From contig JANWKT010000034.1 in the NCBI GenBank assembly GCA_025451235.1, forward strand, positions 77,014 through 141,013: a DNA stretch of 64,000 nt. Direction: 5' to 3'. How positions within the stretch are numbered: the first letter of the stretch is position 1; every line of letters begins with the position of its first letter. Below, in pieces: positions 1-64,000 of this stretch. Made by a program: the position numbers and the translations under genes. The stretch comes from Flavobacteriales bacterium. GTDB lineage: Bacteria; Bacteroidota; Bacteroidia; CAIKAF01. The notes under the pieces were generated by a model. The model had not been told where the DNA came from. It searched no databases and was given only the letters and a program-made list of their open reading frames with translations.

Positions 1-537
1 TTATATAAAACAACAAATCGGGGAGTCAACTGGACAAAGTTAACGGGTAGTACATTAGATAGAGTGACTTCGTGCACTTTCAATCCGAACAACGCTAATC
101 AGGTATATATAACAACCGAAGGCCAAGGCCTATGGATCAGCAGCGATATCAATTCCGGTACTCCTACTTTTAGCCAAGTCACCAGTTATCCGTTCCGCCA
201 ACCTGAAAGAGTTTTCTTCAATCCTTTTGATGCCAATGAAATTTGGATAACCAGTTTCGGTAACGGAATGAAAGTGGGTTATCTGGTGGGTTCAGGTATT
301 GCTGATTTTTCTGAACCCGATTTTAACATTTTCCCGAATCCTGTCAACCATTTGGTAAATATTCAATTGAATATAGAAGAAAATACTTGGGTGGACCTAT
401 TAGATATGAATGGAAAAAAAATGGCTATGTATTTATTAAAACCTGGTGTGAATTCTATCGACCTAACTACGTTGTCAAATGGAGTTTACATGATTGGGAG
501 CCATGGAAAGTATAAAAAGTTATTAATAGCTCATTAA
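1..537 (+). CDS. C-terminal part of a secreted protein with BNR/Asp-box-like repeats and a T9SS type-A C-terminal sorting domain (5' partial)
   Basis: The reading frame is open from the window start. S-x-D-x-G-x-x-W-like motifs are present (TTNRGVNWTKL, WISSDINSGTP). The last ~80 aa (FPNPVNHLVNIQL...GVYMIG...) fit the Bacteroidota Por/T9SS CTD pattern. Confidence 0.6.
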   Translation, partial: LYKTTNRGVNWTKLTGSTLDRVTSCTFNPNNANQVYITTEGQGLWISSDINSGTPTFSQVTSYPFRQPERVFFNPFDANEIWITSFGNGMKVGYLVGSGIADFSEPDFNIFPNPVNHLVNIQLNIEENTWVDLLDMNGKKMAMYLLKPGVNSIDLTTLSNGVYMIGSHGKYKKLLIAH

Positions 538-595
538 TTCCTGCTACAAAAACCAAGGTCTTTTATATACATTTACAGCATAACTTGTATCGTAT

Positions 596-2404
596 ATGAA
601 AAAAATCATCTTTCTCTTTCTATTAGCACCTATTTGCTATGATGGAAATGCACAATGTATATCACCAGCAAACCCCACTCAGGTAACCGCAACTCCAAAT
701 GTTGTTTGCTCTAATACAGGAGCAATCGTAAACCTGAATGCAACCTCACCTGGAAATACGATCCAATGGTATACGGTACCTTCAGGTGGAGTTTCCATTG
801 GCTCATCGGCCAGTGGTGCAAACTTTATCGCTAACCCATTATCAACCACTACTTATTATGCTGAGGCAGTAACTGTGGGTGGTTTAACAGCAGATACTTT
901 TTTTTATAGTGGATCTCCCCAATTTTATGTTGTCCCAGTGGGTATAGATTCCGTAGAAATTGATGCCTATGGTGCCCAGGGTGGTAACACTCAAGCTAAT
1001 ACCGGAGGGTTAGGTGGCAATGCCAAAGGTTGGTACACAGTTACACCCGGAGAAACCCTGTGGGTTTTTGTAGGAGGTAAGGGCCAAGACCATAATTTCA
1101 TGGGTGGTATTGATTATGAAGCCTTAGGCGGATGGAACGGTGGAGGTAAAGGTGGATATGATAATAGTGGACAGGTAGAAAATGGTGGAGGCGGAGGTGG
1201 TGCCTCTGATGTAAGACATATAGATACTACGTTTACCGGACGAAAAATTGTTGCCGGTGGTGGCGGTGGTAGTGCCGGTGGATTTTTCAGTCCAGCAAAT
1301 GGTGGATCCGGTGGCGGATTAATAGCCGGTGATGGCGGATTTACATATACTGCCTTGGGTGGTACAGGTGGAAACCAATCAGCAGGAGGAGTAGCCGCAA
1401 CACTTACCCGCGGAGCAACACACGGTGTATTTGGTATTGGCGGGAACGGAAGTACCAATCAAAATGCTTGGGGAAGTGGTGGTGCTGGTGGTGGCTATTA
1501 TGGTGGAGGTGGTGGAACATCCACCATGGATCATTCTTCAGGTCATGCTGCCGCAGGTGGTGGTGGTTCTTCTTATGTAGGTGGTGTCACCGGTGGTACA
1601 ACCACTGCAGGTGTAAGATCCGGTGATGGAATGGTGATCATTAACTATTTATCCAACTGTACAAGTTTAGGTCGTACTCCGGTAACTGTAACCATACATC
1701 CATTACCCAACGTGTCGGCAAACATTAGTCCTTCAAATAGTGTTTGCGAAGGAACCAATATTACCTTATCAGGTGGGGGTGCCAATTCTTATTCGTGGAC
1801 AGGTCCAACCAGTGTTACAGATAATGTTTCTTTCACAATAAGTTCATCCGGTCAAGGAATGTATTATGTAACCGGTACGGATGCCAATAGCTGCACGAAC
1901 ACGGATTCAGTTTTTGTTACTGTGAATCCAACACCTTCGATTGTTGCGACAGGAGATACCACTTTCTGCCAAGGCGGAAGTGCAACGCTGAGCGCCACCG
2001 GAGGCAATTCATATGTATGGAGCAATGGTGCAGGATCAGGAAGTACAGTAGTTGTGAGTCCCGGTATTCCTACTGATTATATAGTAACAGGAACAGATAC
2101 AACCACAGGATGTTTCTCTTATGATACTGTTTCAGTAGTGGTAGTGGATTGCAGTGGTATAGAAGATGAAGATCAACTGAATGTTTCTATCTATCCTAAT
2201 CCAACTTCAGGAATGATTCAGGTAAATACTCAACTGGAAATAACGATGGTAGAGATCATCAACATGCAGGGAAAAACCGTACAACGGATGATCATTCCTT
2301 CTTCCAATTTTCAGGTGAACCTGGAAAACTTCTCCAATGGAGTATATATTATTAGATTATATACGAACGAAGGCATTGTTCATCGATCGGTCATTAAACG
2401 ATAA
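596..2404 (+). CDS. Glycine-rich secreted protein with Ig-like repeats and a T9SS C-terminal sorting domain
   Basis: N-terminal signal peptide. A long GGxGG-rich domain with a conserved 'YVVPVG...EIDAYGAQGG...GGNAKGWYTV' core. Repeated Cys-containing Ig-like modules (CEGTNITLSGGGANSYSWTG, CQGGSATLSATGGNSYVWSNG). The C-terminus 'IYPNPTSGMIQVNT...GVYIIRLYT' is a T9SS CTD. Confidence 0.7.
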   Translation: MKKIIFLFLLAPICYDGNAQCISPANPTQVTATPNVVCSNTGAIVNLNATSPGNTIQWYTVPSGGVSIGSSASGANFIANPLSTTTYYAEAVTVGGLTADTFFYSGSPQFYVVPVGIDSVEIDAYGAQGGNTQANTGGLGGNAKGWYTVTPGETLWVFVGGKGQDHNFMGGIDYEALGGWNGGGKGGYDNSGQVENGGGGGGASDVRHIDTTFTGRKIVAGGGGGSAGGFFSPANGGSGGGLIAGDGGFTYTALGGTGGNQSAGGVAATLTRGATHGVFGIGGNGSTNQNAWGSGGAGGGYYGGGGGTSTMDHSSGHAAAGGGGSSYVGGVTGGTTTAGVRSGDGMVIINYLSNCTSLGRTPVTVTIHPLPNVSANISPSNSVCEGTNITLSGGGANSYSWTGPTSVTDNVSFTISSSGQGMYYVTGTDANSCTNTDSVFVTVNPTPSIVATGDTTFCQGGSATLSATGGNSYVWSNGAGSGSTVVVSPGIPTDYIVTGTDTTTGCFSYDTVSVVVVDCSGIEDEDQLNVSIYPNPTSGMIQVNTQLEITMVEIINMQGKTVQRMIIPSSNFQVNLENFSNGVYIIRLYTNEGIVHRSVIKR

Positions 2405-2413
2405 AATAAAAAA

Positions 2414-2437
2414 GGGACCTGTGAGGTCCCTTTTTTT
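2414..2437. terminator. Bidirectional rho-independent terminator between convergent genes
   Basis: GGGACC-tgtga-GGTCCC hairpin flanked by an A-run on one side and TTTTTTT on the other. It lies between the stop of the + gene (2404) and the stop of acs (2436). Confidence 0.65.
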
Positions 2438-4352
2438 ATATTTTATTTTTCTTGATCTCTTCCACTATTCCAGGATCCAGTAAGGTGGTCGTATCACCAA
2501 TATGATGGAGTTCCCCTTCGGCTATCTTTCGAAGGATACGGCGCATGATCTTTCCACTGCGTGTTTTGGGTAGTCCATTCACCAACTGTATCTTATCCGG
2601 CTTTGCGATCGGCCCGATGACCTTTGCAACCGTAGCTGCTATATTGGCTTTGGTGGCATCTTCGTTAATGGAATGTTCTTCATTGTATACCACAAAGGCA
2701 TAAATACCTTGCCCTTTGATATCGTGTGGATAACCCACCACGGCGCTTTCCACTACCCCGGCATGCATATTAATCGCATTTTCCACTTCAGCAGTTCCAA
2801 TTCGATGCCCACTTATATTGAGTACATCATCCACCCTACCCGTAATTCTATAAAAACCATTCTCATCACGAAATGCTCCATCACCCGTAAAATAAAGATC
2901 AGGATAAGCAGAAAAATAATTCAGGCGACATCGTTCATGATCGCCATAAGTAGTTCGTAAAATAGAAGGCCAGGGGAAACGGATGCATAAATTTCCATTT
3001 ACATTGTTTTCTTCAATCAGCTTTCCCTGGTCATCCACCAAAACGGGTTGTACTCCCGGCATGGGCAAGGTGGCGTAGGAGGGTTTGGAAGGAGTAATAC
3101 CTGCCAGGTTCGAAATAAGTATTCCACCCGTTTCGGTTTGCCACCAGGTATCTACGATCGGGCATTTTTCCTTCCCAATATTTTTATCATACCAATGCCA
3201 GGCTTCTTCATTGATCGGCTCTCCTACAGTTCCTAATACTTTTAAAGAAGAAAGATCCTTATTTTCCAAAGGGCCCAAACCCAGCTGCATGAGACTACGA
3301 ATAGCTGTAGGAGCTGTATATAAAATATTTACTTGGTACTTATCTACAATATCCCAGAATCTTCCGGCATCCGGCCATGTAGGAATTCCTTCAAACATCA
3401 AGGAGGTGGCCCCTGCACAAAGGGGTGCATATACAATATAGCTATGCCCGGTTACCCAACCAATGTCGGCTGTACAAAAATGAATATCACCTGGTAAGTA
3501 TTGGAATACATTTACAAATGTATACGTAGTATAGATCATATAACCTGCACAACTATGCACTACACCTTTTGGCTTCCCGGTAGAACCGGAGGTGTATAAA
3601 ATGAACAAAGGATCTTCAGCTTGCATGGGTTCCGCTTCGTAGTTGATGGTACCGGATCTTTTTACTTCCAGCATTTCTTGCTCCAGAAAATAATCCCTGT
3701 TCTTTATCATCGAAACGGGAACTTTTGTTCGGATGAGTGTAAATACTTTTTTAATCGTTTTGCAATCCTCCACAGCCTCATCCACTAATGATTTAAGAGG
3801 AATATCTTTGGCCCCGCGATACGCTCCATCACAAGTGATCACTGCGGTGGCTCCTGCATCCTGGATACGATCGGCAATGCTTTGGGCACTAAAGCCTCCA
3901 AAAATAACTGAATGAATAGCTCCAATTCTTGCACAAGCCAAAACAGCAAACGCCAATTCAGGTACCATGCCCATATAAATACAAACCCGGTCGCCTTTTT
4001 TTATACCATGGTTCCTAAAAACTGTGGCCATGGTGCATACTTCTTCATGCAATTCCTGATAGGTAATGGTTCTACTCTTTTCTGTTGGATCATTGGGTTC
4101 CCAAATAATGGCAGGCTGATCGGCTTTATCTGCCAAATGTCGATCAATGCAATTTTCTGTAATATTCAATACACCACCATCAAACCAATTCACCATTGGA
4201 TCTTTGAAATTCCAGTTCAATACTTTTTGAGGAGGTGATTTCCATAAAAAAAAAGAAGCTATTTCAGTCCAGAATTCTTCAGGATCATCGATACTTCTTC
4301 GATATGCACTGGAATATTCTTCTAACGAACGTATTTGAAAGGGATATGACAT
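2436..4352 (-). CDS. acs: Acetyl-coenzyme A synthetase (AMP-forming)
   Basis: 638 aa. Canonical Acs N-terminus (EEFW, ...WWQTETGG...). AMP-binding motif YTSGSTGKPKGV. C-terminal lysine motif (SGKIMRR). Confidence 0.95.
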   Translation of the reverse strand: MSYPFQIRSLEEYSSAYRRSIDDPEEFWTEIASFFLWKSPPQKVLNWNFKDPMVNWFDGGVLNITENCIDRHLADKADQPAIIWEPNDPTEKSRTITYQELHEEVCTMATVFRNHGIKKGDRVCIYMGMVPELAFAVLACARIGAIHSVIFGGFSAQSIADRIQDAGATAVITCDGAYRGAKDIPLKSLVDEAVEDCKTIKKVFTLIRTKVPVSMIKNRDYFLEQEMLEVKRSGTINYEAEPMQAEDPLFILYTSGSTGKPKGVVHSCAGYMIYTTYTFVNVFQYLPGDIHFCTADIGWVTGHSYIVYAPLCAGATSLMFEGIPTWPDAGRFWDIVDKYQVNILYTAPTAIRSLMQLGLGPLENKDLSSLKVLGTVGEPINEEAWHWYDKNIGKEKCPIVDTWWQTETGGILISNLAGITPSKPSYATLPMPGVQPVLVDDQGKLIEENNVNGNLCIRFPWPSILRTTYGDHERCRLNYFSAYPDLYFTGDGAFRDENGFYRITGRVDDVLNISGHRIGTAEVENAINMHAGVVESAVVGYPHDIKGQGIYAFVVYNEEHSINEDATKANIAATVAKVIGPIAKPDKIQLVNGLPKTRSGKIMRRILRKIAEGELHHIGDTTTLLDPGIVEEIKKNKI

Positions 4353-4500
4353 TTTAGATCATTAAAGTATAAATTTATAAAATATTCGCTTGGTATAGCG
4401 GGGGGATCCCACTTTCGCGAAAATCCCACGCACGAAGATCTGAAGAAAAAAAAGGCGTTACAAAAATGTAACGCCTCCTTAAGTATGATGATCAAAAATC

Positions 4501-5121
4501 CTAGCTACCTCCTGATTTTCTCACTGTCTGTACTTTTTTAACCGGTGCATTTTTTACAGCAGGAGCCGTTTTATTGGTCTTTGCAGTTACCGTTTTCTTT
4601 TTAACTGTTTCCGTTTTTTCTTTTTTAGGTGCGGTTTTCTTTTCACCACCATCTTCTGCTACTTTCTTGTCACCCTGGCTATTTGTCGAAGAATCTTCAC
4701 CCTCCTCTTTGGTCTCTTCATCTTTTTTCTTCAATTCTTCCGGATCAAGGTGATTTCCTTTTATCAATTGGTTATACCATTTCAATAATTTCTTAATATC
4801 AGAAGTATATACTTTTTCTTTGTCATAGTCGGGTTGAATGGCTTCAAAATAAGCTTTGATATCCGCATCTTTGCCTTTCGCGGTTGCACATTCTGCACCC
4901 GCTTCTTTTTCATAGATCTTTAAAAAAACTTCTTTTAAAGAAACTTCTCCATCATTTGTATAAATGCTGATGTCTGATAATGTGCTTACATTATACGATT
5001 GGTAAACAGGCATTCTTTTGCCATCTTCCAAAGATTCGGCGATCAAACCAAAATTGGTTTTGCTTACAATTTTAAAGAGGGAACCATATCCACTCACCGA
5101 AATTAACTTATCAAATTCCAT
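4501..5121 (-). CDS. Conserved Bacteroidota hypothetical protein (DUF5606-like) with a lysine-rich, histone-H1-like C-terminal tail
   Basis: Globular N-terminal ~140 aa. The C-terminus is low-complexity and K/T/A/P/E-rich (KKTAPKKEKTETVKKKTVTAKTNKTAPAVKNAPVKK). Confidence 0.55.
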   Translation of the reverse strand: MEFDKLISVSGYGSLFKIVSKTNFGLIAESLEDGKRMPVYQSYNVSTLSDISIYTNDGEVSLKEVFLKIYEKEAGAECATAKGKDADIKAYFEAIQPDYDKEKVYTSDIKKLLKWYNQLIKGNHLDPEELKKKDEETKEEGEDSSTNSQGDKKVAEDGGEKKTAPKKEKTETVKKKTVTAKTNKTAPAVKNAPVKKVQTVRKSGGS

Positions 5122-5292
5122 GTACCATTAATTTATAACAAATGTAGTAAAAAAGGTGATTCATGTATCTGGTATTTTGGGGCCTTTTGGCCGTACTTCG
5201 CTGTACTCCTCCCCCAATACATTAACCTACACTAATGTTCAAACGCTGCTCCTCTGTCGCAGGTTTTCTCATAAGTGTATGTAAATGGTTAG

Positions 5293-5330
5293 GGTCCGGG
5301 GTGCCGCTGCGCCCGGCAGGCCGAAAATCG
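5293..5330 (-). repeat. Short GC-rich fragment of the intergenic repeat family (see the 26.5, 38.5 and 50.2 kb copies)
   Basis: Its reverse complement, cggcctgccgggcgcagcggcaccccggaccc, aligns to the 'aagcctgcctggcgcagtacaggccgacgccc' portion of the 38.5 kb copy. It is GC-rich in an AT-rich background and lies immediately downstream of the S8 peptidase stop. Confidence 0.4.
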
Positions 5331-5333
5331 TTA

Positions 5334-8192
5334 TTAATTACCAACGCGGAGCTTATAGGGTGGGTTCACGTCCAAACGTCCGCCGCAACGTATTTCTATA
5401 TTTTTAACCAACCCATCAGCGGTGGAGATCAATGGAGAGAATCCACTGCCAGGGCTGGTGTCCGGAACAATCACATGATCAGCAAAGTCCGGCACCGAAT
5501 TTTGGGTCCAGTTAGCAGGATCATGCCAGTTATTATTTCCACCATTTCCAGTCCAAATGTTAAAGGTGGTATTGTATTTTGTTTCTGCTGTAATAGCTTG
5601 CGCCTGAATATCAGCCAATGAATTTCCAATCAATAAAGCAAAATGCAAAACAGCACATCCATTGGCAGTAAGTGAATCAAATTTTACTCCAATATATTGT
5701 GCTACATCTGTTATACCCGAAATATTAGATGGAACCGAGGGGTTCATCATATTATGTTTTTCGGTAGACGTAAACCCATCGTACACGTTTTGGGTCCCTC
5801 CACTGCCATCTGTATTGTTGGCATAATATTTTACTTGCCCAAAGGGCGATAAAACCTTTACACCAACAAAATGCCGGGGCGAAGGATTTTGTACAATGGC
5901 AGTTTGAGAAGTTGTATCATAAAATGCCTGGTTAAACCATACATTCCATAACAATGAATCCGGCATATCGAAATCAGAAAACAAACCGGCGTACCAATCA
6001 GACAGTGGAGATCCGGTATTATTCTGGAACTGATACTCAACGATCAGGAACTGATCGTTGATAGAATCCGTCCAGGCATATAATTTTTGTTTTACGTTTA
6101 CTCCTACTGCATTTGCACCTGCCCCATTGTCATCGTATTGTGAGATCACTTCAAGATCCGCTACCTGAGAAGAATGATTCACGATAATATTTTGCATCGC
6201 CAACATGTCTGCATCATTCGGCCAATTGCAACAAGGACCAAGGGGTGGCTGGCTTAAAGTCTGGTCACTCACCGCTGTACTTGTTTTTGAAAGAAATAAT
6301 CCCATCGGGTTCCAGTAAATTCCCAATAGATTATTTTCCTTTCCTTCCATTCTATAACCTATTCCTTTTAATGTTCTATCGTCGGCGAATCCAATACGAC
6401 CGGTAGTGGTTACTGTAGTTTGCAATTTATTTACCTCAACATTATAATAATTCCTATTTACAATAAAAGAAAAATATTGGGTATTCAACGTATCTGCCCC
6501 ATCGTAATAAACCACTTTCATGAGTACATTTTGGTTGAGGGGACAACCTGGCAATGTTAAAAACTTAAAGGGTTGAGAAGAGATATCATTAAAGTTCATT
6601 GTATTGATAGTTCCCAGGTTGGCTGAAGAATCCAACCACTGTACAAAAGGTGAATTATCACTGATGATCGCTACCAATGCAGCGGTGGAAGTGTCTAAGA
6701 GATTCAACATATTACCTGCTATCTCCACTGTATCGCCAATCATGATCACATCATCATTGTTATCCGTAAAAGTTCTTGAGGTAAAATATAAATAGGGTTC
6801 AAATGGATTGATGAGAGCTGCATACATATCCAATCTCCCCGAACCTTGTTTATTCAAATAGGGAGCATTGCCAGGGATCGTATCGATCCTATGGGCTGAT
6901 TGGCGGAGGATGGCCCCGATCTGGATCGGTTGTAAAGTAGAATAATAATTTTGAACCAACCCGGCCGTACCTGAAGTGAGTGCACTTGCATCACTGGTAC
7001 CATTTCCAGTACCATAACCACCTGGTCCCGGTGAATATACTTCTATCATTCCCTGCCCAGGAGAAACAATATCCACTTGCTCGTAGTAAGAAGAGTTACC
7101 GCTTTTGGTATCATTTTGTTGAGTACCACCTACGGCAATCACCGCTTCGTACGAAGCGGGGTAAAATGGAATCGTATTGTTTGAATTTCCTGCAGCCGCA
7201 AAGATCTGGCAGCCTTGGTTAACACTTACATAATTCACCACATCCTGCTCATAGGGTCCGGGAGTCTGACCTCCCCAAGATGCATTGATAATTTTAGCTC
7301 CATGATCGGCTGCATAAACCAGTCCTTCATAGCCGGCAACATATCCATACGAACTATGCACCATCTTTATGGGCATATAGCTACATTTATAACCCGCTCC
7401 GGCAATACCTGTATAATTATTGGTAGAACCTGCAGCCAAACTACTCATGGCAGTACCATGTGCACTATTAAAACCACCAATATATTGAGGATAATTATCA
7501 CCATCACCTACGTCCCATCCACGGAAATTATCTATAAAACCATCATTGTCCTCATCCCCCAATCCAACTGAATCTGTATAATCATAATAGATATTAGCCA
7601 TCAGGTCTGGATGAAAAAAGTCCGTACCTCCATCCACAATTCCTATAATGGTGCTATAGCTCCCGGTATCCAGGTTCCAGGCAAGGTCGGCCCTGATCTT
7701 CGTTAGGTACCATTGATTGGAAAACGAAGTATCGTTAGGAACCCACATGGGTGATACGATCATTCTGGGCTGGGCATATTCTACATATCGTAGCCCGTTC
7801 AATTCTGTAATGAGTTTTCTAACATCCAGGCTGCCTGAATAGGTAATGTTGTAGACCAGAGAAAGGTCCGATAATTTTCTTCCAAACTGATCAAATTCTT
7901 TCACCCTGGCTTTGTGCATGGGGTAAAGCTTTTTGATCTCAGTGGCTTTCACATAATTAAAGACCTGTATCAGTTCCGGAATATCAATGGTGGTTGAATT
8001 ACACAGGTCTCTGTATTCCGGTTTGATCTTAACAATTACCTGGTTCGATAAACAATCCGTTCCGGGCTGTACACCACTATAATCATAATAGGTAGTACTG
8101 AAGTTGTCTGGAAATGAATAATCAGGATTTTGCGCAAAAGAATTAGCTGCGAAAAAAAACAGGCCTATACAAGCAATTTTCTTTATAAACAT
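5334..8192 (-). CDS. Secreted S8 family (subtilisin-like) serine peptidase
   Basis: 952 aa with a signal peptide. The catalytic D/H/S blocks appear in order (IVDGGTDFFHPD; NSAHGTAMSSLAAG; GNGTSDASALTSGTAGLV). It has long N-terminal pro/beta-rich domains. Confidence 0.85.
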   Translation of the reverse strand: MFIKKIACIGLFFFAANSFAQNPDYSFPDNFSTTYYDYSGVQPGTDCLSNQVIVKIKPEYRDLCNSTTIDIPELIQVFNYVKATEIKKLYPMHKARVKEFDQFGRKLSDLSLVYNITYSGSLDVRKLITELNGLRYVEYAQPRMIVSPMWVPNDTSFSNQWYLTKIRADLAWNLDTGSYSTIIGIVDGGTDFFHPDLMANIYYDYTDSVGLGDEDNDGFIDNFRGWDVGDGDNYPQYIGGFNSAHGTAMSSLAAGSTNNYTGIAGAGYKCSYMPIKMVHSSYGYVAGYEGLVYAADHGAKIINASWGGQTPGPYEQDVVNYVSVNQGCQIFAAAGNSNNTIPFYPASYEAVIAVGGTQQNDTKSGNSSYYEQVDIVSPGQGMIEVYSPGPGGYGTGNGTSDASALTSGTAGLVQNYYSTLQPIQIGAILRQSAHRIDTIPGNAPYLNKQGSGRLDMYAALINPFEPYLYFTSRTFTDNNDDVIMIGDTVEIAGNMLNLLDTSTAALVAIISDNSPFVQWLDSSANLGTINTMNFNDISSQPFKFLTLPGCPLNQNVLMKVVYYDGADTLNTQYFSFIVNRNYYNVEVNKLQTTVTTTGRIGFADDRTLKGIGYRMEGKENNLLGIYWNPMGLFLSKTSTAVSDQTLSQPPLGPCCNWPNDADMLAMQNIIVNHSSQVADLEVISQYDDNGAGANAVGVNVKQKLYAWTDSINDQFLIVEYQFQNNTGSPLSDWYAGLFSDFDMPDSLLWNVWFNQAFYDTTSQTAIVQNPSPRHFVGVKVLSPFGQVKYYANNTDGSGGTQNVYDGFTSTEKHNMMNPSVPSNISGITDVAQYIGVKFDSLTANGCAVLHFALLIGNSLADIQAQAITAETKYNTTFNIWTGNGGNNNWHDPANWTQNSVPDFADHVIVPDTSPGSGFSPLISTADGLVKNIEIRCGGRLDVNPPYKLRVGN

Positions 8193-8288
8193 TGGGACCA
8201 GAATCTTTTATTTACCCAAAGAGCCTTTGGGCAATTCTTACCCTAATATACAAAAAATACGTCAAATACAAATTAAGGGAGGGTAATC

Positions 8289-10643
8289 TTACCACTCAAA
8301 TGATACCCCAAAATTGTACATAATAGGCAACTGGTATATCTTCTGGAAGGTTACCCTGTCCAGATAGAAAATATTTCTGCGGTTATACAGATTACTTCCA
8401 CCCACATTTACCTCCATTTTACCTACTTGTTTATTTTTCTTATTCTTGAAGGTAAAGGATTTCTTGAAATTTATATCCAATCGATGGTACCACGGAAGCT
8501 GACCTGTATTAGGTCCGGCATATTCTATGGCAACTGTTCCGTTGTTGGTGGTATAATCTGTATTGATCCCATCCGAAAAATCAAGAAACTCGTAAAAACC
8601 CTGGGTCTGCGTAAAAGGAAAACCAGATCCAAGGTTCCATCTTACACTTACTTCCCAATCCTGGTTCTTTCCCCATACATAATTCCCAACCATGTTAATG
8701 TTATGTTGACGGGCAAAATGAGGAGTATAGGTGTTTATTTCATCCGTTCTTTCTGTTTTCAGGAATGAATATACCAACCATAAATAAAAATTATGGTTTT
8801 TAACTTTGTATTCAAATTTTACGGTTGCATCCAATCCTGCCGCATAGCCATATTCAACGATTACGTCGCTAACCAGGTAATCAGGGGTGCCTGCAGGTTG
8901 CGAACCTTCGTTATATTGCTTGTTACGGTTTACGTTCAATAGCTGGCTAAAGTTCATAAAATAACCTTCAACATTTATATCAACATACTTGCCAATGTCG
9001 AATTCCATTCCGAAGATCCCATGCTGAGATTTTGACAAACGACTGGTTACTTTATTTCCTCTATAAGTATCTGGTAAATTTTCGACCCCGCTTAAGAACC
9101 CATAAAATAAGTTCACCACATCTCTGTCTGAATTAGCAGCTACCAGGTTTTGAGAATACATACCACCGGCCAGTTTTAATCTCCACCAATCTCTTAAGTT
9201 GTATTTAACCGAAAGTCTTGGTTCCGGACTTACTTCACCTATGGATGCATAATAATGTAACCGGAAACTGGGTTCAAATACAAAACCCCATTTATTGATC
9301 TTACCTCTTGCAAAAGCAGCAATTTCAGTGGTGCTGTTATCATTGGTAATTCGAACACTATATGGATTGTCATAATTTAAATTGGTAAAAGCTCCTGAAG
9401 CTTCCAATCCATAGGTAACCCTGTTGTTGCCATAGAACTGGTGAAAATTCAGGTTAAAATTAAATCCATTCACCGTACTTTCTCTTACCAGGTCTTGTTC
9501 GTTTTCCTCCACCATTTTAATATTGTAATTGCTATAAGCAAATACTCCATCAATCCTTACGTTGGCATTTCCAGGTACTACAATAAAATTCAAACCACCT
9601 CCGGCAGAATTCCAGTTCAAGTTCGTGATGCTATTGAAATTTACATAATCATTATGGCTAAAACCGAAAATATTGATCTTGCTTCCACCATCTCCTGCAT
9701 TCACCGAAATTTTACCATAGATATCCCAGAAATTATAAGGTAAACCAACGGTTACCGAATTATTGGCAGAAGAGTTAGCATATGGATAAAATATACGAGA
9801 TGAATATTCAAGGAATGATCCCCTTGCATTCAACAGAAAAGAAGCACTACTCCCTCCGGTATCTTTTAATTTTTTGATAGGTCCTTCCAAAATTAACTTG
9901 GTAGAAATAGGAGTACCTCCAATCTTTCCTGAAAATTTTCTGCGATTGCCATCTCTCATTTGAATATCCATGATAGAAGAAATCCTTCCACCATATTGGG
10001 CCCCAAATCCTCCGGTATATACATCTGCATTCCGGATAAGGTCTGAATCAAAAACCGATAAAATACCAATGGAGTGAAAAGGATTATAAATAACTGCTCC
10101 ATCCATGATCACTTTATTTTGGATAGGGGGTCCTCCTCGTATGTATAACTGACCTCCCTGGTCACCCGTCATGGTTACTCCAGGTAAAACCACCAATGCT
10201 CCAATCAAATCCTGCTCCCCCATCCCGGCTGGAACTCTTTTGATATCTATCTGTCCAATGCTGATCGTAGAAACAATCGCATCCGTTCTTTTCCAGGTAT
10301 CTTTTACGATATATTCATTTATTTCCACAGGCGCATCGGCCAAACGGATCACACCCATGTTCACGGGTTTATCCACTTCTATTTTCACGGTATCCACAAA
10401 CTTTTGATGGCCTTGCAGGGTGATCTCAATTACATATTGCCCTATAGGCACACCTGCAAATCCAAATGATCCTTCATGGTCAGCGGGTGCTCCATCGAAA
10501 TAACCATTTCCGGTAATTTTTACGGTGGCATAAGCAGCAGGGTCTCCCCCCTTATCCAAAACGGTTCCTTTAACAAAACCTTTCTGAGCAAAAATAAGAG
10601 TGGGTAGGACAAAAAAGAGAATAGAGAGATAGTTCTTAAGCAT
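8289..10643 (-). CDS. TonB-dependent receptor-like outer-membrane protein with an N-terminal carboxypeptidase-regulatory-like domain
   Basis: Signal peptide. A CarbopepD_reg-like segment (GTVLDKGG..ATVKI...GQYVIEITLQGHQ). A plug-like region, then a long beta-strand-rich region with alternating aromatics that ends in ...FGVSFEW. The start was moved to the Met at 10643 (MLKNYLSILFF), which gives a plausible signal peptide. Confidence 0.7.
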   Translation of the reverse strand: MLKNYLSILFFVLPTLIFAQKGFVKGTVLDKGGDPAAYATVKITGNGYFDGAPADHEGSFGFAGVPIGQYVIEITLQGHQKFVDTVKIEVDKPVNMGVIRLADAPVEINEYIVKDTWKRTDAIVSTISIGQIDIKRVPAGMGEQDLIGALVVLPGVTMTGDQGGQLYIRGGPPIQNKVIMDGAVIYNPFHSIGILSVFDSDLIRNADVYTGGFGAQYGGRISSIMDIQMRDGNRRKFSGKIGGTPISTKLILEGPIKKLKDTGGSSASFLLNARGSFLEYSSRIFYPYANSSANNSVTVGLPYNFWDIYGKISVNAGDGGSKINIFGFSHNDYVNFNSITNLNWNSAGGGLNFIVVPGNANVRIDGVFAYSNYNIKMVEENEQDLVRESTVNGFNFNLNFHQFYGNNRVTYGLEASGAFTNLNYDNPYSVRITNDNSTTEIAAFARGKINKWGFVFEPSFRLHYYASIGEVSPEPRLSVKYNLRDWWRLKLAGGMYSQNLVAANSDRDVVNLFYGFLSGVENLPDTYRGNKVTSRLSKSQHGIFGMEFDIGKYVDINVEGYFMNFSQLLNVNRNKQYNEGSQPAGTPDYLVSDVIVEYGYAAGLDATVKFEYKVKNHNFYLWLVYSFLKTERTDEINTYTPHFARQHNINMVGNYVWGKNQDWEVSVRWNLGSGFPFTQTQGFYEFLDFSDGINTDYTTNNGTVAIEYAGPNTGQLPWYHRLDINFKKSFTFKNKKNKQVGKMEVNVGGSNLYNRRNIFYLDRVTFQKIYQLPIMYNFGVSFEW

Positions 10644-10879
10644 GTATTTGGCTATTTCAAGATACAAATATATAGGTTTATTGGTATTGACCATTTACAA
10701 ATTATAAGGGTTATCGGGCAAGAAAACCTAACACCTTCTAAAACCAGCCGTGGACCTGGATTTTCGCCTCCTGGTTGTAGTACCACCCGGGGGTATTTTT
10801 AGACCATAAATCCCAGGCGTTTAGCGTAACTCGGGAACTTCGGGTATTTTGAAAGGCAAGGATGTTGGGCGCAAAAGAA

Positions 10880-11602
10880 TCATTGCAATCCGTTGGTCCT
10901 TTTTAAAATTTCAATCAGGGTTCCTGCCTCATGTGATTTTGCTGAGGGAACCGGAAATTTGGCAAAGGTTTGGGTCCTTCCATGTTTAGAAGGATAACTA
11001 TATGTGATCTTGATCTCCAGCAATAATTCCGTTTTTGGCAATAGCTCAATATTTTCCATTTTGTTTTTCCTTCCGCCCCAGGTATGAAAAATACCCCCCA
11101 AATAATAACTTTTTTTTCCCAAAATGAGTTGAGGGTGATTTTTTCTTCGCTGTTGTACTTGCTTATACCTGCGTACCAAAAGAAATACGATCAGCAGGGC
11201 TACTGCCATATATACAAGGATCATTTCCGGATGGCCGAAACTTGAACTGGCAATTAATCCTGTAAACAGAAAAAACCCTCCTGCTACGATGGCCACTACA
11301 ATAGCCATCTTCGATTTTTTTTTCTGGTCACTCTTTAAATATTCTTCCCATTCCTGTTGATTAAAGGTCCATTCCACAAAATAATCCCTTTCATCCATGA
11401 ATTTTTGTAGTTGCCTGGATTGAACCATAGATACCACAAACCCAAGCAGAGAAATCACCAATACAAAGCTGGCAGGGACCATCAAAGATCCCGCATAGCT
11501 CATATCCTCCTCACTTACTACCAGTGCGGTAATCATTAAAGCAATCGTCATGAGGAATAATACCAGCCAAAAAAGAATGGATTTTCTGGGATAGTTGATC
11601 AT
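10880..11602 (-). CDS. Hypothetical membrane protein with four predicted TM helices
   Basis: ORF with hydrophobic segments. No recognisable catalytic motif. Confidence 0.45.
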   Translation of the reverse strand: MINYPRKSILFWLVLFLMTIALMITALVVSEEDMSYAGSLMVPASFVLVISLLGFVVSMVQSRQLQKFMDERDYFVEWTFNQQEWEEYLKSDQKKKSKMAIVVAIVAGGFFLFTGLIASSSFGHPEMILVYMAVALLIVFLLVRRYKQVQQRRKNHPQLILGKKSYYLGGIFHTWGGRKNKMENIELLPKTELLLEIKITYSYPSKHGRTQTFAKFPVPSAKSHEAGTLIEILKRTNGLQ

Positions 11603-11627
11603 GGGTTAAAGTTTGGGTAATTATAAT

Positions 11628-11658
11628 AAAAAAAACCGTCCCGGTTAAACCGGGACGG
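11628..11658 (-). terminator. Rho-independent terminator of the M43 peptidase gene
   Basis: On the minus strand a CCGTCCCGG-tttaa-CCGGGACGG hairpin is followed by TTTTTTTT. It sits 30 bp downstream of the stop at 11686. Confidence 0.7.
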
Positions 11659-11685
11659 CCTTCTCTTTATATTATTTGAGCAATA

Positions 11686-14049
11686 CTATTCTATAATTAC
11701 TTTTTTTGTGGCCACTGCTCCGTTTACATTCAATCTTACCATATAGATTCCAGCAGCATTAAAGTCGGCATTGTGCAGCTCAAGGAATTGATCACCGGCA
11801 TTCATATTACCGCTGAATATTTCTTTGATCACCCTGCCTGTTATATCCACCACGTCGACCGTTACTTTCGAGTCCTCACTGAGTTTAAAATAAATCTGAC
11901 TGGTTGAATTCACCGGGTTAGGATAAATAGCATAATCTGTTTCAGCTAATTCATCTTCTACTCCAATGGAGGTTGAATTGGTAATATTGATCTGGTCGAT
12001 ATAAAAATCATTTCCATAAGGACCTCCGCTTGTCCACTCAAACATCACACGGAAATTTGTTGAACTGGTAAATGAAGCCAAATCAACTTCACCTTCATTC
12101 CATTGTGAGGCATCCGTAGGTACAAATCCACTTGGGAATAAACCTGCTGTATAAAGTGTATCACCACTGATAATGGAACGGGTTACCCCATCAATTTTTA
12201 TGGGACGTAATGACCAGTTCTCTCCACAGTTGGTAGATACATATACCCTTAACTGATCGTTGTTATAAGCCCATGGCATAGCGGATAATCTTGCACCGGC
12301 ATATTTAAAGTATAATTTTTCACCGCTAATGGTGGTAAGATCGTAAGATGCTGAGATCAGGAAATCTTTCTCATAAATGATATTGTTTCCATTTTCCATT
12401 TTCATGCATTTGGAACTCATATAACCGGTATTGGTTACTTGCTCCCATTTGTTAGCAGGATCAATTCCCTGGTCAATGACCATCCATTTTCCTTGCTCAT
12501 ATAAGCTGGTTGAATATTCAAAATCTTCATAATATACATAATTCGATTCGTCAGCTGTATTAGAAGTAACGTGTACATAATTGTCACGGGTTTTGGTGCT
12601 TACACCCTCCGCATTGGTAGATGTAATGGTTACATCATAATCACCCGGATTGGCATAAGTTACCACAGGTGCGGCAGTAGTTGAAGTACCTGGTGAGCCA
12701 CCTGGGAAATCCCATACCCTTGTGGTAGCGGAATTGCCTGGATTAGAGTTATTATAGGTACCATCTCTCATGGTGAGGGATTGGCCGGCACAGATCAATT
12801 TAAACTTGATGTAATTGGTGGCCCCATCCGTGCTCCACAGGTCAGCAACCGGAGGTGCTGAACATAAAGAAGATTGTGAAGCATCATCTGTTCCAGTAGC
12901 AATCACATTAGCAGGATCACTTAGGCTTCCTCTGAAAGCAACCATTTCCATGGTCACATTCATTTTACGATATTGTCCTTCTGAGAACATCCACTGACAA
13001 TTTTCATCAGAGTAGTCCATAAAATTCATCCATTGTTCACCTACCTGATAACGTAAAACAAGGTTTTGTGCATTGAGTGCTGAGTCGGTAGTATTGGTAT
13101 CTGTAATACAAGTTGCAGTTTTAGGCAATGGGAAACAGCCAGGTCCGCTAAAATTTTCACCAAAATGGATAGGTGTATCATCAATTCCATCACTTCCACA
13201 TTCTTCATCACCCCATATATGGAAAAGACCTAACCAGTGACCTGCCTCATGCGTTGGTGTGGCTCCTGATTGGCCGGATGCAGTTCCGGTAGTTCCCATT
13301 CTTGTATGGATCAACGCTACTCCATCGGTTGAAGTAAGCGGAAATTGACCACCAAAAGCGAAAGGGAATTGAGCATATCCTAATAAGGAAGGATCAGGGA
13401 AATTTTTCACGATCCATAGATTAAAATATTTTGATCTGTCCCAACCACTTAATTGTTTGAACATGGTACTGTTTTCTGCATCCTCTGCTTTTTCGGTATA
13501 TACCCTTACAATACCATCGGTACAATTACCCAATGGGTCTTTGGTGGCTAAGCGGAATTCAAATCTATTCAGCATTTGAGAACCAGGACCTGAGATATAG
13601 GCAGTATCACCACCATTAAAATAAGGGACTACGCTATCAAAGGCGGGAAAATTAGGTGGAGGTAAGCTCAGGGCTGCTAATCCAGGACTTTCCATTGCAA
13701 ATAAGGTATTCAATGCAGTGATCTGACTAACGATCTGTGCTCTTGAAATATTTTCTGTTCCACCAATATGCAATACATGCACAACTACGGGGATGGTATA
13801 TTTACCTGATACAGCCCTTTCCATCTCTCTGAGATCAAGGTGCTGGCTTTGCTCTTTCCAATTATTTTCAAATTGAAGGTAAGCTTCCCAGAAACCAGGA
13901 TATTGCTCGGCCAGTTTATGGATATCATTTCCACATTTGTTGTAATGATCCGGAGTTTGAGCAAAGGCTTGAGAACAAAAAGCCAATCCGGCCAATATGG
14001 CCATCGATAGTTTTTTGCTCAGTAAATGTTGGTAAAATTTCAATTTCAT
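11686..14049 (-). CDS. Secreted M43 (cytophagalysin/pappalysin-like) zinc metallopeptidase with PKD-like domains and a T9SS C-terminal sorting domain
   Basis: Signal peptide. Zinc-binding motif HEAGHWLGLFHIWGDE (HExxHxxGxxH). A C-terminal beta-rich region ends in 'IYPNPVNSTSQIYFKL...GIYMVRLNV...KKVIIE', which is a T9SS CTD. Confidence 0.85.
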   Translation of the reverse strand: MKLKFYQHLLSKKLSMAILAGLAFCSQAFAQTPDHYNKCGNDIHKLAEQYPGFWEAYLQFENNWKEQSQHLDLREMERAVSGKYTIPVVVHVLHIGGTENISRAQIVSQITALNTLFAMESPGLAALSLPPPNFPAFDSVVPYFNGGDTAYISGPGSQMLNRFEFRLATKDPLGNCTDGIVRVYTEKAEDAENSTMFKQLSGWDRSKYFNLWIVKNFPDPSLLGYAQFPFAFGGQFPLTSTDGVALIHTRMGTTGTASGQSGATPTHEAGHWLGLFHIWGDEECGSDGIDDTPIHFGENFSGPGCFPLPKTATCITDTNTTDSALNAQNLVLRYQVGEQWMNFMDYSDENCQWMFSEGQYRKMNVTMEMVAFRGSLSDPANVIATGTDDASQSSLCSAPPVADLWSTDGATNYIKFKLICAGQSLTMRDGTYNNSNPGNSATTRVWDFPGGSPGTSTTAAPVVTYANPGDYDVTITSTNAEGVSTKTRDNYVHVTSNTADESNYVYYEDFEYSTSLYEQGKWMVIDQGIDPANKWEQVTNTGYMSSKCMKMENGNNIIYEKDFLISASYDLTTISGEKLYFKYAGARLSAMPWAYNNDQLRVYVSTNCGENWSLRPIKIDGVTRSIISGDTLYTAGLFPSGFVPTDASQWNEGEVDLASFTSSTNFRVMFEWTSGGPYGNDFYIDQINITNSTSIGVEDELAETDYAIYPNPVNSTSQIYFKLSEDSKVTVDVVDITGRVIKEIFSGNMNAGDQFLELHNADFNAAGIYMVRLNVNGAVATKKVIIE

Positions 14050-14257
14050 AGTTGACCTATTAAATAGTTTGCGTTGCTAAAGTCTTAAACTTTCTTAATA
14101 ACCCCAAAAACATTTTCCGGTCATTATCGGATTCTTTTTCGAGATCACGAGGGCAAAGTTAAAGGAATAATGTTTTTTTCCAACCCCCTTTTCTCCTTTT
14201 ATACCAATTGGTTAGGTTCAAATATAGGTTTTGTCCTGTATGAATGGTAAACTTTAC

Positions 14258-14265
14258 TACTTTTG
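14258..14265 (+). promoter_or_regulatory. Candidate Bacteroidota sigma-A -7 box (TAnnTTTG) for gap
   Basis: TACTTTTG lies about 40 bp upstream of the gap ATG. No well-spaced -33 TTG is obvious. Confidence 0.25.
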
Positions 14266-14304
14266 CGCAAATTTTTCACATTATCCACTATTAAACCTAT
14301 AAAA

Positions 14305-15303
14305 ATGAGTAAAATAAATGTAGCCATTAATGGTTTTGGCAGGATCGGACGAATCACTTTAAGAGCACTGCTTCAAAAACCCAATGTAAATGTAGTAGCA
14401 ATCAACGATTTAACAGATAATAAAACGTTGGCCCATTTGTTCAAGTATGATTCCGTTCACGGCAGGTTTAACGGAACCGTTGAGGTTGATGATCAAAACA
14501 TTATAATTAATGGTCAAAAAATAAGAGGACTCGCTGAAAGGTCTCCGGAAAAGCTTCCCTGGAAAGATTTGAATGTGGATGTTGTGTTGGAATGCACAGG
14601 CTTGTTCCTCAGCAGCGATAAAGCAATTGGCCACATCAATGCAGGGGCCAAAAGAGTGGTACTATCAGCCCCAGCCAAAGGTGACGATATAAAAATGATT
14701 GTGTTGGGGGGGAATGAGGACACCATAACGGCGGAGGATAAAATAATTTCAAATGCCTCATGTACAACCAATTGTGTTAGCCCACTCGTAAAAGTAGTAG
14801 ATGCCATCTGTGGGATTGAGAATGGATATATGATGACGATTCATGCCTATACGTCCGATCAGAGTTTGCAAGATGCTCCGCACAACGACCTTCGTCGTGC
14901 CAGGGCAGCTGCGTTGTCTATCGTTCCTACTTCAACAGGGGCTGCTAAAGCCATTGGAAAAATTTTCCCTCATTTAAATGGTAAATTAGATGGAACTTCT
15001 GTGAGGGTCCCAACCCCAACAGGCTCATTAACGGATCTGTCGCTGATTGTAAAAACATCTAAAACTGCCGCTGAGATCAATGCTGCTTTTAAGGCAGCAG
15101 CCGAAGGGCCGTTAAAAGGTATATTGGAATACACCGAAGACGAAATTGTATCCGCCGATATCGTTGGTAATACCCATTCATGCATATTCGATTCAAAACT
15201 CACCTTTGTAAAAGGAAATATGGTAAAAGTATTTGGCTGGTACGACAATGAAGTTGGATATAGCAACCGATTGGCAGATCTTTGTGAAAGGTTGGCCAAG
15301 TAA
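14305..15303 (+). CDS. gap: Glyceraldehyde-3-phosphate dehydrogenase, type I
   Basis: INGFGRIGR NAD-binding motif and SNASCTTNC active-site motif. The start was placed at the internal Met (MSKINVA), which gives a canonical N-terminus. The tracked ORF starts 14 codons earlier. Confidence 0.95.
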   Translation: MSKINVAINGFGRIGRITLRALLQKPNVNVVAINDLTDNKTLAHLFKYDSVHGRFNGTVEVDDQNIIINGQKIRGLAERSPEKLPWKDLNVDVVLECTGLFLSSDKAIGHINAGAKRVVLSAPAKGDDIKMIVLGGNEDTITAEDKIISNASCTTNCVSPLVKVVDAICGIENGYMMTIHAYTSDQSLQDAPHNDLRRARAAALSIVPTSTGAAKAIGKIFPHLNGKLDGTSVRVPTPTGSLTDLSLIVKTSKTAAEINAAFKAAAEGPLKGILEYTEDEIVSADIVGNTHSCIFDSKLTFVKGNMVKVFGWYDNEVGYSNRLADLCERLAK

Positions 15304-15332
15304 TAAGTAGCTTGGAAGTTCATTCTTTCATG

Positions 15333-15415
15333 CCCACGTGGCGAAATTGGTAAACGTTGCGGTCTCAGAAGCCGTTGGAGTTAAATCCTTGGGAGTTCGA
15401 GTCTCCCCGTGGGCA
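15333..15415 (+). tRNA. tRNA-Leu (anticodon CAG), type II with a long variable arm; CCA not encoded
   Basis: Manual cloverleaf. Acceptor stem GCCCACG/CGTGGGC. 3-bp D-stem with an AATTGGTAAA loop. Anticodon stem GCGGT/GCCGT (two G-U pairs) with loop CTCAGAA, giving CAG. Variable hairpin GGA-gttaaa-TCC. T-arm GGGAG-TTCGAGT-CTCCC. Discriminator A. Confidence 0.8.
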
Positions 15416-15483
15416 CAAAAAGTTCAAAGTTTGAGGTTTGGATCTTGAACATATTGGCTTACATAGCTAATATAAAAACGAAT

Positions 15484-16125
15484 CTACCTTTTTCGGATCA
15501 ACATTAATCCATCCCTTACCGGCATCAGTACGTTATCCACCCTTTCATCCTTCAATATTTTATTGTTGAAATCAAAAAGGCTTTTGGTTTCTTCATCTAA
15601 TAATTCATAGGGTTCAATTACTTTTCCGCTCCATAAAACATTATCAGCCACAATAAATCCCCCGGGTCTTACGCTGTCAAAAACCAGGTCATAATAATTA
15701 CTGTAATTTTCTTTATCCGCATCAATAAAAACCAGGTCCCAGGTTTCTTTCAAACCAGGAATGATCTGGATAGCATCTCCTATAATAAATTCAATTTTAC
15801 TTTTTAATCCGGCCTGTTCAATATATTTTTCGGCTATATGAGAAATCTCGTCATTGATATCGATGGTGATCAGCTTTCCTCCTTCTGCCAGACCGTAGGC
15901 CATACAAATGGCCGAATAGCCAGTATAAGTGCCTATTTCCAGGACCCGGTTAGGCCTCATCATATGGCTAAAGCTTTCCAACACTTTGCCTTGTAAATGT
16001 CCACTCAGCATTCTTGGCCTTAATACTTTGGCCCAGGTTTCCCTATGTAACTCAGCTAAAACAGAGCATTCTGGCTTAGAATGATCGGTGGCATACTGTT
16101 CAATTTCGGCAGGTAAAAATTCCAT
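15484..16125 (-). CDS. Class I SAM-dependent O-methyltransferase (caffeoyl-CoA OMT-like, family 3)
   Basis: 213 aa. VLEIGTYTGYS SAM-binding motif and FIDADKENY motif typical of O-methyltransferase family 3. Confidence 0.85.
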   Translation of the reverse strand: MEFLPAEIEQYATDHSKPECSVLAELHRETWAKVLRPRMLSGHLQGKVLESFSHMMRPNRVLEIGTYTGYSAICMAYGLAEGGKLITIDINDEISHIAEKYIEQAGLKSKIEFIIGDAIQIIPGLKETWDLVFIDADKENYSNYYDLVFDSVRPGGFIVADNVLWSGKVIEPYELLDEETKSLFDFNNKILKDERVDNVLMPVRDGLMLIRKR

Positions 16126-16292
16126 ATTTTCTAGTAGTTAAGCGTAAGACAAATTAATAATAATAAACCTATAAGTGGGATAGATATTATTAACTAAAAC
16201 ATGTATTTTATTTTTTAGGCCAAAAAACCCACAAACAGGAAAATTTTACTACTTTCGGAACCTCTAAATCAAACCGATAAAACACAACCAAC

Positions 16293-18065
16293 ATGAACAT
16301 TACTCGGAACTTCGACTTGTTAGCCAACTTAAAAGAGAACCACAATTTCTCGATAGGTATTTCGGGCAAAAAGAATGGCAAATGGACCAATTATAGCACC
16401 AATGAATACGTTGAGGCGGTTAATAATGTGAGCTATGGTCTTTTAAAACTTGGTATAGGCAGGGGGGATAAAGTGGCCATTATTTCGACCAACCGGCCCG
16501 AATGGAATTTTGCAGATTTCGGAGCCAGCCAGCTGGGCTGTGTAACCGTTCCCATGTATCCTACCATTAGCGAAACAGATTATAAGTATATTTTAAATAA
16601 TTCTGAGGCCAAGGTCGTTTTTGTTGAATCGCTTGATATCTATCAAAAAATTGCAGCCGTAAAAAATGAAGTTCCCTCTTTACAATATATTTATTCTTTT
16701 GAGCATATTCCCAATCTCCCCATGATATCGGAGTTGTTGGAATTAGGCAAGAAAAATCCGGAACCGGCTAAATTAAAGGAACTGATTGACCAGGTAAAGC
16801 CTGAAGACCTAATGACATTGATCTATACCTCCGGCACCACTGGTACCCCTAAAGGAGTAATGCTTACCCACAACAATATCATGGCCAATATCCGTTCCAG
16901 CCAACATTTATTTCCGTTTGCACCCGGAAACAGGGTATTAAGTTTTCTGCCGCTTTGCCATATATTCGAACGCATGGTTTGTTATTTGTACCACTATAAA
17001 GGCATCGTTATTTACTACGCCGAAAGTATGGAAACCATAGCGGACAATCTAAAAGAAGTAAAACCGATTGCCTTTACAACTGTGCCCAGGTTGTTGGAAA
17101 AAGTGTACGACAAAATCGTGGCCAAAGGATATACCCTTTCAGGGATCAAGAAAAAATTATTTTTCTGGGCTTTGGCACTGGGTCATAAGTTTGAGTTGGG
17201 TCGTAAGAACGGAGGTTGGTACCATACCAAATTGAAACTTGCCGATAAGTTGATTTTTAGTAAATGGAGAGCAGCGCTTGGAGGCGAAGTACAGATTATA
17301 GTTTCAGGTGCTTCCGCATTACAGCCGCGGCTTGCCAGGGTTTTTACCGCTGCAGGTATTACGGTTTTAGAAGGTTATGGGCTCACGGAGACTTCACCCG
17401 TTATTTCAGTGAATACACCCGATGAAGCTGGCAGAAGCTTTGGTACCGTAGGAGTAGTGATCCCTGATGTAACCGTAAAAATTGCGGAAGACGGAGAGAT
17501 CCTTTGCAAAGGCCCGAACGTTATGCAGGGTTATTATAAATTGCCTGATGCTACTAAAGAAGCCATTGACGCAGATGGTTGGTTCCATACCGGTGATATA
17601 GGAAAATTTGTAGACGATAAATATCTCAAGATCACTGATCGTAAAAAAGAAGTATTCAAAACAAGCGGAGGCAAATATATTGCACCACAGCCCATGGAAA
17701 ATAAATTCAAGGAATCTCCTTTTATTGAGCAGATCATGGTAATTGGGGAGAATGAAAAATTCCCAGCAGCCCTCATTACACCAGCCTGGGATTATTTAAA
17801 GGACTGGTGTGGTAAAAATGGCATTAGCTTCGCGTCACAGGAAGAAATGCTTAGCAAGCCCGAGGTGCTGGCTATGTATCAAAAAGAAATAGATTATTAT
17901 AATGCAGATTTTGGAAGCTGGGAGACGATCAAAAAATTCGCAATTATCCCCAATGACTGGAGCATTGATGGTGGAGAAATGACCCCAACACTCAAATTAA
18001 AGCGCAAACCCATCATGGCTAAGTATAATACTTTCGTGGAAAAAATCTATAAATCCGACAACTAG
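16293..18065 (+). CDS. Long-chain fatty-acid--CoA ligase (AMP-binding enzyme)
   Basis: 590 aa. AMP-binding P-loop IYTSGTTGTPKGVMLTH. YGLTET motif. C-terminal lysine region. FadD/FAA1-like architecture. Confidence 0.9.
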   Translation: MNITRNFDLLANLKENHNFSIGISGKKNGKWTNYSTNEYVEAVNNVSYGLLKLGIGRGDKVAIISTNRPEWNFADFGASQLGCVTVPMYPTISETDYKYILNNSEAKVVFVESLDIYQKIAAVKNEVPSLQYIYSFEHIPNLPMISELLELGKKNPEPAKLKELIDQVKPEDLMTLIYTSGTTGTPKGVMLTHNNIMANIRSSQHLFPFAPGNRVLSFLPLCHIFERMVCYLYHYKGIVIYYAESMETIADNLKEVKPIAFTTVPRLLEKVYDKIVAKGYTLSGIKKKLFFWALALGHKFELGRKNGGWYHTKLKLADKLIFSKWRAALGGEVQIIVSGASALQPRLARVFTAAGITVLEGYGLTETSPVISVNTPDEAGRSFGTVGVVIPDVTVKIAEDGEILCKGPNVMQGYYKLPDATKEAIDADGWFHTGDIGKFVDDKYLKITDRKKEVFKTSGGKYIAPQPMENKFKESPFIEQIMVIGENEKFPAALITPAWDYLKDWCGKNGISFASQEEMLSKPEVLAMYQKEIDYYNADFGSWETIKKFAIIPNDWSIDGGEMTPTLKLKRKPIMAKYNTFVEKIYKSDN

Positions 18066-18269
18066 CTAATATATCTACGCTTCAAAATATTTGATTTTTT
18101 CAAGGTCATAAAAAACGACCCAGATCAATGGTATTTGGCCTCCTTTTTACGAGATGATGATGACTTGTTAGTAACACAGGGAAACATTATCCTATTTACT
18201 ACCAAAATTGTACATGTTATCTTATTTGTAATGTTATCTTTACTTTATATATTTGTTATATAGCGTACG

Positions 18270-19562
18270 GTGTCCCCTATGAGAAAAATCCTTATTATTT
18301 CTTGTTTTCTCCTAGCCCAGGTTGGTTATGGGCAAGCTATTACCCTTACCATTACTGAGATCCATTATAATTCTGACTCAACAAGAAACTCCGGGGACTG
18401 GTTTGAATTACATAATTACGGTTCAAATAGCATTGATCTTTCATTATTCAGAATAAGGGATAGCAGCGCTACAGGGTTGTATCTCATTCAACCGGGGTTA
18501 AGCATCCCAGCAGGCGGATACCTGGTTTTTTGTACTGATACTCAACAATTTGACGCAATATATAACATCACCAACCGAATTGGGAACCTGGGGTATGGTT
18601 TTAACAATAAAACGGATGGGATCAGGATCTTCGACAATACCAATGCACTCGTACTACAGCTATTTTACCAGGATTCACTTCCATGGCCCATTGGGGCAGA
18701 TGGATTTGGAAGAACCCTTGAGATCATCAATACTTCTTTGAATCCATCGGATCCGCTCAGTTGGAGGACAGGATGCGTATTGGGATCACCTGGCGGACCG
18801 TTTGTCCCATGTGTGAATGAAACCATCGTGGTGAGTGAAATTAACTATAAATCCTCACCAACCGAGGATGCCGGAGATTGGTTCGAGATCCGGAATATTG
18901 GCTCAACTACCGTGGACATTGGCAATTACCGGGTGAGGGATGATAAGGATGTGAACTATTATGTGATTCCGGCGGGAACTGTACTTGCACCGCAGGGATC
19001 CGTGGTGGTCATTGACAATCCGGTAAAATTCAATCAACAATTTCCTCTCTTACCCAATAAAGTGGGACCCTTCTTTTTTAACCTGGCCGGTGATGGGGAT
19101 TGTATCCGCTTGTACAACTCTGCAGACAAAGTGATCTTTTCTATTTTTTACGATGATGATCCACCATGGTCTGATCAACCGGATGGAAATGGATATACCC
19201 TGGAAGCGGATACGATGTTCAACTTTTCCAGAGATGTGAACGACGCCTCCTCTTGGTTTGTGGGGTGTCCGGAGGGCTCCCCGGGTAAAAAGTACAATCC
19301 TGATTGCCTGGGAGGCATATATGATCCAGGTGTTGAATGGTCGATTTATCCCAACCCTTCTTCAGATTTTGTTCGAATCCTCTTGAGTGCTGAAATCCAG
19401 GATTGGAAAGTTAAAATTTACAATGCACTTGGTCAACAGATTATGAATTTAACCAATCAAACCTATATTCCGGTTAGCAACCTCTCCAATGGAACTTACA
19501 TCTTAGAAATAGAATCTTATTCCTTTCACTCGCGACAAAAAATAATGGTTTCCCATGAATAA
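18270..19562 (+). CDS. Secreted lamin-tail-domain (LTD) protein with two LTD modules and a T9SS C-terminal sorting domain
   Basis: Signal peptide. Two copies of the LTD signature (ITEIHYNSD...GDWFELHNYG...; SEINYKSSPTEDAGDWFEIRNIG...). The C-terminus 'SIYPNPSSDFVRILL...GTYILEIES' is a T9SS CTD. It overlaps the next gene by 8 bp, so they probably form an operon. Confidence 0.75.
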   Translation: MSPMRKILIISCFLLAQVGYGQAITLTITEIHYNSDSTRNSGDWFELHNYGSNSIDLSLFRIRDSSATGLYLIQPGLSIPAGGYLVFCTDTQQFDAIYNITNRIGNLGYGFNNKTDGIRIFDNTNALVLQLFYQDSLPWPIGADGFGRTLEIINTSLNPSDPLSWRTGCVLGSPGGPFVPCVNETIVVSEINYKSSPTEDAGDWFEIRNIGSTTVDIGNYRVRDDKDVNYYVIPAGTVLAPQGSVVVIDNPVKFNQQFPLLPNKVGPFFFNLAGDGDCIRLYNSADKVIFSIFYDDDPPWSDQPDGNGYTLEADTMFNFSRDVNDASSWFVGCPEGSPGKKYNPDCLGGIYDPGVEWSIYPNPSSDFVRILLSAEIQDWKVKIYNALGQQIMNLTNQTYIPVSNLSNGTYILEIESYSFHSRQKIMVSHE

Positions 19563-22320
19563 ATTTAGCCCCTTATTTATCCTGTTAGTTTGCCTTTTAG
19601 GTTTCCAAAACCTAAAAAGCCAAGTACTAATCAATGAGTACTCAGCAGCTAATTTTGGCACGACCACTGATAATTTCGGTGATACGCCTGATTGGATCGA
19701 GTTGTATAATGCAGGCGGAGTTGCCGTAAATTTGTCAAGCTACTTCTTAAGCGATAAACTTACCAATCCTTTAAAATGGCAACTTCCCAATATCAATATC
19801 AATCCAGGACAGCGGATCAGGTTTTGGGCAAGCAACCGCAACACCGTTATAGGAACAGATTATCATACCAATTTTAAGCTTACTCAAAGTGAAGGAAATG
19901 ATTATGTGGTATTCTCGGATGGGATGGCCAATATTCTTGATTTTGTAGATGTTCAACCTAATCAACGTAACCATTCAAACGGTAGAACTGTAGATGGAGG
20001 ACCTACCTGGGGTGTATTTTCCACCCCAACACCCGGAACTGCTAATGGGGCAAGTTTCACCAGTTATGCTACTACCCCCACCATGAGCATGGCCCCTGGA
20101 AATTATGCAGGTGCGATTGCCGTTGCATTGGCATCACCAGATCCGTTGATTACTATTCGTTATACAACTAACGGTTCGGAGCCGACGGCCGCATCAACCG
20201 CCTATGTAGCACCTATCAATGTTGCCGCAACTACGGTGATCAGAGCAAAAGCTTTTTCCTCTAATCCTGCTGTTCTTCCAAGTTTTATTGAAACGAATAC
20301 TTATTTTATCAATGTAAACCATACCATTCCTATTGTTTCCATTTGTTCTGGTAATTATACAAATCTATTTAACAGTGTAATGCCAGAAATTTATTCTTCA
20401 CTGGAATATTTCGATGCCAATGAAACATTCCAGTTCGAAAGTTATGGAGAAGTAAATGGACATGGCAATGATTCATGGTCATTTCCGCAAAAAGGAATTG
20501 ACTTTATCACCAAAGATGAAGAAGGTTATGACAATCAAATGGACCATCCTATTTTTGATGGTACTCCAAGACCCAGTTACCAGAGGTTAATTATTAAAGC
20601 GGGTGCTTCTGATAATTATCCATTTGCATGGGGGCCTGGATGTCATCTGAGAGACGCATTTGTTCAATCATATGCATTCAAACATAACCTCCATATGGAT
20701 GGAAGAAGGTTTGAAAGTTGCATTCTTTACATCAACGGTCAATATTGGGGAGTTTACGAATTAAGAGAAAAAGGAAGTGACTCGGATTATACTGATTTTT
20801 ATTATGGACAAAAAGAAGATGAGATTGATGTGCTATCCTACTGGGGTGGAATGATCGTTAGATATGGCAGCACAGCAGACTGGAATAACCTATATACTTA
20901 TATTACCACCAACAGCATGGCTGTACAAACCAATTATGATGTGGCTGCAGGAAGGATAGATGTGATGAGTGTAATTGATAATTATATTTACAATACCTAT
21001 GTTGTTAATTCAGACTGGATCAATTGGAACAGCATGTGGTGGAGAGGATTTGGAAGTCCCAACGTAAAATGGAAATACATGATGTGGGATATGGACAATG
21101 TTTACAACCTCGGTCAGAATTATTCGGGTTGGCCGAACGGAACAAGTTATACCAGTGATCCATGTGACCTCGATCTTATTTTCCAAAATGCCGGACCCAA
21201 TATGGGGCATATGGATATTTTTAATGCATTGATGCAAAATCCAGGCTTTAAGAATTTATTTATTACCCGTTATGCAGAATTATTATCCGGTCCATTGACC
21301 TGTCCACAGATCAATGCACATCTGGACAGTATTGTGAATGTATTGACCCCAGAAATGCCGGGACAGATCGCCAGGTGGGGTGGAACCATGGTTGAATGGA
21401 ATGATAATCTTACCTTTTTACGAAATGAGATCAATGGAAGATGCAATGTAATTACCCAAGGTGCTATTGATTGTTACGATGTTACCGGACCCTATGATGT
21501 AGTAGTTGTAGTTGATCCTCCCTTAACTGGTCAGGTAGATTTTATGGGCAATACCATCACCACCTATCCATGGTCGGGAACATATTTTGGAACTACGGTG
21601 ATCGATTTGACTGCGATTCCATCAATGGGTTGGAATTTTGATTATTGGGAATTAAATAACCATGTAGTTGCCCCCAATCAATTTGCAACCGATGTTACCT
21701 TTACCTTAAATGCAAATGATACCATTATAGCACACTTTGTTCAACCTGATTCGTTAAAGATCATGTATCGTGTAATGCCACCGTTAACCGGTGAAATAAG
21801 CATGAACGGGTCTAACTTACCTTATTACCCATATACTGATAATGTAGCTCCGGGAGAAGTGTATAACCTAGCTGCCATTCCGGATACATCAGAGTATTTG
21901 TTTGATCATTGGCAATTGAATAACCATGCCATTAATCCTTCCACTCTTGATTCAGCGGGCAGCATTACGGTTAGTTCGTCGGATACTGTAGTTGCCTGGT
22001 TCAAGAAAAAACCACCTATTCCGGAACCATATATTGAGCCACCAACGCTCTATATTCCGAATTCATTTACACCTAATGGTGATGACCTCAACGAATATTT
22101 TGAGGTGTATTTTAATGATCGGATCAAAGATGTAAAAATTGAAATATTTGATCGTTGGGGATTCAAGCTTTTCTCTTCCTCTGATAAATACTTCAAGTGG
22201 GATGGAAAATTCAAAGGAGTCCTATTACCCATCGGAGTTTATGCTTATAAGCTCAGTTATATAGATGATGAGAAAAACTACGAGCAAATCATTTACGGAC
22301 ATGTAACCTTGTTAAAATAA
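19555..22320 (+). CDS. CotH-family (atypical kinase fold) protein with an N-terminal LTD, a chitobiase-like Fn3 module and a gliding-motility-type (type B) T9SS C-terminal domain
   Basis: 921 aa. An N-terminal LTD (INEYSAANF...PDWIELYNAG). The CotH core (ILYINGQYWGVYELREK, WWRGF..). A C-terminal 'YIPNSFTPNGDDLNEYFEVYF...WDGKFKG' type-B CTD. Confidence 0.85.
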   Translation: MNKFSPLFILLVCLLGFQNLKSQVLINEYSAANFGTTTDNFGDTPDWIELYNAGGVAVNLSSYFLSDKLTNPLKWQLPNININPGQRIRFWASNRNTVIGTDYHTNFKLTQSEGNDYVVFSDGMANILDFVDVQPNQRNHSNGRTVDGGPTWGVFSTPTPGTANGASFTSYATTPTMSMAPGNYAGAIAVALASPDPLITIRYTTNGSEPTAASTAYVAPINVAATTVIRAKAFSSNPAVLPSFIETNTYFINVNHTIPIVSICSGNYTNLFNSVMPEIYSSLEYFDANETFQFESYGEVNGHGNDSWSFPQKGIDFITKDEEGYDNQMDHPIFDGTPRPSYQRLIIKAGASDNYPFAWGPGCHLRDAFVQSYAFKHNLHMDGRRFESCILYINGQYWGVYELREKGSDSDYTDFYYGQKEDEIDVLSYWGGMIVRYGSTADWNNLYTYITTNSMAVQTNYDVAAGRIDVMSVIDNYIYNTYVVNSDWINWNSMWWRGFGSPNVKWKYMMWDMDNVYNLGQNYSGWPNGTSYTSDPCDLDLIFQNAGPNMGHMDIFNALMQNPGFKNLFITRYAELLSGPLTCPQINAHLDSIVNVLTPEMPGQIARWGGTMVEWNDNLTFLRNEINGRCNVITQGAIDCYDVTGPYDVVVVVDPPLTGQVDFMGNTITTYPWSGTYFGTTVIDLTAIPSMGWNFDYWELNNHVVAPNQFATDVTFTLNANDTIIAHFVQPDSLKIMYRVMPPLTGEISMNGSNLPYYPYTDNVAPGEVYNLAAIPDTSEYLFDHWQLNNHAINPSTLDSAGSITVSSSDTVVAWFKKKPPIPEPYIEPPTLYIPNSFTPNGDDLNEYFEVYFNDRIKDVKIEIFDRWGFKLFSSSDKYFKWDGKFKGVLLPIGVYAYKLSYIDDEKNYEQIIYGHVTLLK

Positions 22321-22471
22321 CCATGGTTTTTGACCTGTTCAATCATTCCTGGTGCTTTGCGGAACAAGCCTGTCCGGTAAGTAGGCTTACTCAAAAAGAT
22401 AGACCAAAAGTTTTATTATTGTCTGTTATTTGGACAAAGACCCTTACATTTAACCACTTAAACTGAATAGG

Positions 22472-22876
22472 ATGACCATCAAAAAAACAGTTTTTATAAT
22501 AACCGCCTTATTCACGCTTATTATTATAGGCTGCACTAAACCTCCTGGCGAGGGCGGAACTTCCAGGATCAAAGGGAGAATATATGTCCGGGATTATAAT
22601 AGCAATTTTACCTTTCTACAGGATTCATTTTATGCAATGGAGGAAAGAGTATATGTGACCTATGGCGACAATGATTTTTACGATGATGATATTCGCACAG
22701 GTTACGATGGCACCTATGTTTTTGATCACCTTCGAAAAGGCAGTTATACAGTATTCGCATACTCCGACGATTCATTACAGGTAACTCCCGGATTAATGTA
22801 TCCCGTTTTTAGAACCGTGGAAATAACCGAGGAATATCAAACTGTTGAGGTCCCCTTAATCATCTTATTGAAATAA
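22472..22876 (+). CDS. Small lipoprotein with a transthyretin/CarbopepD_reg-like beta-sandwich signature
   Basis: Lipobox IIGC. 'IKGRIYVRD...GTYVFDHLRKGSYTVFAY' pattern. Confidence 0.5.
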   Translation: MTIKKTVFIITALFTLIIIGCTKPPGEGGTSRIKGRIYVRDYNSNFTFLQDSFYAMEERVYVTYGDNDFYDDDIRTGYDGTYVFDHLRKGSYTVFAYSDDSLQVTPGLMYPVFRTVEITEEYQTVEVPLIILLK

Positions 22877-22878
22877 TT

Positions 22879-23367
22879 ATGAAACTACTCGCAACACTTC
22901 TCATTTTTTTTCTTCCTTCCCTGCTTTTTAGTCAATCAAAAAAAGAACTGAAAGATGCAGGTGTGATATCAAGGGTTGAAAATACTTCCAAATCTGAAAA
23001 AGGAAAAACAACCAATTATAAGGAATCATTCGAACGATATGATGACAATGGGAATAAGATCGAGGCCATTGAATATAAAAGCAATGGGGATATTATCAAT
23101 TATACCCAGTTTGAATACAATGACAAAGGTAAGGTGATCAAGGAAAAGAGACTCAACCCTGTTAACAGTCAACCTAAAGCAACCATCAACTATGAATATT
23201 CAGAGGATGGAAAACTGATCAAAGAACTCCATTATGATAAAAATAATGAGCTCAAAAAAACATCGGAGTATTTATACGAAAATGGATTGAAGGCCATTAA
23301 AAAAACTACCGATAGCAAAGGAAAGGTTATTGAGACCAAAACATATACCTACGAAAAGAAAAAATGA
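22879..23367 (+). CDS. Secreted repeat protein (YD/MORN-like short repeats)
   Basis: Signal peptide. Repeated '(E/Y)Y..(N/D)GK.IKE' units. It starts 3 bp after the previous stop. Confidence 0.45.
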   Translation: MKLLATLLIFFLPSLLFSQSKKELKDAGVISRVENTSKSEKGKTTNYKESFERYDDNGNKIEAIEYKSNGDIINYTQFEYNDKGKVIKEKRLNPVNSQPKATINYEYSEDGKLIKELHYDKNNELKKTSEYLYENGLKAIKKTTDSKGKVIETKTYTYEKKK

Positions 23368-24062
23368 AAGACTCCCTTCATCTAGTAAGCAATAAAGATA
23401 GGCTGGATCTTTTTAGTAATCTTTTTGACCTGAATGCCACCCTTGGCCTTGGCATTGCTTATGTGATACATCTGGTGGTGCTTATCATCCTGATTTTTGG
23501 AATTTATTATACCACCTTCAGAAGGAAGAATTTTGTCTTTACCTTTTTCCTCATAGGCTCCATTGTTTTTTCACTTTCCTACGTAATGAGTAACCTGAAC
23601 CTTAGCATGGGTTTTGCCCTTGGTTTGTTTGCCATTTTCGGAATTATCCGGTATCGAACTGACTTGATCCCCTACCGGGAAATGACCTACCTGTTCATCA
23701 TCATCGGACTAAGCGTTTTAAACGGACTTAGCAAAAACAACTTGTCTTTCTCGGAGGTGACGCTACTCAATCTCCTTACCTTGCTTACTGTTTTTATATT
23801 CGAAAAGGTGCTGGACCTTCGAAACGAGTCTTTCAAAGTGGTGGTGTATGAAAAGCTGGATCTACTTCAACCAGGCCAGGAAGAACAACTTAAACAAGAC
23901 CTGAAGCATCGGACTGGAATAACGGTAGAAAAAGTGGACGTTGTAAAATATAACTTCACCAAAAATAGTGCGATCATTAAAATATACTATCATTCCAAGA
24001 AATATGAAAACGGATCTGGTGGGGACGGCGGTATGATGAGTGACGATGGGGACGATGATTAA
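23364..24062 (+). CDS. Inner-membrane protein, DUF4956-like (four TM helices plus a C-terminal soluble domain with an acidic Gly/Asp tail)
   Basis: Four predicted TM helices, then a charged soluble domain ending in GSGGDGGMMSDDGDDD. It overlaps its neighbours by 4 bp and 23 bp, consistent with an operon. The family assignment is from memory of DUF4956 architecture and was not computed. Confidence 0.45.
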   Translation: MKDSLHLVSNKDRLDLFSNLFDLNATLGLGIAYVIHLVVLIILIFGIYYTTFRRKNFVFTFFLIGSIVFSLSYVMSNLNLSMGFALGLFAIFGIIRYRTDLIPYREMTYLFIIIGLSVLNGLSKNNLSFSEVTLLNLLTLLTVFIFEKVLDLRNESFKVVVYEKLDLLQPGQEEQLKQDLKHRTGITVEKVDVVKYNFTKNSAIIKIYYHSKKYENGSGGDGGMMSDDGDDD

Positions 24063-24723
24063 AAGACTCTTCATAATTTGTTTATTGTTATCCCAGGCAA
24101 GCTTATTCGGCCAGGTAATCAACGATTTTGGAACCTGGTGGGGGGCCGAGGTTCGTAAAACCTTTCTAAAGGATTTTAAAACAGGAGTAAGGATTGAAAC
24201 AAGGCTTAACGAAAATTCGGAGTTTGTAAAAAACTTTTACATCTCTCCATATTTCAAGTATTCTCCCTTAAAGTGGTTAACGCTTGGATTGAACTATCGG
24301 TTTGACAATCGGTATCAAAGAGCAGAAAAATATTTTAGTCAAAGACATAGGGTGGCTTTCGACCTTGAATTTACCTATGAAATAAAAAGGTTTGAACTGG
24401 GATACAGAAATCGGACCCAACTCCAATGGGAAAATGAATATAGCAGCTCCATAGAGTACCCTCTGGCATTTAACAGGAACCAGGTTTCTCTTAAATATAA
24501 ATGGCCCAATTTACCATTCAGTACGATGATCAGCGGAGAACTCTGGCTACCGATGGTGTTGAATACAGATCTGAGCAAATTCAGGCTGGTAGTTGGCCAG
24601 GAATACCGGCTCAAAGAAAAACATCGGTTCCAGTTACGTTTTATTTTTCAAACCGACCTGAACAGTACAGGCGAAATATGGAGGGATTATATTATATCCA
24701 CCCGGTACATATTTGCGTTTTAG
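24040..24723 (+). CDS. Outer-membrane beta-barrel-like protein (DUF2490-like)
   Basis: Signal peptide. Alternating aromatic/hydrophobic beta-strand periodicity. C-terminal ...YIFAF. Confidence 0.4.
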   Translation: MTMGTMIKRLFIICLLLSQASLFGQVINDFGTWWGAEVRKTFLKDFKTGVRIETRLNENSEFVKNFYISPYFKYSPLKWLTLGLNYRFDNRYQRAEKYFSQRHRVAFDLEFTYEIKRFELGYRNRTQLQWENEYSSSIEYPLAFNRNQVSLKYKWPNLPFSTMISGELWLPMVLNTDLSKFRLVVGQEYRLKEKHRFQLRFIFQTDLNSTGEIWRDYIISTRYIFAF

Positions 24724-26498
24724 TACGGGATGAATTTACGCAATACGATATATGCGGCTGGGTTTAATTCCACTGCATCTGCTTTTAAGCTATATTGATT
24801 CCCTTCGGAAGAAGTAATATAATTACCATTGGGCACTTTCATCGCAAATTTATTATTCCCCAAAAAACATACCTCAAAGCTGGTCGCCCTTAAAATATCC
24901 TTTTGATTGGCATAGATAAAACTGGTAGAATAATCATGAGTGCAAAATAAACCGGTCTTAACGGATCTTATATAGTAACCCCGACTAGCAAAATTGTATA
25001 TAAACTGAAATGTTTCATGGGGGGTGACCTGTTCAGGTACCGCATTTAAAAGCGTACTAACCGTATCAGAAGAGCTGACAAAGTGCGCCCTTAAAAATTC
25101 CACTGTAAAACATCCTTCCGTTAAGTCTTTGGGAGTGTAAAAAGATCCCTCTCCCTTTAGTTCTTTCGAATAGTCCAGATACGATATCAACAGATCATAA
25201 TTCTCTGGATACCGGGTTTTGCCCCAGATGGCCATATAGGTTTGTTGGTTCATTTGATCGTAGTGTAAAATCACTTTAGAATATTGCCAAACCTGAAAAA
25301 TATTTAAGCCAACCGTTCCCATCATAAAAACGCCGGTGAGCCATGCTTGATATCGTTTTTTGTTCCAGATAAAAGCCGCCATTGGAAAAACCAATAAGGC
25401 ATAGATGTCGATCATCGGCCTCATTCCATAACACCCTCCATACGACCATGCCCACCAGCAAGAAATAACATAAACAAAGACGGGTAGGATCACAATCACC
25501 GGGATAAAAAACTCTTTGACCTTTTTTCGTAACGAGAAGATTCCCAGTAAAGACATGATCATAACAGGCGTATATAACAACCATCCTTTTCGAAATGAAA
25601 ACAATACTTCAAGGATCATAGGCCTGTCCCAATAAAACTTTTCTCCCTGATAGGAATAATAGATCCAATTACCGGTAGCATACTTCCAATAGATGAGCTG
25701 AGGGATAATGGGAATTAAAAAAACTGCCAGTGCCAATAAAAGATGGTCATAACGGTCCTTTGCCAATCTCCATTTATCCAGCAATGTCTTTCGGTTATAT
25801 ATTCCATATAAAAATGGGAACAATGCTAATAGAATATTATTAGGTCGGATCAAAGCCAACATGGAAATACAGATGGCCATGCATAGTATATCGAATAGCT
25901 TTATCAATTGATGATACCGGATCGTAAAATAAATAAGCATACTCAACCACATGAAATTTACTCCATGCGTGAACAATGGCTCTCCATTGGTATACCAGGT
26001 TAAATTGGTAGCAGCTAGAACCAAGGTCAACGTAATGAGTGCTATGTGCATGGGGAAAAACCTCACCAATGCCTTCCCTAAAAAATACAATCCTATACAA
26101 ACATAGATCCAACAGCCAATCACCAAAATGAACTGGGTAGTTGAAGAATAACCATCATCTCCCCTCCCCTGTATATAAGCTACTCCCTGACCAACTGCAT
26201 AAAAAGGGAGGTACATATATGCCATTCCGATACTTCGTTTATTTACATGACGTCCGTCTTTGGTTTTTTGGGCCCAATAATGTTTAGGACAAGAAGAGGT
26301 AAAACTCAGGTCGTTACATTCAAAAACCGCGGTTACGAAACTATAATATTCAACCACGTCGCTATTGATGTGTTTCCTTTTGAAGGTTTGAAGGTGGAAG
26401 CTGAATGTTATAAATAGTGCTAATGCAAAAACGCAGTATAATACGAACGTCCGGTTCTGTTTTTTGAAGGTGGCGATATGCTGGGTGGTCTGTTCCAA
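24720..26498 (-). CDS. Polytopic membrane protein (ArnT/PMT GT39-like N-terminal region) with a C-terminal beta-trefoil/fascin-like soluble domain
   Basis: 592 aa. About 10 TM helices in the N-terminal 400 aa. The C-terminal ~150 aa has a repetitive beta-trefoil-like pattern (YYIRSVKTGLFCTHD..., NGNYITSSEGNQYSLKAD). Confidence 0.45.
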   Translation of the reverse strand: MEQTTQHIATFKKQNRTFVLYCVFALALFITFSFHLQTFKRKHINSDVVEYYSFVTAVFECNDLSFTSSCPKHYWAQKTKDGRHVNKRSIGMAYMYLPFYAVGQGVAYIQGRGDDGYSSTTQFILVIGCWIYVCIGLYFLGKALVRFFPMHIALITLTLVLAATNLTWYTNGEPLFTHGVNFMWLSMLIYFTIRYHQLIKLFDILCMAICISMLALIRPNNILLALFPFLYGIYNRKTLLDKWRLAKDRYDHLLLALAVFLIPIIPQLIYWKYATGNWIYYSYQGEKFYWDRPMILEVLFSFRKGWLLYTPVMIMSLLGIFSLRKKVKEFFIPVIVILPVFVYVISCWWAWSYGGCYGMRPMIDIYALLVFPMAAFIWNKKRYQAWLTGVFMMGTVGLNIFQVWQYSKVILHYDQMNQQTYMAIWGKTRYPENYDLLISYLDYSKELKGEGSFYTPKDLTEGCFTVEFLRAHFVSSSDTVSTLLNAVPEQVTPHETFQFIYNFASRGYYIRSVKTGLFCTHDYSTSFIYANQKDILRATSFEVCFLGNNKFAMKVPNGNYITSSEGNQYSLKADAVELNPAAYIVLRKFIPY

Positions 26499-26544
26499 AA
26501 TCTAGCGGTAAAGAAAAGAAATATTCAGTTCCCAGACATTCAAC

Positions 26545-26685
26545 CGGGTGCTGCCGGCATAAAGCTTGCCTGTCCAGGTGCATGCCAGGGCCCCCACCGG
26601 CCGAAGCGTTGACTTTACCCTGGGTGGGCAAGGCCCGCAGGTGGAGGCACCCGCAAGGCAGCCCGTGAAGTATAATAGAAGACCC
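26545..26685 (+). repeat. GC-rich intergenic repeat, copy A of a ~100-130 bp family
   Basis: About 65% GC in a ~40% GC genome. It aligns block-by-block with 38530-38632 (aagcYtgcctg..ggYgcag...ccgg(c)cga/gagcgttg...gtgaa(a/g)tataa.ag) and in reverse orientation with 50155-50275. It sits in a divergent promoter region. Confidence 0.6.
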
Positions 26686-26773
26686 GAAAAAACAGCTCCA
26701 AAAACCTAGAAATAAGTATAAAAACAAAGAATATTTTAACATTTGCATACTAGAATGGGTATTATTATTGTTA

Positions 26774-26781
26774 TAAATTTG
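26774..26781 (+). promoter_or_regulatory. Candidate -7 box (TAAATTTG) for the YwqK-like gene
   Basis: It matches the Bacteroidota TAnnTTTG consensus 20 bp upstream of the ATG at 26801. Confidence 0.25.
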
Positions 26782-26800
26782 AAACACCCTTTCTTATTCT

Positions 26801-27613
26801 ATGAGAAAATACATGCGATCTGTTTTTTTATTGTCCTTTTTATGGCTGGCAACCATGGTATGCCATGGCCAACCCACTAACCAGAAGGATGCTAACGGCA
26901 AAAAAACCGGGCTCTGGCAGACCAAATGGCCCAATGATTCATTAAAAAGTGAAGGTTATTATAAAGCCGGTAAAGCTATCGGGCTTTGGAAATATTGGTA
27001 TGAAACCGGAGAGATCATGGCATGGATGGAACACCTCACCGACGGAATTACTAGCAACTTTAAATTGTTCGATCCCTCAGGGCCAAGGATTGCTGAAGGC
27101 TTGTATGAAAAAGGTAAAAAAAATGGGACCTGGCATTATTATGGAGTGGATAGCAGCAAAGTAAGCGAAGAGACTTATATCAAAGGCGTAAAAACCGGGG
27201 AGGAAAAAGTATTTTATCCCAAAACCGGGAAACTATTTCAGACCACCTATTTTGCCGATGGAAAAAAAGAAGGATTGTGGAAACAGTTTTATGCGGACGG
27301 GTTTTTAAAAACAGATGGAAACCACAAGAACGATACCCTGGTTGGAAAGGTGATCTATTACCATCCTAATGGCAAGAAGAATCTGGAAGGGAATTATGTA
27401 AAAGGCCTCAGGCACGGAGAATTCTTTGTATATGATGAAAATGGGAAATTAGCCGAAACCCTCCATTATAAAATGGGTAAACTAGACGAAAAAGATTTGA
27501 AACGTCACTTAAATGGTGAAATAAAAGTTACCTTCCCCGAAGATGTGATCTACCAGGGGGGCTATGAATGGCTGAATCCTAATGGAAATGGTGGAGGCGG
27601 AGGCGGGTATTGA
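26801..27613 (+). CDS. Secreted MORN-variant repeat protein (YwqK-family antitoxin-like repeats)
   Basis: Signal peptide. Multiple 'G.W..(W/Y)Y.(N/T)G' repeats (GLWQTKWPNDSLKSEGYYKAGKAIGLWKYWYETGE...). It ends with an NGNGGGGGGY tail. Confidence 0.65.
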   Translation: MRKYMRSVFLLSFLWLATMVCHGQPTNQKDANGKKTGLWQTKWPNDSLKSEGYYKAGKAIGLWKYWYETGEIMAWMEHLTDGITSNFKLFDPSGPRIAEGLYEKGKKNGTWHYYGVDSSKVSEETYIKGVKTGEEKVFYPKTGKLFQTTYFADGKKEGLWKQFYADGFLKTDGNHKNDTLVGKVIYYHPNGKKNLEGNYVKGLRHGEFFVYDENGKLAETLHYKMGKLDEKDLKRHLNGEIKVTFPEDVIYQGGYEWLNPNGNGGGGGGY

Positions 27614-27638
27614 TCATTAAACCTTACTATACTTAAAG

Positions 27639-28403
27639 ATGCAGCGCCTTGGATTGATCCTGGTCTTATTTTTAGCAGCATGTTCGTCTGGCGAAAAGAA
27701 AATCGAAGTTCGTTCGGGAGAGCATAATTTGCTGGGCGACCATATTCCTGCTCAAAAAAATCAGGTAAAGATACATTGGATCGCCATTGCTCCCTATCAT
27801 GTGGCCGATTCATTGGCCCTGGTAAATGATGACGATTCGCTTACACGAGAACAAACGGATTCTATTATTACCCATTTAGTGGCACAGCAGTTTGAAGCTT
27901 TTTATCAAAACGTAAAAACTTTTATTCTTCCTTCAACCATTATGGACGATTCCTTGCTGGCCCATTCAAAAACGAGGTACAATGCCAATAAAATATTAAA
28001 ACAACTGGCCATAGTAAAACCTGAACAGGCATCCTATATCCTCGCCATCACCGAAGAGGGGATTGCAGCCTGTGGTGATTCTATCCACGAAACAGGAGTG
28101 GCTGGACTTGGCAACAGATCCGGTTATTGCTCTGTGGTATCAACTGCTGCCCTCAGAAAAAAGCTGAGGGATGAAGAACAATTTACCCAGCGGCTAATAA
28201 AAGCATGCATGCACGAAATGGGACATAATTTTGGTTTAACCCATTGTAAAACCAAAGACAAAAAATGTTTCATGAGAAATTCTGGTGGAACAGTTGTAAC
28301 ACTCGACGAAGAGGAGGTATATCTTTGTTCGAAGTGCATTGATATTTTAAAGCAAAAAGGGATCAAAACCCGAAAGGTTGTACAGGTAACCCAGGTATAT
28401 TGA
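27639..28403 (+). CDS. Archaemetzincin-family zinc metallopeptidase (lipoprotein)
   Basis: Lipobox LAACSS. The full archaemetzincin signature is present: HEMGHNFGLTHC (HExxHxxGxxHC), then CFM, then C..C (CSKC). Confidence 0.75.
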   Translation: MQRLGLILVLFLAACSSGEKKIEVRSGEHNLLGDHIPAQKNQVKIHWIAIAPYHVADSLALVNDDDSLTREQTDSIITHLVAQQFEAFYQNVKTFILPSTIMDDSLLAHSKTRYNANKILKQLAIVKPEQASYILAITEEGIAACGDSIHETGVAGLGNRSGYCSVVSTAALRKKLRDEEQFTQRLIKACMHEMGHNFGLTHCKTKDKKCFMRNSGGTVVTLDEEEVYLCSKCIDILKQKGIKTRKVVQVTQVY

Positions 28404-28484
28404 TCTTAAAACCTCTGCAATTAGAAGAATAATTCTTACCTTAGCAGTTAATAACTACCTTATTTTCGCAACGTTTTAAACCTA

Positions 28485-29243
28485 TTGAAAAAGAAAACCT
28501 CCATACTTCTTATCTTTATTTTAGCATTGGTACTGGTATTCGCCACTATAACATGGTGGAACAATAGAAATACTGCGCTCAATGAAACTCCAGGGTCTTT
28601 TATGTATACTGATTATGGAGTATATGTACCCATTCAATATTCCATTTACGGCATTGATGTTTCCAGATACCAAGGAAGGATCAACTGGAAGCAGGTTAAA
28701 TCAATGGATGTACAGAATATTTCTGTGGATTTTGTTTTTATTAAAGCCACCGAAGGAAAATACATGAAGGACAAGCGATTTAAAGAAAACTGGAAAGAAG
28801 CCAAAGAAAATGGGATCACCCGCGGAGCTTATCATTATTATTTACCCGATGGAAGTCCGAAAATCCAGGCAAAAAATTTTATGGAATCCGTACAACTACT
28901 TCCAGGCGATCTTCCTCCTGTTGTTGATATTGAAGATAGAGGTATTGGTGTGCACAATGCCTTTATAAAAAATATAAAAATATTTCTAACGGAAGTGGGC
29001 AATTATTGCAAATGCAATCCCATTGTCTATTCGTACGATTCTTTCTATGAGGATTACTTAAAAGGACAAGTAGAAGAATATCCCATTTGGATTGCCCGGT
29101 ATGGTCCGGAAAAACCCATGGAAGGAAATTTTGATTTTTGGCAATTTACCGATCATGCTCAGGTAGACGGCATAGGCCCTAAAGTGGATATGAACGTTTT
29201 TTCCGGTGATTCGGCAGCATTCCAGAGTCTATTATTGAAATAA
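28485..29243 (+). CDS. Glycoside hydrolase family 25 lysozyme (muramidase)
   Basis: N-terminal TM/signal anchor. GIDVSRYQG...DFVFIKATEG...GAYHYY motifs are typical of GH25. Confidence 0.85.
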   Translation: MKKKTSILLIFILALVLVFATITWWNNRNTALNETPGSFMYTDYGVYVPIQYSIYGIDVSRYQGRINWKQVKSMDVQNISVDFVFIKATEGKYMKDKRFKENWKEAKENGITRGAYHYYLPDGSPKIQAKNFMESVQLLPGDLPPVVDIEDRGIGVHNAFIKNIKIFLTEVGNYCKCNPIVYSYDSFYEDYLKGQVEEYPIWIARYGPEKPMEGNFDFWQFTDHAQVDGIGPKVDMNVFSGDSAAFQSLLLK

Positions 29244-29250
29244 AAATCGG

Positions 29251-30021
29251 TTACGAATGCTCCACCGCCACCTTGCTCTTATCGTACTGATCGTACTTTA
29301 CAAAAATTTCCTCCCCAGGCTGATACAAAGGAATGCTCGTATTTTTGATCACGCATTTTACGGTTCCTGCAAAGGCAGGTTCATTGTCGGGTAATACCTG
29401 AACTTCCATGGTAACTAAAGGATTATCACCATTCACATTTACTCCCATGGCGGTATATTTAGTAACAATGGCCTTGCAATAAATCCCGGTTGAACGAATA
29501 TCCTGGTTCACCTTTTCCATTTCCTCCAGTTTTTGCTTTAATTCTGCCACCTGCTCCGGAGAGGCATTCGCCAAAGGATTTGCATTGGGCACATCACCCT
29601 GCCGGATCAATACCACTTTCATGTTGTTTTTAGGATCTACCATAATAGGCACCTGTGTGCCAGGCTGAAATTGTGCAGCCTGAAGATAAGAGATCACCGT
29701 TTTTGTAACTGTATTGTAGGATGGTTTTCCAGGGATGGTTACCTGTAATTCAATTTTACATAATGGTTGATTATTGATCCGGGTACCTGTTTCCGAAATG
29801 GAAAGAACCGTGCCTGTTCCCGGGATCCCTGTTTTGATAAGTCTTGAATATTCCATAGAAGGTTTGATAAAAGCCCTGTACATAATAAAAAACATGAGCA
29901 GCAAAAAACCACCAACAAAGGCCCCTACCAAAGGGTCAGCCATAAAAGCGGCTGCCAGACCAATGCCTCCACCAACAAGTCCACCAACTAAACCTATAAT
30001 AGTACCTGCGTTTAATTTCAT
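29251..30021 (-). CDS. Hypothetical membrane-anchored protein (N-terminal glycine-zipper TM pair plus a beta-rich soluble domain)
   Basis: The N-terminus GLVGGLVGGGIGLAAAF...GAFVGGFLLLMFFIM is followed by a ~190 aa soluble region with no recognised motif. Confidence 0.45.
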   Translation of the reverse strand: MKLNAGTIIGLVGGLVGGGIGLAAAFMADPLVGAFVGGFLLLMFFIMYRAFIKPSMEYSRLIKTGIPGTGTVLSISETGTRINNQPLCKIELQVTIPGKPSYNTVTKTVISYLQAAQFQPGTQVPIMVDPKNNMKVVLIRQGDVPNANPLANASPEQVAELKQKLEEMEKVNQDIRSTGIYCKAIVTKYTAMGVNVNGDNPLVTMEVQVLPDNEPAFAGTVKCVIKNTSIPLYQPGEEIFVKYDQYDKSKVAVEHS

Positions 30022-30139
30022 ATTGATTTGATTGATTGAGGATAAATGTATTAAACAGACTGCAAATAAAAAAGGTTAAAGCCGTTTTTAGCTAATTCAC
30101 TGATTTTAAAGACAATTAATTATTGTGTAACTTTGCAGC

Positions 30140-31234
30140 ATGAGTAAGAAAGGCCGGGTATTGGTTGCCATGAGTGGTGGTATTGATAGCAGCGTAACTG
30201 CTTTGCTTTTGCACCAGCAAGGTTACGAGGTGATCGGTATTACCATGAAGACGTGGGACTATGCCAGTTCCGGTGGAAGCCGTAAAACAACCGGTTGCTG
30301 CAGCCTCGACGATATCAACGATGCACGTTCACTAGCAGTGGATCATAACTTTCCTCATTATATTTTGGATATCCGTGCAGAATTTGGGGATTTTATCATC
30401 GATAATTTTGTGGAAGAATATTTGGCTGGCAAAACTCCCAATCCTTGTGTTTTATGCAATACCCATATTAAATGGGATGCCTTGCTCAAAAGAGCAGACC
30501 AACTCGACTGCGAATTTATTGCAACCGGTCATTATGCTCAAGTTCGTAAAGGAGATCATGGTCGCTATATCATCTCAAAAGGATTGGATGAAACCAAAGA
30601 TCAATCTTATGTACTTTGGGGGTTGAAACAGGAAGCATTACAAAGGACCATATTCCCTTGTGGAGGCTATACAAAAAAAGAGATCCGCCAGCTGGCCATG
30701 GATTTTGGTTATGAATCCCTGAGTAAAAAAGCGGAGAGCTATGAAATATGTTTTATTCCTGATAATGATTATCGTGGGTTTTTAAAACGGAAAGTAGAAG
30801 GATTGGAAGAAAAAGTAAAAGGTGGACTCTTCATTGACAAGGATGGAAATATCCTGGGAGAGCATGAGGGTTATCCATTCTATACAGTGGGCCAGCGTAA
30901 AGGTCTGGGAATCGCATTGGGCAAACCTGCTTTTGTAACGAAGATCGTTCCGGAAACAAATACCGTGGTATTGGGGGATGAGGATGACTTGAGTGCCACT
31001 ACCATGCGTGTAAGAGACGTGAACATCGTTAAATACGAAAAGTTAGATGTTACCATTGAAGCACTAACAAAAATACGCTATAAAGACAAAGGACATTTCA
31101 GTTCCGTTACACAGGACGGTAAAAATGCCTATGTAACTTTCTTTGAGCCTGTGCAGGCTATCGCTCCAGGTCAATCTGCGGTTTTCTACGAAGGCAACGA
31201 TCTAATTGGTGGAGGATTTATTGCAAGAGACTAA
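30140..31234 (+). CDS. mnmA: tRNA-specific 2-thiouridylase MnmA
   Basis: PP-loop VLVAMSGGIDSSV. Catalytic Cys motifs (CCS...; CNTHIKW). The length and architecture are canonical. Confidence 0.95.
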   Translation: MSKKGRVLVAMSGGIDSSVTALLLHQQGYEVIGITMKTWDYASSGGSRKTTGCCSLDDINDARSLAVDHNFPHYILDIRAEFGDFIIDNFVEEYLAGKTPNPCVLCNTHIKWDALLKRADQLDCEFIATGHYAQVRKGDHGRYIISKGLDETKDQSYVLWGLKQEALQRTIFPCGGYTKKEIRQLAMDFGYESLSKKAESYEICFIPDNDYRGFLKRKVEGLEEKVKGGLFIDKDGNILGEHEGYPFYTVGQRKGLGIALGKPAFVTKIVPETNTVVLGDEDDLSATTMRVRDVNIVKYEKLDVTIEALTKIRYKDKGHFSSVTQDGKNAYVTFFEPVQAIAPGQSAVFYEGNDLIGGGFIARD

Positions 31235-31263
31235 GATGAGGTTGATGGGGGCAAGATAGTCCC

Positions 31264-31530
31264 TTATCTGAATACCGATTCGAACCTCTCCTTAAAGCTA
31301 TTCAATTCAGTAAATATTTCATTTGAAATTTTTTCAGCATCCTGTTTATCGGTATCGATCAGCGAAAAGCCTGCTTTGTTGAGCGCTAAGTCCACCACAT
31401 AAAAATCATGGTCATAATAAATATCGATCATCCTTGAGCCTGAAGGAAAATCGGATATATCATATTCAATCTTCCTTTCGGACAGAAAGTCGATAAGATA
31501 AGTGAGAAATATTTCAGAATGATAAGGCAT
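31264..31530 (-). CDS. Small hypothetical protein (88 aa)
   Basis: The ORF has coding-like composition and no recognisable motif. Confidence 0.3.
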   Translation of the reverse strand: MPYHSEIFLTYLIDFLSERKIEYDISDFPSGSRMIDIYYDHDFYVVDLALNKAGFSLIDTDKQDAEKISNEIFTELNSFKERFESVFR

Positions 31531-31645
31531 ACGAAAAATTTCTTCGTTGGTAAATATGCAAACCCGGTGAGATTTGCACCAATAAATATACGACCTTTTT
31601 GGTGAAGGTCATCCATTTTTTTTGAACAAAATAAGAAGAGGTTAA

Positions 31646-32548
31646 CTACTTGATATTCCGAATTCTTGCCATTACTCCTAATGGTAAATCCACCTTTTGC
31701 TCTGATGGTAAATAAATTTCGCCAATAGCATACTCGTTCGGGGTGATGTTGAATTTTTTAAGATCCGATTGCAACATATTATCGATGATAAGACTTGAAA
31801 ATCCCAACGAGTAGGTATTCAATATGAGAAAATATTCTTCTTTGTCTAACAATTGTAAAACATCCTTCAGCATTTCGTTGATGTTCTTTTCCAGTTTCCA
31901 GCTTTCACCACTGGGTCCATGGCCAAAGGCCGGAGGGTCCAGGATAATTCCATGGTAGGTCTTTCCTCTTTTTAGCTCCCGTTTTACAAATTTTACCGCA
32001 TCCTCCACTACCCAACGAATATCATGCAGTCCGGATGCTTCCATATTTCGATTGGCCCAGCTTACTACTTGCTTAATGCTATCCACATGATACGTTTCGG
32101 CCCCTGCTACATTGGCCGCCATAGATGCACCCCCTGTATATGCAAATAGGTTCAGGAATCTTGGATTGGTACTCTTTATCTTTTTAATGGATTCGTAAAT
32201 ATAATCCCAGTTGGTTGCTTGCTCAGGAAACACGCCTACATGTTTGAACCCGGTCAATGCCAGGTCAAAAATAATTTGATATTTAGGATGCTGGTAAATC
32301 AGTTCCCAATTATCGGGCATTTTTTTATACTTCTCCCATTTGCCAGAATTACTTGAAGTGCCTACAAAATTTACATGAGCTAGTGATTTCCATTCTTTAT
32401 CTGATAAGGCCTTGTCCCAAATAGCTTGTGGTTCTGGACGGATGAGGACATAATCCCCAAACCTTTCCAGTTTTTCGAAATTACCACAATCGATAAGTGA
32501 ATAATTTTTCCAGTTCTCCGGACTAAAAAGCTCGATCTTTTTACTCAT
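31646..32548 (-). CDS. Class I SAM-dependent (rRNA, RlmI/YccW-like) methyltransferase
   Basis: An N-terminal PUA-like region, then FAYTGG (SAM motif I-like) and ILDPP motif IV. The start is taken at the internal Met (MSKKIELF), which avoids overlap with the upstream gene. Confidence 0.65.
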   Translation of the reverse strand: MSKKIELFSPENWKNYSLIDCGNFEKLERFGDYVLIRPEPQAIWDKALSDKEWKSLAHVNFVGTSSNSGKWEKYKKMPDNWELIYQHPKYQIIFDLALTGFKHVGVFPEQATNWDYIYESIKKIKSTNPRFLNLFAYTGGASMAANVAGAETYHVDSIKQVVSWANRNMEASGLHDIRWVVEDAVKFVKRELKRGKTYHGIILDPPAFGHGPSGESWKLEKNINEMLKDVLQLLDKEEYFLILNTYSLGFSSLIIDNMLQSDLKKFNITPNEYAIGEIYLPSEQKVDLPLGVMARIRNIK

Positions 32549-32568
32549 TCTTTTTCCTTTACATGGGG

Positions 32569-33279
32569 TTAAAAAGTAACTCCAATTTGTCCACTCCAAT
32601 AGATCATAGACATATTTTGAGTAAAAGTATTTTGTTGGGTATTGGTGCTACCCGAAATTCTTTCTTCCACGATTAAATTGGTGAAATGTGGTCGGGCATA
32701 CATATATTCCAATCCACTTCCCACATAAAAAGTTTTGTACACTCTGAATCGAAAAGAAAAATTGGCAGATACCATCCATCCACCACCGTATGACTGATAG
32801 GATTTATAATAAATGGTACCACTTTGTTTCACTTCGATATCCGGCATTTCGGCCCATAAATATCCGCCTGTAAAGGATACATCCAGGATCCATTTATCTT
32901 TTACCGGAGGTCTGTAAGCAAACATAATCCCTCCGGATGCATAGCCAAACCGGTATTTGTTGGCCGAAGGCCTCTGATCAATTCCGGATTGCTGGAACAC
33001 CATTTTTTTGATAGGATTTGTATTCACAGGCATTACCCCTAATCCTCCGGAAAAAACCAACCCAACATATTTAAAAGGTTTGATCCCCATCCTGAATTCA
33101 AGCATACCCCCTGTAGTAGCAAATCCGGAGGAGGAATCCTGCACCTGGTTGCTGGCAACCCTTCCTAAAGGAATAGCGACCCCGGAGCTCACCTGGATGT
33201 TGAGAATATCCTGTGCATTTAAAATAGTTACACCGGCGAATAATAAAAGGGTAAATAATGTCCTTTTCATTGGGCACAA
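32569..33279 (-). CDS. Outer-membrane beta-barrel protein (porin-like, OmpA/PorT-like family)
   Basis: Signal peptide. Amphipathic beta-strand periodicity. C-terminal ...GQIGVTF. Confidence 0.5.
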   Translation of the reverse strand: MCPMKRTLFTLLLFAGVTILNAQDILNIQVSSGVAIPLGRVASNQVQDSSSGFATTGGMLEFRMGIKPFKYVGLVFSGGLGVMPVNTNPIKKMVFQQSGIDQRPSANKYRFGYASGGIMFAYRPPVKDKWILDVSFTGGYLWAEMPDIEVKQSGTIYYKSYQSYGGGWMVSANFSFRFRVYKTFYVGSGLEYMYARPHFTNLIVEERISGSTNTQQNTFTQNMSMIYWSGQIGVTF

Positions 33280-33373
33280 AGCTACTATTTTTAACTCATA
33301 CCGTAAAATTATCCCAAAATGAACGGAAGTTCAACATTTCCGGTATATTTGGGCTCATTAAAAAACCTAAATA

Positions 33374-33844
33374 ATGGCAATCAACGTTGGCGATAAAGCC
33401 CCTCAATTCAACCTATACAATAGTGATAAGCAACAGGTTTCATTGGAAAGCCTGCGCGGCAAGAATGTCCTGATCCATTTTTATCCGTTGGCTTTTACAG
33501 GGACATGTACCCTGCAATTATGCAATGCCAGGGACAATATGGAAGTATATACCAAATTGAATTGCACAGTCCTCGGAATTTCGATCGATACCCCTCATTC
33601 ACTCAAAGTTTTTAAAGAACAACAAGGTCTTACTTTTGATCTCCTGAGTGATTTTAATAAAACTGCTATCAAAGATTATGATATGGTGATCGAAAACTTT
33701 GCATTGGATATGCATGGGGTTTCGAAAAGGGGTGCCTTTATTGTAGATAAGGATGGAATTATCCGTTATGCCGAAGTTTGTCCAACCGTAAGTGATCAAC
33801 CTGATTATAATGCGATCAAGACCACATTGGAAGGTTTAAATTGA
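33374..33844 (+). CDS. Peroxiredoxin (AhpC/TSA / redoxin family)
   Basis: 156 aa. Peroxidatic Cys context 'FTGTCTLQLC' in a thioredoxin fold. Confidence 0.8.
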   Translation: MAINVGDKAPQFNLYNSDKQQVSLESLRGKNVLIHFYPLAFTGTCTLQLCNARDNMEVYTKLNCTVLGISIDTPHSLKVFKEQQGLTFDLLSDFNKTAIKDYDMVIENFALDMHGVSKRGAFIVDKDGIIRYAEVCPTVSDQPDYNAIKTTLEGLN

Positions 33845-33849
33845 GGAAA

Positions 33850-34275
33850 TTATTTCCGCTCAAGCACCATCGTTGTTAGACGACTGATGGCTACCAATTT
33901 TCCGGCTTCATTTTTTATTTCAATACCCCATACATGGGTACTCCTGCCTACATGGACTGGTTTACAATAACCTGTTACAAATCCACCGGTTTCCGAACGG
34001 AGATGGTTAATATTCAATTCAAGTCCAACAGGAATATTTTTTTCTACATCTATGTACATCATAGAGGCCACACTTCCCAATGTTTCGGCCAAGGCCGCTG
34101 ATGCTCCTCCATGCAGGATCCTGAAGGGTTGGACAGTTCTGCTATCCACCGGCATTCTTGCGACCACTGTATCATTTGTGATCTCTAAAAATTCAATGCC
34201 CAGGTTTTCGCCCATGGTATTTTTGTTAAGGTCATTGAGATCCTTGATGCTGTAACTTTTAAACCAGATGCTCAT
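33850..34275 (-). CDS. PaaI/4HBT-family hot-dog thioesterase
   Basis: 141 aa. The 'LGIEFLEI...ARMPVD..TVQPFRILHGGASAALAE' motif is characteristic of PaaI-type thioesterases. Confidence 0.8.
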   Translation of the reverse strand: MSIWFKSYSIKDLNDLNKNTMGENLGIEFLEITNDTVVARMPVDSRTVQPFRILHGGASAALAETLGSVASMMYIDVEKNIPVGLELNINHLRSETGGFVTGYCKPVHVGRSTHVWGIEIKNEAGKLVAISRLTTMVLERK

Positions 34276-34323
34276 ATATTAGGTTAATGGTTAATAGTAA
34301 TTGGTAATTGATCAATTATGAGT

Positions 34324-35886
34324 TTAACTTCGCGAAAATATTTCCCACCTGTTTTTGGGTCTTCTATGGATCAGCCATTCAAAACCATCCAGTTTATAAT
34401 CAGCAGGGTTTACTTTTTCCAATGGCCACAATACTCCTTCAGGTTTCTTTTTAAAAATGATTTTTTCTATGGTCTTGGCTTCAATAAGAATGGTGATATC
34501 AATACAATCCACGATGTTCATTCCAATGATGGTACCATCGTCCTCCTTCGGGAAATAAATGGTTTTTCCACTGCCGAATACATCCACCCTAGATAAATTA
34601 TTGTCCTTGAAATATCCTTTCATAATATCTCCTCCGATCTGGTTAAACATCACCGAATCTTCCTGCGAAATAATGAGGGCCGTGGTAAGCATTTCCATCC
34701 AATATATCTTGCTCTTACCAATGTTCACAATAATATGTTCCGCTGTTACCTGGTTTTCTTCATTCCAGATCACCGGCTTGTAGAACATTCTCAATAAACT
34801 ATCTGCTTGAGTATAGGTTAGGGAGTCGCATGCTCCCTGCATATCGGACTTATAAAACTTTACATGGTGAAAACAATTCAAAACCCTCCGATCCATGGTA
34901 TCCTGTATGGCCAATAAAGTATCGGCATGCATGAACAAAGTATCTCCTATATCAAATACCTGCACCATTTGTGCACTATCGGTAACCAGATATCTTTCAA
35001 TATTACGTTGGGTTTCGGCATATTGTCCATATACGGTTACGTTTTCTACAGTGTCTTCAATGGAAACATTCCCAATAGCCCTTCCATATCCTTTTTGCCT
35101 TTCATAATACAAACTGTCGCCTTTTAAGATATTATTCTCTGCAATTACATAAGCATTCTTGTTGAATTGAGCACGGTCATTCGGTTTATCGTACCAGCCG
35201 TTTTCGCAATAGATATAACTTTGAGGACTTACGATGGTGGATGGTCCTTTAAAATAGGTAACATCCGTTACTGTGTTGTAGATCATGGTATCGGAGTACA
35301 AAGTATACTCCGAATTCTTTAGTACCACATCACCCTTAAAGGCAAATTCCTTTTTTGAAATATAATAATACCCCTTTTTACTTGTCAACTGGTCGTTTTG
35401 GGTAATGGTGCTAGATGAATCGGAATAGTAAGCCAATCCGGCGTTTCTATCATAGGTGATTTGCTCACTGTTAAGGGTGATCTGTTTATCAATTAACCGA
35501 ACTTTTTTCTTTAAAATGGCGATTCTTTTGTTTCCATCATATTCCATCTCTTCCCCATATAGATCCAAAGAGTCGCCTTGTTGAATATGGATATGACCAT
35601 AAGCACGTGCAAGGTTGTCTTGGTCGGAAATAATGGCGCTGTCACAAAACATCATGGCTCCTTCGTGGTGAAGGACCACTTTGCCCACCAGTTTCTGAAA
35701 TGATTTTCCTTTGACATTGTATCCGGTTAGCATATCAGCATTGTAAATATCGATCACTTTAACCGAATCATTGGGAGTATTTTGTGCATAGGTATGAGAA
35801 ACCACTAAAAGCAGAAGAAGACAGCCCCTGGTTTTATTCAAAATCTTTTGAGTGCTGATGATGATATTATGCAATAACAAGTTCAT
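34324..35886 (-). CDS. OstA-like (LptA/LptD N-terminal domain) family periplasmic protein
   Basis: Signal peptide followed by repeated OstA-N-like beta-jellyroll motifs (L.G.V.L.....M.CD.A). Its start overlaps the purA stop by 20 bp. Confidence 0.55.
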   Translation of the reverse strand: MNLLLHNIIISTQKILNKTRGCLLLLLVVSHTYAQNTPNDSVKVIDIYNADMLTGYNVKGKSFQKLVGKVVLHHEGAMMFCDSAIISDQDNLARAYGHIHIQQGDSLDLYGEEMEYDGNKRIAILKKKVRLIDKQITLNSEQITYDRNAGLAYYSDSSSTITQNDQLTSKKGYYYISKKEFAFKGDVVLKNSEYTLYSDTMIYNTVTDVTYFKGPSTIVSPQSYIYCENGWYDKPNDRAQFNKNAYVIAENNILKGDSLYYERQKGYGRAIGNVSIEDTVENVTVYGQYAETQRNIERYLVTDSAQMVQVFDIGDTLFMHADTLLAIQDTMDRRVLNCFHHVKFYKSDMQGACDSLTYTQADSLLRMFYKPVIWNEENQVTAEHIIVNIGKSKIYWMEMLTTALIISQEDSVMFNQIGGDIMKGYFKDNNLSRVDVFGSGKTIYFPKEDDGTIIGMNIVDCIDITILIEAKTIEKIIFKKKPEGVLWPLEKVNPADYKLDGFEWLIHRRPKNRWEIFSRS

Positions 35887-37159
35887 TCCGGATGATCGTT
35901 TGTTCCCTGTCAGGGCCCAACGAAATTACTGTGATGGGGACTTTTACTTCCTGCTCGATAAACTGGATATATGCCATAAACTCAGCCGGGAGTTCATCCA
36001 TTGCTCTGCATTGTGTAAGATCAGCCTTCCACCCTTTCATGGTTTTATATACTGGTTTTAGTTCATTGTTCACCACATCAAACGGGATATGACTGGTTTT
36101 ATTTCCATTCAATTCATATTGAATACAGACCTTTAACTCTTCGAATCCTGAAAGCACGTCGGCCTTCATCATGATCAGCTGGGTAACCCCATTGATCTGG
36201 ATAGCATATTTTAAAGCAGGAATATCCAGCCAGCCGCAACGCCTGGGTCGGCCCGTAGTTGAACCGAATTCACGCCCTACCTGTCTCATTTTTTCTCCGA
36301 TCTCATCGTGCAATTCCGTAGGAAAAGGGCCACTGCCCACTCTTGTGCAATAGGCTTTAAATATCCCGAACACCTCACCAATCCTGTTGGGTGCAATTCC
36401 CAATCCGGTGCAAGCTCCTGCACAAACTGTATTGGAGGAGGTAACGAAGGGATAACTTCCGAAATCAATGTCCAATAAAGTTCCCTGAGCACCTTCTGCA
36501 AGCACTTTTTTACCATCCTGAATGTATTCGTTCACCATATGTTCGCTATCCACCAGGTTGAGTTTCGAGAACAATTGGAGGCTTTCCATCCACTCTTTTT
36601 CAGCGGCCGGAAGATCAAAATCCTTAAAGTTGTACGAATTGATCATTTCCAGATGCTTCTTTTTTAATGCTGCATATTTTTCAGAAAAATTGTTCAATTC
36701 AGTATCACCCACCCTTAATCCATTCCTTCCGGTTTTATCCATATAAGTGGGGCCGATCCCTTTTAAGGTCGAGCCGATCTTCGCCAATCCTTTCGATGCT
36801 TCTGAGGCAGCATCCAATATTTTATGGGTAGGCAAAATAAGATGGGCCTTACGTGATACAAATAAATTTTTGCTTACATCCACCCCTCTTTCGGTAAGTT
36901 TTTCAATTTCCTTTTTTAGAATGATCGGATCAATCACTACTCCATTTCCTATCAGGTTAATTTTATCAGGATGAAAAATCCCGCTGGGAATGGTATGCAA
37001 TACATGTTTGATCCCATCAAATTCCAAGGTATGTCCAGCATTAGGACCTCCCTGAAACCTTGCGATCATTTGATAATGCGGAGTAAGTACATCCACAATT
37101 TTCCCTTTTCCTTCATCGCCCCATTGCAATCCTAATAATACATCTGCTTTTGTTGTCAT
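35867..37159 (-). CDS. purA: Adenylosuccinate synthetase
   Basis: P-loop QWGDEGKGK. GPTYMDK. Canonical 430-aa PurA. Confidence 0.95.
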   Translation of the reverse strand: MTTKADVLLGLQWGDEGKGKIVDVLTPHYQMIARFQGGPNAGHTLEFDGIKHVLHTIPSGIFHPDKINLIGNGVVIDPIILKKEIEKLTERGVDVSKNLFVSRKAHLILPTHKILDAASEASKGLAKIGSTLKGIGPTYMDKTGRNGLRVGDTELNNFSEKYAALKKKHLEMINSYNFKDFDLPAAEKEWMESLQLFSKLNLVDSEHMVNEYIQDGKKVLAEGAQGTLLDIDFGSYPFVTSSNTVCAGACTGLGIAPNRIGEVFGIFKAYCTRVGSGPFPTELHDEIGEKMRQVGREFGSTTGRPRRCGWLDIPALKYAIQINGVTQLIMMKADVLSGFEELKVCIQYELNGNKTSHIPFDVVNNELKPVYKTMKGWKADLTQCRAMDELPAEFMAYIQFIEQEVKVPITVISLGPDREQTIIRNELVIA

Positions 37160-37180
37160 TCTATATTTTTTATTGAGCCA

Positions 37181-37528
37181 TCAGCTTTTTTTCACTTTTG
37201 CTGCCGCGGATTTTCTATCGTTCGTTATGGTAAAAATATTACTTAGTTTGGTGATAATGAAGAGGGATTGTATATGTGTTGATAAGTTACACAGAATGGT
37301 CTCCCCTCCTTCGTTTCTTGACTTAGTGAGTATGTGCAACAAAACATTGAGTCCTTCACTGCTGAGGTGGTTTACCTTACCCAGGTCGATGATAAAATTC
37401 TTATGCTGCTTGAGGTCGTTGTCAACCGTTTCGAGCATTTCTCTCCCATCAAATGCGGATAAAAGGCTTCCATCGAGAATAAGCAAAGCATAATCTTTTT
37501 TCGATTCGAATTTATAGCTGAACGACAT
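37181..37528 (-). CDS. STAS-domain protein (anti-sigma-factor antagonist-like)
   Basis: 115 aa with a SpoIIAA-like pattern (ALLILDGSL....E....DLGKVNHLSSEGLNVLL). Confidence 0.65.
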   Translation of the reverse strand: MSFSYKFESKKDYALLILDGSLLSAFDGREMLETVDNDLKQHKNFIIDLGKVNHLSSEGLNVLLHILTKSRNEGGETILCNLSTHIQSLFIITKLSNIFTITNDRKSAAAKVKKS

Positions 37529-37533
37529 GATGA

Positions 37534-38031
37534 TTAGGCTTTTGAGTTTGAAACTGAACTCACTTGTTTATTCTTCAACTTTTCGGAGCAAACGTTGTTC
37601 TTACAACTTCCGTAAAGAATAAAGCTATGGTTCATCACATCGAAATTGAGCAGTTCGGCAATGCCAGATTGAATATGATGTAATCGCGGGTCGCAAAACT
37701 CCACCACTTTGCCGCAATCGGTACAGATCAAATGGTCATGCTGGCGATGACCCACTGTTTTTTCATATTGAGCCAAACTTGAACTGAACTGATGTTTTCT
37801 CACCAGGTCGCATTCCAACAAAAGATCCAATGTATTGTATACGGTTGCTCTGCTAACCCGGTACTTGCGATTTTTCATGTTGATATACAACTCTTCTACA
37901 TCAAAATGCTCATGCCGGCGGTAAATTTCATCCAAAATGGCAAAACGTTCAGGTGTTTTGCGATGGCCTTTACTTTCCAAGAACTCTTCGAATATCTTTT
38001 TTACCTTTTCGAATATTTCAGGCGAACTCAT
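37534..38031 (-). CDS. fur: Fur-family transcriptional regulator
   Basis: A winged-helix N-terminus. The [13 protein letters not shown] metal-site motif. A C-terminal CxxC region. Confidence 0.9.
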
Positions 38032-38137
38032 GTTTTAGTTATTGGTTCCCGATAGCTATCGGGCGGTTATTGTAAACCTGTTACTACTACTTGCAAATGT
38101 ATGAATTTTTATTGATTTCCAGGCCTCCAGATATAGC

Positions 38138-38434
38138 CTAACCTCCATAGGGGCCCTGTTCCGAAAGTGCTGGCAGGTTGTTATTGATATAGACCTGAAA
38201 TAGCTCATAAAGGAAAGGATTTACCTGGTTTCCGGCCTGACCCAAAAACTCTACGCAAAACTTGCCAGGTCCGATCCTCTCCAGAATATCCTGATCGGTC
38301 TTGATTACCGCATGCACCACGGCTCCCATTTCATTAAAATCCTGTATTTTTTCTAAAAGAAGGAGAGATGCTGCACCTGTTTTAGGGATCACGATGTATA
38401 TTACATCCAAGTGTGAAATAATTTCAGCTTTCAT
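38138..38434 (-). CDS. Small hypothetical protein (98 aa)
   Basis: ORF with no recognised motif. Confidence 0.35.
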   Translation of the reverse strand: MKAEIISHLDVIYIVIPKTGAASLLLLEKIQDFNEMGAVVHAVIKTDQDILERIGPGKFCVEFLGQAGNQVNPFLYELFQVYINNNLPALSEQGPYGG

Positions 38435-38529
38435 CGAGGTAAGAAGTTTGAGTAGTAATTATATAAAGATATACTTTTTACCCAAATAAATCCCATAGCC
38501 TTAAAGCTCCCCCCAAGTACCCAGCAAGT

Positions 38530-38632
38530 AACAAGCCTGCCTGGCGCAGTACAGGCCGACGCCCTGCCTGCCGGAGCGTTGGTCTGACCATAGGCGGATA
38601 GGCAGCATCCCGGAACTGTGAAATATAAGGAG
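38530..38632 (+). repeat. GC-rich intergenic repeat, copy B
   Basis: It aligns with copy A (26545-26685) and, in reverse complement, with copy C. It lies between two minus-strand genes, immediately downstream of the lipoprotein cassette. Confidence 0.6.
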
Positions 38633-38681
38633 TACCCTAAGGTCACGGATACAAACGATCCTATGGAAGCGGATGCCAACG

Positions 38682-39515
38682 TTAAACAAAAAGAACTACG
38701 ATGGCAATGATGGATAAAATAATGGCGAGGATGCCCAAAATAAGAGAAATAGTTACCCTGCTATCCTTAGTTCTTAAACCCGCCAGCGCCATAATAGAAC
38801 CAATGAACCCTTCTATTAAAGAAATACAACCAATGATAAATCCTATGACGTTGAGGGGGCTCCCAAAAAAACTAAAAATAAAGGCAAGCGTGGCTGAGAA
38901 CACAGCCAAAATAGTTACTACCAATATGGCCACTACAAAACCTCCTTGATCAGAGACTGGTCTTTGATCTGAATTAGTGGAAGGATTCGGACGATAAAAA
39001 TCACCGTTTTTTAAATGAATAACATCTACTCTTGAACTTGACACGACATACGTAGGACCATCAGGGTTGTTACATTTTTTATACTTGATCTCAGTATCCG
39101 TAATTTCGGAAACAAGTACTTCTATTTGTGTTCCATCCTTTAAAACGAGTAGATCACACTCCTCCGCATCTAATGCATTTTTTTTATCAACCGAAAGCGA
39201 ATTTCTTTGGATTGATTCCTTTCTAACAGTTCCATGTCCTGACTTCTCAGTCATTTTTTCCGTAATGAGCAGGTCATCCTTTAAAGAGTCGGTAGTAACT
39301 TGTGGACTTGCGGGTACAGAAAGTATGGCCGTTTCCAATTTGTTTTTTTTAATCAGATCCGAACGATGGTGATGGTCTCTCTTTGCATGGGATGTTTCGA
39401 TATGATATCCTGGTCGGTATCTTCTTTTTTCGATGGTAAGAGAACATGAAAAGAATGAAAAAGAAACCATTATCAAAAGAAAAACAGAAAATATTTTGTG
39501 TGGGGTACGTATCAT
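38682..39515 (-). CDS. Cassette paralog 4: lipoprotein with a post-lipobox 'EKRRYRPGYH' motif, a His/charge-rich linker, a two-Cys 'ECD...NG..I.....EI....IKYKKC..P.GP' domain and a C-terminal glycine-zipper multi-TM domain (DUF4190-like?)
   Basis: Lipobox FFSCS. The motif TIEKRRYRPGYH. A HAKRDHHHRSD segment. ECDLLVLKDGTQIEVLVSEITDTEIKYKKCNNPDGP. Three to four C-terminal TM helices with GxxxG/AxxxG spacing. Confidence 0.7.
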   Translation of the reverse strand: MIRTPHKIFSVFLLIMVSFSFFSCSLTIEKRRYRPGYHIETSHAKRDHHHRSDLIKKNKLETAILSVPASPQVTTDSLKDDLLITEKMTEKSGHGTVRKESIQRNSLSVDKKNALDAEECDLLVLKDGTQIEVLVSEITDTEIKYKKCNNPDGPTYVVSSSRVDVIHLKNGDFYRPNPSTNSDQRPVSDQGGFVVAILVVTILAVFSATLAFIFSFFGSPLNVIGFIIGCISLIEGFIGSIMALAGLRTKDSRVTISLILGILAIILSIIAIVVLFV

Positions 39516-39545
39516 CTCAGGTCTGTATACATTATTAAATCTGAT

Positions 39546-40367
39546 TTATGAAAATGCAATAATCATTCCAACAATAGAAAAAAGAAGGGCGCAAAATCCT
39601 AAAATAAGTATGAGTTTCACCTTGATGCTTTTTTCATCTCTTAATGCCCTAAAACCCATAATGATCGAAGTAGCGGAAAACAATGCGGCAAAAATGCAAA
39701 TAATAAAACCGATGGTATATAAAGGAAGAATAAAAAAAGACAGCATAAAGCCAATAAGAGCCAGGCTAAGTGCTATGATACTTATAATAAATCCGGCAGA
39801 TATATATTTTTTTGTTACGGGTTTATGTTCTTTAATAGGTTTATTGGGTTTAGGAGCAAAAGTATCACCGTTCTTCAGCAAAATATTCAATACATTATCC
39901 AATGAAAGATAATAAATGGGGCCCTCGGGCTCACCACATTTCCTGTACTTCACTTCGGTTTCCGAAATCTCAACGATCAAGGCCTGGATCTGATAACCAT
40001 TGATCATCACAATAACATCGCATTCTGCCGGTGGTGGATCCGTTTCAACCTTGTGTTCATTTAAAAAAGAGGCGCGATCCTGGTAGCGTGTCTTTGGTTC
40101 AGAAGAAGAACTGGTGATCACAGGATCAGATGGATCAACGGAGTCGTGTGCAGGAATGCACTGGGATCCTTTTAAAATAACTACATTTTCGGATGGGAGT
40201 TCATTTCCGGTGGTATTTAGTTTTTGTATGGTGCGATTCTTCATTCGGTGATGAACAATATCCATATGGTAGCCAGGTCGGTATTTTCTTTTCTCAAAAC
40301 TAACAGAACAAGAACTCAGACCAACGACCAGGATCAAAAGAAATGCTCCTAAAATCAATCTGTTCAT
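39546..40367 (-). CDS. Cassette paralog 3 of the KR(R/K)YRPGYH lipoprotein family
   Basis: Lipobox LSSCS. SFEKRKYRPGYHMDIVHH. ECDVIVMINGYQIQALIVEISETEVKYRKCGEPEGP. A C-terminal glycine-zipper TM domain. The start is taken at the internal Met (MNRLILG). Confidence 0.7.
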   Translation of the reverse strand: MNRLILGAFLLILVVGLSSCSVSFEKRKYRPGYHMDIVHHRMKNRTIQKLNTTGNELPSENVVILKGSQCIPAHDSVDPSDPVITSSSSEPKTRYQDRASFLNEHKVETDPPPAECDVIVMINGYQIQALIVEISETEVKYRKCGEPEGPIYYLSLDNVLNILLKNGDTFAPKPNKPIKEHKPVTKKYISAGFIISIIALSLALIGFMLSFFILPLYTIGFIICIFAALFSATSIIMGFRALRDEKSIKVKLILILGFCALLFSIVGMIIAFS

Positions 40368-40413
40368 TTTATAAAATATTATTTCTCCCATTTTCTCTCA
40401 CTTATTCTATTAC

Positions 40414-41199
40414 TCAATTCTTTTTTGCAGGGGTGGTTACTCCCAGGATAATGCCTATAATTCCCAATACCACTCCAATTGCTAAAAGAATGATCCCAAT
40501 TAATAACAATAAAATACCGCCCCAGCCCCCTCCTATCGAAGACAGACATAAAGCCAGGCCAGCAGCCAACACAACAATGGCTATCCCTCCAAACACCCAT
40601 GCCATTGCTCCCCGTGTACGGCGACCCTTTTCATGTTCTGAAGGCTCATACATCATTCGGTATTCTTTGTAAGGATCAATCACGCTGCCGTTCTTGAGCT
40701 TAATATCCCTGATCCTGTTCAAAGTGATAGGTGTTGGCTCGGCTTGATTATCTCCACAGTTTTTATAGGTAAGGGTACCTCCCCTTATCTCAATACCAGT
40801 AGCACGAATGATTTTACCATTCACTAGCCTGATCTCATCACATTCCTCATCGAGGTGTTGTTGGGTGATATCAAGAGAAGATAATACCTGTTTGGGTTTT
40901 TTATTTTTTTTCTCCTCCTTAGAATGATTGGTTCTCTGCTCCTGCCATTCATCGTTCCTGATATCCAAATCGACATTGGCAGAATGTTCTATGGTGGAAA
41001 CGGCAAACGTTGAAATGGTATCTTTTCTATCCTTCCTGCGTTCTTTTTGTACATGATATTCGAAAGATCTTTTTTTACTCACCATCTCTATATGGTATCC
41101 CGGTCTATATCTCCTTTTGTCGAAGCTAATAGAACAACTCGACAGTAGCATCAAAGAAATGAGAAGTAGAATTAACTGGGTAGGGTTTTTCATGTTCAA
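40414..41199 (-). CDS. Cassette paralog 2 of the KR(R/K)YRPGYH lipoprotein family
   Basis: Lipobox LSSCS. SFDKRRYRPGYH. ECDEIRLVNGKIIRATGIEIRGGTLTYKNCGDN. A C-terminal glycine-rich TM domain (GGWGGILLLLIGIILLAIGVVLGIIGIILG). It starts 3 bp after the stop of the small lipoprotein gene. Confidence 0.7.
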   Translation of the reverse strand: MNMKNPTQLILLLISLMLLSSCSISFDKRRYRPGYHIEMVSKKRSFEYHVQKERRKDRKDTISTFAVSTIEHSANVDLDIRNDEWQEQRTNHSKEEKKNKKPKQVLSSLDITQQHLDEECDEIRLVNGKIIRATGIEIRGGTLTYKNCGDNQAEPTPITLNRIRDIKLKNGSVIDPYKEYRMMYEPSEHEKGRRTRGAMAWVFGGIAIVVLAAGLALCLSSIGGGWGGILLLLIGIILLAIGVVLGIIGIILGVTTPAKKN

Positions 41200-41202
41200 T
41201 TT

Positions 41203-41610
41203 TTATTTTGTTCCGACAAATTCAAAATCCACTCCGGTACTGTCAAAATAACTACAACGCATATGGGTATACTCCACCATCGGTGTAACATTGGCACTAT
41301 AATACAAATTCGGATCGAAGGGGGTTTCCATATCCAGGGTAAGAAAGCTGGTGCCTCCATAAGCAAATCTGCCAATCGCCAGGTCCGTCATATAATAATC
41401 AGGATTCCCGCTTGAAGTAAAAAGGATGTCTACTTTATTTGCTCCGTTTTGAGTAATTGTGCATGTTCCATTCCCGGAATTAACCGGCAGGCTACCTCCT
41501 TCATAGGTGCCGGTGTATTCACCAATCACCATAGCAGGTGAAGTATCAAATTTACATCCAATAAGCAAAGGTGAAGTCAATAAAAGGATCAGCAGCGTCT
41601 TTTTCATCAT
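41203..41610 (-). CDS. Small 'CKFD' lipoprotein B, paralog of the 42631-43047 protein
   Basis: Lipobox LIGCKFD. Motifs shared with the other copy (TSSGNPDYY / TSTGNPTFY; C-terminal ...FEFVGTK / FEFDGKR). Confidence 0.65.
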   Translation of the reverse strand: MMKKTLLILLLTSPLLIGCKFDTSPAMVIGEYTGTYEGGSLPVNSGNGTCTITQNGANKVDILFTSSGNPDYYMTDLAIGRFAYGGTSFLTLDMETPFDPNLYYSANVTPMVEYTHMRCSYFDSTGVDFEFVGTK

Positions 41611-41711
41611 TTTAGTTTGGGTGCATTTGTAAATATAGATATTCTTAAAAACATAGCCATCAATTCTATTTAAAATATATAAGGTTGAGCCCCCCGGATC
41701 ATAAAGTCCAA

Positions 41712-42626
41712 TTATAAAAACACGATCATAATGGCCAAGGATGCCAATAATAATGCAATAAAACCCATTACAATCGCCAGAATAACTTTAACCGACTTTC
41801 CACTTCTCAATCCTGAAAAGCCCAATGAAAAACTGATGATGGATAAAAAAATGGTGGCAACCGCAATTCCAAATCCAATCCCTCCCATTGGGTTAGCCAA
41901 AAAACTAAAAACAAAAGCAATCAGGGCCAAGGATAATGAGATAATACTTAAAGCAAATCCGGCCTTACCTTTTCGTACCGGCCCCTCGTGGGGATTAATA
42001 TCCGGCAGATACCTATAGCCTGAATATCTGAGCAGCAAAGCAATGATCGCCATGATCAACGCTAGTCCTATGATAATAGCCCCTAAAATAATGTTCACTC
42101 CATACCAACCTCCTATTAAAGAGAACATCAAAATGCTCCCAATCAACAATGCAAAGGCCACACCCCCGGTGATCCAGGCCCAAACTCTTCTGCGTCTTTT
42201 ATTGTCGCCTAATGTTTCTTTGGGAGATGCACCCTGACCGACTTGGGTCGCTGATTTATTTTCTTGTTCTGGAGATATGGATCTTTCTTCCTTTTCATGT
42301 AGATCTATGCTGATATCCTCCCATTCAATATCCTCCGTATAAGTTTTTAGGACGGTCCTTGTTGCCGGGGTTGAATCTTTCAACTCTTCCTTGGTGGCGA
42401 TATCGGTGGGCTGCTCTGATTTCTGTTTTGTTTTCTCCATCCACTCATTATCTGGATTGTGTTTTACCTCATGATGCTTTGTTTTATTTACGTTTGGGCT
42501 TACCTGAACATAATACCCGGGCCGGTACCTTCTTTTTTCAACCTGTATCGAGCAAGAACATAACAATGCACAAAATGTCCAGCATACAAGTCGGATAAGC
42601 GAAATATTAAATAGTTGGTTCTTCAT
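41712..42626 (-). CDS. Cassette paralog 1 of the KRRYRPGY lipoprotein family, with a duplicated C-terminal glycine-zipper TM domain and no ECD-type domain
   Basis: Lipobox LCSCS. VEKRRYRPGYY. A long acidic/basic linker. An RRRR anchor, then two tandem TM modules (…LLRYSGYRY… and …FSGLRSGKSVKV…). The start is placed at the Met at 42626 (MKNQLFN...), 4 bp after the stop of the upstream small lipoprotein gene. The tracked ORF extends 18 codons further 5' into that gene. Confidence 0.65.
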   Translation of the reverse strand: MKNQLFNISLIRLVCWTFCALLCSCSIQVEKRRYRPGYYVQVSPNVNKTKHHEVKHNPDNEWMEKTKQKSEQPTDIATKEELKDSTPATRTVLKTYTEDIEWEDISIDLHEKEERSISPEQENKSATQVGQGASPKETLGDNKRRRRVWAWITGGVAFALLIGSILMFSLIGGWYGVNIILGAIIIGLALIMAIIALLLRYSGYRYLPDINPHEGPVRKGKAGFALSIISLSLALIAFVFSFLANPMGGIGFGIAVATIFLSIISFSLGFSGLRSGKSVKVILAIVMGFIALLLASLAIMIVFL

Positions 42627-42630
42627 GCTA

Positions 42631-43047
42631 TTATCTTTTACCATCAAATTCAAATGAGTAAATCGAATCTCCGTATGCACAATCTACCGTCCACTTTTTC
42701 CCTGAATAGGGATTAACCTCATATACATTGGCTGTAAAACTAATGTTAGAGGTAGATAATTCAATTTGAAACCAACTGATCCCAAAGCCATAATTCGCTC
42801 TTTTTACGGTAAGGCCATTCAGATAAAAGGTAGGGTTACCTGTTGAAGTAAGGACCATATTTAATTTACCATCGCCCGTTTCTGTAAATACCAGTTCACC
42901 ATCAGCATATGGAAAAGGTATGCCATTGGTGCTATAAAAATTACCATAATAGGTTCCTTCTGCAGTGTGGTCAAACTTACAACTGACAAAAAAGACAGAT
43001 GAGAAGAGTACAGTAACTATCAGAAAATTTTTCATAGAGACATTCAT
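42631..43047 (-). CDS. Small 'CKFD' lipoprotein A (138 aa), the first gene of the cassette
   Basis: Signal peptide/lipobox FVSCKFD. A beta-rich ~115-aa mature domain. It is paralogous to 41203-41610. Confidence 0.65.
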   Translation of the reverse strand: MNVSMKNFLIVTVLFSSVFFVSCKFDHTAEGTYYGNFYSTNGIPFPYADGELVFTETGDGKLNMVLTSTGNPTFYLNGLTVKRANYGFGISWFQIELSTSNISFTANVYEVNPYSGKKWTVDCAYGDSIYSFEFDGKR

Positions 43048-43078
43048 AATAATTCACCACAAAGATGTAGGGAATCTA

Positions 43079-43102
43079 GGGGTTAACCCTCGGGGTTAAC
43101 CA
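43079..43102. promoter_or_regulatory. Tandem palindromic sites, 2 x GGGTTAACC(C), spaced 13 bp centre-to-centre, in the promoter region of the lipoprotein cassette
   Basis: aGGGGTTAACCCtcGGGGTTAACCa lies 31-55 bp upstream of the start codon at 43047 (minus strand). Each unit is a 10-bp palindrome. An AT-rich inverted repeat ATTGTTAT-gctgcg-ATAACAAT lies at 43121-43142 between it and the relA stop. Confidence 0.4.
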
Positions 43103-43161
43103 TGAGAATAATCAATTGGTGCTGACGGAGACAGGATGATTGTTATGCTGCGATAACAATA

Positions 43162-45408
43162 TTACCCTTCATTCATGCGGTCTACAGAAATAATGCCTTC
43201 TACTTTTTTAAGCTTTTGGATCAGCTCATCCAAATGCCGGGTGTCCTGCACAAATAATGTAATTCTTCCTTCAAAGATCCCATCATCCGAATCAAAATAA
43301 ATGCTTCGCATATTTACTTTCATTTGTGTGGAGATCAGCTTGGTGATCTTATTCACAATCCCCACTTCATCAATCCCGGTTACTTTTATACCGGTTAAAA
43401 ATGCCAGATCATCGGCTCCGGTCCATTTTGCTTTTACCACCCGGTATGAGTAGTTACTCAGCAATTGTACCGCATTTGGACAAGTGATCTTGTGGATCTT
43501 AATACCTTCATTGATGGTTACAAAACCAAACACCTCATCACCCGGAATAGGATTACAACAGGGGGCTAGTTTATAATCCAGCTTCTGTAAATTATCCCCG
43601 ATCAATAACTCCCCTTCGCGTTTGTATTCCTTGATCAAGGTTTCGAAGTTATCCTTGGCATCTGAGGCTGTTTTTTTAGGTTTTCTTTTTAGCTTGGCCG
43701 CCAGATAGGAATACCAGCTTTTTTTGCTTTCCTCATTGTAAAAATCTTTCAGTTGCTGACTTGTAATCACACCCTTTCCAATTCTATAGAAGAAATCCAG
43801 GGAATCACCCACATTAAAATACTTGAGCAGCTTCGGCAAGTCCTCTTCCACATAATTCAATTTGAGTCTGCGGATCTTTCTTTCGAACACCTCTTTACCG
43901 TCTACTGCAATTTTTCTTTTTTCTTCTTTTAAAGCAGCTTTGATCCTGGACCTGGCTTTACTTGATTTTACGAAATTGAGCCAATCTTCTTTTGGAGTTT
44001 GTTTTTCGCTTGAAATAATTTCAAGTTGATCACCACTTTGTAATTTATAACTGAGTGGAACTAATTTATTATTCACTTTTGCACCCAGGCAATGGTCCCC
44101 TAGATCGCTATGAATTTCATAGGCAAAATCCAGGGCTGTGGAACCTACCGCCATTGTCCTCAATTCACCTTTAGGGGTAAATACGTAGATCTCATCCGTG
44201 TATAAATTCATTTTAAAGGCGTCGATAAAATCAACCGCCTCTCCTTCCTGATGTGCCTCCATGGTTTCACGAACCTTGGTGATCCAATCGTCCATGGCCG
44301 ATTCAACTGCATTGTTCTCTTTATATCTCCAATGTGCAGCCAATCCTCGCTCCGCCACATCATCCATCCTGGTTGATCGTAATTGTACTTCCACCCATTT
44401 ACCAGTTGGACTCATTACCGTTACGTGCAATGATTCATATCCATTTGCACGGGGAAATGAGATCCAATCCCGCAGTCGATCGGGTTTGGGTTGATACAAA
44501 TCGGTAACAATGGAATAAGCTCTCCAAATGTCGGCTTTTTCCACTTCCAGTGGAACATCCAGAATAATACGGATCGCAAAAATATCATAGATCTCTTCAA
44601 ACGGAACTCCTTTCTGATGTATCTTCTGATAGATAGAATAGATCGATTTGGTCCTTCCTTTTATCTGGTATTTATAACCTTGTTCGTTGAGTGCATTTTT
44701 AATAGGCAAAGTAAATCGGCTAACGAACCTTTCCCTAACACCGGTTGTTTTGGTCAGTTTCGTTACAATATCTTCGTATGCTTCGGGTTCAATATATTTC
44801 AAGCAAAGGTCCTCGAGCTCCGTTTTTATATTATACAATCCTAACCTATGGGCCAAGGGAGCATACATGAACATGGTCTCCGAAGCTATCTTCAATTGTT
44901 TTTCACGTTTCATATGCTCTAGTGTTCGCATATTATGAAGACGGTCGGCCAGCTTAATAAGTATTACCCTGATATCATCGGAAAGTGATAAAACAATTTT
45001 TCTGAAATTTTCTGCCTGTATTGATTTTGTATTGTCAAAAACACCAGCAATTTTGGTAAGTCCATCAATGATCAATCCGGCCTGGGGACCAAAGTATTTA
45101 GTAATTTCTTCCAGGGTGATATCGGTATCCTCCACCACATCATGCAACAATGCACATATCACCGAAGTGGGGTCCAGACCCATTTCGGATACTGCGATCA
45201 TGGCTACTGCAATAGGATGATAAATATAAGGCTCCCCACTTTTTCTGCGCATTTCCTTATGCGCATCCACAGCAATCTCGAATGCTTTGCGAATATGCTG
45301 AAGTTCTTCCTTATCGGTGGTAATTTTCTCAACAGCCCTCAACAACTCCTTGTACTTCTGAAGAAGTTCAATACGTTCGGCTTCCGCATTTGGACTATAT
45401 ACTTCCAT
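43162..45408 (-). CDS. relA: Bifunctional (p)ppGpp synthetase/hydrolase (RelA/SpoT family)
   Basis: 748 aa. HD hydrolase motif (HDVVEDT). Synthetase domain, TGS and a C-terminal ACT domain. Confidence 0.95.
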   Translation of the reverse strand: MEVYSPNAEAERIELLQKYKELLRAVEKITTDKEELQHIRKAFEIAVDAHKEMRRKSGEPYIYHPIAVAMIAVSEMGLDPTSVICALLHDVVEDTDITLEEITKYFGPQAGLIIDGLTKIAGVFDNTKSIQAENFRKIVLSLSDDIRVILIKLADRLHNMRTLEHMKREKQLKIASETMFMYAPLAHRLGLYNIKTELEDLCLKYIEPEAYEDIVTKLTKTTGVRERFVSRFTLPIKNALNEQGYKYQIKGRTKSIYSIYQKIHQKGVPFEEIYDIFAIRIILDVPLEVEKADIWRAYSIVTDLYQPKPDRLRDWISFPRANGYESLHVTVMSPTGKWVEVQLRSTRMDDVAERGLAAHWRYKENNAVESAMDDWITKVRETMEAHQEGEAVDFIDAFKMNLYTDEIYVFTPKGELRTMAVGSTALDFAYEIHSDLGDHCLGAKVNNKLVPLSYKLQSGDQLEIISSEKQTPKEDWLNFVKSSKARSRIKAALKEEKRKIAVDGKEVFERKIRRLKLNYVEEDLPKLLKYFNVGDSLDFFYRIGKGVITSQQLKDFYNEESKKSWYSYLAAKLKRKPKKTASDAKDNFETLIKEYKREGELLIGDNLQKLDYKLAPCCNPIPGDEVFGFVTINEGIKIHKITCPNAVQLLSNYSYRVVKAKWTGADDLAFLTGIKVTGIDEVGIVNKITKLISTQMKVNMRSIYFDSDDGIFEGRITLFVQDTRHLDELIQKLKKVEGIISVDRMNEG

Positions 45409-45473
45409 TGCTCATGAGAATTTGCACACTAAATATAAGAAAAAAGTTTTGAAGGGATGAAGGTAGTGATGTA

Positions 45474-45540
45474 TAGTGTCCTTTCTCACTTCCGGATAGT
45501 TTCCCGCTAACTAGAGAAAGGGGCACTATATCTTTTTTAT
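45474..45540 (+). terminator. Orphan plus-strand rho-independent terminator-like hairpin in the relA-fahA intergenic region (possible sRNA 3' end)
   Basis: TAGTGTCCTTTCTC...(26-nt loop)...GAGAAAGGGGCACTA is followed by TATCTTTTTTAT on the plus strand. No plus-strand CDS lies upstream. The minus-strand orientation lacks a U-tract. Confidence 0.4.
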
Positions 45541-45572
45541 GGGCTAAAGCCCTTTCTTTGTTTACCGTTGAC

Positions 45573-46844
45573 TTAAGTCGACGGAATGATCTTTCCGGTT
45601 ACCTCGCCAAATCCAATTCTTATATCCCCTTTTTTACAACTGGCTTTCATGATCACTGTATCGCCATCCTGCAGAAATTTTCTTTCTGAGCCATCGTTGA
45701 GGGTAATGGGTTTGGTACCTCTCCAGGTAAGTTCGAGCATGCTGCCGTAGCTATTGGGTTTAGCACCGCTAATCGTTCCACTGGCACATATATCGCCTAT
45801 TCGCATGTTACAGCCACCAATGGTATGGTGAGCCAGTTGCTGATTAATATTCCAATACAAATATTTAGTATTCGATTCGCAAACCAATGTTGCCTCACCT
45901 TTATCTGATTTAATAAATACTTCGAGGTTGATATCGTAATTTTTGTTCCCTTCAAATTTTAAATAAGGCAATACAGGAGGATCCTGAACCGGACCTTCGC
46001 ATTTAAATGCTTGCAATGCATCCATGGTAACCACCCAGGGTGAAATGCTGGAAGCAAAATTCTTGCTTAAGAAGGGTCCCAGAGGAACATATTCCCAACT
46101 TTGAATATCTCTTGCACTCCAATCATTAAAAATAACCATCCCAAAAATATGTGATTCCGCCTCAGTAGTTGGTATCGAAGTTCCCATTTCATTTCCACGA
46201 CCAATAATAAATGCCATCTCCAATTCGAAATCCAGTAATTTGGAAGGACCGAAAACGGGTGTGTCTGCTCCTTCGGGCATGGTTTGTCCTTTGGGGCGTT
46301 GAATCGGTGTACCTGAAATAACAATGCTGGATGCCCGGCCATGATAACCTACCGGAAGATGCTTCCAATTAGGCAATAGGGCATCACCATTTGGACGGAA
46401 CATTTTACCCACATTGGTTGCGTGTTCCATACTTGAATAAAAATCGGTATAATCCCCAATTTGTAAAGGCAGGAGCATCTCAACCTCTATCATGGGCACC
46501 AATGCTTCCTTCAGGTCTTCCTTGTTCGCTCTTAGTTCGGTATTTTCTTCTCTCAATAGTTCAGAAATTCTGTTCCGGGTAAGATTCCAATAAGCTTTAC
46601 CTAAACCAATGAATTTATTCAATGACTTTGACTTAAAAACATTCTCATTCAAGAAAAGATTATCCAAATATCCTTTTCTGTATAAAAAGGCGAGATCCAG
46701 CACATGTTCTCCAATGGCTACTCCTATCCTGGGTTTTTTTGTGCCGTATTTAAAGATCCCATACGGAAGATTCTGAATGGGAAAATCACTGCCGGCTGGA
46801 ATATTCACCCAGCTTTTGAGATCTGGTGAAATCGTTTTATCCAT
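45573..46844 (-). CDS. fahA: Fumarylacetoacetase (fumarylacetoacetate hydrolase)
   Basis: 423 aa. N-terminal FAH domain (PYGIF...GVAIGEHVLDL). C-terminal FAA-hydrolase catalytic fold with its metal-binding Asp/Glu pattern. Confidence 0.9.
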   Translation of the reverse strand: MDKTISPDLKSWVNIPAGSDFPIQNLPYGIFKYGTKKPRIGVAIGEHVLDLAFLYRKGYLDNLFLNENVFKSKSLNKFIGLGKAYWNLTRNRISELLREENTELRANKEDLKEALVPMIEVEMLLPLQIGDYTDFYSSMEHATNVGKMFRPNGDALLPNWKHLPVGYHGRASSIVISGTPIQRPKGQTMPEGADTPVFGPSKLLDFELEMAFIIGRGNEMGTSIPTTEAESHIFGMVIFNDWSARDIQSWEYVPLGPFLSKNFASSISPWVVTMDALQAFKCEGPVQDPPVLPYLKFEGNKNYDINLEVFIKSDKGEATLVCESNTKYLYWNINQQLAHHTIGGCNMRIGDICASGTISGAKPNSYGSMLELTWRGTKPITLNDGSERKFLQDGDTVIMKASCKKGDIRIGFGEVTGKIIPST

Positions 46845-46899
46845 GAGATCATTTTAAACTGAACTACAAACCTATTATTTTTTTCGGCATTTTTCAGAA

Positions 46900-46935
46900 A
46901 AAAAAAGCCGTCCCGGTTGAACCGGGACGGCTTTT
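46900..46935 (-). terminator. Rho-independent terminator downstream of secDF
   Basis: On the minus strand GCCGTCCCGG-ttcaa-CCGGGACGGC is followed by TTTTTTTTT. The stem is almost identical to the M43 gene terminator at 11637. Confidence 0.7.
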
Positions 46936-46954
46936 TTCAATAACAACCTCTTAT

Positions 46955-49900
46955 TTATTTTTTTGCTCCTGGTAACAGGCTCTTATCCTTCTTCAAGTCA
47001 ACAACGATCGGAGTTGCTATGAAAATAGAAGAGTAAGTACCAATGAGGATACCGATCAGCATCGCAAATGCAAATCCTTTGATACCATCACCTCCAAAGA
47101 GGAAACTGATGATGATCACAAAGAATACGTTCAACGACGTGTTCAGGGTTCTACCCAAGGTACTGTTCAATGCTGAATTGATCAGTTCTTTCATATTTCC
47201 CTTTTTACCCTCACCTATATATTCCCTGATACGGTCGAAGATAATTACAGTATCGTTCATCGAATACCCCATAACGGTAAGTACCGCCGCAATAATGGCC
47301 TGGTCGATCTCCAAGGAGAACGGCAGGATACCATCAAAGATGGAGAATACCGCAAGTACGACGACAACGTCATGCACCAAGGCAACCAAGGCCCCCAATC
47401 CAAACTGCCATCCCTTGAATCGGAACAACACATATAGGAATATCATGAGCAATGAGAGTACAATCGCGTAAATGGATTTGAATTTTACATCACGGGCAAC
47501 CGTTGGACCTACCTTGTAGCTTTCCACCAATCCGTAGCTGTTGTCTTTATCCACAAAATCCTTCAATGTTGGTGGTGTCTCATAAAACGGAGCACAAGCT
47601 TCATACAACATTTTTTCAATACCTTTCTCTACGGTGGTATCATTTTTATCTACCATGTATTTGGTCATGATCTTGATCCGATCGGTAGAACCATAATATT
47701 TAACCACAGGGGCCGATCCGAATTTAACTTCTAAAGCAGACGCTATATCGGAAGTAGTAAACTTACTATTGTTATCAAAAACCACCGTATACGACCTACC
47801 ACCTTTCAAGTCAATACCCAGGTTAAACCCTTTGGTAAAGAAAGAGAAGATACCTATAACCGTAATGATGGCTGAAACAATAAAGAAGATCTTTCTTTTT
47901 CCAACGAAGTTGAACTTAGGACTGCGCATGAAATTCTCGGTCAGCTTGGTAGAGAACGTAATGTTCCAGTTTCTTTTTAACTGCCATTCGAAAATAAGGC
48001 GTGTAATAAAGATGGAAGAGAAAGTAGAAGTAAGGATACCTACAAATAATACTACCGCAAAACCTTTTACCGGTCCAGCTCCAAATATCATCAGAATAAG
48101 GGTAATGATACCCAATGTAATGTTGGCATCTATAATCGCTGAATATGCTTTTTTATATCCATCTTCGATGGCGATCTTCAAACGTTTTCCATTCCGTAAC
48201 TCCTCCTTCACCCTTTCGAATATCAATACGTTGGCATCAACCGACATACCAATGGTGAGTACCAAACCGGCTATACCAGGTAAGGTTAAAGTAGCACCCC
48301 AGGCCGCCAGAGATCCAATGAGGAAGAACATGTTGGTAAATAATGCGATATCGGCTGTTATTCCTGCTTTTCCATAGAAGAAGGCAATGTAGGCCAGGAT
48401 CACTATGAAGGCAATGAGCAATGAAAAAAGACCTGCCCTGATCGCTTTCTTTCCTAAAGAAGGTCCAACAATGGCTTGCTCCACAATGGTAGCGGGTGTT
48501 GGCAATTTACCTGCTTTTAAAACAGAAGCCAGGGTTTTTGCTTCATCACTGGTAAAGTTTCCGGTAATGGTTGAAATACCTCCTTTGATCTGTCCTTCTA
48601 CTGTAGGATATGAATATACTTTATCATCGAGTACGATGGCAATTGATCTTCCACGACCTCCGCCCTGAGGGGCGTTTCTGCGGGTAATTTCAGCCCATGC
48701 TTCAGCTCCATCCCCATTCATCTTCATGGTCACCATGAAACCTCCTTTGGTAGGGTCTTGGCTTTCTTCCGCATCAATAATTACATCCCCTTCTAATGCC
48801 GGCTTACCTCTGAGTGTTCTCAGCGCTACTAACCCAAAGTCCTGTGCATTTTCGTTCAATGATTTTTTGGTCCAGAGAAGTTTGAGATCTTTTGGTAACA
48901 ATTTTACCACATCCGGCATTCTCAAATATTTATTTACCAAAGCTGTATCGCTGGATCTTGAGATACCAACCAATGGTCCTGGAGCTAAATAATCTTTTTG
49001 GTCTTCACCTGTATAGGAAACATATTGCATCCTGGCCCATAGCGGATGGAGTTTTTCCTGCTCCGCCATATTCATACCCATCATATCGGTAGAATCCCTC
49101 TTAAGTGAATCCGGCTTTAGACTATCTGCTTTAAGGCTGTCTCCGGGATTTAATGTTAGCTGAAGAGAATCTCCACCAACAGAATCTGTTTCCAATGTAT
49201 CACTACCACCCACGATATCAATTTTTGCCAGGTATTTGTCTACATTATCGAGGAATTTATATGCTTCTGCATTTTCGTATGTCTCGTAGAACTCCAATTT
49301 GGCAGTAGCCTGCAATAGCTCCTGCACACGTGTAGGATCTTTTACACCGGGAAGTTCCACCAGGATCCGGTTGGTACCTTCCAACAATTGTATATTGGGC
49401 TGGGTTACCCCAAACTGGTCAATACGGGCATTCAATACTTCGTATGTACGGAAGATCGCATCCTTGGCTTCTTTTTTCAGGATCTCGATCACTTCCTCAT
49501 TCTTCATACTTTGTTTGATGAGGCTTTGCTCTTTATGACCAAAGATGCCAGGACTGGATAATTTTCCGTTGGGTCGCAGTATCAGGAACTCCTGTACAAA
49601 CAGGTCAACATAATTTTTCTGAGTAGAACTCTGTAATTCTGTTGCTCTTACCAATGCTTGTGTGAATGCACTATCGGTACTGTTATTGGCCATTGCCTTT
49701 AACAGGTCGGGAATAGAAACCTCCAGGGTTACGTTCATCCCACCTTTCAGGTCAAGTCCCAGGTTAATTTCCCTTTTCTTACATTCATCGTAGGTGTATT
49801 TTACTATACCCAGGTTGAATACAACTTTACCTTTCATTGAATCGAGCATGGCTTGCTCCAATTGAAGGCTGTCTCCCGCCTCTGCACGTACTTTACTCTC

Positions 49901-49993
49901 TACCCTGTTTGTAACGAATGTAAAAGATAAGTGCCATATACAAGCCAGTGCAAGTAAAATTGCAAACACCTGTATCGCTCCTTTATTCTGCAT
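46955..49993 (-). CDS. secDF: Fused protein-export membrane protein SecDF
   Basis: 1012 aa. SecD periplasmic domain plus 6 TM, then SecF plus 6 TM. Conserved 'GLDLKGG' motifs occur in both halves. Confidence 0.95.
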   Translation of the reverse strand: MQNKGAIQVFAILLALACIWHLSFTFVTNRVESKVRAEAGDSLQLEQAMLDSMKGKVVFNLGIVKYTYDECKKREINLGLDLKGGMNVTLEVSIPDLLKAMANNSTDSAFTQALVRATELQSSTQKNYVDLFVQEFLILRPNGKLSSPGIFGHKEQSLIKQSMKNEEVIEILKKEAKDAIFRTYEVLNARIDQFGVTQPNIQLLEGTNRILVELPGVKDPTRVQELLQATAKLEFYETYENAEAYKFLDNVDKYLAKIDIVGGSDTLETDSVGGDSLQLTLNPGDSLKADSLKPDSLKRDSTDMMGMNMAEQEKLHPLWARMQYVSYTGEDQKDYLAPGPLVGISRSSDTALVNKYLRMPDVVKLLPKDLKLLWTKKSLNENAQDFGLVALRTLRGKPALEGDVIIDAEESQDPTKGGFMVTMKMNGDGAEAWAEITRRNAPQGGGRGRSIAIVLDDKVYSYPTVEGQIKGGISTITGNFTSDEAKTLASVLKAGKLPTPATIVEQAIVGPSLGKKAIRAGLFSLLIAFIVILAYIAFFYGKAGITADIALFTNMFFLIGSLAAWGATLTLPGIAGLVLTIGMSVDANVLIFERVKEELRNGKRLKIAIEDGYKKAYSAIIDANITLGIITLILMIFGAGPVKGFAVVLFVGILTSTFSSIFITRLIFEWQLKRNWNITFSTKLTENFMRSPKFNFVGKRKIFFIVSAIITVIGIFSFFTKGFNLGIDLKGGRSYTVVFDNNSKFTTSDIASALEVKFGSAPVVKYYGSTDRIKIMTKYMVDKNDTTVEKGIEKMLYEACAPFYETPPTLKDFVDKDNSYGLVESYKVGPTVARDVKFKSIYAIVLSLLMIFLYVLFRFKGWQFGLGALVALVHDVVVVLAVFSIFDGILPFSLEIDQAIIAAVLTVMGYSMNDTVIIFDRIREYIGEGKKGNMKELINSALNSTLGRTLNTSLNVFFVIIISFLFGGDGIKGFAFAMLIGILIGTYSSIFIATPIVVDLKKDKSLLPGAKK

Positions 49994-50050
49994 AATGCTT
50001 TACTTTTTTAACTTAAAACGTTTATAAAAAAATGAACGCAAAGATATAGG

Positions 50051-50141
50051 TTCAAACCGATATAACAAATTATGTTTGAGGTTTGAAGGGTTTGAAGTCT
50101 GAGGGGTTTGAGGCTGAAACCGTGCTTCAAACCTCATACAT
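50051..50141 (+). promoter_or_regulatory. Structured leader with five copies of GGTTTGA(A/G)G, including a 17-bp imperfect inverted repeat
   Basis: ATGTTTGAGGTTTGAAG (50072-50088) pairs with CTTCAAACCTCATACAT (50125-50141) with 1 mismatch. Further GGTTTGA(A/G)G units lie between them and at 50051 (reverse orientation). It is located in the secDF / FG-GAP divergent region. Confidence 0.4.
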
Positions 50142-50154
50142 TGCTTTTCAGCCC

Positions 50155-50275
50155 AATAGACACAATCAACCCGGCAAGGCAGAAGCCAACACGCCGGCAG
50201 GCAGGCTGCGGCCCCAGTTGGGATGGACTGCCCCTTGTGAGTAAAGCGAAGCACAGGAAAAGCCGCCCAGCATAG
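50155..50275 (-). repeat. GC-rich intergenic repeat, copy C (reverse orientation)
   Basis: Its reverse complement 'cgcagcctgcctgccggcgtgttggcttctgcc...' aligns with 'cgccctgcctgccggagcgttggtctgacc...' of copy B. Confidence 0.55.
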
Positions 50276-50332
50276 CATTTGGACGGCTTGGTATTTATAT
50301 CTATTTTTGAAGTATTGGCATTTCCCAAAAAA

Positions 50333-52534
50333 ATGAAAAAATACATACTGATTGTTGCGGCCTTGTTCTTACTTTCTATTCAAAATTTTGGGCAGGTATT
50401 CGGATTTTATAGAACCGATAGTATTACAGTAATTGATAACATATTGAGTACCAATGACACCCTAACCTTGGCCTGGTCGGGCGGATTGAGCCATTCTGAA
50501 TTTTCTTCCATTGATATTGACCTGGATGGTACCCTGGACCTATATGTTTTCGATCGGGTGGGCCATCGATTCATGGTCTTAAAAAACAACGGGATCCCCA
50601 ATACGGTAAGCTATAAAAATCATTGGGCGGATGATGCTTCCTTTCCTGGTATCGGTGAATGGGTTTTGTTAGAGGATTATGATGGGGATGGCAAAAACGA
50701 TATCTTCCATTATTGGAACGGAGGGATCAGCGTTTGGAAAAATGTTTCTGTACCAGGCACTGTTCAGTTTACGTTGACCAAATCACAGCTCTATTCTTAT
50801 TATAATCCCAATACATTGGTATTATATGTAAGCCCCGCCGATATTCCCGCCATTAGTGATATTGACTTAGATGGTGACCTGGATATTCTCACTTTTGGTT
50901 TTTCATCCGGTTGTGTTGAGTTCCATAAAAATCTATCGCAGGAAAATTATGGCAATAATGATAGTCTTGAATTTGTTTTGATCACCGATAACTGGGGGCT
51001 TTTTAGTGAAGGTGTTTCCTTATTTGATATTGGATTAGGTGATAGCTGCGATACAGGAAGGCATACTGGTTCGAATATATTGGCCATTGATATGAATGGT
51101 GACCACGATAAAGACCTGGTTTTAGGAGATGCTGGAGGAAGCAATATGGCCTACCTGAGAAATGGCGGCGATACCAGTTTTGCCCAAATAGATTTTGTTG
51201 ATCCCAATTTCCCACAAAATAACAATTCAACTCTACCCATCAACCTTACTTTATTTGCTTCGGCATTTTACCTGGATGTGAACAATGATGATAAAAAAGA
51301 TCTGCTGGTATCCAACAGTGCTCCGGGAAATGGAGAAACTTTTGAAAGTGTTTGGAGATATCGGAACATTGGAACTACAGACATTCCTGATTTTAAATTC
51401 GCTCAAAATAATTTTTTACAGGAGGAAATGATTGAATTAGGAGAAGGCTCTTATCCTGTTCTATTTGATTATAACCGCGATGGGTTAATGGACCTGGCGA
51501 TAGGCAATGTAACTTATTTTGGGTTACAAGGCCAGGTAGCTGTATTGCGTAATATTGGTAGCATATCTCAACCCGTTTATGAACTCATCAACCGGGATAT
51601 GGGAAGTGTAGGCACTCAGGCTATAAAAAATGTAGCTCCTACCTTTGGCGATATGGATGGTGACGGAGATGTGGATATGATCGTTGGTGAAACCACTGGA
51701 TATATTCATTATTATGAAAATACAGCTCCGGTTACTCCAAATTCACCTGCACAATTTAGTTTAACCTCTACCCAATATTTCTTGATAAAAGAAAATAGTT
51801 TTAGTACTCCCTTTATTATCGACCTGAACATGGATGGTAAAAATGATATTGTTTGCGGAGGTCGTTTAGGGAAGCTGAATTATTATGAAAATACGGGGAC
51901 TCCTACGGCTCCGAATTTCAGCAGTGTTCCTACCATTTCAAATTTAGGGAACGTGAATACGGTTGATCCGAATTTCAGCTCTTCAGGATATAGTATCCCC
52001 TGGTTTTTTACCCATAATGGTAAACTTGAATTATTCCTGGGAAGCTATTCAGGGAAAATTTATCATTATACGGATATATATGATGGATTAAATAATATTC
52101 AACCCATTTTTACCTGGGTAAGCGGTATTGTTGGTTATTATAAGGATGGGGTGAGAAGTGCCGTAACGGTGGGTGATCTCAACACGGATAGCTATCCCGA
52201 CCTGATCTATGGAAACCTGGGAGGAGGGGTCGACCTGCTATTTGGTGAATTTGCAGCCATTGGAATTGAAGAGGCGGGAGATCCTGATCAGGCATTTGTT
52301 ATTTATCCCAATCCCTCCTTCGACCAGGATGTTGTTTATATCAAGGCTAAAAAGGAGTTGAGCTTCCCGGTAGATATTGTGGTTTATGATGTTGCCGGCA
52401 GGGCAGTGAAATATTTGAAGGAATTTAACATCCAGCAAGGCATCAATATTCATGAGCTTTCGAACGGACTCTATATATTTGAAATGAGATATGGAAATAC
52501 TTTGGTATCAAAATTGAAGTTCATTAAACAATAA
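50333..52534 (+). CDS. Secreted FG-GAP/VCBS-repeat (integrin-alpha-like beta-propeller) protein with a T9SS C-terminal sorting domain
   Basis: At least eight Ca-binding-like D.(D/N).DG..D repeats (DIDLDGTLDLYVFD, DYDGDGKNDIF, DMDGDGDVDMIVGE...). The C-terminus 'VIYPNPSFDQDVVYI...GLYIFEMRYGN' is a T9SS CTD. The start is set at the Met at 50333, which gives a signal peptide. Confidence 0.8.
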   Translation: MKKYILIVAALFLLSIQNFGQVFGFYRTDSITVIDNILSTNDTLTLAWSGGLSHSEFSSIDIDLDGTLDLYVFDRVGHRFMVLKNNGIPNTVSYKNHWADDASFPGIGEWVLLEDYDGDGKNDIFHYWNGGISVWKNVSVPGTVQFTLTKSQLYSYYNPNTLVLYVSPADIPAISDIDLDGDLDILTFGFSSGCVEFHKNLSQENYGNNDSLEFVLITDNWGLFSEGVSLFDIGLGDSCDTGRHTGSNILAIDMNGDHDKDLVLGDAGGSNMAYLRNGGDTSFAQIDFVDPNFPQNNNSTLPINLTLFASAFYLDVNNDDKKDLLVSNSAPGNGETFESVWRYRNIGTTDIPDFKFAQNNFLQEEMIELGEGSYPVLFDYNRDGLMDLAIGNVTYFGLQGQVAVLRNIGSISQPVYELINRDMGSVGTQAIKNVAPTFGDMDGDGDVDMIVGETTGYIHYYENTAPVTPNSPAQFSLTSTQYFLIKENSFSTPFIIDLNMDGKNDIVCGGRLGKLNYYENTGTPTAPNFSSVPTISNLGNVNTVDPNFSSSGYSIPWFFTHNGKLELFLGSYSGKIYHYTDIYDGLNNIQPIFTWVSGIVGYYKDGVRSAVTVGDLNTDSYPDLIYGNLGGGVDLLFGEFAAIGIEEAGDPDQAFVIYPNPSFDQDVVYIKAKKELSFPVDIVVYDVAGRAVKYLKEFNIQQGINIHELSNGLYIFEMRYGNTLVSKLKFIKQ

Positions 52535-52560
52535 TCAAAGGCCCCTTAAACAAAAACGCC

Positions 52561-53073
52561 ATGAAGAAATATTTTCTGCTATTCTTATTGATCAGCCCAT
52601 TTGCACTCAACTCAATAACCATTGAGGCTCAAACTACCGAAGAAGATTATCCTGTTGGAAAGATCAACCGGAGTATTTTTTTCAATCATAGCAACAAAGA
52701 AACCTATGAACCGGAATATGAACGGTACGTTCCTAATACGGATGCCGTTAAATACATCAAGGCACAAAAAGGAAAATTCCAGATAAAAATGATCATGGGA
52801 TTCTGGTGCGACGATAGCAAATTATATGTCCCCAGGTTGATCAAAGCATTGGATGTAGCGAAATGGGATACGGACGACAACGAGCAATTAAAAATATTTG
52901 GTGTTGATAAAAACAAAGAAGCGGGTTTTGAAGGATATAAATCGCTGAACATAACCAAAGTGCCAACGATCATTGTTTATTATAATGACCGGGAAATAGG
53001 CCGTATTGAAGAGATCCCCAAAGTTACGGTCGAAGAAGATCTGGTAAAGATCATGAAATCCATTGAATATTAA
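52561..53073 (+). CDS. Secreted thioredoxin-fold protein
   Basis: Signal peptide. A thioredoxin-like beta-alpha-beta pattern with 'FWCDDS' in place of a canonical CxxC. Confidence 0.5.
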   Translation: MKKYFLLFLLISPFALNSITIEAQTTEEDYPVGKINRSIFFNHSNKETYEPEYERYVPNTDAVKYIKAQKGKFQIKMIMGFWCDDSKLYVPRLIKALDVAKWDTDDNEQLKIFGVDKNKEAGFEGYKSLNITKVPTIIVYYNDREIGRIEEIPKVTVEEDLVKIMKSIEY

Positions 53074-54107
53074 TGCCAGAGAAGAACCAATATCTCAATC
53101 CGAATTTTTTAAAAAAGAGTTTGTCGGAGTTAAACGTCTCCGAGCTTTTTCAAGAGATCAGAGATGGTAATATTGCTTCCTTAAGCAAAGGAATTACTTT
53201 GTTAGAAAGTGACCTGGATGATCATATTCAAAAATCCAATGAATTATTAAAGCTCTGTTTGCCTTATTCAGGCAATTCGATTAGAATTGGAATTACCGGA
53301 ATACCCGGTGCAGGAAAAAGTACATTTATCGAAGCTATTGGCCAACAAATTATCCAGGGAAAAAATAAGTTGGCTGTGCTGGCCATAGATCCAAGCAGCA
53401 GCCTGAGCAAAGGAAGTATTTTAGGTGACAAAACCCGGATGGAGGAATTGAGCAGAATGCCGGATGTATTCATCCGCCCTACTCCTACCTCGGGTAACCT
53501 GGGAGGTGTAGCCCGGGCCACCAAAGAATCCATGATCTTATGTGAAGCTGCAGGATTCAATGTGATCATGGTTGAAACAGTTGGTGTGGGTCAAAGTGAA
53601 ATTGAACTACATTATTTAACCGATATTTTTCTTCTTTTATTAATTCCTGGTGCAGGGGATGAATTGCAAGGGATCAAAAGAGGGATCATGGAGATGGCTG
53701 ATCTGATCCTGGTGAACAAAGCAGAAAAAGAGAATGCAGATGCAGCAAAAAGAGCGGTGAAACAATTGGAAAATGCCGTACATTATATGAGTCAAAATAA
53801 GTATGGCCGCTTCATCCATGTAGATGCTGTTTCCGCATTACAAGGACTCAATATTCAGGAAACCTGGGATAAAATAACCAAGGATATTTCTGCGTGGAAG
53901 GAAAATCATAGTTTCTCCGAGAAAAGAAAAGATCAGGCTGTATACTGGTTCGACCAATCGCTGCACAATGGGCTCCGGAATATTATTCACCAGCGCAACG
54001 ACTGGCAAAAGTTGTATGCCCACTTGAAAAAAGAAATTGAATCCGGAAAAACACATCCTTTTACCGCGGCGGATGAGATGCTGAACAAGATCATCAATGG
54101 TAAATAA
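53073..54107 (+). CDS. meaB: Methylmalonyl-CoA mutase-associated GTPase MeaB (ArgK family)
   Basis: P-loop GITGIPGAGKST. The family motif LAVLAIDPSS. G4 motif NKAE. Confidence 0.9.
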   Translation: MPEKNQYLNPNFLKKSLSELNVSELFQEIRDGNIASLSKGITLLESDLDDHIQKSNELLKLCLPYSGNSIRIGITGIPGAGKSTFIEAIGQQIIQGKNKLAVLAIDPSSSLSKGSILGDKTRMEELSRMPDVFIRPTPTSGNLGGVARATKESMILCEAAGFNVIMVETVGVGQSEIELHYLTDIFLLLLIPGAGDELQGIKRGIMEMADLILVNKAEKENADAAKRAVKQLENAVHYMSQNKYGRFIHVDAVSALQGLNIQETWDKITKDISAWKENHSFSEKRKDQAVYWFDQSLHNGLRNIIHQRNDWQKLYAHLKKEIESGKTHPFTAADEMLNKIINGK

Positions 54108-55101
54108 GGTTAGGGGTAGCAAAGATTCCCTTTTTATTTTTCAGGTCCTCGTCGGTAAGACATTTCAGAAAACTCACCAAAGATTTTTTTTCGGCGTCTG
54201 TTAAGCCCAACGGTTTTACCCATTCGCTTTTATTGGGATGGTTTTTACCTCCCGAATTATAAAAATCAACTACTTCCTCTAAGGTAGCCATACTACCATC
54301 GTGCATATAGGGTGCTGTGAATTCTATGTTGCGCAAGCTGGGGGTTTTAAACCTGCCGGAGTCATTTGCCATTGAATTCACCCTTGCCAGGCCCGGATCA
54401 TCATACACCTCATACAAGCCAATGTTCTGAAAAGAGAAATCAGTAAATAAATTTCCGTTATGACATTGAGAACAATTCGTTTTTTCGCTGAAAAACAAAT
54501 CCTTTCCGGTGGTTTCTTCCTTGCTTAACTTAAGCTGGTCATAACGGCTGTTGGCAGAGATCAATGTTCTTTCATAACAGGCCAACACATATACAAAATG
54601 TTTTACATCCACTTCCTCACTAAATACTTCCTTAAATTTTTTGCTGTAGAATGGATTGCTGCGTAGACGATAGATCATTTTTTTCATTTCAGTACCCATT
54701 TCCTCCGCATGTAAACCTGGAGCAAGTGCTTGTGTTTCGAGATCAAATACTTTCCCTTCTGCAAAGAAATAAGGATAATAAGCAACATTTACCAGGCTAG
54801 GAGAATTCCTTTTGCCTACATTTCCCCTCATTCCTACCGGCATCTTTCTACCATCGGTAAATGCTCGTTCGGGAATATGACAAGACGAACAGGAAATCGT
54901 AGAATCATCAGAAATGATAGGATCAAAAAAAAGCAGTTCGCCCAATTTCACTTTTTTCTCTGTCAATGGATTATCATGCGGTATGGAAGGAGTTGAAAAG
55001 CCTTGAGGAACAACCAGGTTATAGGGCCTATCTGGTTTTTTACCACAAGAAAGAATGAGTAAAAACAAAAGGCATAGCTTCAAAATAAAATCGTTCTTCA
55101 T
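54094..55101 (-). CDS. Di-haem cytochrome c peroxidase family protein (CCP/MauG/MbnH-like)
   Basis: Signal peptide. Two CxxCH haem-binding motifs (CSSCHIP and CSQCHNG). A conserved Trp/Met-rich C-terminal domain. Confidence 0.85.
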   Translation of the reverse strand: MKNDFILKLCLLFLLILSCGKKPDRPYNLVVPQGFSTPSIPHDNPLTEKKVKLGELLFFDPIISDDSTISCSSCHIPERAFTDGRKMPVGMRGNVGKRNSPSLVNVAYYPYFFAEGKVFDLETQALAPGLHAEEMGTEMKKMIYRLRSNPFYSKKFKEVFSEEVDVKHFVYVLACYERTLISANSRYDQLKLSKEETTGKDLFFSEKTNCSQCHNGNLFTDFSFQNIGLYEVYDDPGLARVNSMANDSGRFKTPSLRNIEFTAPYMHDGSMATLEEVVDFYNSGGKNHPNKSEWVKPLGLTDAEKKSLVSFLKCLTDEDLKNKKGIFATPNLIYH

Positions 55102-55174
55102 CTCAACAAATTATTTTGCTGGCATTTAAAAGTAAAATGGGGTTTGTTGGTAATCTGAGTTAGGTATTTTTTAA

Positions 55175-55924
55175 TCATTCATAGAAATTGCCGAACACCA
55201 GGTTCGCATTATCCTGAATAGCTACCATATCATGGTAATCCGAAGAATTCGTATCCAAAGGATGGGCAAACGGATTAGCTGCCAGGTCATATAAATCGAA
55301 GAACCTGAGTACATCCATATCCACCTGGATGGTTTTGGGAGCATCATTCATGGTAAAAATATAGGTACGGCTTATAAATCTATAGGCTTCATCCACACCC
55401 GTATGAATACTAAAGGTTTCTCCCGGATCATTAAAATCAGTATCATCATTCAAGTCTTGCCTGCCTTCTAGCTTCATCCAGATATAACCAGGATTCCAGC
55501 TCCAATACATATTATTGGAAGCACTTAATGGATGATCTACACTATAACTAAATGCCTGTATGGCTTTAGATCCGTTTTGTGTATTCCTGCTTGAGTCAAC
55601 CCCAAATCCAAAAGCTACTCCATCAATGGTCCTTTTGCCAATATCACCTACCTCAAAAATATTGTTACCTCCCGCTTCTCCTAAAAAATAGGCATCATTG
55701 AAAGCGATCACATCTGCTCCGGAAGTAAATACAGGTTGACTGATATAGAACCTAAAAGAAGTAAACTGAATGGTAGTTGTATCCAATAAATAATTGGTAT
55801 TATATTGTAGCGGAGTAGTTCCGGCATTTACATTGAACTTGATGGATAATATATTGTTACCTGGTTCGTTTTCGCAGGAAAAAAGGAATAAAGCAAACAG
55901 AGAAAAGAGTAAATACTTTTTCAT
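55175..55924 (-). CDS. Periplasmic protein, putatively MbnP-family (partner of MbnH-type di-haem peroxidases)
   Basis: Lipobox/signal (LFSCEN). ~250 aa and beta-rich. It lies immediately upstream of the di-haem peroxidase gene on the same strand. The family assignment rests on gene context and size and was not computed. Confidence 0.4.
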   Translation of the reverse strand: MKKYLLFSLFALFLFSCENEPGNNILSIKFNVNAGTTPLQYNTNYLLDTTTIQFTSFRFYISQPVFTSGADVIAFNDAYFLGEAGGNNIFEVGDIGKRTIDGVAFGFGVDSSRNTQNGSKAIQAFSYSVDHPLSASNNMYWSWNPGYIWMKLEGRQDLNDDTDFNDPGETFSIHTGVDEAYRFISRTYIFTMNDAPKTIQVDMDVLRFFDLYDLAANPFAHPLDTNSSDYHDMVAIQDNANLVFGNFYE

Positions 55925-55949
55925 ACCAACTATGTTTATCCAAATATAA

Positions 55950-57041
55950 TCAAAATAAATCTAATTGACCGTTTCCCGGGCGTTTAAACAGGGATAAATC
56001 ATAAGCCGGGATGTTTTTTCCATGGAAATATTTCTTTTTTGCAAGTACAAACATATTATTCAGGCTTTCAACAAACTTTCCTTCACCTCTCATCCTGGTT
56101 CCAAAACGACTGTCATTCAGTTTGCCCCCATGCGCCTGTTTTATCTGGCTCAGTACCCGATCTGCTTTATCCGGTAAAGCTTGCCGGATCCAATTCTCAA
56201 ACACCTCTCCTATTTTACCATTTAACCGAACAACGGTATAAGCAGCATCCAGGGCACCATGATCTGCTGATGCTTTTAAGATCGCCGGTAATTCATTGCT
56301 ATTGATAAAAGGGATCATGGGAGCCGCCATTACCCTTACCGGGATATTATGTTTCGATAAAACTTCCATGGTTTCTAATCTTCTTTTCAACGTGGCGGTT
56401 CTTGGTTCAAGCAATAACCTGGTTTCTTCTTTCAGAGAGGTCAAAGAAATATTTACATGGGCCAGGTTCAATTTAGCCATCTCCTGCAAAATATCCACAT
56501 CTCTTTGGATCAATGCATTTTTAGTGATCAAGCCAACGGGGTGTTTATATTCTAACAGAATTTCAAGGATCTGCCGGGTGATCTTGTATTTTTTTTCGGC
56601 CGGCTGGTAACAATCCGTATTACCTGAGAGCATAATTACATCCACTTTCCAATTCTTATTGTTCAATTGTTTCCTCAATACCTGGGCAGCATTTTCTTTT
56701 ACGATGATCTTTGATTCAAAATCGATCCCTGCATTATAGCCATAATACTCATGGGTATTACGGGCATAGCAATAAATGCATCCATGCTCGCAGCCCTGGT
56801 ATGGGTTCATGGAATACATAAGACCAATATCAGGACTATCCACTTTATTGATCATTTTTTTAGGATGCTCGATCAGGTACATGGTTTTGGCATCAATGGC
56901 CCATGCCTCATCCAAACCTTCGCTATGGTCTGTTACATATTCCTGTTTTAGGAACTGGTTCTTGGTGTGGATCTGTGCCCCTCTTCCTTTTATAAACTCA
57001 TGATGCTTTAGGCTCATATAGTACGATAAATAAGTTGTCAA
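55950..57041 (-). CDS. Radical SAM protein (PA0069 / SplB-like DNA-repair photolyase family)
   Basis: The CxxxCxxC cluster 'CEHGCIYC' follows MNPYQG, which is the typical family N-terminus. Confidence 0.85.
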   Translation of the reverse strand: MTTYLSYYMSLKHHEFIKGRGAQIHTKNQFLKQEYVTDHSEGLDEAWAIDAKTMYLIEHPKKMINKVDSPDIGLMYSMNPYQGCEHGCIYCYARNTHEYYGYNAGIDFESKIIVKENAAQVLRKQLNNKNWKVDVIMLSGNTDCYQPAEKKYKITRQILEILLEYKHPVGLITKNALIQRDVDILQEMAKLNLAHVNISLTSLKEETRLLLEPRTATLKRRLETMEVLSKHNIPVRVMAAPMIPFINSNELPAILKASADHGALDAAYTVVRLNGKIGEVFENWIRQALPDKADRVLSQIKQAHGGKLNDSRFGTRMRGEGKFVESLNNMFVLAKKKYFHGKNIPAYDLSLFKRPGNGQLDLF

Positions 57042-57524
57042 TATTCTTATCTATAATGTACCATCAAATGATATACTTTTTATCAGACCTCAAAAAAGAA
57101 ATGAACAAATAAATATTTTCTTGATTGGAAAACTGTCATGGCGGCTGGCCGCTGTTTCATATATTTTTTTATTTGCCATCACCATTGTTTACAATCGTTA
57201 GCATATCCCACTACTTAAGTCGTGGGTCAAGCCAACGAAAAACAATAAGGTGCGGTGGCAAATAAAAAAGGATTCAGCTACATACCGGGCTTGCATAATC
57301 ACCTTGTAAGTAGTGCTGCTGGCAAAAATATCCAAACAAATCTCCTGGTTCCAGGATTCCTATTAAAAAAATGTTGAATGCTCTTCACAATTTTACTTCT
57401 ATGAATAAATTACCTATATTCTTTTTGCCTGACTATCAGGCGATTCCTTGATTCAACTCATTTTCTTCATACTAAAGGGAAAGAGGTCTGAGTTTATATC
57501 ACGTTCACCCCTTAACTGCATGTT

Positions 57525-59207
57525 ATGAAAACAAGAATGTTCTACCTTCTATCGTTTTTTGCCATGACTATCTTAGCTTGTACAGGTCCTGGAAAAAACT
57601 CCGTGAGTCTTCCCTCTTCTTCTACCGAAGCCTTATCCATTTCGAAAACACTTACTTCAACTGAACTGCGTGTACTTCAAACCCGCAAAGAACCGCAATC
57701 CTCCGCACAGTATTCATACATGGATGATGCAGTGGTGAGTTCAGATAAAAAAGTCGTCAACAAAACTCCCGGTATTTCCAACTGGGAAAAGATCAGGGAA
57801 CAATATAATGTACCGGTTACCTTATTTACCATTTCTCCTTCGGTAGCCGACACATTGGTATATGCTCCATCAGGTACCACTATTATTATTCCACCTTATG
57901 CCTTTATCGACCAGAACGGAAAAGTGATCACCGATTCAGTCACCATTGAATACAGGGAATTCCACACCATTAAAGAAATTTTCTTTTCGGGGATCAACAT
58001 GGAATATTTGATCAGTGATGAAAAAAATATATTCGAAAGCAATGGGATGTATGAACTCAATGTAAGCTACCAAAACGAACCGGCAGAAATTAAAGATGAT
58101 CAACCCCTGGTGCTCAATATGGCTTTGAACGGTTCAAATGAAGGATATAATTTTTATGTACTCAACAAAACCAACAATGATTGGAGTGAAAACAAAGAAG
58201 CCATCGTTGACAATACCCGGAATGAGGAAAAATATTATACTGAAGAAATTATTTACGAAAAGCCCAGCCTTGGCATAAAAATGCTGGATAAATCCGTATG
58301 GGGTAAATATACCTGGGGCAAAGCCAATGATACCTATTTTCAATTGGTATTCAATCCTAAAATGTATCCTGAATTGGTACGATTTGAGCAGGCAGTATTC
58401 CAGGTCCATCAAACAGGAAAAGAATTTACCACCTCCATGGGATTGAATTATGCTACAAAAAAAGTGAATACTCAAGCCACCGAATATATTTTATGCAACG
58501 AGATGCTAATCACAGCAGTAAAAGAAAAATCAGGCTATGTGAGTTTTGCGATGAAATCAAAAGATTTTAATGAAACCTTTGAAGCCATAATTTATGTTCC
58601 GGAATTAAAAACAGAACAAGATTTCTTGAGAACCCTTTTGTCGTTCGAATCTGCACAAAAAGCTGAACTTTATAATAGGAATAGCAAACGTGAGAAAAAA
58701 TTGACAGAACATACCAATTATACCTACGTACCTACCAAAACAGCACTTACTCAAAACCTCATCACCAGCATCACAGGTTTTGAAGGGGCCGTATATGTAA
58801 AATCTCCGGGCATAGGCAACTGGGACAAACCCTATCCCTATATAGGACCACCACTGGCAAATGAACGCCAAATAGTGGCAGACGTTGAGTTCCAGGGGAA
58901 TCATGCACCGGTGGGGAAGATTTATGTAGCCGATGTTCTCAGGAACCGGATGATCACGGTAAGTGAAAAAGATGAAGGGAAATATCGTTTCAATATTGCC
59001 AAAGATGCCGAAATGATGATATGGACAGTAGATGAATCAGGAAATGCAGGAATGCTTACCGATAAAGAGATAGACCTGGAAGCGTTGAAAACAAAACCTA
59101 AAATTAAATTGCCGGTATATAAAATGGAAGAATTATCTAACAAACTGGAATCCTTTAGTGCAAAGGTGCTGGATAATAAAAAAGAAGGGGAAATCGGGAT
59201 GAAATAA
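57525..59207 (+). CDS. Hypothetical secreted protein / lipoprotein (560 aa)
   Basis: Signal peptide with Cys (ILACTG). No recognisable catalytic motif. Confidence 0.5.
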   Translation: MKTRMFYLLSFFAMTILACTGPGKNSVSLPSSSTEALSISKTLTSTELRVLQTRKEPQSSAQYSYMDDAVVSSDKKVVNKTPGISNWEKIREQYNVPVTLFTISPSVADTLVYAPSGTTIIIPPYAFIDQNGKVITDSVTIEYREFHTIKEIFFSGINMEYLISDEKNIFESNGMYELNVSYQNEPAEIKDDQPLVLNMALNGSNEGYNFYVLNKTNNDWSENKEAIVDNTRNEEKYYTEEIIYEKPSLGIKMLDKSVWGKYTWGKANDTYFQLVFNPKMYPELVRFEQAVFQVHQTGKEFTTSMGLNYATKKVNTQATEYILCNEMLITAVKEKSGYVSFAMKSKDFNETFEAIIYVPELKTEQDFLRTLLSFESAQKAELYNRNSKREKKLTEHTNYTYVPTKTALTQNLITSITGFEGAVYVKSPGIGNWDKPYPYIGPPLANERQIVADVEFQGNHAPVGKIYVADVLRNRMITVSEKDEGKYRFNIAKDAEMMIWTVDESGNAGMLTDKEIDLEALKTKPKIKLPVYKMEELSNKLESFSAKVLDNKKEGEIGMK

Positions 59208-59221
59208 TATTCAATAAAAAA

Positions 59222-59250
59222 GGAGAGACCAGAGGAATGGTCTCTCCCTT
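59222..59250. terminator. Bidirectional rho-independent terminator
   Basis: GGAGAGACC-agaggaa-TGGTCTCTCC hairpin with AAAAAA on the 5' side and a T-rich 3' side. It sits between convergent genes (stops at 59207 and 59290). Confidence 0.7.
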
Positions 59251-59289
59251 GCTTTACTCTACTCTACCACTATTACTATTCTAAAAATT

Positions 59290-59703
59290 TTATTTGCTGA
59301 CCCAAAGTCCCCAGCTGGCATCGAATTTATACCATTCTCCATCCGGACCTTGCCATTTCCATTCTGGCACCTCTCCCCAGGTTTTTCCTTTATCAGCGCT
59401 CCACCATAATTTACCTTCACCGATTTTAAGCCATTTGCCATCTTTATCGGCCCACATGCCATTTTCTACTGCTGCCCACGATTTTCCGTCAGTACTCCAC
59501 CATAGTTTTGCAGCACTATCAAGCTTGTACCAATATGTTTTACCATCCATTTTACCGGCCCAGGTACCATCCTCTTTTTTGGCCCAGTCACCGTAAACAA
59601 TTGAATTAATGGATGTAGGATGAAGAATGCCATTGATGGCAAACAAGGTTGTTGTAGTCGCAAACAGGGCACAAACCACTGCTGCTAAAAATGTTCTTTT
59701 CAT
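59290..59703 (-). CDS. Small secreted Trp-rich repeat protein
   Basis: The start is taken at the internal Met (MKRTFLAAVV..., signal peptide). The mature protein has repeated 'DGK.W' / 'KLWWS.D' units (11 Trp in ~115 aa). The tracked ORF extends 60 codons upstream and would run into the terminator-proximal region. Confidence 0.55.
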   Translation of the reverse strand: MKRTFLAAVVCALFATTTTLFAINGILHPTSINSIVYGDWAKKEDGTWAGKMDGKTYWYKLDSAAKLWWSTDGKSWAAVENGMWADKDGKWLKIGEGKLWWSADKGKTWGEVPEWKWQGPDGEWYKFDASWGLWVSK

Positions 59704-59809
59704 TTGAGTATAATTTTTATGATTTGTAGAGATATCTACGAGATAAAACCACCATTGGATTTTGGGTCCATCGATTTTAAATCCTTGCAAATGAAGACTA
59801 TCAAATCTT

Positions 59810-60523
59810 TTACGACTCCAATGCAGTAGCCGGTAGAAAACTGAGTACCATCCAATTCCGGTTCTTAGGTTTCTGAGGATCAATAAGTACCGGGATCTTT
59901 TTATTAGTAGGAATAAAAGGGGCTGGGTCCTCCCAGATCTCGTCCTTAGATAAAAAGCGGTAAGAGATCCTAGTCATGGGATCCGTCCAATTGGCAATAA
60001 TAATAGAAGGGTTCTTTTCATTTTTTGTTGTACCGTGGTTGATTTCAATGGTCATAAAATCAGCTTCAATTTTTTGGCCACGGGCTTCTAACCATTTGCG
60101 AAGATTTTTTTTATGGCGGATAACTCCAATAATAATGAGTCCGGCCGGAAGAAAAATAATACCCACAATTCCAAAAATGATCATAGTCCCCCAGTTCTCA
60201 AAAAATCCGGTTAGAAATATTTTTTTAGGATCACGGGCATCATAGAAGAGATGTATTTTCTGACCAATACTGAAAGTACTTTTGTTATACGGCGGAGATA
60301 AACTAACATTTGGACGAGACACCACCTCTTTTCCATCCGCATAAAATTTAATCACCGGCATATAGCTATTTCCTTCGTCATCTTCTATGATATCAATTCT
60401 CACCACTTCGCCATCCGCTTCCCTGGCATTGGCCATAAACTGACGATGGTCCACCAGCAAATAAATGGAGGTGATCAAAAAACCCAGACCGATGAGGCTT
60501 GTGATGTATCCGATCTTTATCAT
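59810..60523 (-). CDS. DUF3592-like membrane protein
   Basis: N-terminal TM, a beta-rich domain (GEVVRI...IKFYADGKEV), a second TM, and a C-terminal domain. Confidence 0.55.
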   Translation of the reverse strand: MIKIGYITSLIGLGFLITSIYLLVDHRQFMANAREADGEVVRIDIIEDDEGNSYMPVIKFYADGKEVVSRPNVSLSPPYNKSTFSIGQKIHLFYDARDPKKIFLTGFFENWGTMIIFGIVGIIFLPAGLIIIGVIRHKKNLRKWLEARGQKIEADFMTIEINHGTTKNEKNPSIIIANWTDPMTRISYRFLSKDEIWEDPAPFIPTNKKIPVLIDPQKPKNRNWMVLSFLPATALES

Positions 60524-60559
60524 ACGGATAAATATACATATTAAGGATAAGACTCGATG

Positions 60560-61336
60560 TTAATCGTAGTTCCTTTTTTTCTTGATAAAGCTTTTCTTTT
60601 TTTGGTACCAGGCATCCAACAGGGCTCCGTTGGCATAACTCACTTTGATGAAATAATTTTGCTTGACAGCACTGTACCAATAAAAAAACAACTTGGTCCC
60701 AATGAGTTGTGGGGCATTATTCACCATGTTATAAAATTTTTCTTCTCTTCTTATGCGGATGGCCTGATGACAGGTATCCTCATTGGGTAAGATCAATGTT
60801 CCATATCCGTCGTAATGGATGCTCACATTTACATATTGGTTCTTATAATGTCTTCTTCCATCTTTTAAAAATTCATATCTGTCGCTGAGTTTTTCTCCAT
60901 ACGAAAAAGGAAACCTGAACATCACCATGGTATCATCATATATATAAGGTATTTCACTCATGGGTGCCGATGGTTTTTCGAAAGCCCCTACTCTATAATA
61001 ACCAAAACTATCCAGATAGTTCACCCAAATGGCCATATCCGTTTTAATGGAATTGGAATCCACGGAATAGATCATATCAAACGGATCAGCTTGTGAAGGT
61101 GAGGGTTCACGGTATAACTCTTCATAATAAATGGCGGTATCTTTTACTTTGCTAAAATCCCAGAAAATATTTTCACCTGTAATACTTGTATCGATCAATG
61201 CAGGCTGTTTAATAAAACGGTACGTATACAGATCTCCCGTAGCTGGAATAATGGCTGGTGTGATTCTTGGCGCCTGAGCAATTAACATTGAACTGCAAAA
61301 AAACAATATGAAAACAAGCCGACTTGAAAAATGCAT
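60560..61336 (-). CDS. Hypothetical secreted protein
   Basis: The start is taken at the Met (MHFSSRLVFILFFCSSMLIAQA) that gives a signal peptide and avoids overlap with the upstream gene's 3' end. Confidence 0.5.
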   Translation of the reverse strand: MHFSSRLVFILFFCSSMLIAQAPRITPAIIPATGDLYTYRFIKQPALIDTSITGENIFWDFSKVKDTAIYYEELYREPSPSQADPFDMIYSVDSNSIKTDMAIWVNYLDSFGYYRVGAFEKPSAPMSEIPYIYDDTMVMFRFPFSYGEKLSDRYEFLKDGRRHYKNQYVNVSIHYDGYGTLILPNEDTCHQAIRIRREEKFYNMVNNAPQLIGTKLFFYWYSAVKQNYFIKVSYANGALLDAWYQKKKSFIKKKRNYD

Positions 61337-61410
61337 GGATAGAAATTTTGGTAAATCTACAAATGAATGATAAAAACGACACATACAAAAAAAGGGGAAT
61401 ATCAGGGGAT

Positions 61411-62052
61411 TTATTTGAATACTTCGATAAAGATCACTTGAATAACCCCCACCAAAAAACCCAGAACAGCCCCACTCCATTCGATAAATCTAAATTCTTT
61501 TTTTAGAATTCCATTGATCAGGTCTTCCAGTTTATCAGGCGAAAGCGCAGAAACTTTTTTAGCCACCAACTCCTCTACTTTCATGTTTTCTTCGAGGTCT
61601 TCCATTACTTTGTGGATCACTTCCGGAGCCATTACATGAACTTCCTGCATCAGGTCTATTTTTATCTGCTCTCGTCTTCGTTTACCAAAAAAAATAGATG
61701 CGATGGGATACTTAATAGGAAAATCGTGTTTTAAATAGTGCTCTACCTTCGATTCCACAAATATCAATAATGCGTCAATATTGTCTTTATGTAAAACTCT
61801 TTCCCTGATATCATGGGTGGTTAATAATTCATCTGCTACCATTTTGCCAATACTTTGTGCAAGCTTGTCCTGTCTTTTCGGGAAAACACCTTGTAACTTA
61901 TAAATCCCAAAATTAACGGGCTTCTCAGGTTTAAAGAGCATTTTTACTGCCACCCAGTTGGTAAACCAACCAATCAAGCCGGTCATTACTGGCGTGAGGT
62001 ATATGAAGATCTCGGATGTACTCATGTAAGTGAATAGCAAATATTGCCTCAA
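61411..62052 (-). CDS. DUF445-family (YheB-like) membrane-associated protein
   Basis: N-terminal TM, then 'GWFTNWVAVKMLFKP', which is characteristic of DUF445. Confidence 0.5.
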   Translation of the reverse strand: MRQYLLFTYMSTSEIFIYLTPVMTGLIGWFTNWVAVKMLFKPEKPVNFGIYKLQGVFPKRQDKLAQSIGKMVADELLTTHDIRERVLHKDNIDALLIFVESKVEHYLKHDFPIKYPIASIFFGKRRREQIKIDLMQEVHVMAPEVIHKVMEDLEENMKVEELVAKKVSALSPDKLEDLINGILKKEFRFIEWSGAVLGFLVGVIQVIFIEVFK

Positions 62053-62266
62053 AGATAGAAGTAGAATGATATGAGAATCAGAAACTAGGAGACATTGTGC
62101 ATAAATTGCTTGTGAATGTTCGAAAAATTTGCTAGTATTGATACACCATCCTGATAGCTATCGGGAGGGAACCAAATCAGTGATCCATGGATGACCATCC
62201 CGGTATAAATTGCATTTCAACTAAACCTTTCTACATTTGGCGACTAAATTAAATTTCCGGTCCCAT

Positions 62267-63202
62267 ATGAGAAATTGGCTCATTAAATTCTTTTTTAAGG
62301 CGACTAAAAAAGTGATCTACCGTCATGACTATACTCCTGATAAGTATCGGAAAGGAATGGATTTTTTCACTTCTTTCCTGAGAAAGCCCAAAAAAGTAAA
62401 GTATGAAACTGAAATGGTGGAGCACCTGGACGCTTTATGGATCCGTCCTGATAATATTGATAATGATAGTGTGATCCTCTATTTACACGGTGGTGGATAT
62501 GGAATGGGGTCTATTAAATCCCATAAAAAACTCGCTGCCAGGATTGCCCGTTCTGCTCATACCCAATGCCTTATTATTGAGTACCGATTAGCCCCTGAAC
62601 ATCCATTCCCAGCTGCATTGGAAGATTCCATCATCGCATATAAATGGCTCCTAAATAGAGGTTTTAAGCCGGAAAAAATTGCTATCGGTGGTGATTCGGC
62701 CGGAGGTGGACTCACCATTGCTACCCTGGTAAAAGCCCAAATGGATGGATTGCCGCAACCCCTGGCGGGTTTCTGTATGTCGCCCTGGGTGGATCTGGAA
62801 GCCAGTTGTGATGAAATTGGCGATTATCAGATTTACGACCCTTTCATTGATGCAGAAAGTATTAAAGTCTGGGGACGCAGATATGCCGGCGATGATGTAA
62901 AAAACCCCTTGGCATCTCCTATTTATGCTGATCTGAAAGGAATTGCTCCCCTATTGGTACAAATTGGTACTGCCGAAATCCTTCTTTTTGAAAACAGGAA
63001 TTTTTACCAGAAAGCGTTAAAATCCGGTGTGGATATAAAATTTGAAGAATACAAAGACATGGTCCATGTTTTTCAAACCTTTGGTGGTTTCCTGCCCCAG
63101 GCTGATAAGGCGATTGAATCCATCGGAAGATTTATCCTGGCACAGGCCCAAAAGACAGCCTCCGGTAAAACCACTCAAGACCTCGGCACTACTTTCGCCT
63201 AA
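62267..63202 (+). CDS. Alpha/beta-hydrolase fold-3 esterase/lipase (HSL family)
   Basis: HGGGY oxyanion motif. GDSAGG nucleophile elbow. C-terminal DxxH. The tracked ORF begins at a TTG at 62237; the first ATG is at 62267. Confidence 0.8.
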   Translation: MRNWLIKFFFKATKKVIYRHDYTPDKYRKGMDFFTSFLRKPKKVKYETEMVEHLDALWIRPDNIDNDSVILYLHGGGYGMGSIKSHKKLAARIARSAHTQCLIIEYRLAPEHPFPAALEDSIIAYKWLLNRGFKPEKIAIGGDSAGGGLTIATLVKAQMDGLPQPLAGFCMSPWVDLEASCDEIGDYQIYDPFIDAESIKVWGRRYAGDDVKNPLASPIYADLKGIAPLLVQIGTAEILLFENRNFYQKALKSGVDIKFEEYKDMVHVFQTFGGFLPQADKAIESIGRFILAQAQKTASGKTTQDLGTTFA

Positions 63203-63274
63203 GATTTCATCTATATATTTCTTACTCAGTAATTTTTTTCTAACCTTTAGGACAATTTTAACCCCTTTACTTGG

Positions 63275-64000
63275 ATGATGAGAATAATTAAGTTCCTGGT
63301 TTTTGCAGGCATTACTGGATTCTTCGTATTCGTATTAGAGTTTGGAATTTCCTTTGGAAGGACCACTTTACCTCCCATCGGGAAGTTGGCCCATCCTTAT
63401 TGGGGATTTCTATATAATGCTGCCAATGCAGATAAGGGGTTTGAAAAAAATCTTTCACTCACAGGAATTAAAGATGAGGTAACCATCGTTTATGACGATC
63501 GGCTTGTTCCCCATATATATGCCCGAAACGAAGAGGATCTTTTCTTCGCCCAAGGCTATGTTACTGCTCAGCACCGGCTTTGGCAAATGGATTTTCAGGT
63601 GAGGTTTGCAGCGGGTCGGCTTTCCGAGATCATCGGATCCAAAACTCTTTTCTTGGACCAGATCAATAGAAACAAAGGGTTGGCATGGGCCGCTGAAAAT
63701 TCGGTAAAGGTCTTCGAAGACGATCCGGTTACTAAACCTGTATTAGATGCCTATACTGCAGGAGTAAATGCCTATATAGATCAACTTTCTTACAAAGATT
63801 ATCCTGTTGAATATAAGTTACTCAACTATCAGCCCGAAAAATGGAGCACCTTCAAATCGGCCCTTCTTTTAAAATACATGGGTGATATGCTTACGGGTAA
63901 ATCAACCGATGTTGCATTAACCAATGCATTAAAAATTATTGGTCAGGATAATATGGATCTCCTCTTTCCGGATTTTCAAATGTCAGATACCGTCGTTTCT
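63275..64000 (+). CDS. Penicillin acylase (penicillin amidase, Ntn-hydrolase) family protein, 3' partial
   Basis: N-terminal TM/signal. The conserved family N-terminal region 'LFFAQGYVTAQHRLWQMDF...RFAAGRLSEIIG'. The reading frame is open to the window end. Confidence 0.8.
   Translation, partial: MMRIIKFLVFAGITGFFVFVLEFGISFGRTTLPPIGKLAHPYWGFLYNAANADKGFEKNLSLTGIKDEVTIVYDDRLVPHIYARNEEDLFFAQGYVTAQHRLWQMDFQVRFAAGRLSEIIGSKTLFLDQINRNKGLAWAAENSVKVFEDDPVTKPVLDAYTAGVNAYIDQLSYKDYPVEYKLLNYQPEKWSTFKSALLLKYMGDMLTGKSTDVALTNALKIIGQDNMDLLFPDFQMSDTVVS

Follow-up and report, generated by a model that had tools for sequence, protein, structure and literature searches.

The window analysed here (the whole stretch of 64,000 nucleotides of Flavobacteriales DNA) encodes T9SS-sorted proteins, SecDF, Fur, RelA and further core genes; homologues of its SecDF at 50–63% identity are labelled Flavobacteriales or Bacteroidia MAGs. 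GC content of the window is 0.401 (80-nt sliding mean 0.401, sd 0.063), and three intergenic islands rise above it, with 80-nt GC peaks of 0.725 at 26520–26701, 0.688 at 38488–38637 and 0.662 at 50135–50288. Outside these islands 80-nt GC never exceeded 0.61 anywhere in the window, and a 60-nt GC of at least 0.70 was reached in only 3 of the 27 intergenic regions of at least 60 nt, i.e., those holding the segments termed copies A, B and C (next highest value, 0.58). A first-pass annotation, made by reading the sequence, had described GC-rich segments in DNA of about 40% GC, and this was borne out (GC 0.645 for A, 0.602 for B, 0.595 for C, and 0.763 for a fourth, short segment, D). The open reading frames it considered spurious were present (26362–26787; 38431–38679 and 38501–38689; 50000–50278 and 50134–50346) and gave no Pfam hit at E up to 0.1. 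A reading as replication origin, terminus or Ter site was dropped, since GC skew in the window merely tracks gene strand.

Copy A (26526–26690, plus strand) opens with the left block AGTTCCCAGACA at 26526 and contains a core hairpin at 26589–26635 (plus), taken from MFE structures, with stem CCCACC/GGGTGG set within GGCC/GGCC and the loop GGCCGAAGCGTTGACTTTACCCT. Copy B (38516–38641, plus strand) has the left block AGTACCCAGCAAG, matching at 14/15 positions a member found outside the window (L067, below); its core hairpin (38563–38605, plus) pairs the arms CCTGCCTGCC / GGCGGATAGGCAG around the 20-nt loop GGAGCGTTGGTCTGACCATA, in the same register and with the same loop length as the hairpin of L067 and the perfect hairpin of a second outside member, L004. 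A 14-nt direct repeat, 27 nt apart, also lies within B. The core of copy C (50138–50288, minus strand) spans 50171–50205 (minus) and consists of the 20-mer CCTGCCTGCCGGCGTGTTGG (50205–50186) followed by a shifted hairpin, CCGGC-N17-GCCGG, the stem register being unlike that of B, L004 and L067. A covariance model (R1) built from the five members A, B, C, L004 and L067 scored 81 bits for A (26559–26678), 98 bits for B (38530–38631) and 58 bits for C (50237–50138), each of these copies being a training member of the model.

In the alignment the blocks of the family run from a left block (AGTWCCYAGAC..AAGYYTGC) through a variable segment to the core hairpin, and through a second variable segment to a right block. 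The boundaries first drawn for A and B were extended slightly, with AGTWCCYAGAC beginning at 26526 and 38516, respectively. The right block, GTGAARTATAA, had been listed as a terminal block common to the copies; it is indeed present in A and B, but is missing from C, and taken on its own has a p of about 0.08. The variable segment 3′ of the core hairpin often holds another, non-homologous hairpin, as in A and L067. A small peptide (MKYN/MKYK) encoded at the right block was judged unlikely from the A–B indels and the absence of the block in C and L067, and a likeness of GTTGGCTTCTGCCTT within C to a Cas13b repeat was taken as coincidence.

Copy A is situated between divergent genes for a 592-aa membrane protein (24720–26498, minus) and a MORN-repeat protein (26801–27613, plus). 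Copy B lies between the stop of a 277-aa gene (38682–39515, minus) and the promoter of a conserved 98-aa gene (38138–38434, minus) preceding fur, and is antisense to both neighbours. Copy C lies between the divergent promoters of secDF (46955–49993, minus) and an FG-GAP/T9SS gene (plus; real start about 50333). Thus the contexts first proposed were right in part: divergent for A and C and tandem on the minus strand for B and D, but no copy lies between convergent genes. The copies do occur in both orientations (A and B plus, C minus), also relative to the flanking genes, and their unrelated gene contexts, together with the presence of L067 and L004 in other low-GC contigs, uphold the proposal of dispersed rather than gene-specific regulatory sequence. 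Promoter boxes of the flanking genes (TTTG-N19-TAnnTTTG, the Bacteroidota type) are conserved in relatives, and each stands between island and gene; for C, the conserved −7 boxes are TATCTTTG at 50046 (minus) and TATTTTTG at 50302 (plus). The intervening −33/−7 boxes place the islands upstream of promoters rather than within leaders, and a 5′ UTR or riboswitch was rejected on these grounds. As for a promoter of the element itself, TAnnTTTG did not recur exactly at any consistent position; boxes with one mismatch occur at 38627 (minus) and 26708 (minus). No terminator-like sites were detected at the islands, and given this and the location of A and C between divergent genes, a terminator role was also rejected.

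Homology of A with B and of B with C is shown by sequence comparison. The A–B local alignment gave z of 4.1–5.4, was equalled by 1 of 300 shuffles, and corresponded to an nhmmer E of 0.013 over about 105–120 nt. The B–C alignment gave z of 7.6–8.5 and centres on a 20-nt core, CCTGCCTGCCGGnGyGTTGG, identical at 18/20 positions, which, even at a tolerance of three mismatches, was never matched when the window was shuffled 100 times. Direct A–C similarity was not significant (local alignment against shuffles, z 0.2), and A and C are joined solely via B; outside the core the flanks reached p of only 0.03–0.2, and the copies are about 70% alike. The similarity among intergenic segments noted at first pass is thus real for A–B and B–C, but weaker than described and not significant for A–C. 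Fragment D (5293–5330, minus; GC-rich, just past the stop of an S8 peptidase gene), put forward as a fourth copy, did not hold up: it consists of a 14/15-nt match to B, of which about 0.1 are estimated to be expected by chance in the window, it was missed by model R1 at E up to 10, its fold was not significant, and the 15-mer common to B and D pairs differently at each place. From its sequence, D is probably a chance match outside the family.

The module common to the family is a hairpin with a 7–10 bp stem CCTGCC/GGCAGG (in longer form CCTGCC(TGCC)/GGCAGG(CAGG)) and a loop of about 20 nt beginning GGnGCGTTGG, accompanied by a weak block on either side. Four of the five members (A, B, L004, L067) retain the hairpin, with 81% of alignment cells paired compared to 25–43% in slid controls. 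When the A stem (CCCACC/GGGTGG) is set by eye against the family stem, two pairs are changed on both sides (U-A to C-G, G-C to A-U); RNAalifold and cmsearch put the A stem in another register, in which those two positions are not scored as compensatory, and the covariation score is modest (equalled by 18/500 shuffles). Whole islands gave MFE z values on the two strands of −0.55/−0.02 (A), −0.24/+0.62 (B) and +0.58/+0.97 (C); across islands and sub-elements the values lay between −0.9 and +2.0, apart from the plus-strand B core at −2.2. Whole-island RNA structure was discarded accordingly, as the folds are no better than those of dinucleotide shuffles on either strand. In Rfam 15 only a tRNA passed the gathering threshold in the window, and at E up to 10 over A, B and C there was just a 20-bit miRNA match, a chance-level score. 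A known RNA family was excluded, with nothing relevant at gathering or at E up to 10 in the window, L048, L004 or L055 (L048 and L055 being loci from relatives, below), as was an origin from rRNA or tRNA fragments, for which sub-threshold hits were absent. The suggestion of a structured-RNA family was not borne out as first made: a single hairpin is conserved, with weak covariation, and the whole islands fold like shuffles and have no Rfam match.

An exact scan for the core in 185,579 GTDB species genomes returned 47 hits, almost all of which come from high-GC genomes and are chance matches; neither among these genomes nor in JGI metagenomes did any contig stretch hold more than one exact core, and no organism appeared twice among the species-genome hits. 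One hit, L004, comes from a Flavobacteriales genome (UBA11591, 40% GC) and is a perfect hairpin, CCTGCCTGCC followed by the 20-nt loop GGCGCGTTGGCCATCACTCA and then GGCAGGCAGG, upstream of tRNA-Arg. There (L004:1700–1800, minus) a 41-nt hairpin alone splits a 19/20-nt copy of the first 20 nt of tRNA-Arg, the gene itself lying 48 nt downstream, and the layout reads GGTCGCGTA, hairpin, CTCAGCTGGA. From the sequence this configuration looks like insertion into a partial tRNA duplicate. The second member, L067, is a low-GC hit (35% GC) from the JGI metagenome scan and lies between methyltransferase-like and glycosyltransferase-like genes, co-oriented with both. Beyond the 20-mer with which it was fished, L067 resembles B in the left block (AGTACCTAGACAAGT versus AGTACCCAG-CAAGT, 14/15 nt, p about 0.03). 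Core identity of B to both L067 and L004 is 19/20, closer than that of B to its genomic sibling A, which fits subfamilies moving between genomes. The repeat reading was to fail if a search found no further copies and similarity fell to background; copies were found elsewhere, and the A–B and B–C similarities survived statistics.

Relatives were represented by eight loci on seven contigs, with SecDF 72–78% identical or the 592-aa protein 48–60% identical to that of the window; six loci, about 20 kb each, are syntenic with the window, and two are short contigs. Model R1 found zero copies in the 154 kb of relatives despite conserved gene order. A C orthologue in L056 (the CCCTGCCGGATGGCGTTTAGC hairpin) was seen by eye only, received no support from R1, and was set aside. 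As the relatives are distant (neutral intergenic DNA is saturated) and no family copy was detected at the orthologous sites, spread within the lineage of the window is suggested. The centres of the same intergenic regions in relatives have GC of 50–74% and are unalignable across them, with the flanking promoters conserved. Site C holds an unrelated island of 0.69 GC in L048 (L048:8562–8688) and milder GC bumps in L050, L051, L052 and L056; site B holds a different island in L048 (L048:21102–21258); and site A is empty in L054 and occupied by about 400 nt of GC-rich DNA in L055 (L055:1440–1870). Three of the four strong islands in relatives were at the three sites of the window, which make up about 3 of the roughly 45 intergenic regions covered. 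This suggests that the shared slots are insertion hot spots or need some GC-rich element or spacer, and that a small set of slots is shared by distinct families of GC-rich elements moving between them.

The element at site B of L048 and part of that at site A of L055 are homologous to one another (nhmmer E 2e-7) and unrelated to A, B and C. The segments L048:21112–21240 and L055:1659–1800 share a Y-shaped fold of 35 pairs, 11 of them compensatory and none broken (MFE z −3.7 and −9.1), with conserved blocks CAGGGATGGMAGCAAGTAGC and ACTACTGCGAACAGCCCGGT; no match was found in Rfam or among viral contigs. In L048 this element precedes fur; in L055 it is flanked by the MORN and membrane-protein genes. 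From the modelled fold we regard it as a candidate new structured RNA or ssDNA element.

Hallmarks of known mobile elements were looked for in the A/B/C family. Terminal inverted repeats were not found in A, B, C or L067 with their flanks, where the only pairs were internal stems and an 8-nt AT-rich pair around A. Target-site duplications were likewise not found (left-versus-right flank alignments, p 0.20–0.90 in each of these four copies). Apparent repeats (AGTACCC at both ends of B, AT-rich sequence around A) were rejected as not significant. The tag GTAG/CGTC was absent at the foot of the stem, where the flanks read GCC|CCTGCC, GTA|CCTGCC and CTC|CCTGCC, and bases left of the element are not conserved (TATTC, CCCCA, CTCAG). 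Pfam scans of the window ORFs showed no transposase, RAYT or integrase, nor were these present in the annotated relatives, and no parent element was found in the 185,579 species genomes or in JGI metagenomes. Origin from phage or plasmid was discarded, as viral contigs, INPHARED phages and PLSDB plasmids gave chance-level matches at most. Hence the likening of the segments to MITEs was not sustained (neither terminal inverted repeats nor target-site duplications, near-identical copies absent), and that to REP sequences fared no better (GTAG/CGTC tag absent, no near-identical copies, no transposase in the window).

REP and BIME sequences of Proteobacteria are mobilised by RAYT, an IS200/IS605-type Y1 transposase, and REP and IS200/IS605-derived elements have neither terminal inverted repeats nor target-site duplications. 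The A/B/C family is like them in consisting of short, GC-rich, imperfectly palindromic intergenic units lacking both features, in both orientations, with several hairpins and short blocks per island in mosaic order; the REP unit is an imperfect palindrome of 20–40 nt, and the core hairpin measures about 40–43 nt in B, L004 and L067. It differs in the loop of about 20 nt, far larger than REP loops, in its copies, three in the 64 kb covered and about 70% identical, whereas REP copies, of which a genome has tens to hundreds, are near-identical, in the absent GTAG/CGTC tag with no RAYT seen among window ORFs, and in the Bacteroidota host. Non-autonomous (palindrome-associated) elements derived from IS200/IS605 are similarly 100–200 nt, hairpin-dependent, intergenic and dispersed; they bear hairpins at both ends and insert beside a fixed tetra- or pentanucleotide, while here one conserved hairpin is seen, followed in A and L067 by a second, non-homologous one, and no parent IS was found for the family. 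With MITEs (Correia, RUP, Nezha) the family shares a length of 100–200 nt, a non-coding intergenic character and presence or absence among sister lineages, and departs from them in that terminal inverted repeats and target-site duplications were not found and the copies are few and diverged. Multi-copy sRNA families include Qrr in Vibrio, and paralogous sRNA families are reported in Bacteroides; these too are diverged intergenic paralogues within a genome with one conserved stem-loop, but for A, B and C no promoter box at a consistent position, no terminator-like site, no significant folding of whole islands and no synteny with relatives was found. STAR elements of Staphylococcus aureus are short GC-rich intergenic repeats of an AT-rich genome whose loci vary between species, and are built of a recurring 14-bp direct repeat, T(G/A/T)TGTTG(G/T)GGCCC(C/A), with spacers of at least 40 bp (PMC3532100). 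The family resembles STAR as a GC-rich intergenic repeat in an AT-rich genome, with a 14-nt direct repeat in B, but its conserved unit is a hairpin rather than a tandem-interspersed direct repeat and it belongs to another phylum; the likeness drawn here is one of description.

We assign A, B and C to the known kind of small dispersed intergenic repeats; placement among REP sequences, MITEs or structured RNAs was not demonstrable. Our preferred explanation, held tentatively and with less than even confidence, is that they are copies of an old, selfish, low-copy, hairpin-based repeat that spread by copy-and-paste, like REP or IS200/IS605 derivatives. The element would be a GC-rich, non-coding unit of about 100–165 nt in which the hairpin is the sole well-conserved module. 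Spread would act on DNA: a single-strand (HUH/Y1) transposase would recognise the hairpin of the non-autonomous repeat and mobilise it in trans, in the manner of REP or IS200/IS605-derived elements. Copies would be lost except from those few long intergenic slots, distal to promoters, in which additional DNA is tolerated. We think that the repeat is mobile and served by a trans-acting enzyme, and infer no dedicated cellular function for it, save possibly that of separating neighbouring promoters. The non-syntenic, orientation-free occurrence of L004 and L067, the insertion-like layout of L004, the greater likeness of B to outside copies than to A, and the patchy distribution (none found in 154 kb of relatives) favour a mobile repeat; that neither terminal inverted repeats nor target-site duplications were found is in keeping with the IS200/IS605-REP mode of spread and speaks against MITEs of the classical type. 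Counting against a mobile repeat are the failure to find an enzyme or parent element, the few and strongly diverged copies (about 70%), unlike those of recently active repeats, and the mixed orientation within 24 kb (A and B plus, C minus) with no strand bias of the sort expected from single-strand transposition. The single conserved hairpin, where IS200/IS605 derivatives have two, and the missing REP tag also weigh against it. Even the nearest relatives are too distant for empty sites to be mapped with nucleotide precision, which we likewise count against a mobile repeat, and high GC has persisted in what would be old, neutral copies within an AT-rich genome, which hints at selection.

The main rival to the mobile repeat is a small RNA gene family. 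A, B and C could be paralogous genes for small regulatory RNAs, or for some other transcribed structured RNA, with the loop GGnGCGUUGG as interaction site and variable helices around it; we consider this possible, but doubt it. GC-rich islands in AT-rich genomes are a classic mark of structured RNAs, stem and loop sequence have been preserved in three genomes, conservation is block-wise with variable inserts, and G-U pairs arise in the listed orientation only. To these may be added the plus-strand fold of the B core (z −2.2), the TATAyTTCAC block common to A and B on the minus strand, which is like a Bacteroidota −7 box, and the unrelated, clearly structured element held at equivalent sites in relatives. 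Set against this, MFE z for whole islands was not significant on either strand, sub-elements doing no better, there was no intrinsic terminator and no TAnnTTTG box at a consistent position, Rfam gave no match even at E up to 10, syntenic sites in relatives were without conservation, covariation was weak (18/500 shuffles reaching the score), and the stem of C is in a different register. It is improbable, in our estimation, that the conserved unit works instead as double-stranded DNA, i.e., as a dyad-symmetric site for protein binding or recombination upstream of promoters (an operator, insulator or recombinase target), with arms CCTGCCTGCC / GGCAGGCAGG 20 bp apart and a palindromic centre such as TGGCCA or TGGTC-N-GACCA. 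Orientation relative to genes would then be immaterial, the stems are nearly pure Watson-Crick, the loop centres of L004 and B are themselves palindromic, the same intergenic slots are GC-rich in several genomes, and A, B and C are all upstream of −33/−7 boxes and not within 5′ UTRs. A 20-bp spacer between 10-bp GC-rich arms is atypical of operators, however; A and C have degenerate arms, the neighbouring genes include no candidate for a binding protein, and the flanking genes (secDF/FG-GAP, the fur operon, MORN/membrane protein, tRNA-Arg, glycosyltransferase) share no function.

Equally improbable, in our view, is that the islands are filler: unrelated GC-rich sequence that evolves fast (for example foreign-DNA relics, or the product of local mutational or gene-conversion bias), with a likeness that represents shared composition. 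The unalignable GC-elevated centres (50–74%) between conserved flanking promoters in relatives, the non-significant A–C comparison, the chance-level status of D and the p of only 0.03–0.2 for flanks outside the core are as expected from filler; the 18/20 B–C core with the same hairpin in L004 and L067 is far beyond composition (0/100 shuffles, z about 8), the A–B alignment spans about 105 nt, and mutation bias at 40% GC should erode GC rather than build it up. A broader alternative, which we regard as rather unlikely, would unite A, B and C with the unrelated islands of relatives, the Y-shaped element among them, in an as yet undescribed class of structured, GC-rich cassettes able to replace one another. 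These would be small RNA genes or insulators of promoters, occupying fixed inter-promoter positions in this Flavobacteriales lineage and swapped by a targeted mechanism.

Should the mobile-repeat explanation be true, a small repeat family built on a hairpin would here be described for the first time from uncultured low-GC Flavobacteriales, in which such repeats are, to our knowledge, essentially uncatalogued. The islands produce spurious ORFs and false N-terminal extensions, and they mark hypervariable intergenic slots that could possibly serve as strain markers. The sharing of slots with unrelated structured elements in relatives is the lead most worth following. An example of the false extensions is the membrane-protein call L055:1620–3632, of 670 aa compared to about 590 aa in orthologues, whose extra N-terminus runs through the GC-rich island. 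Close by (L055:1551–1587, minus), the 17-nt GAACAGCGAAGCGAGCC is nearly identical to the unpaired 5′ segment in the hairpin-ribozyme model of Rfam; the score was 18 bits against a gathering threshold of 65 (E 0.53), and this is probably chance.

Some further features of the window were noted. The 98-aa ORF at 38138–38434 (minus), directly upstream of fur-STAS-purA and with no Pfam hit, is a genuine, conserved gene: L052 has a 101-aa ORF with 60% identity to it in the equivalent position. The gene calls for L048 include no counterpart between the HTH gene and fur. On the other side of B, 38682–42680 is a run of minus-strand genes without assigned function, mostly without Pfam hit, and four of them (38682–39515, 39546–40391, 40414–41199 and 41712–42680) share a 30-nt N-terminal block at 80–83% identity, which suggests that they are paralogues; the matching cluster varies in gene number and size among relatives. 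Just upstream of the secDF −33 box, 50060–50133 contains a run of short repeats of TCAAAC/CAAACC type together with an inverted partner (GGTTTGAGGC/GCTTCAAACC); L056 has a partial echo of it (CCTTGAACCCCTTGGCCCCCTTGAACCC), and the run may represent a regulatory repeat. Two hairpins 35 kb apart (11624–11668 and 46898–46942) are 84–91% identical, are flanked by A/T runs and read AAAAAAAACCGTCCCGGTTRAACCGGGACGGC(T)TTT; each follows a minus-strand gene (10880–11602 and 45573–46844, respectively), and they look like bidirectional terminators that share sequence.
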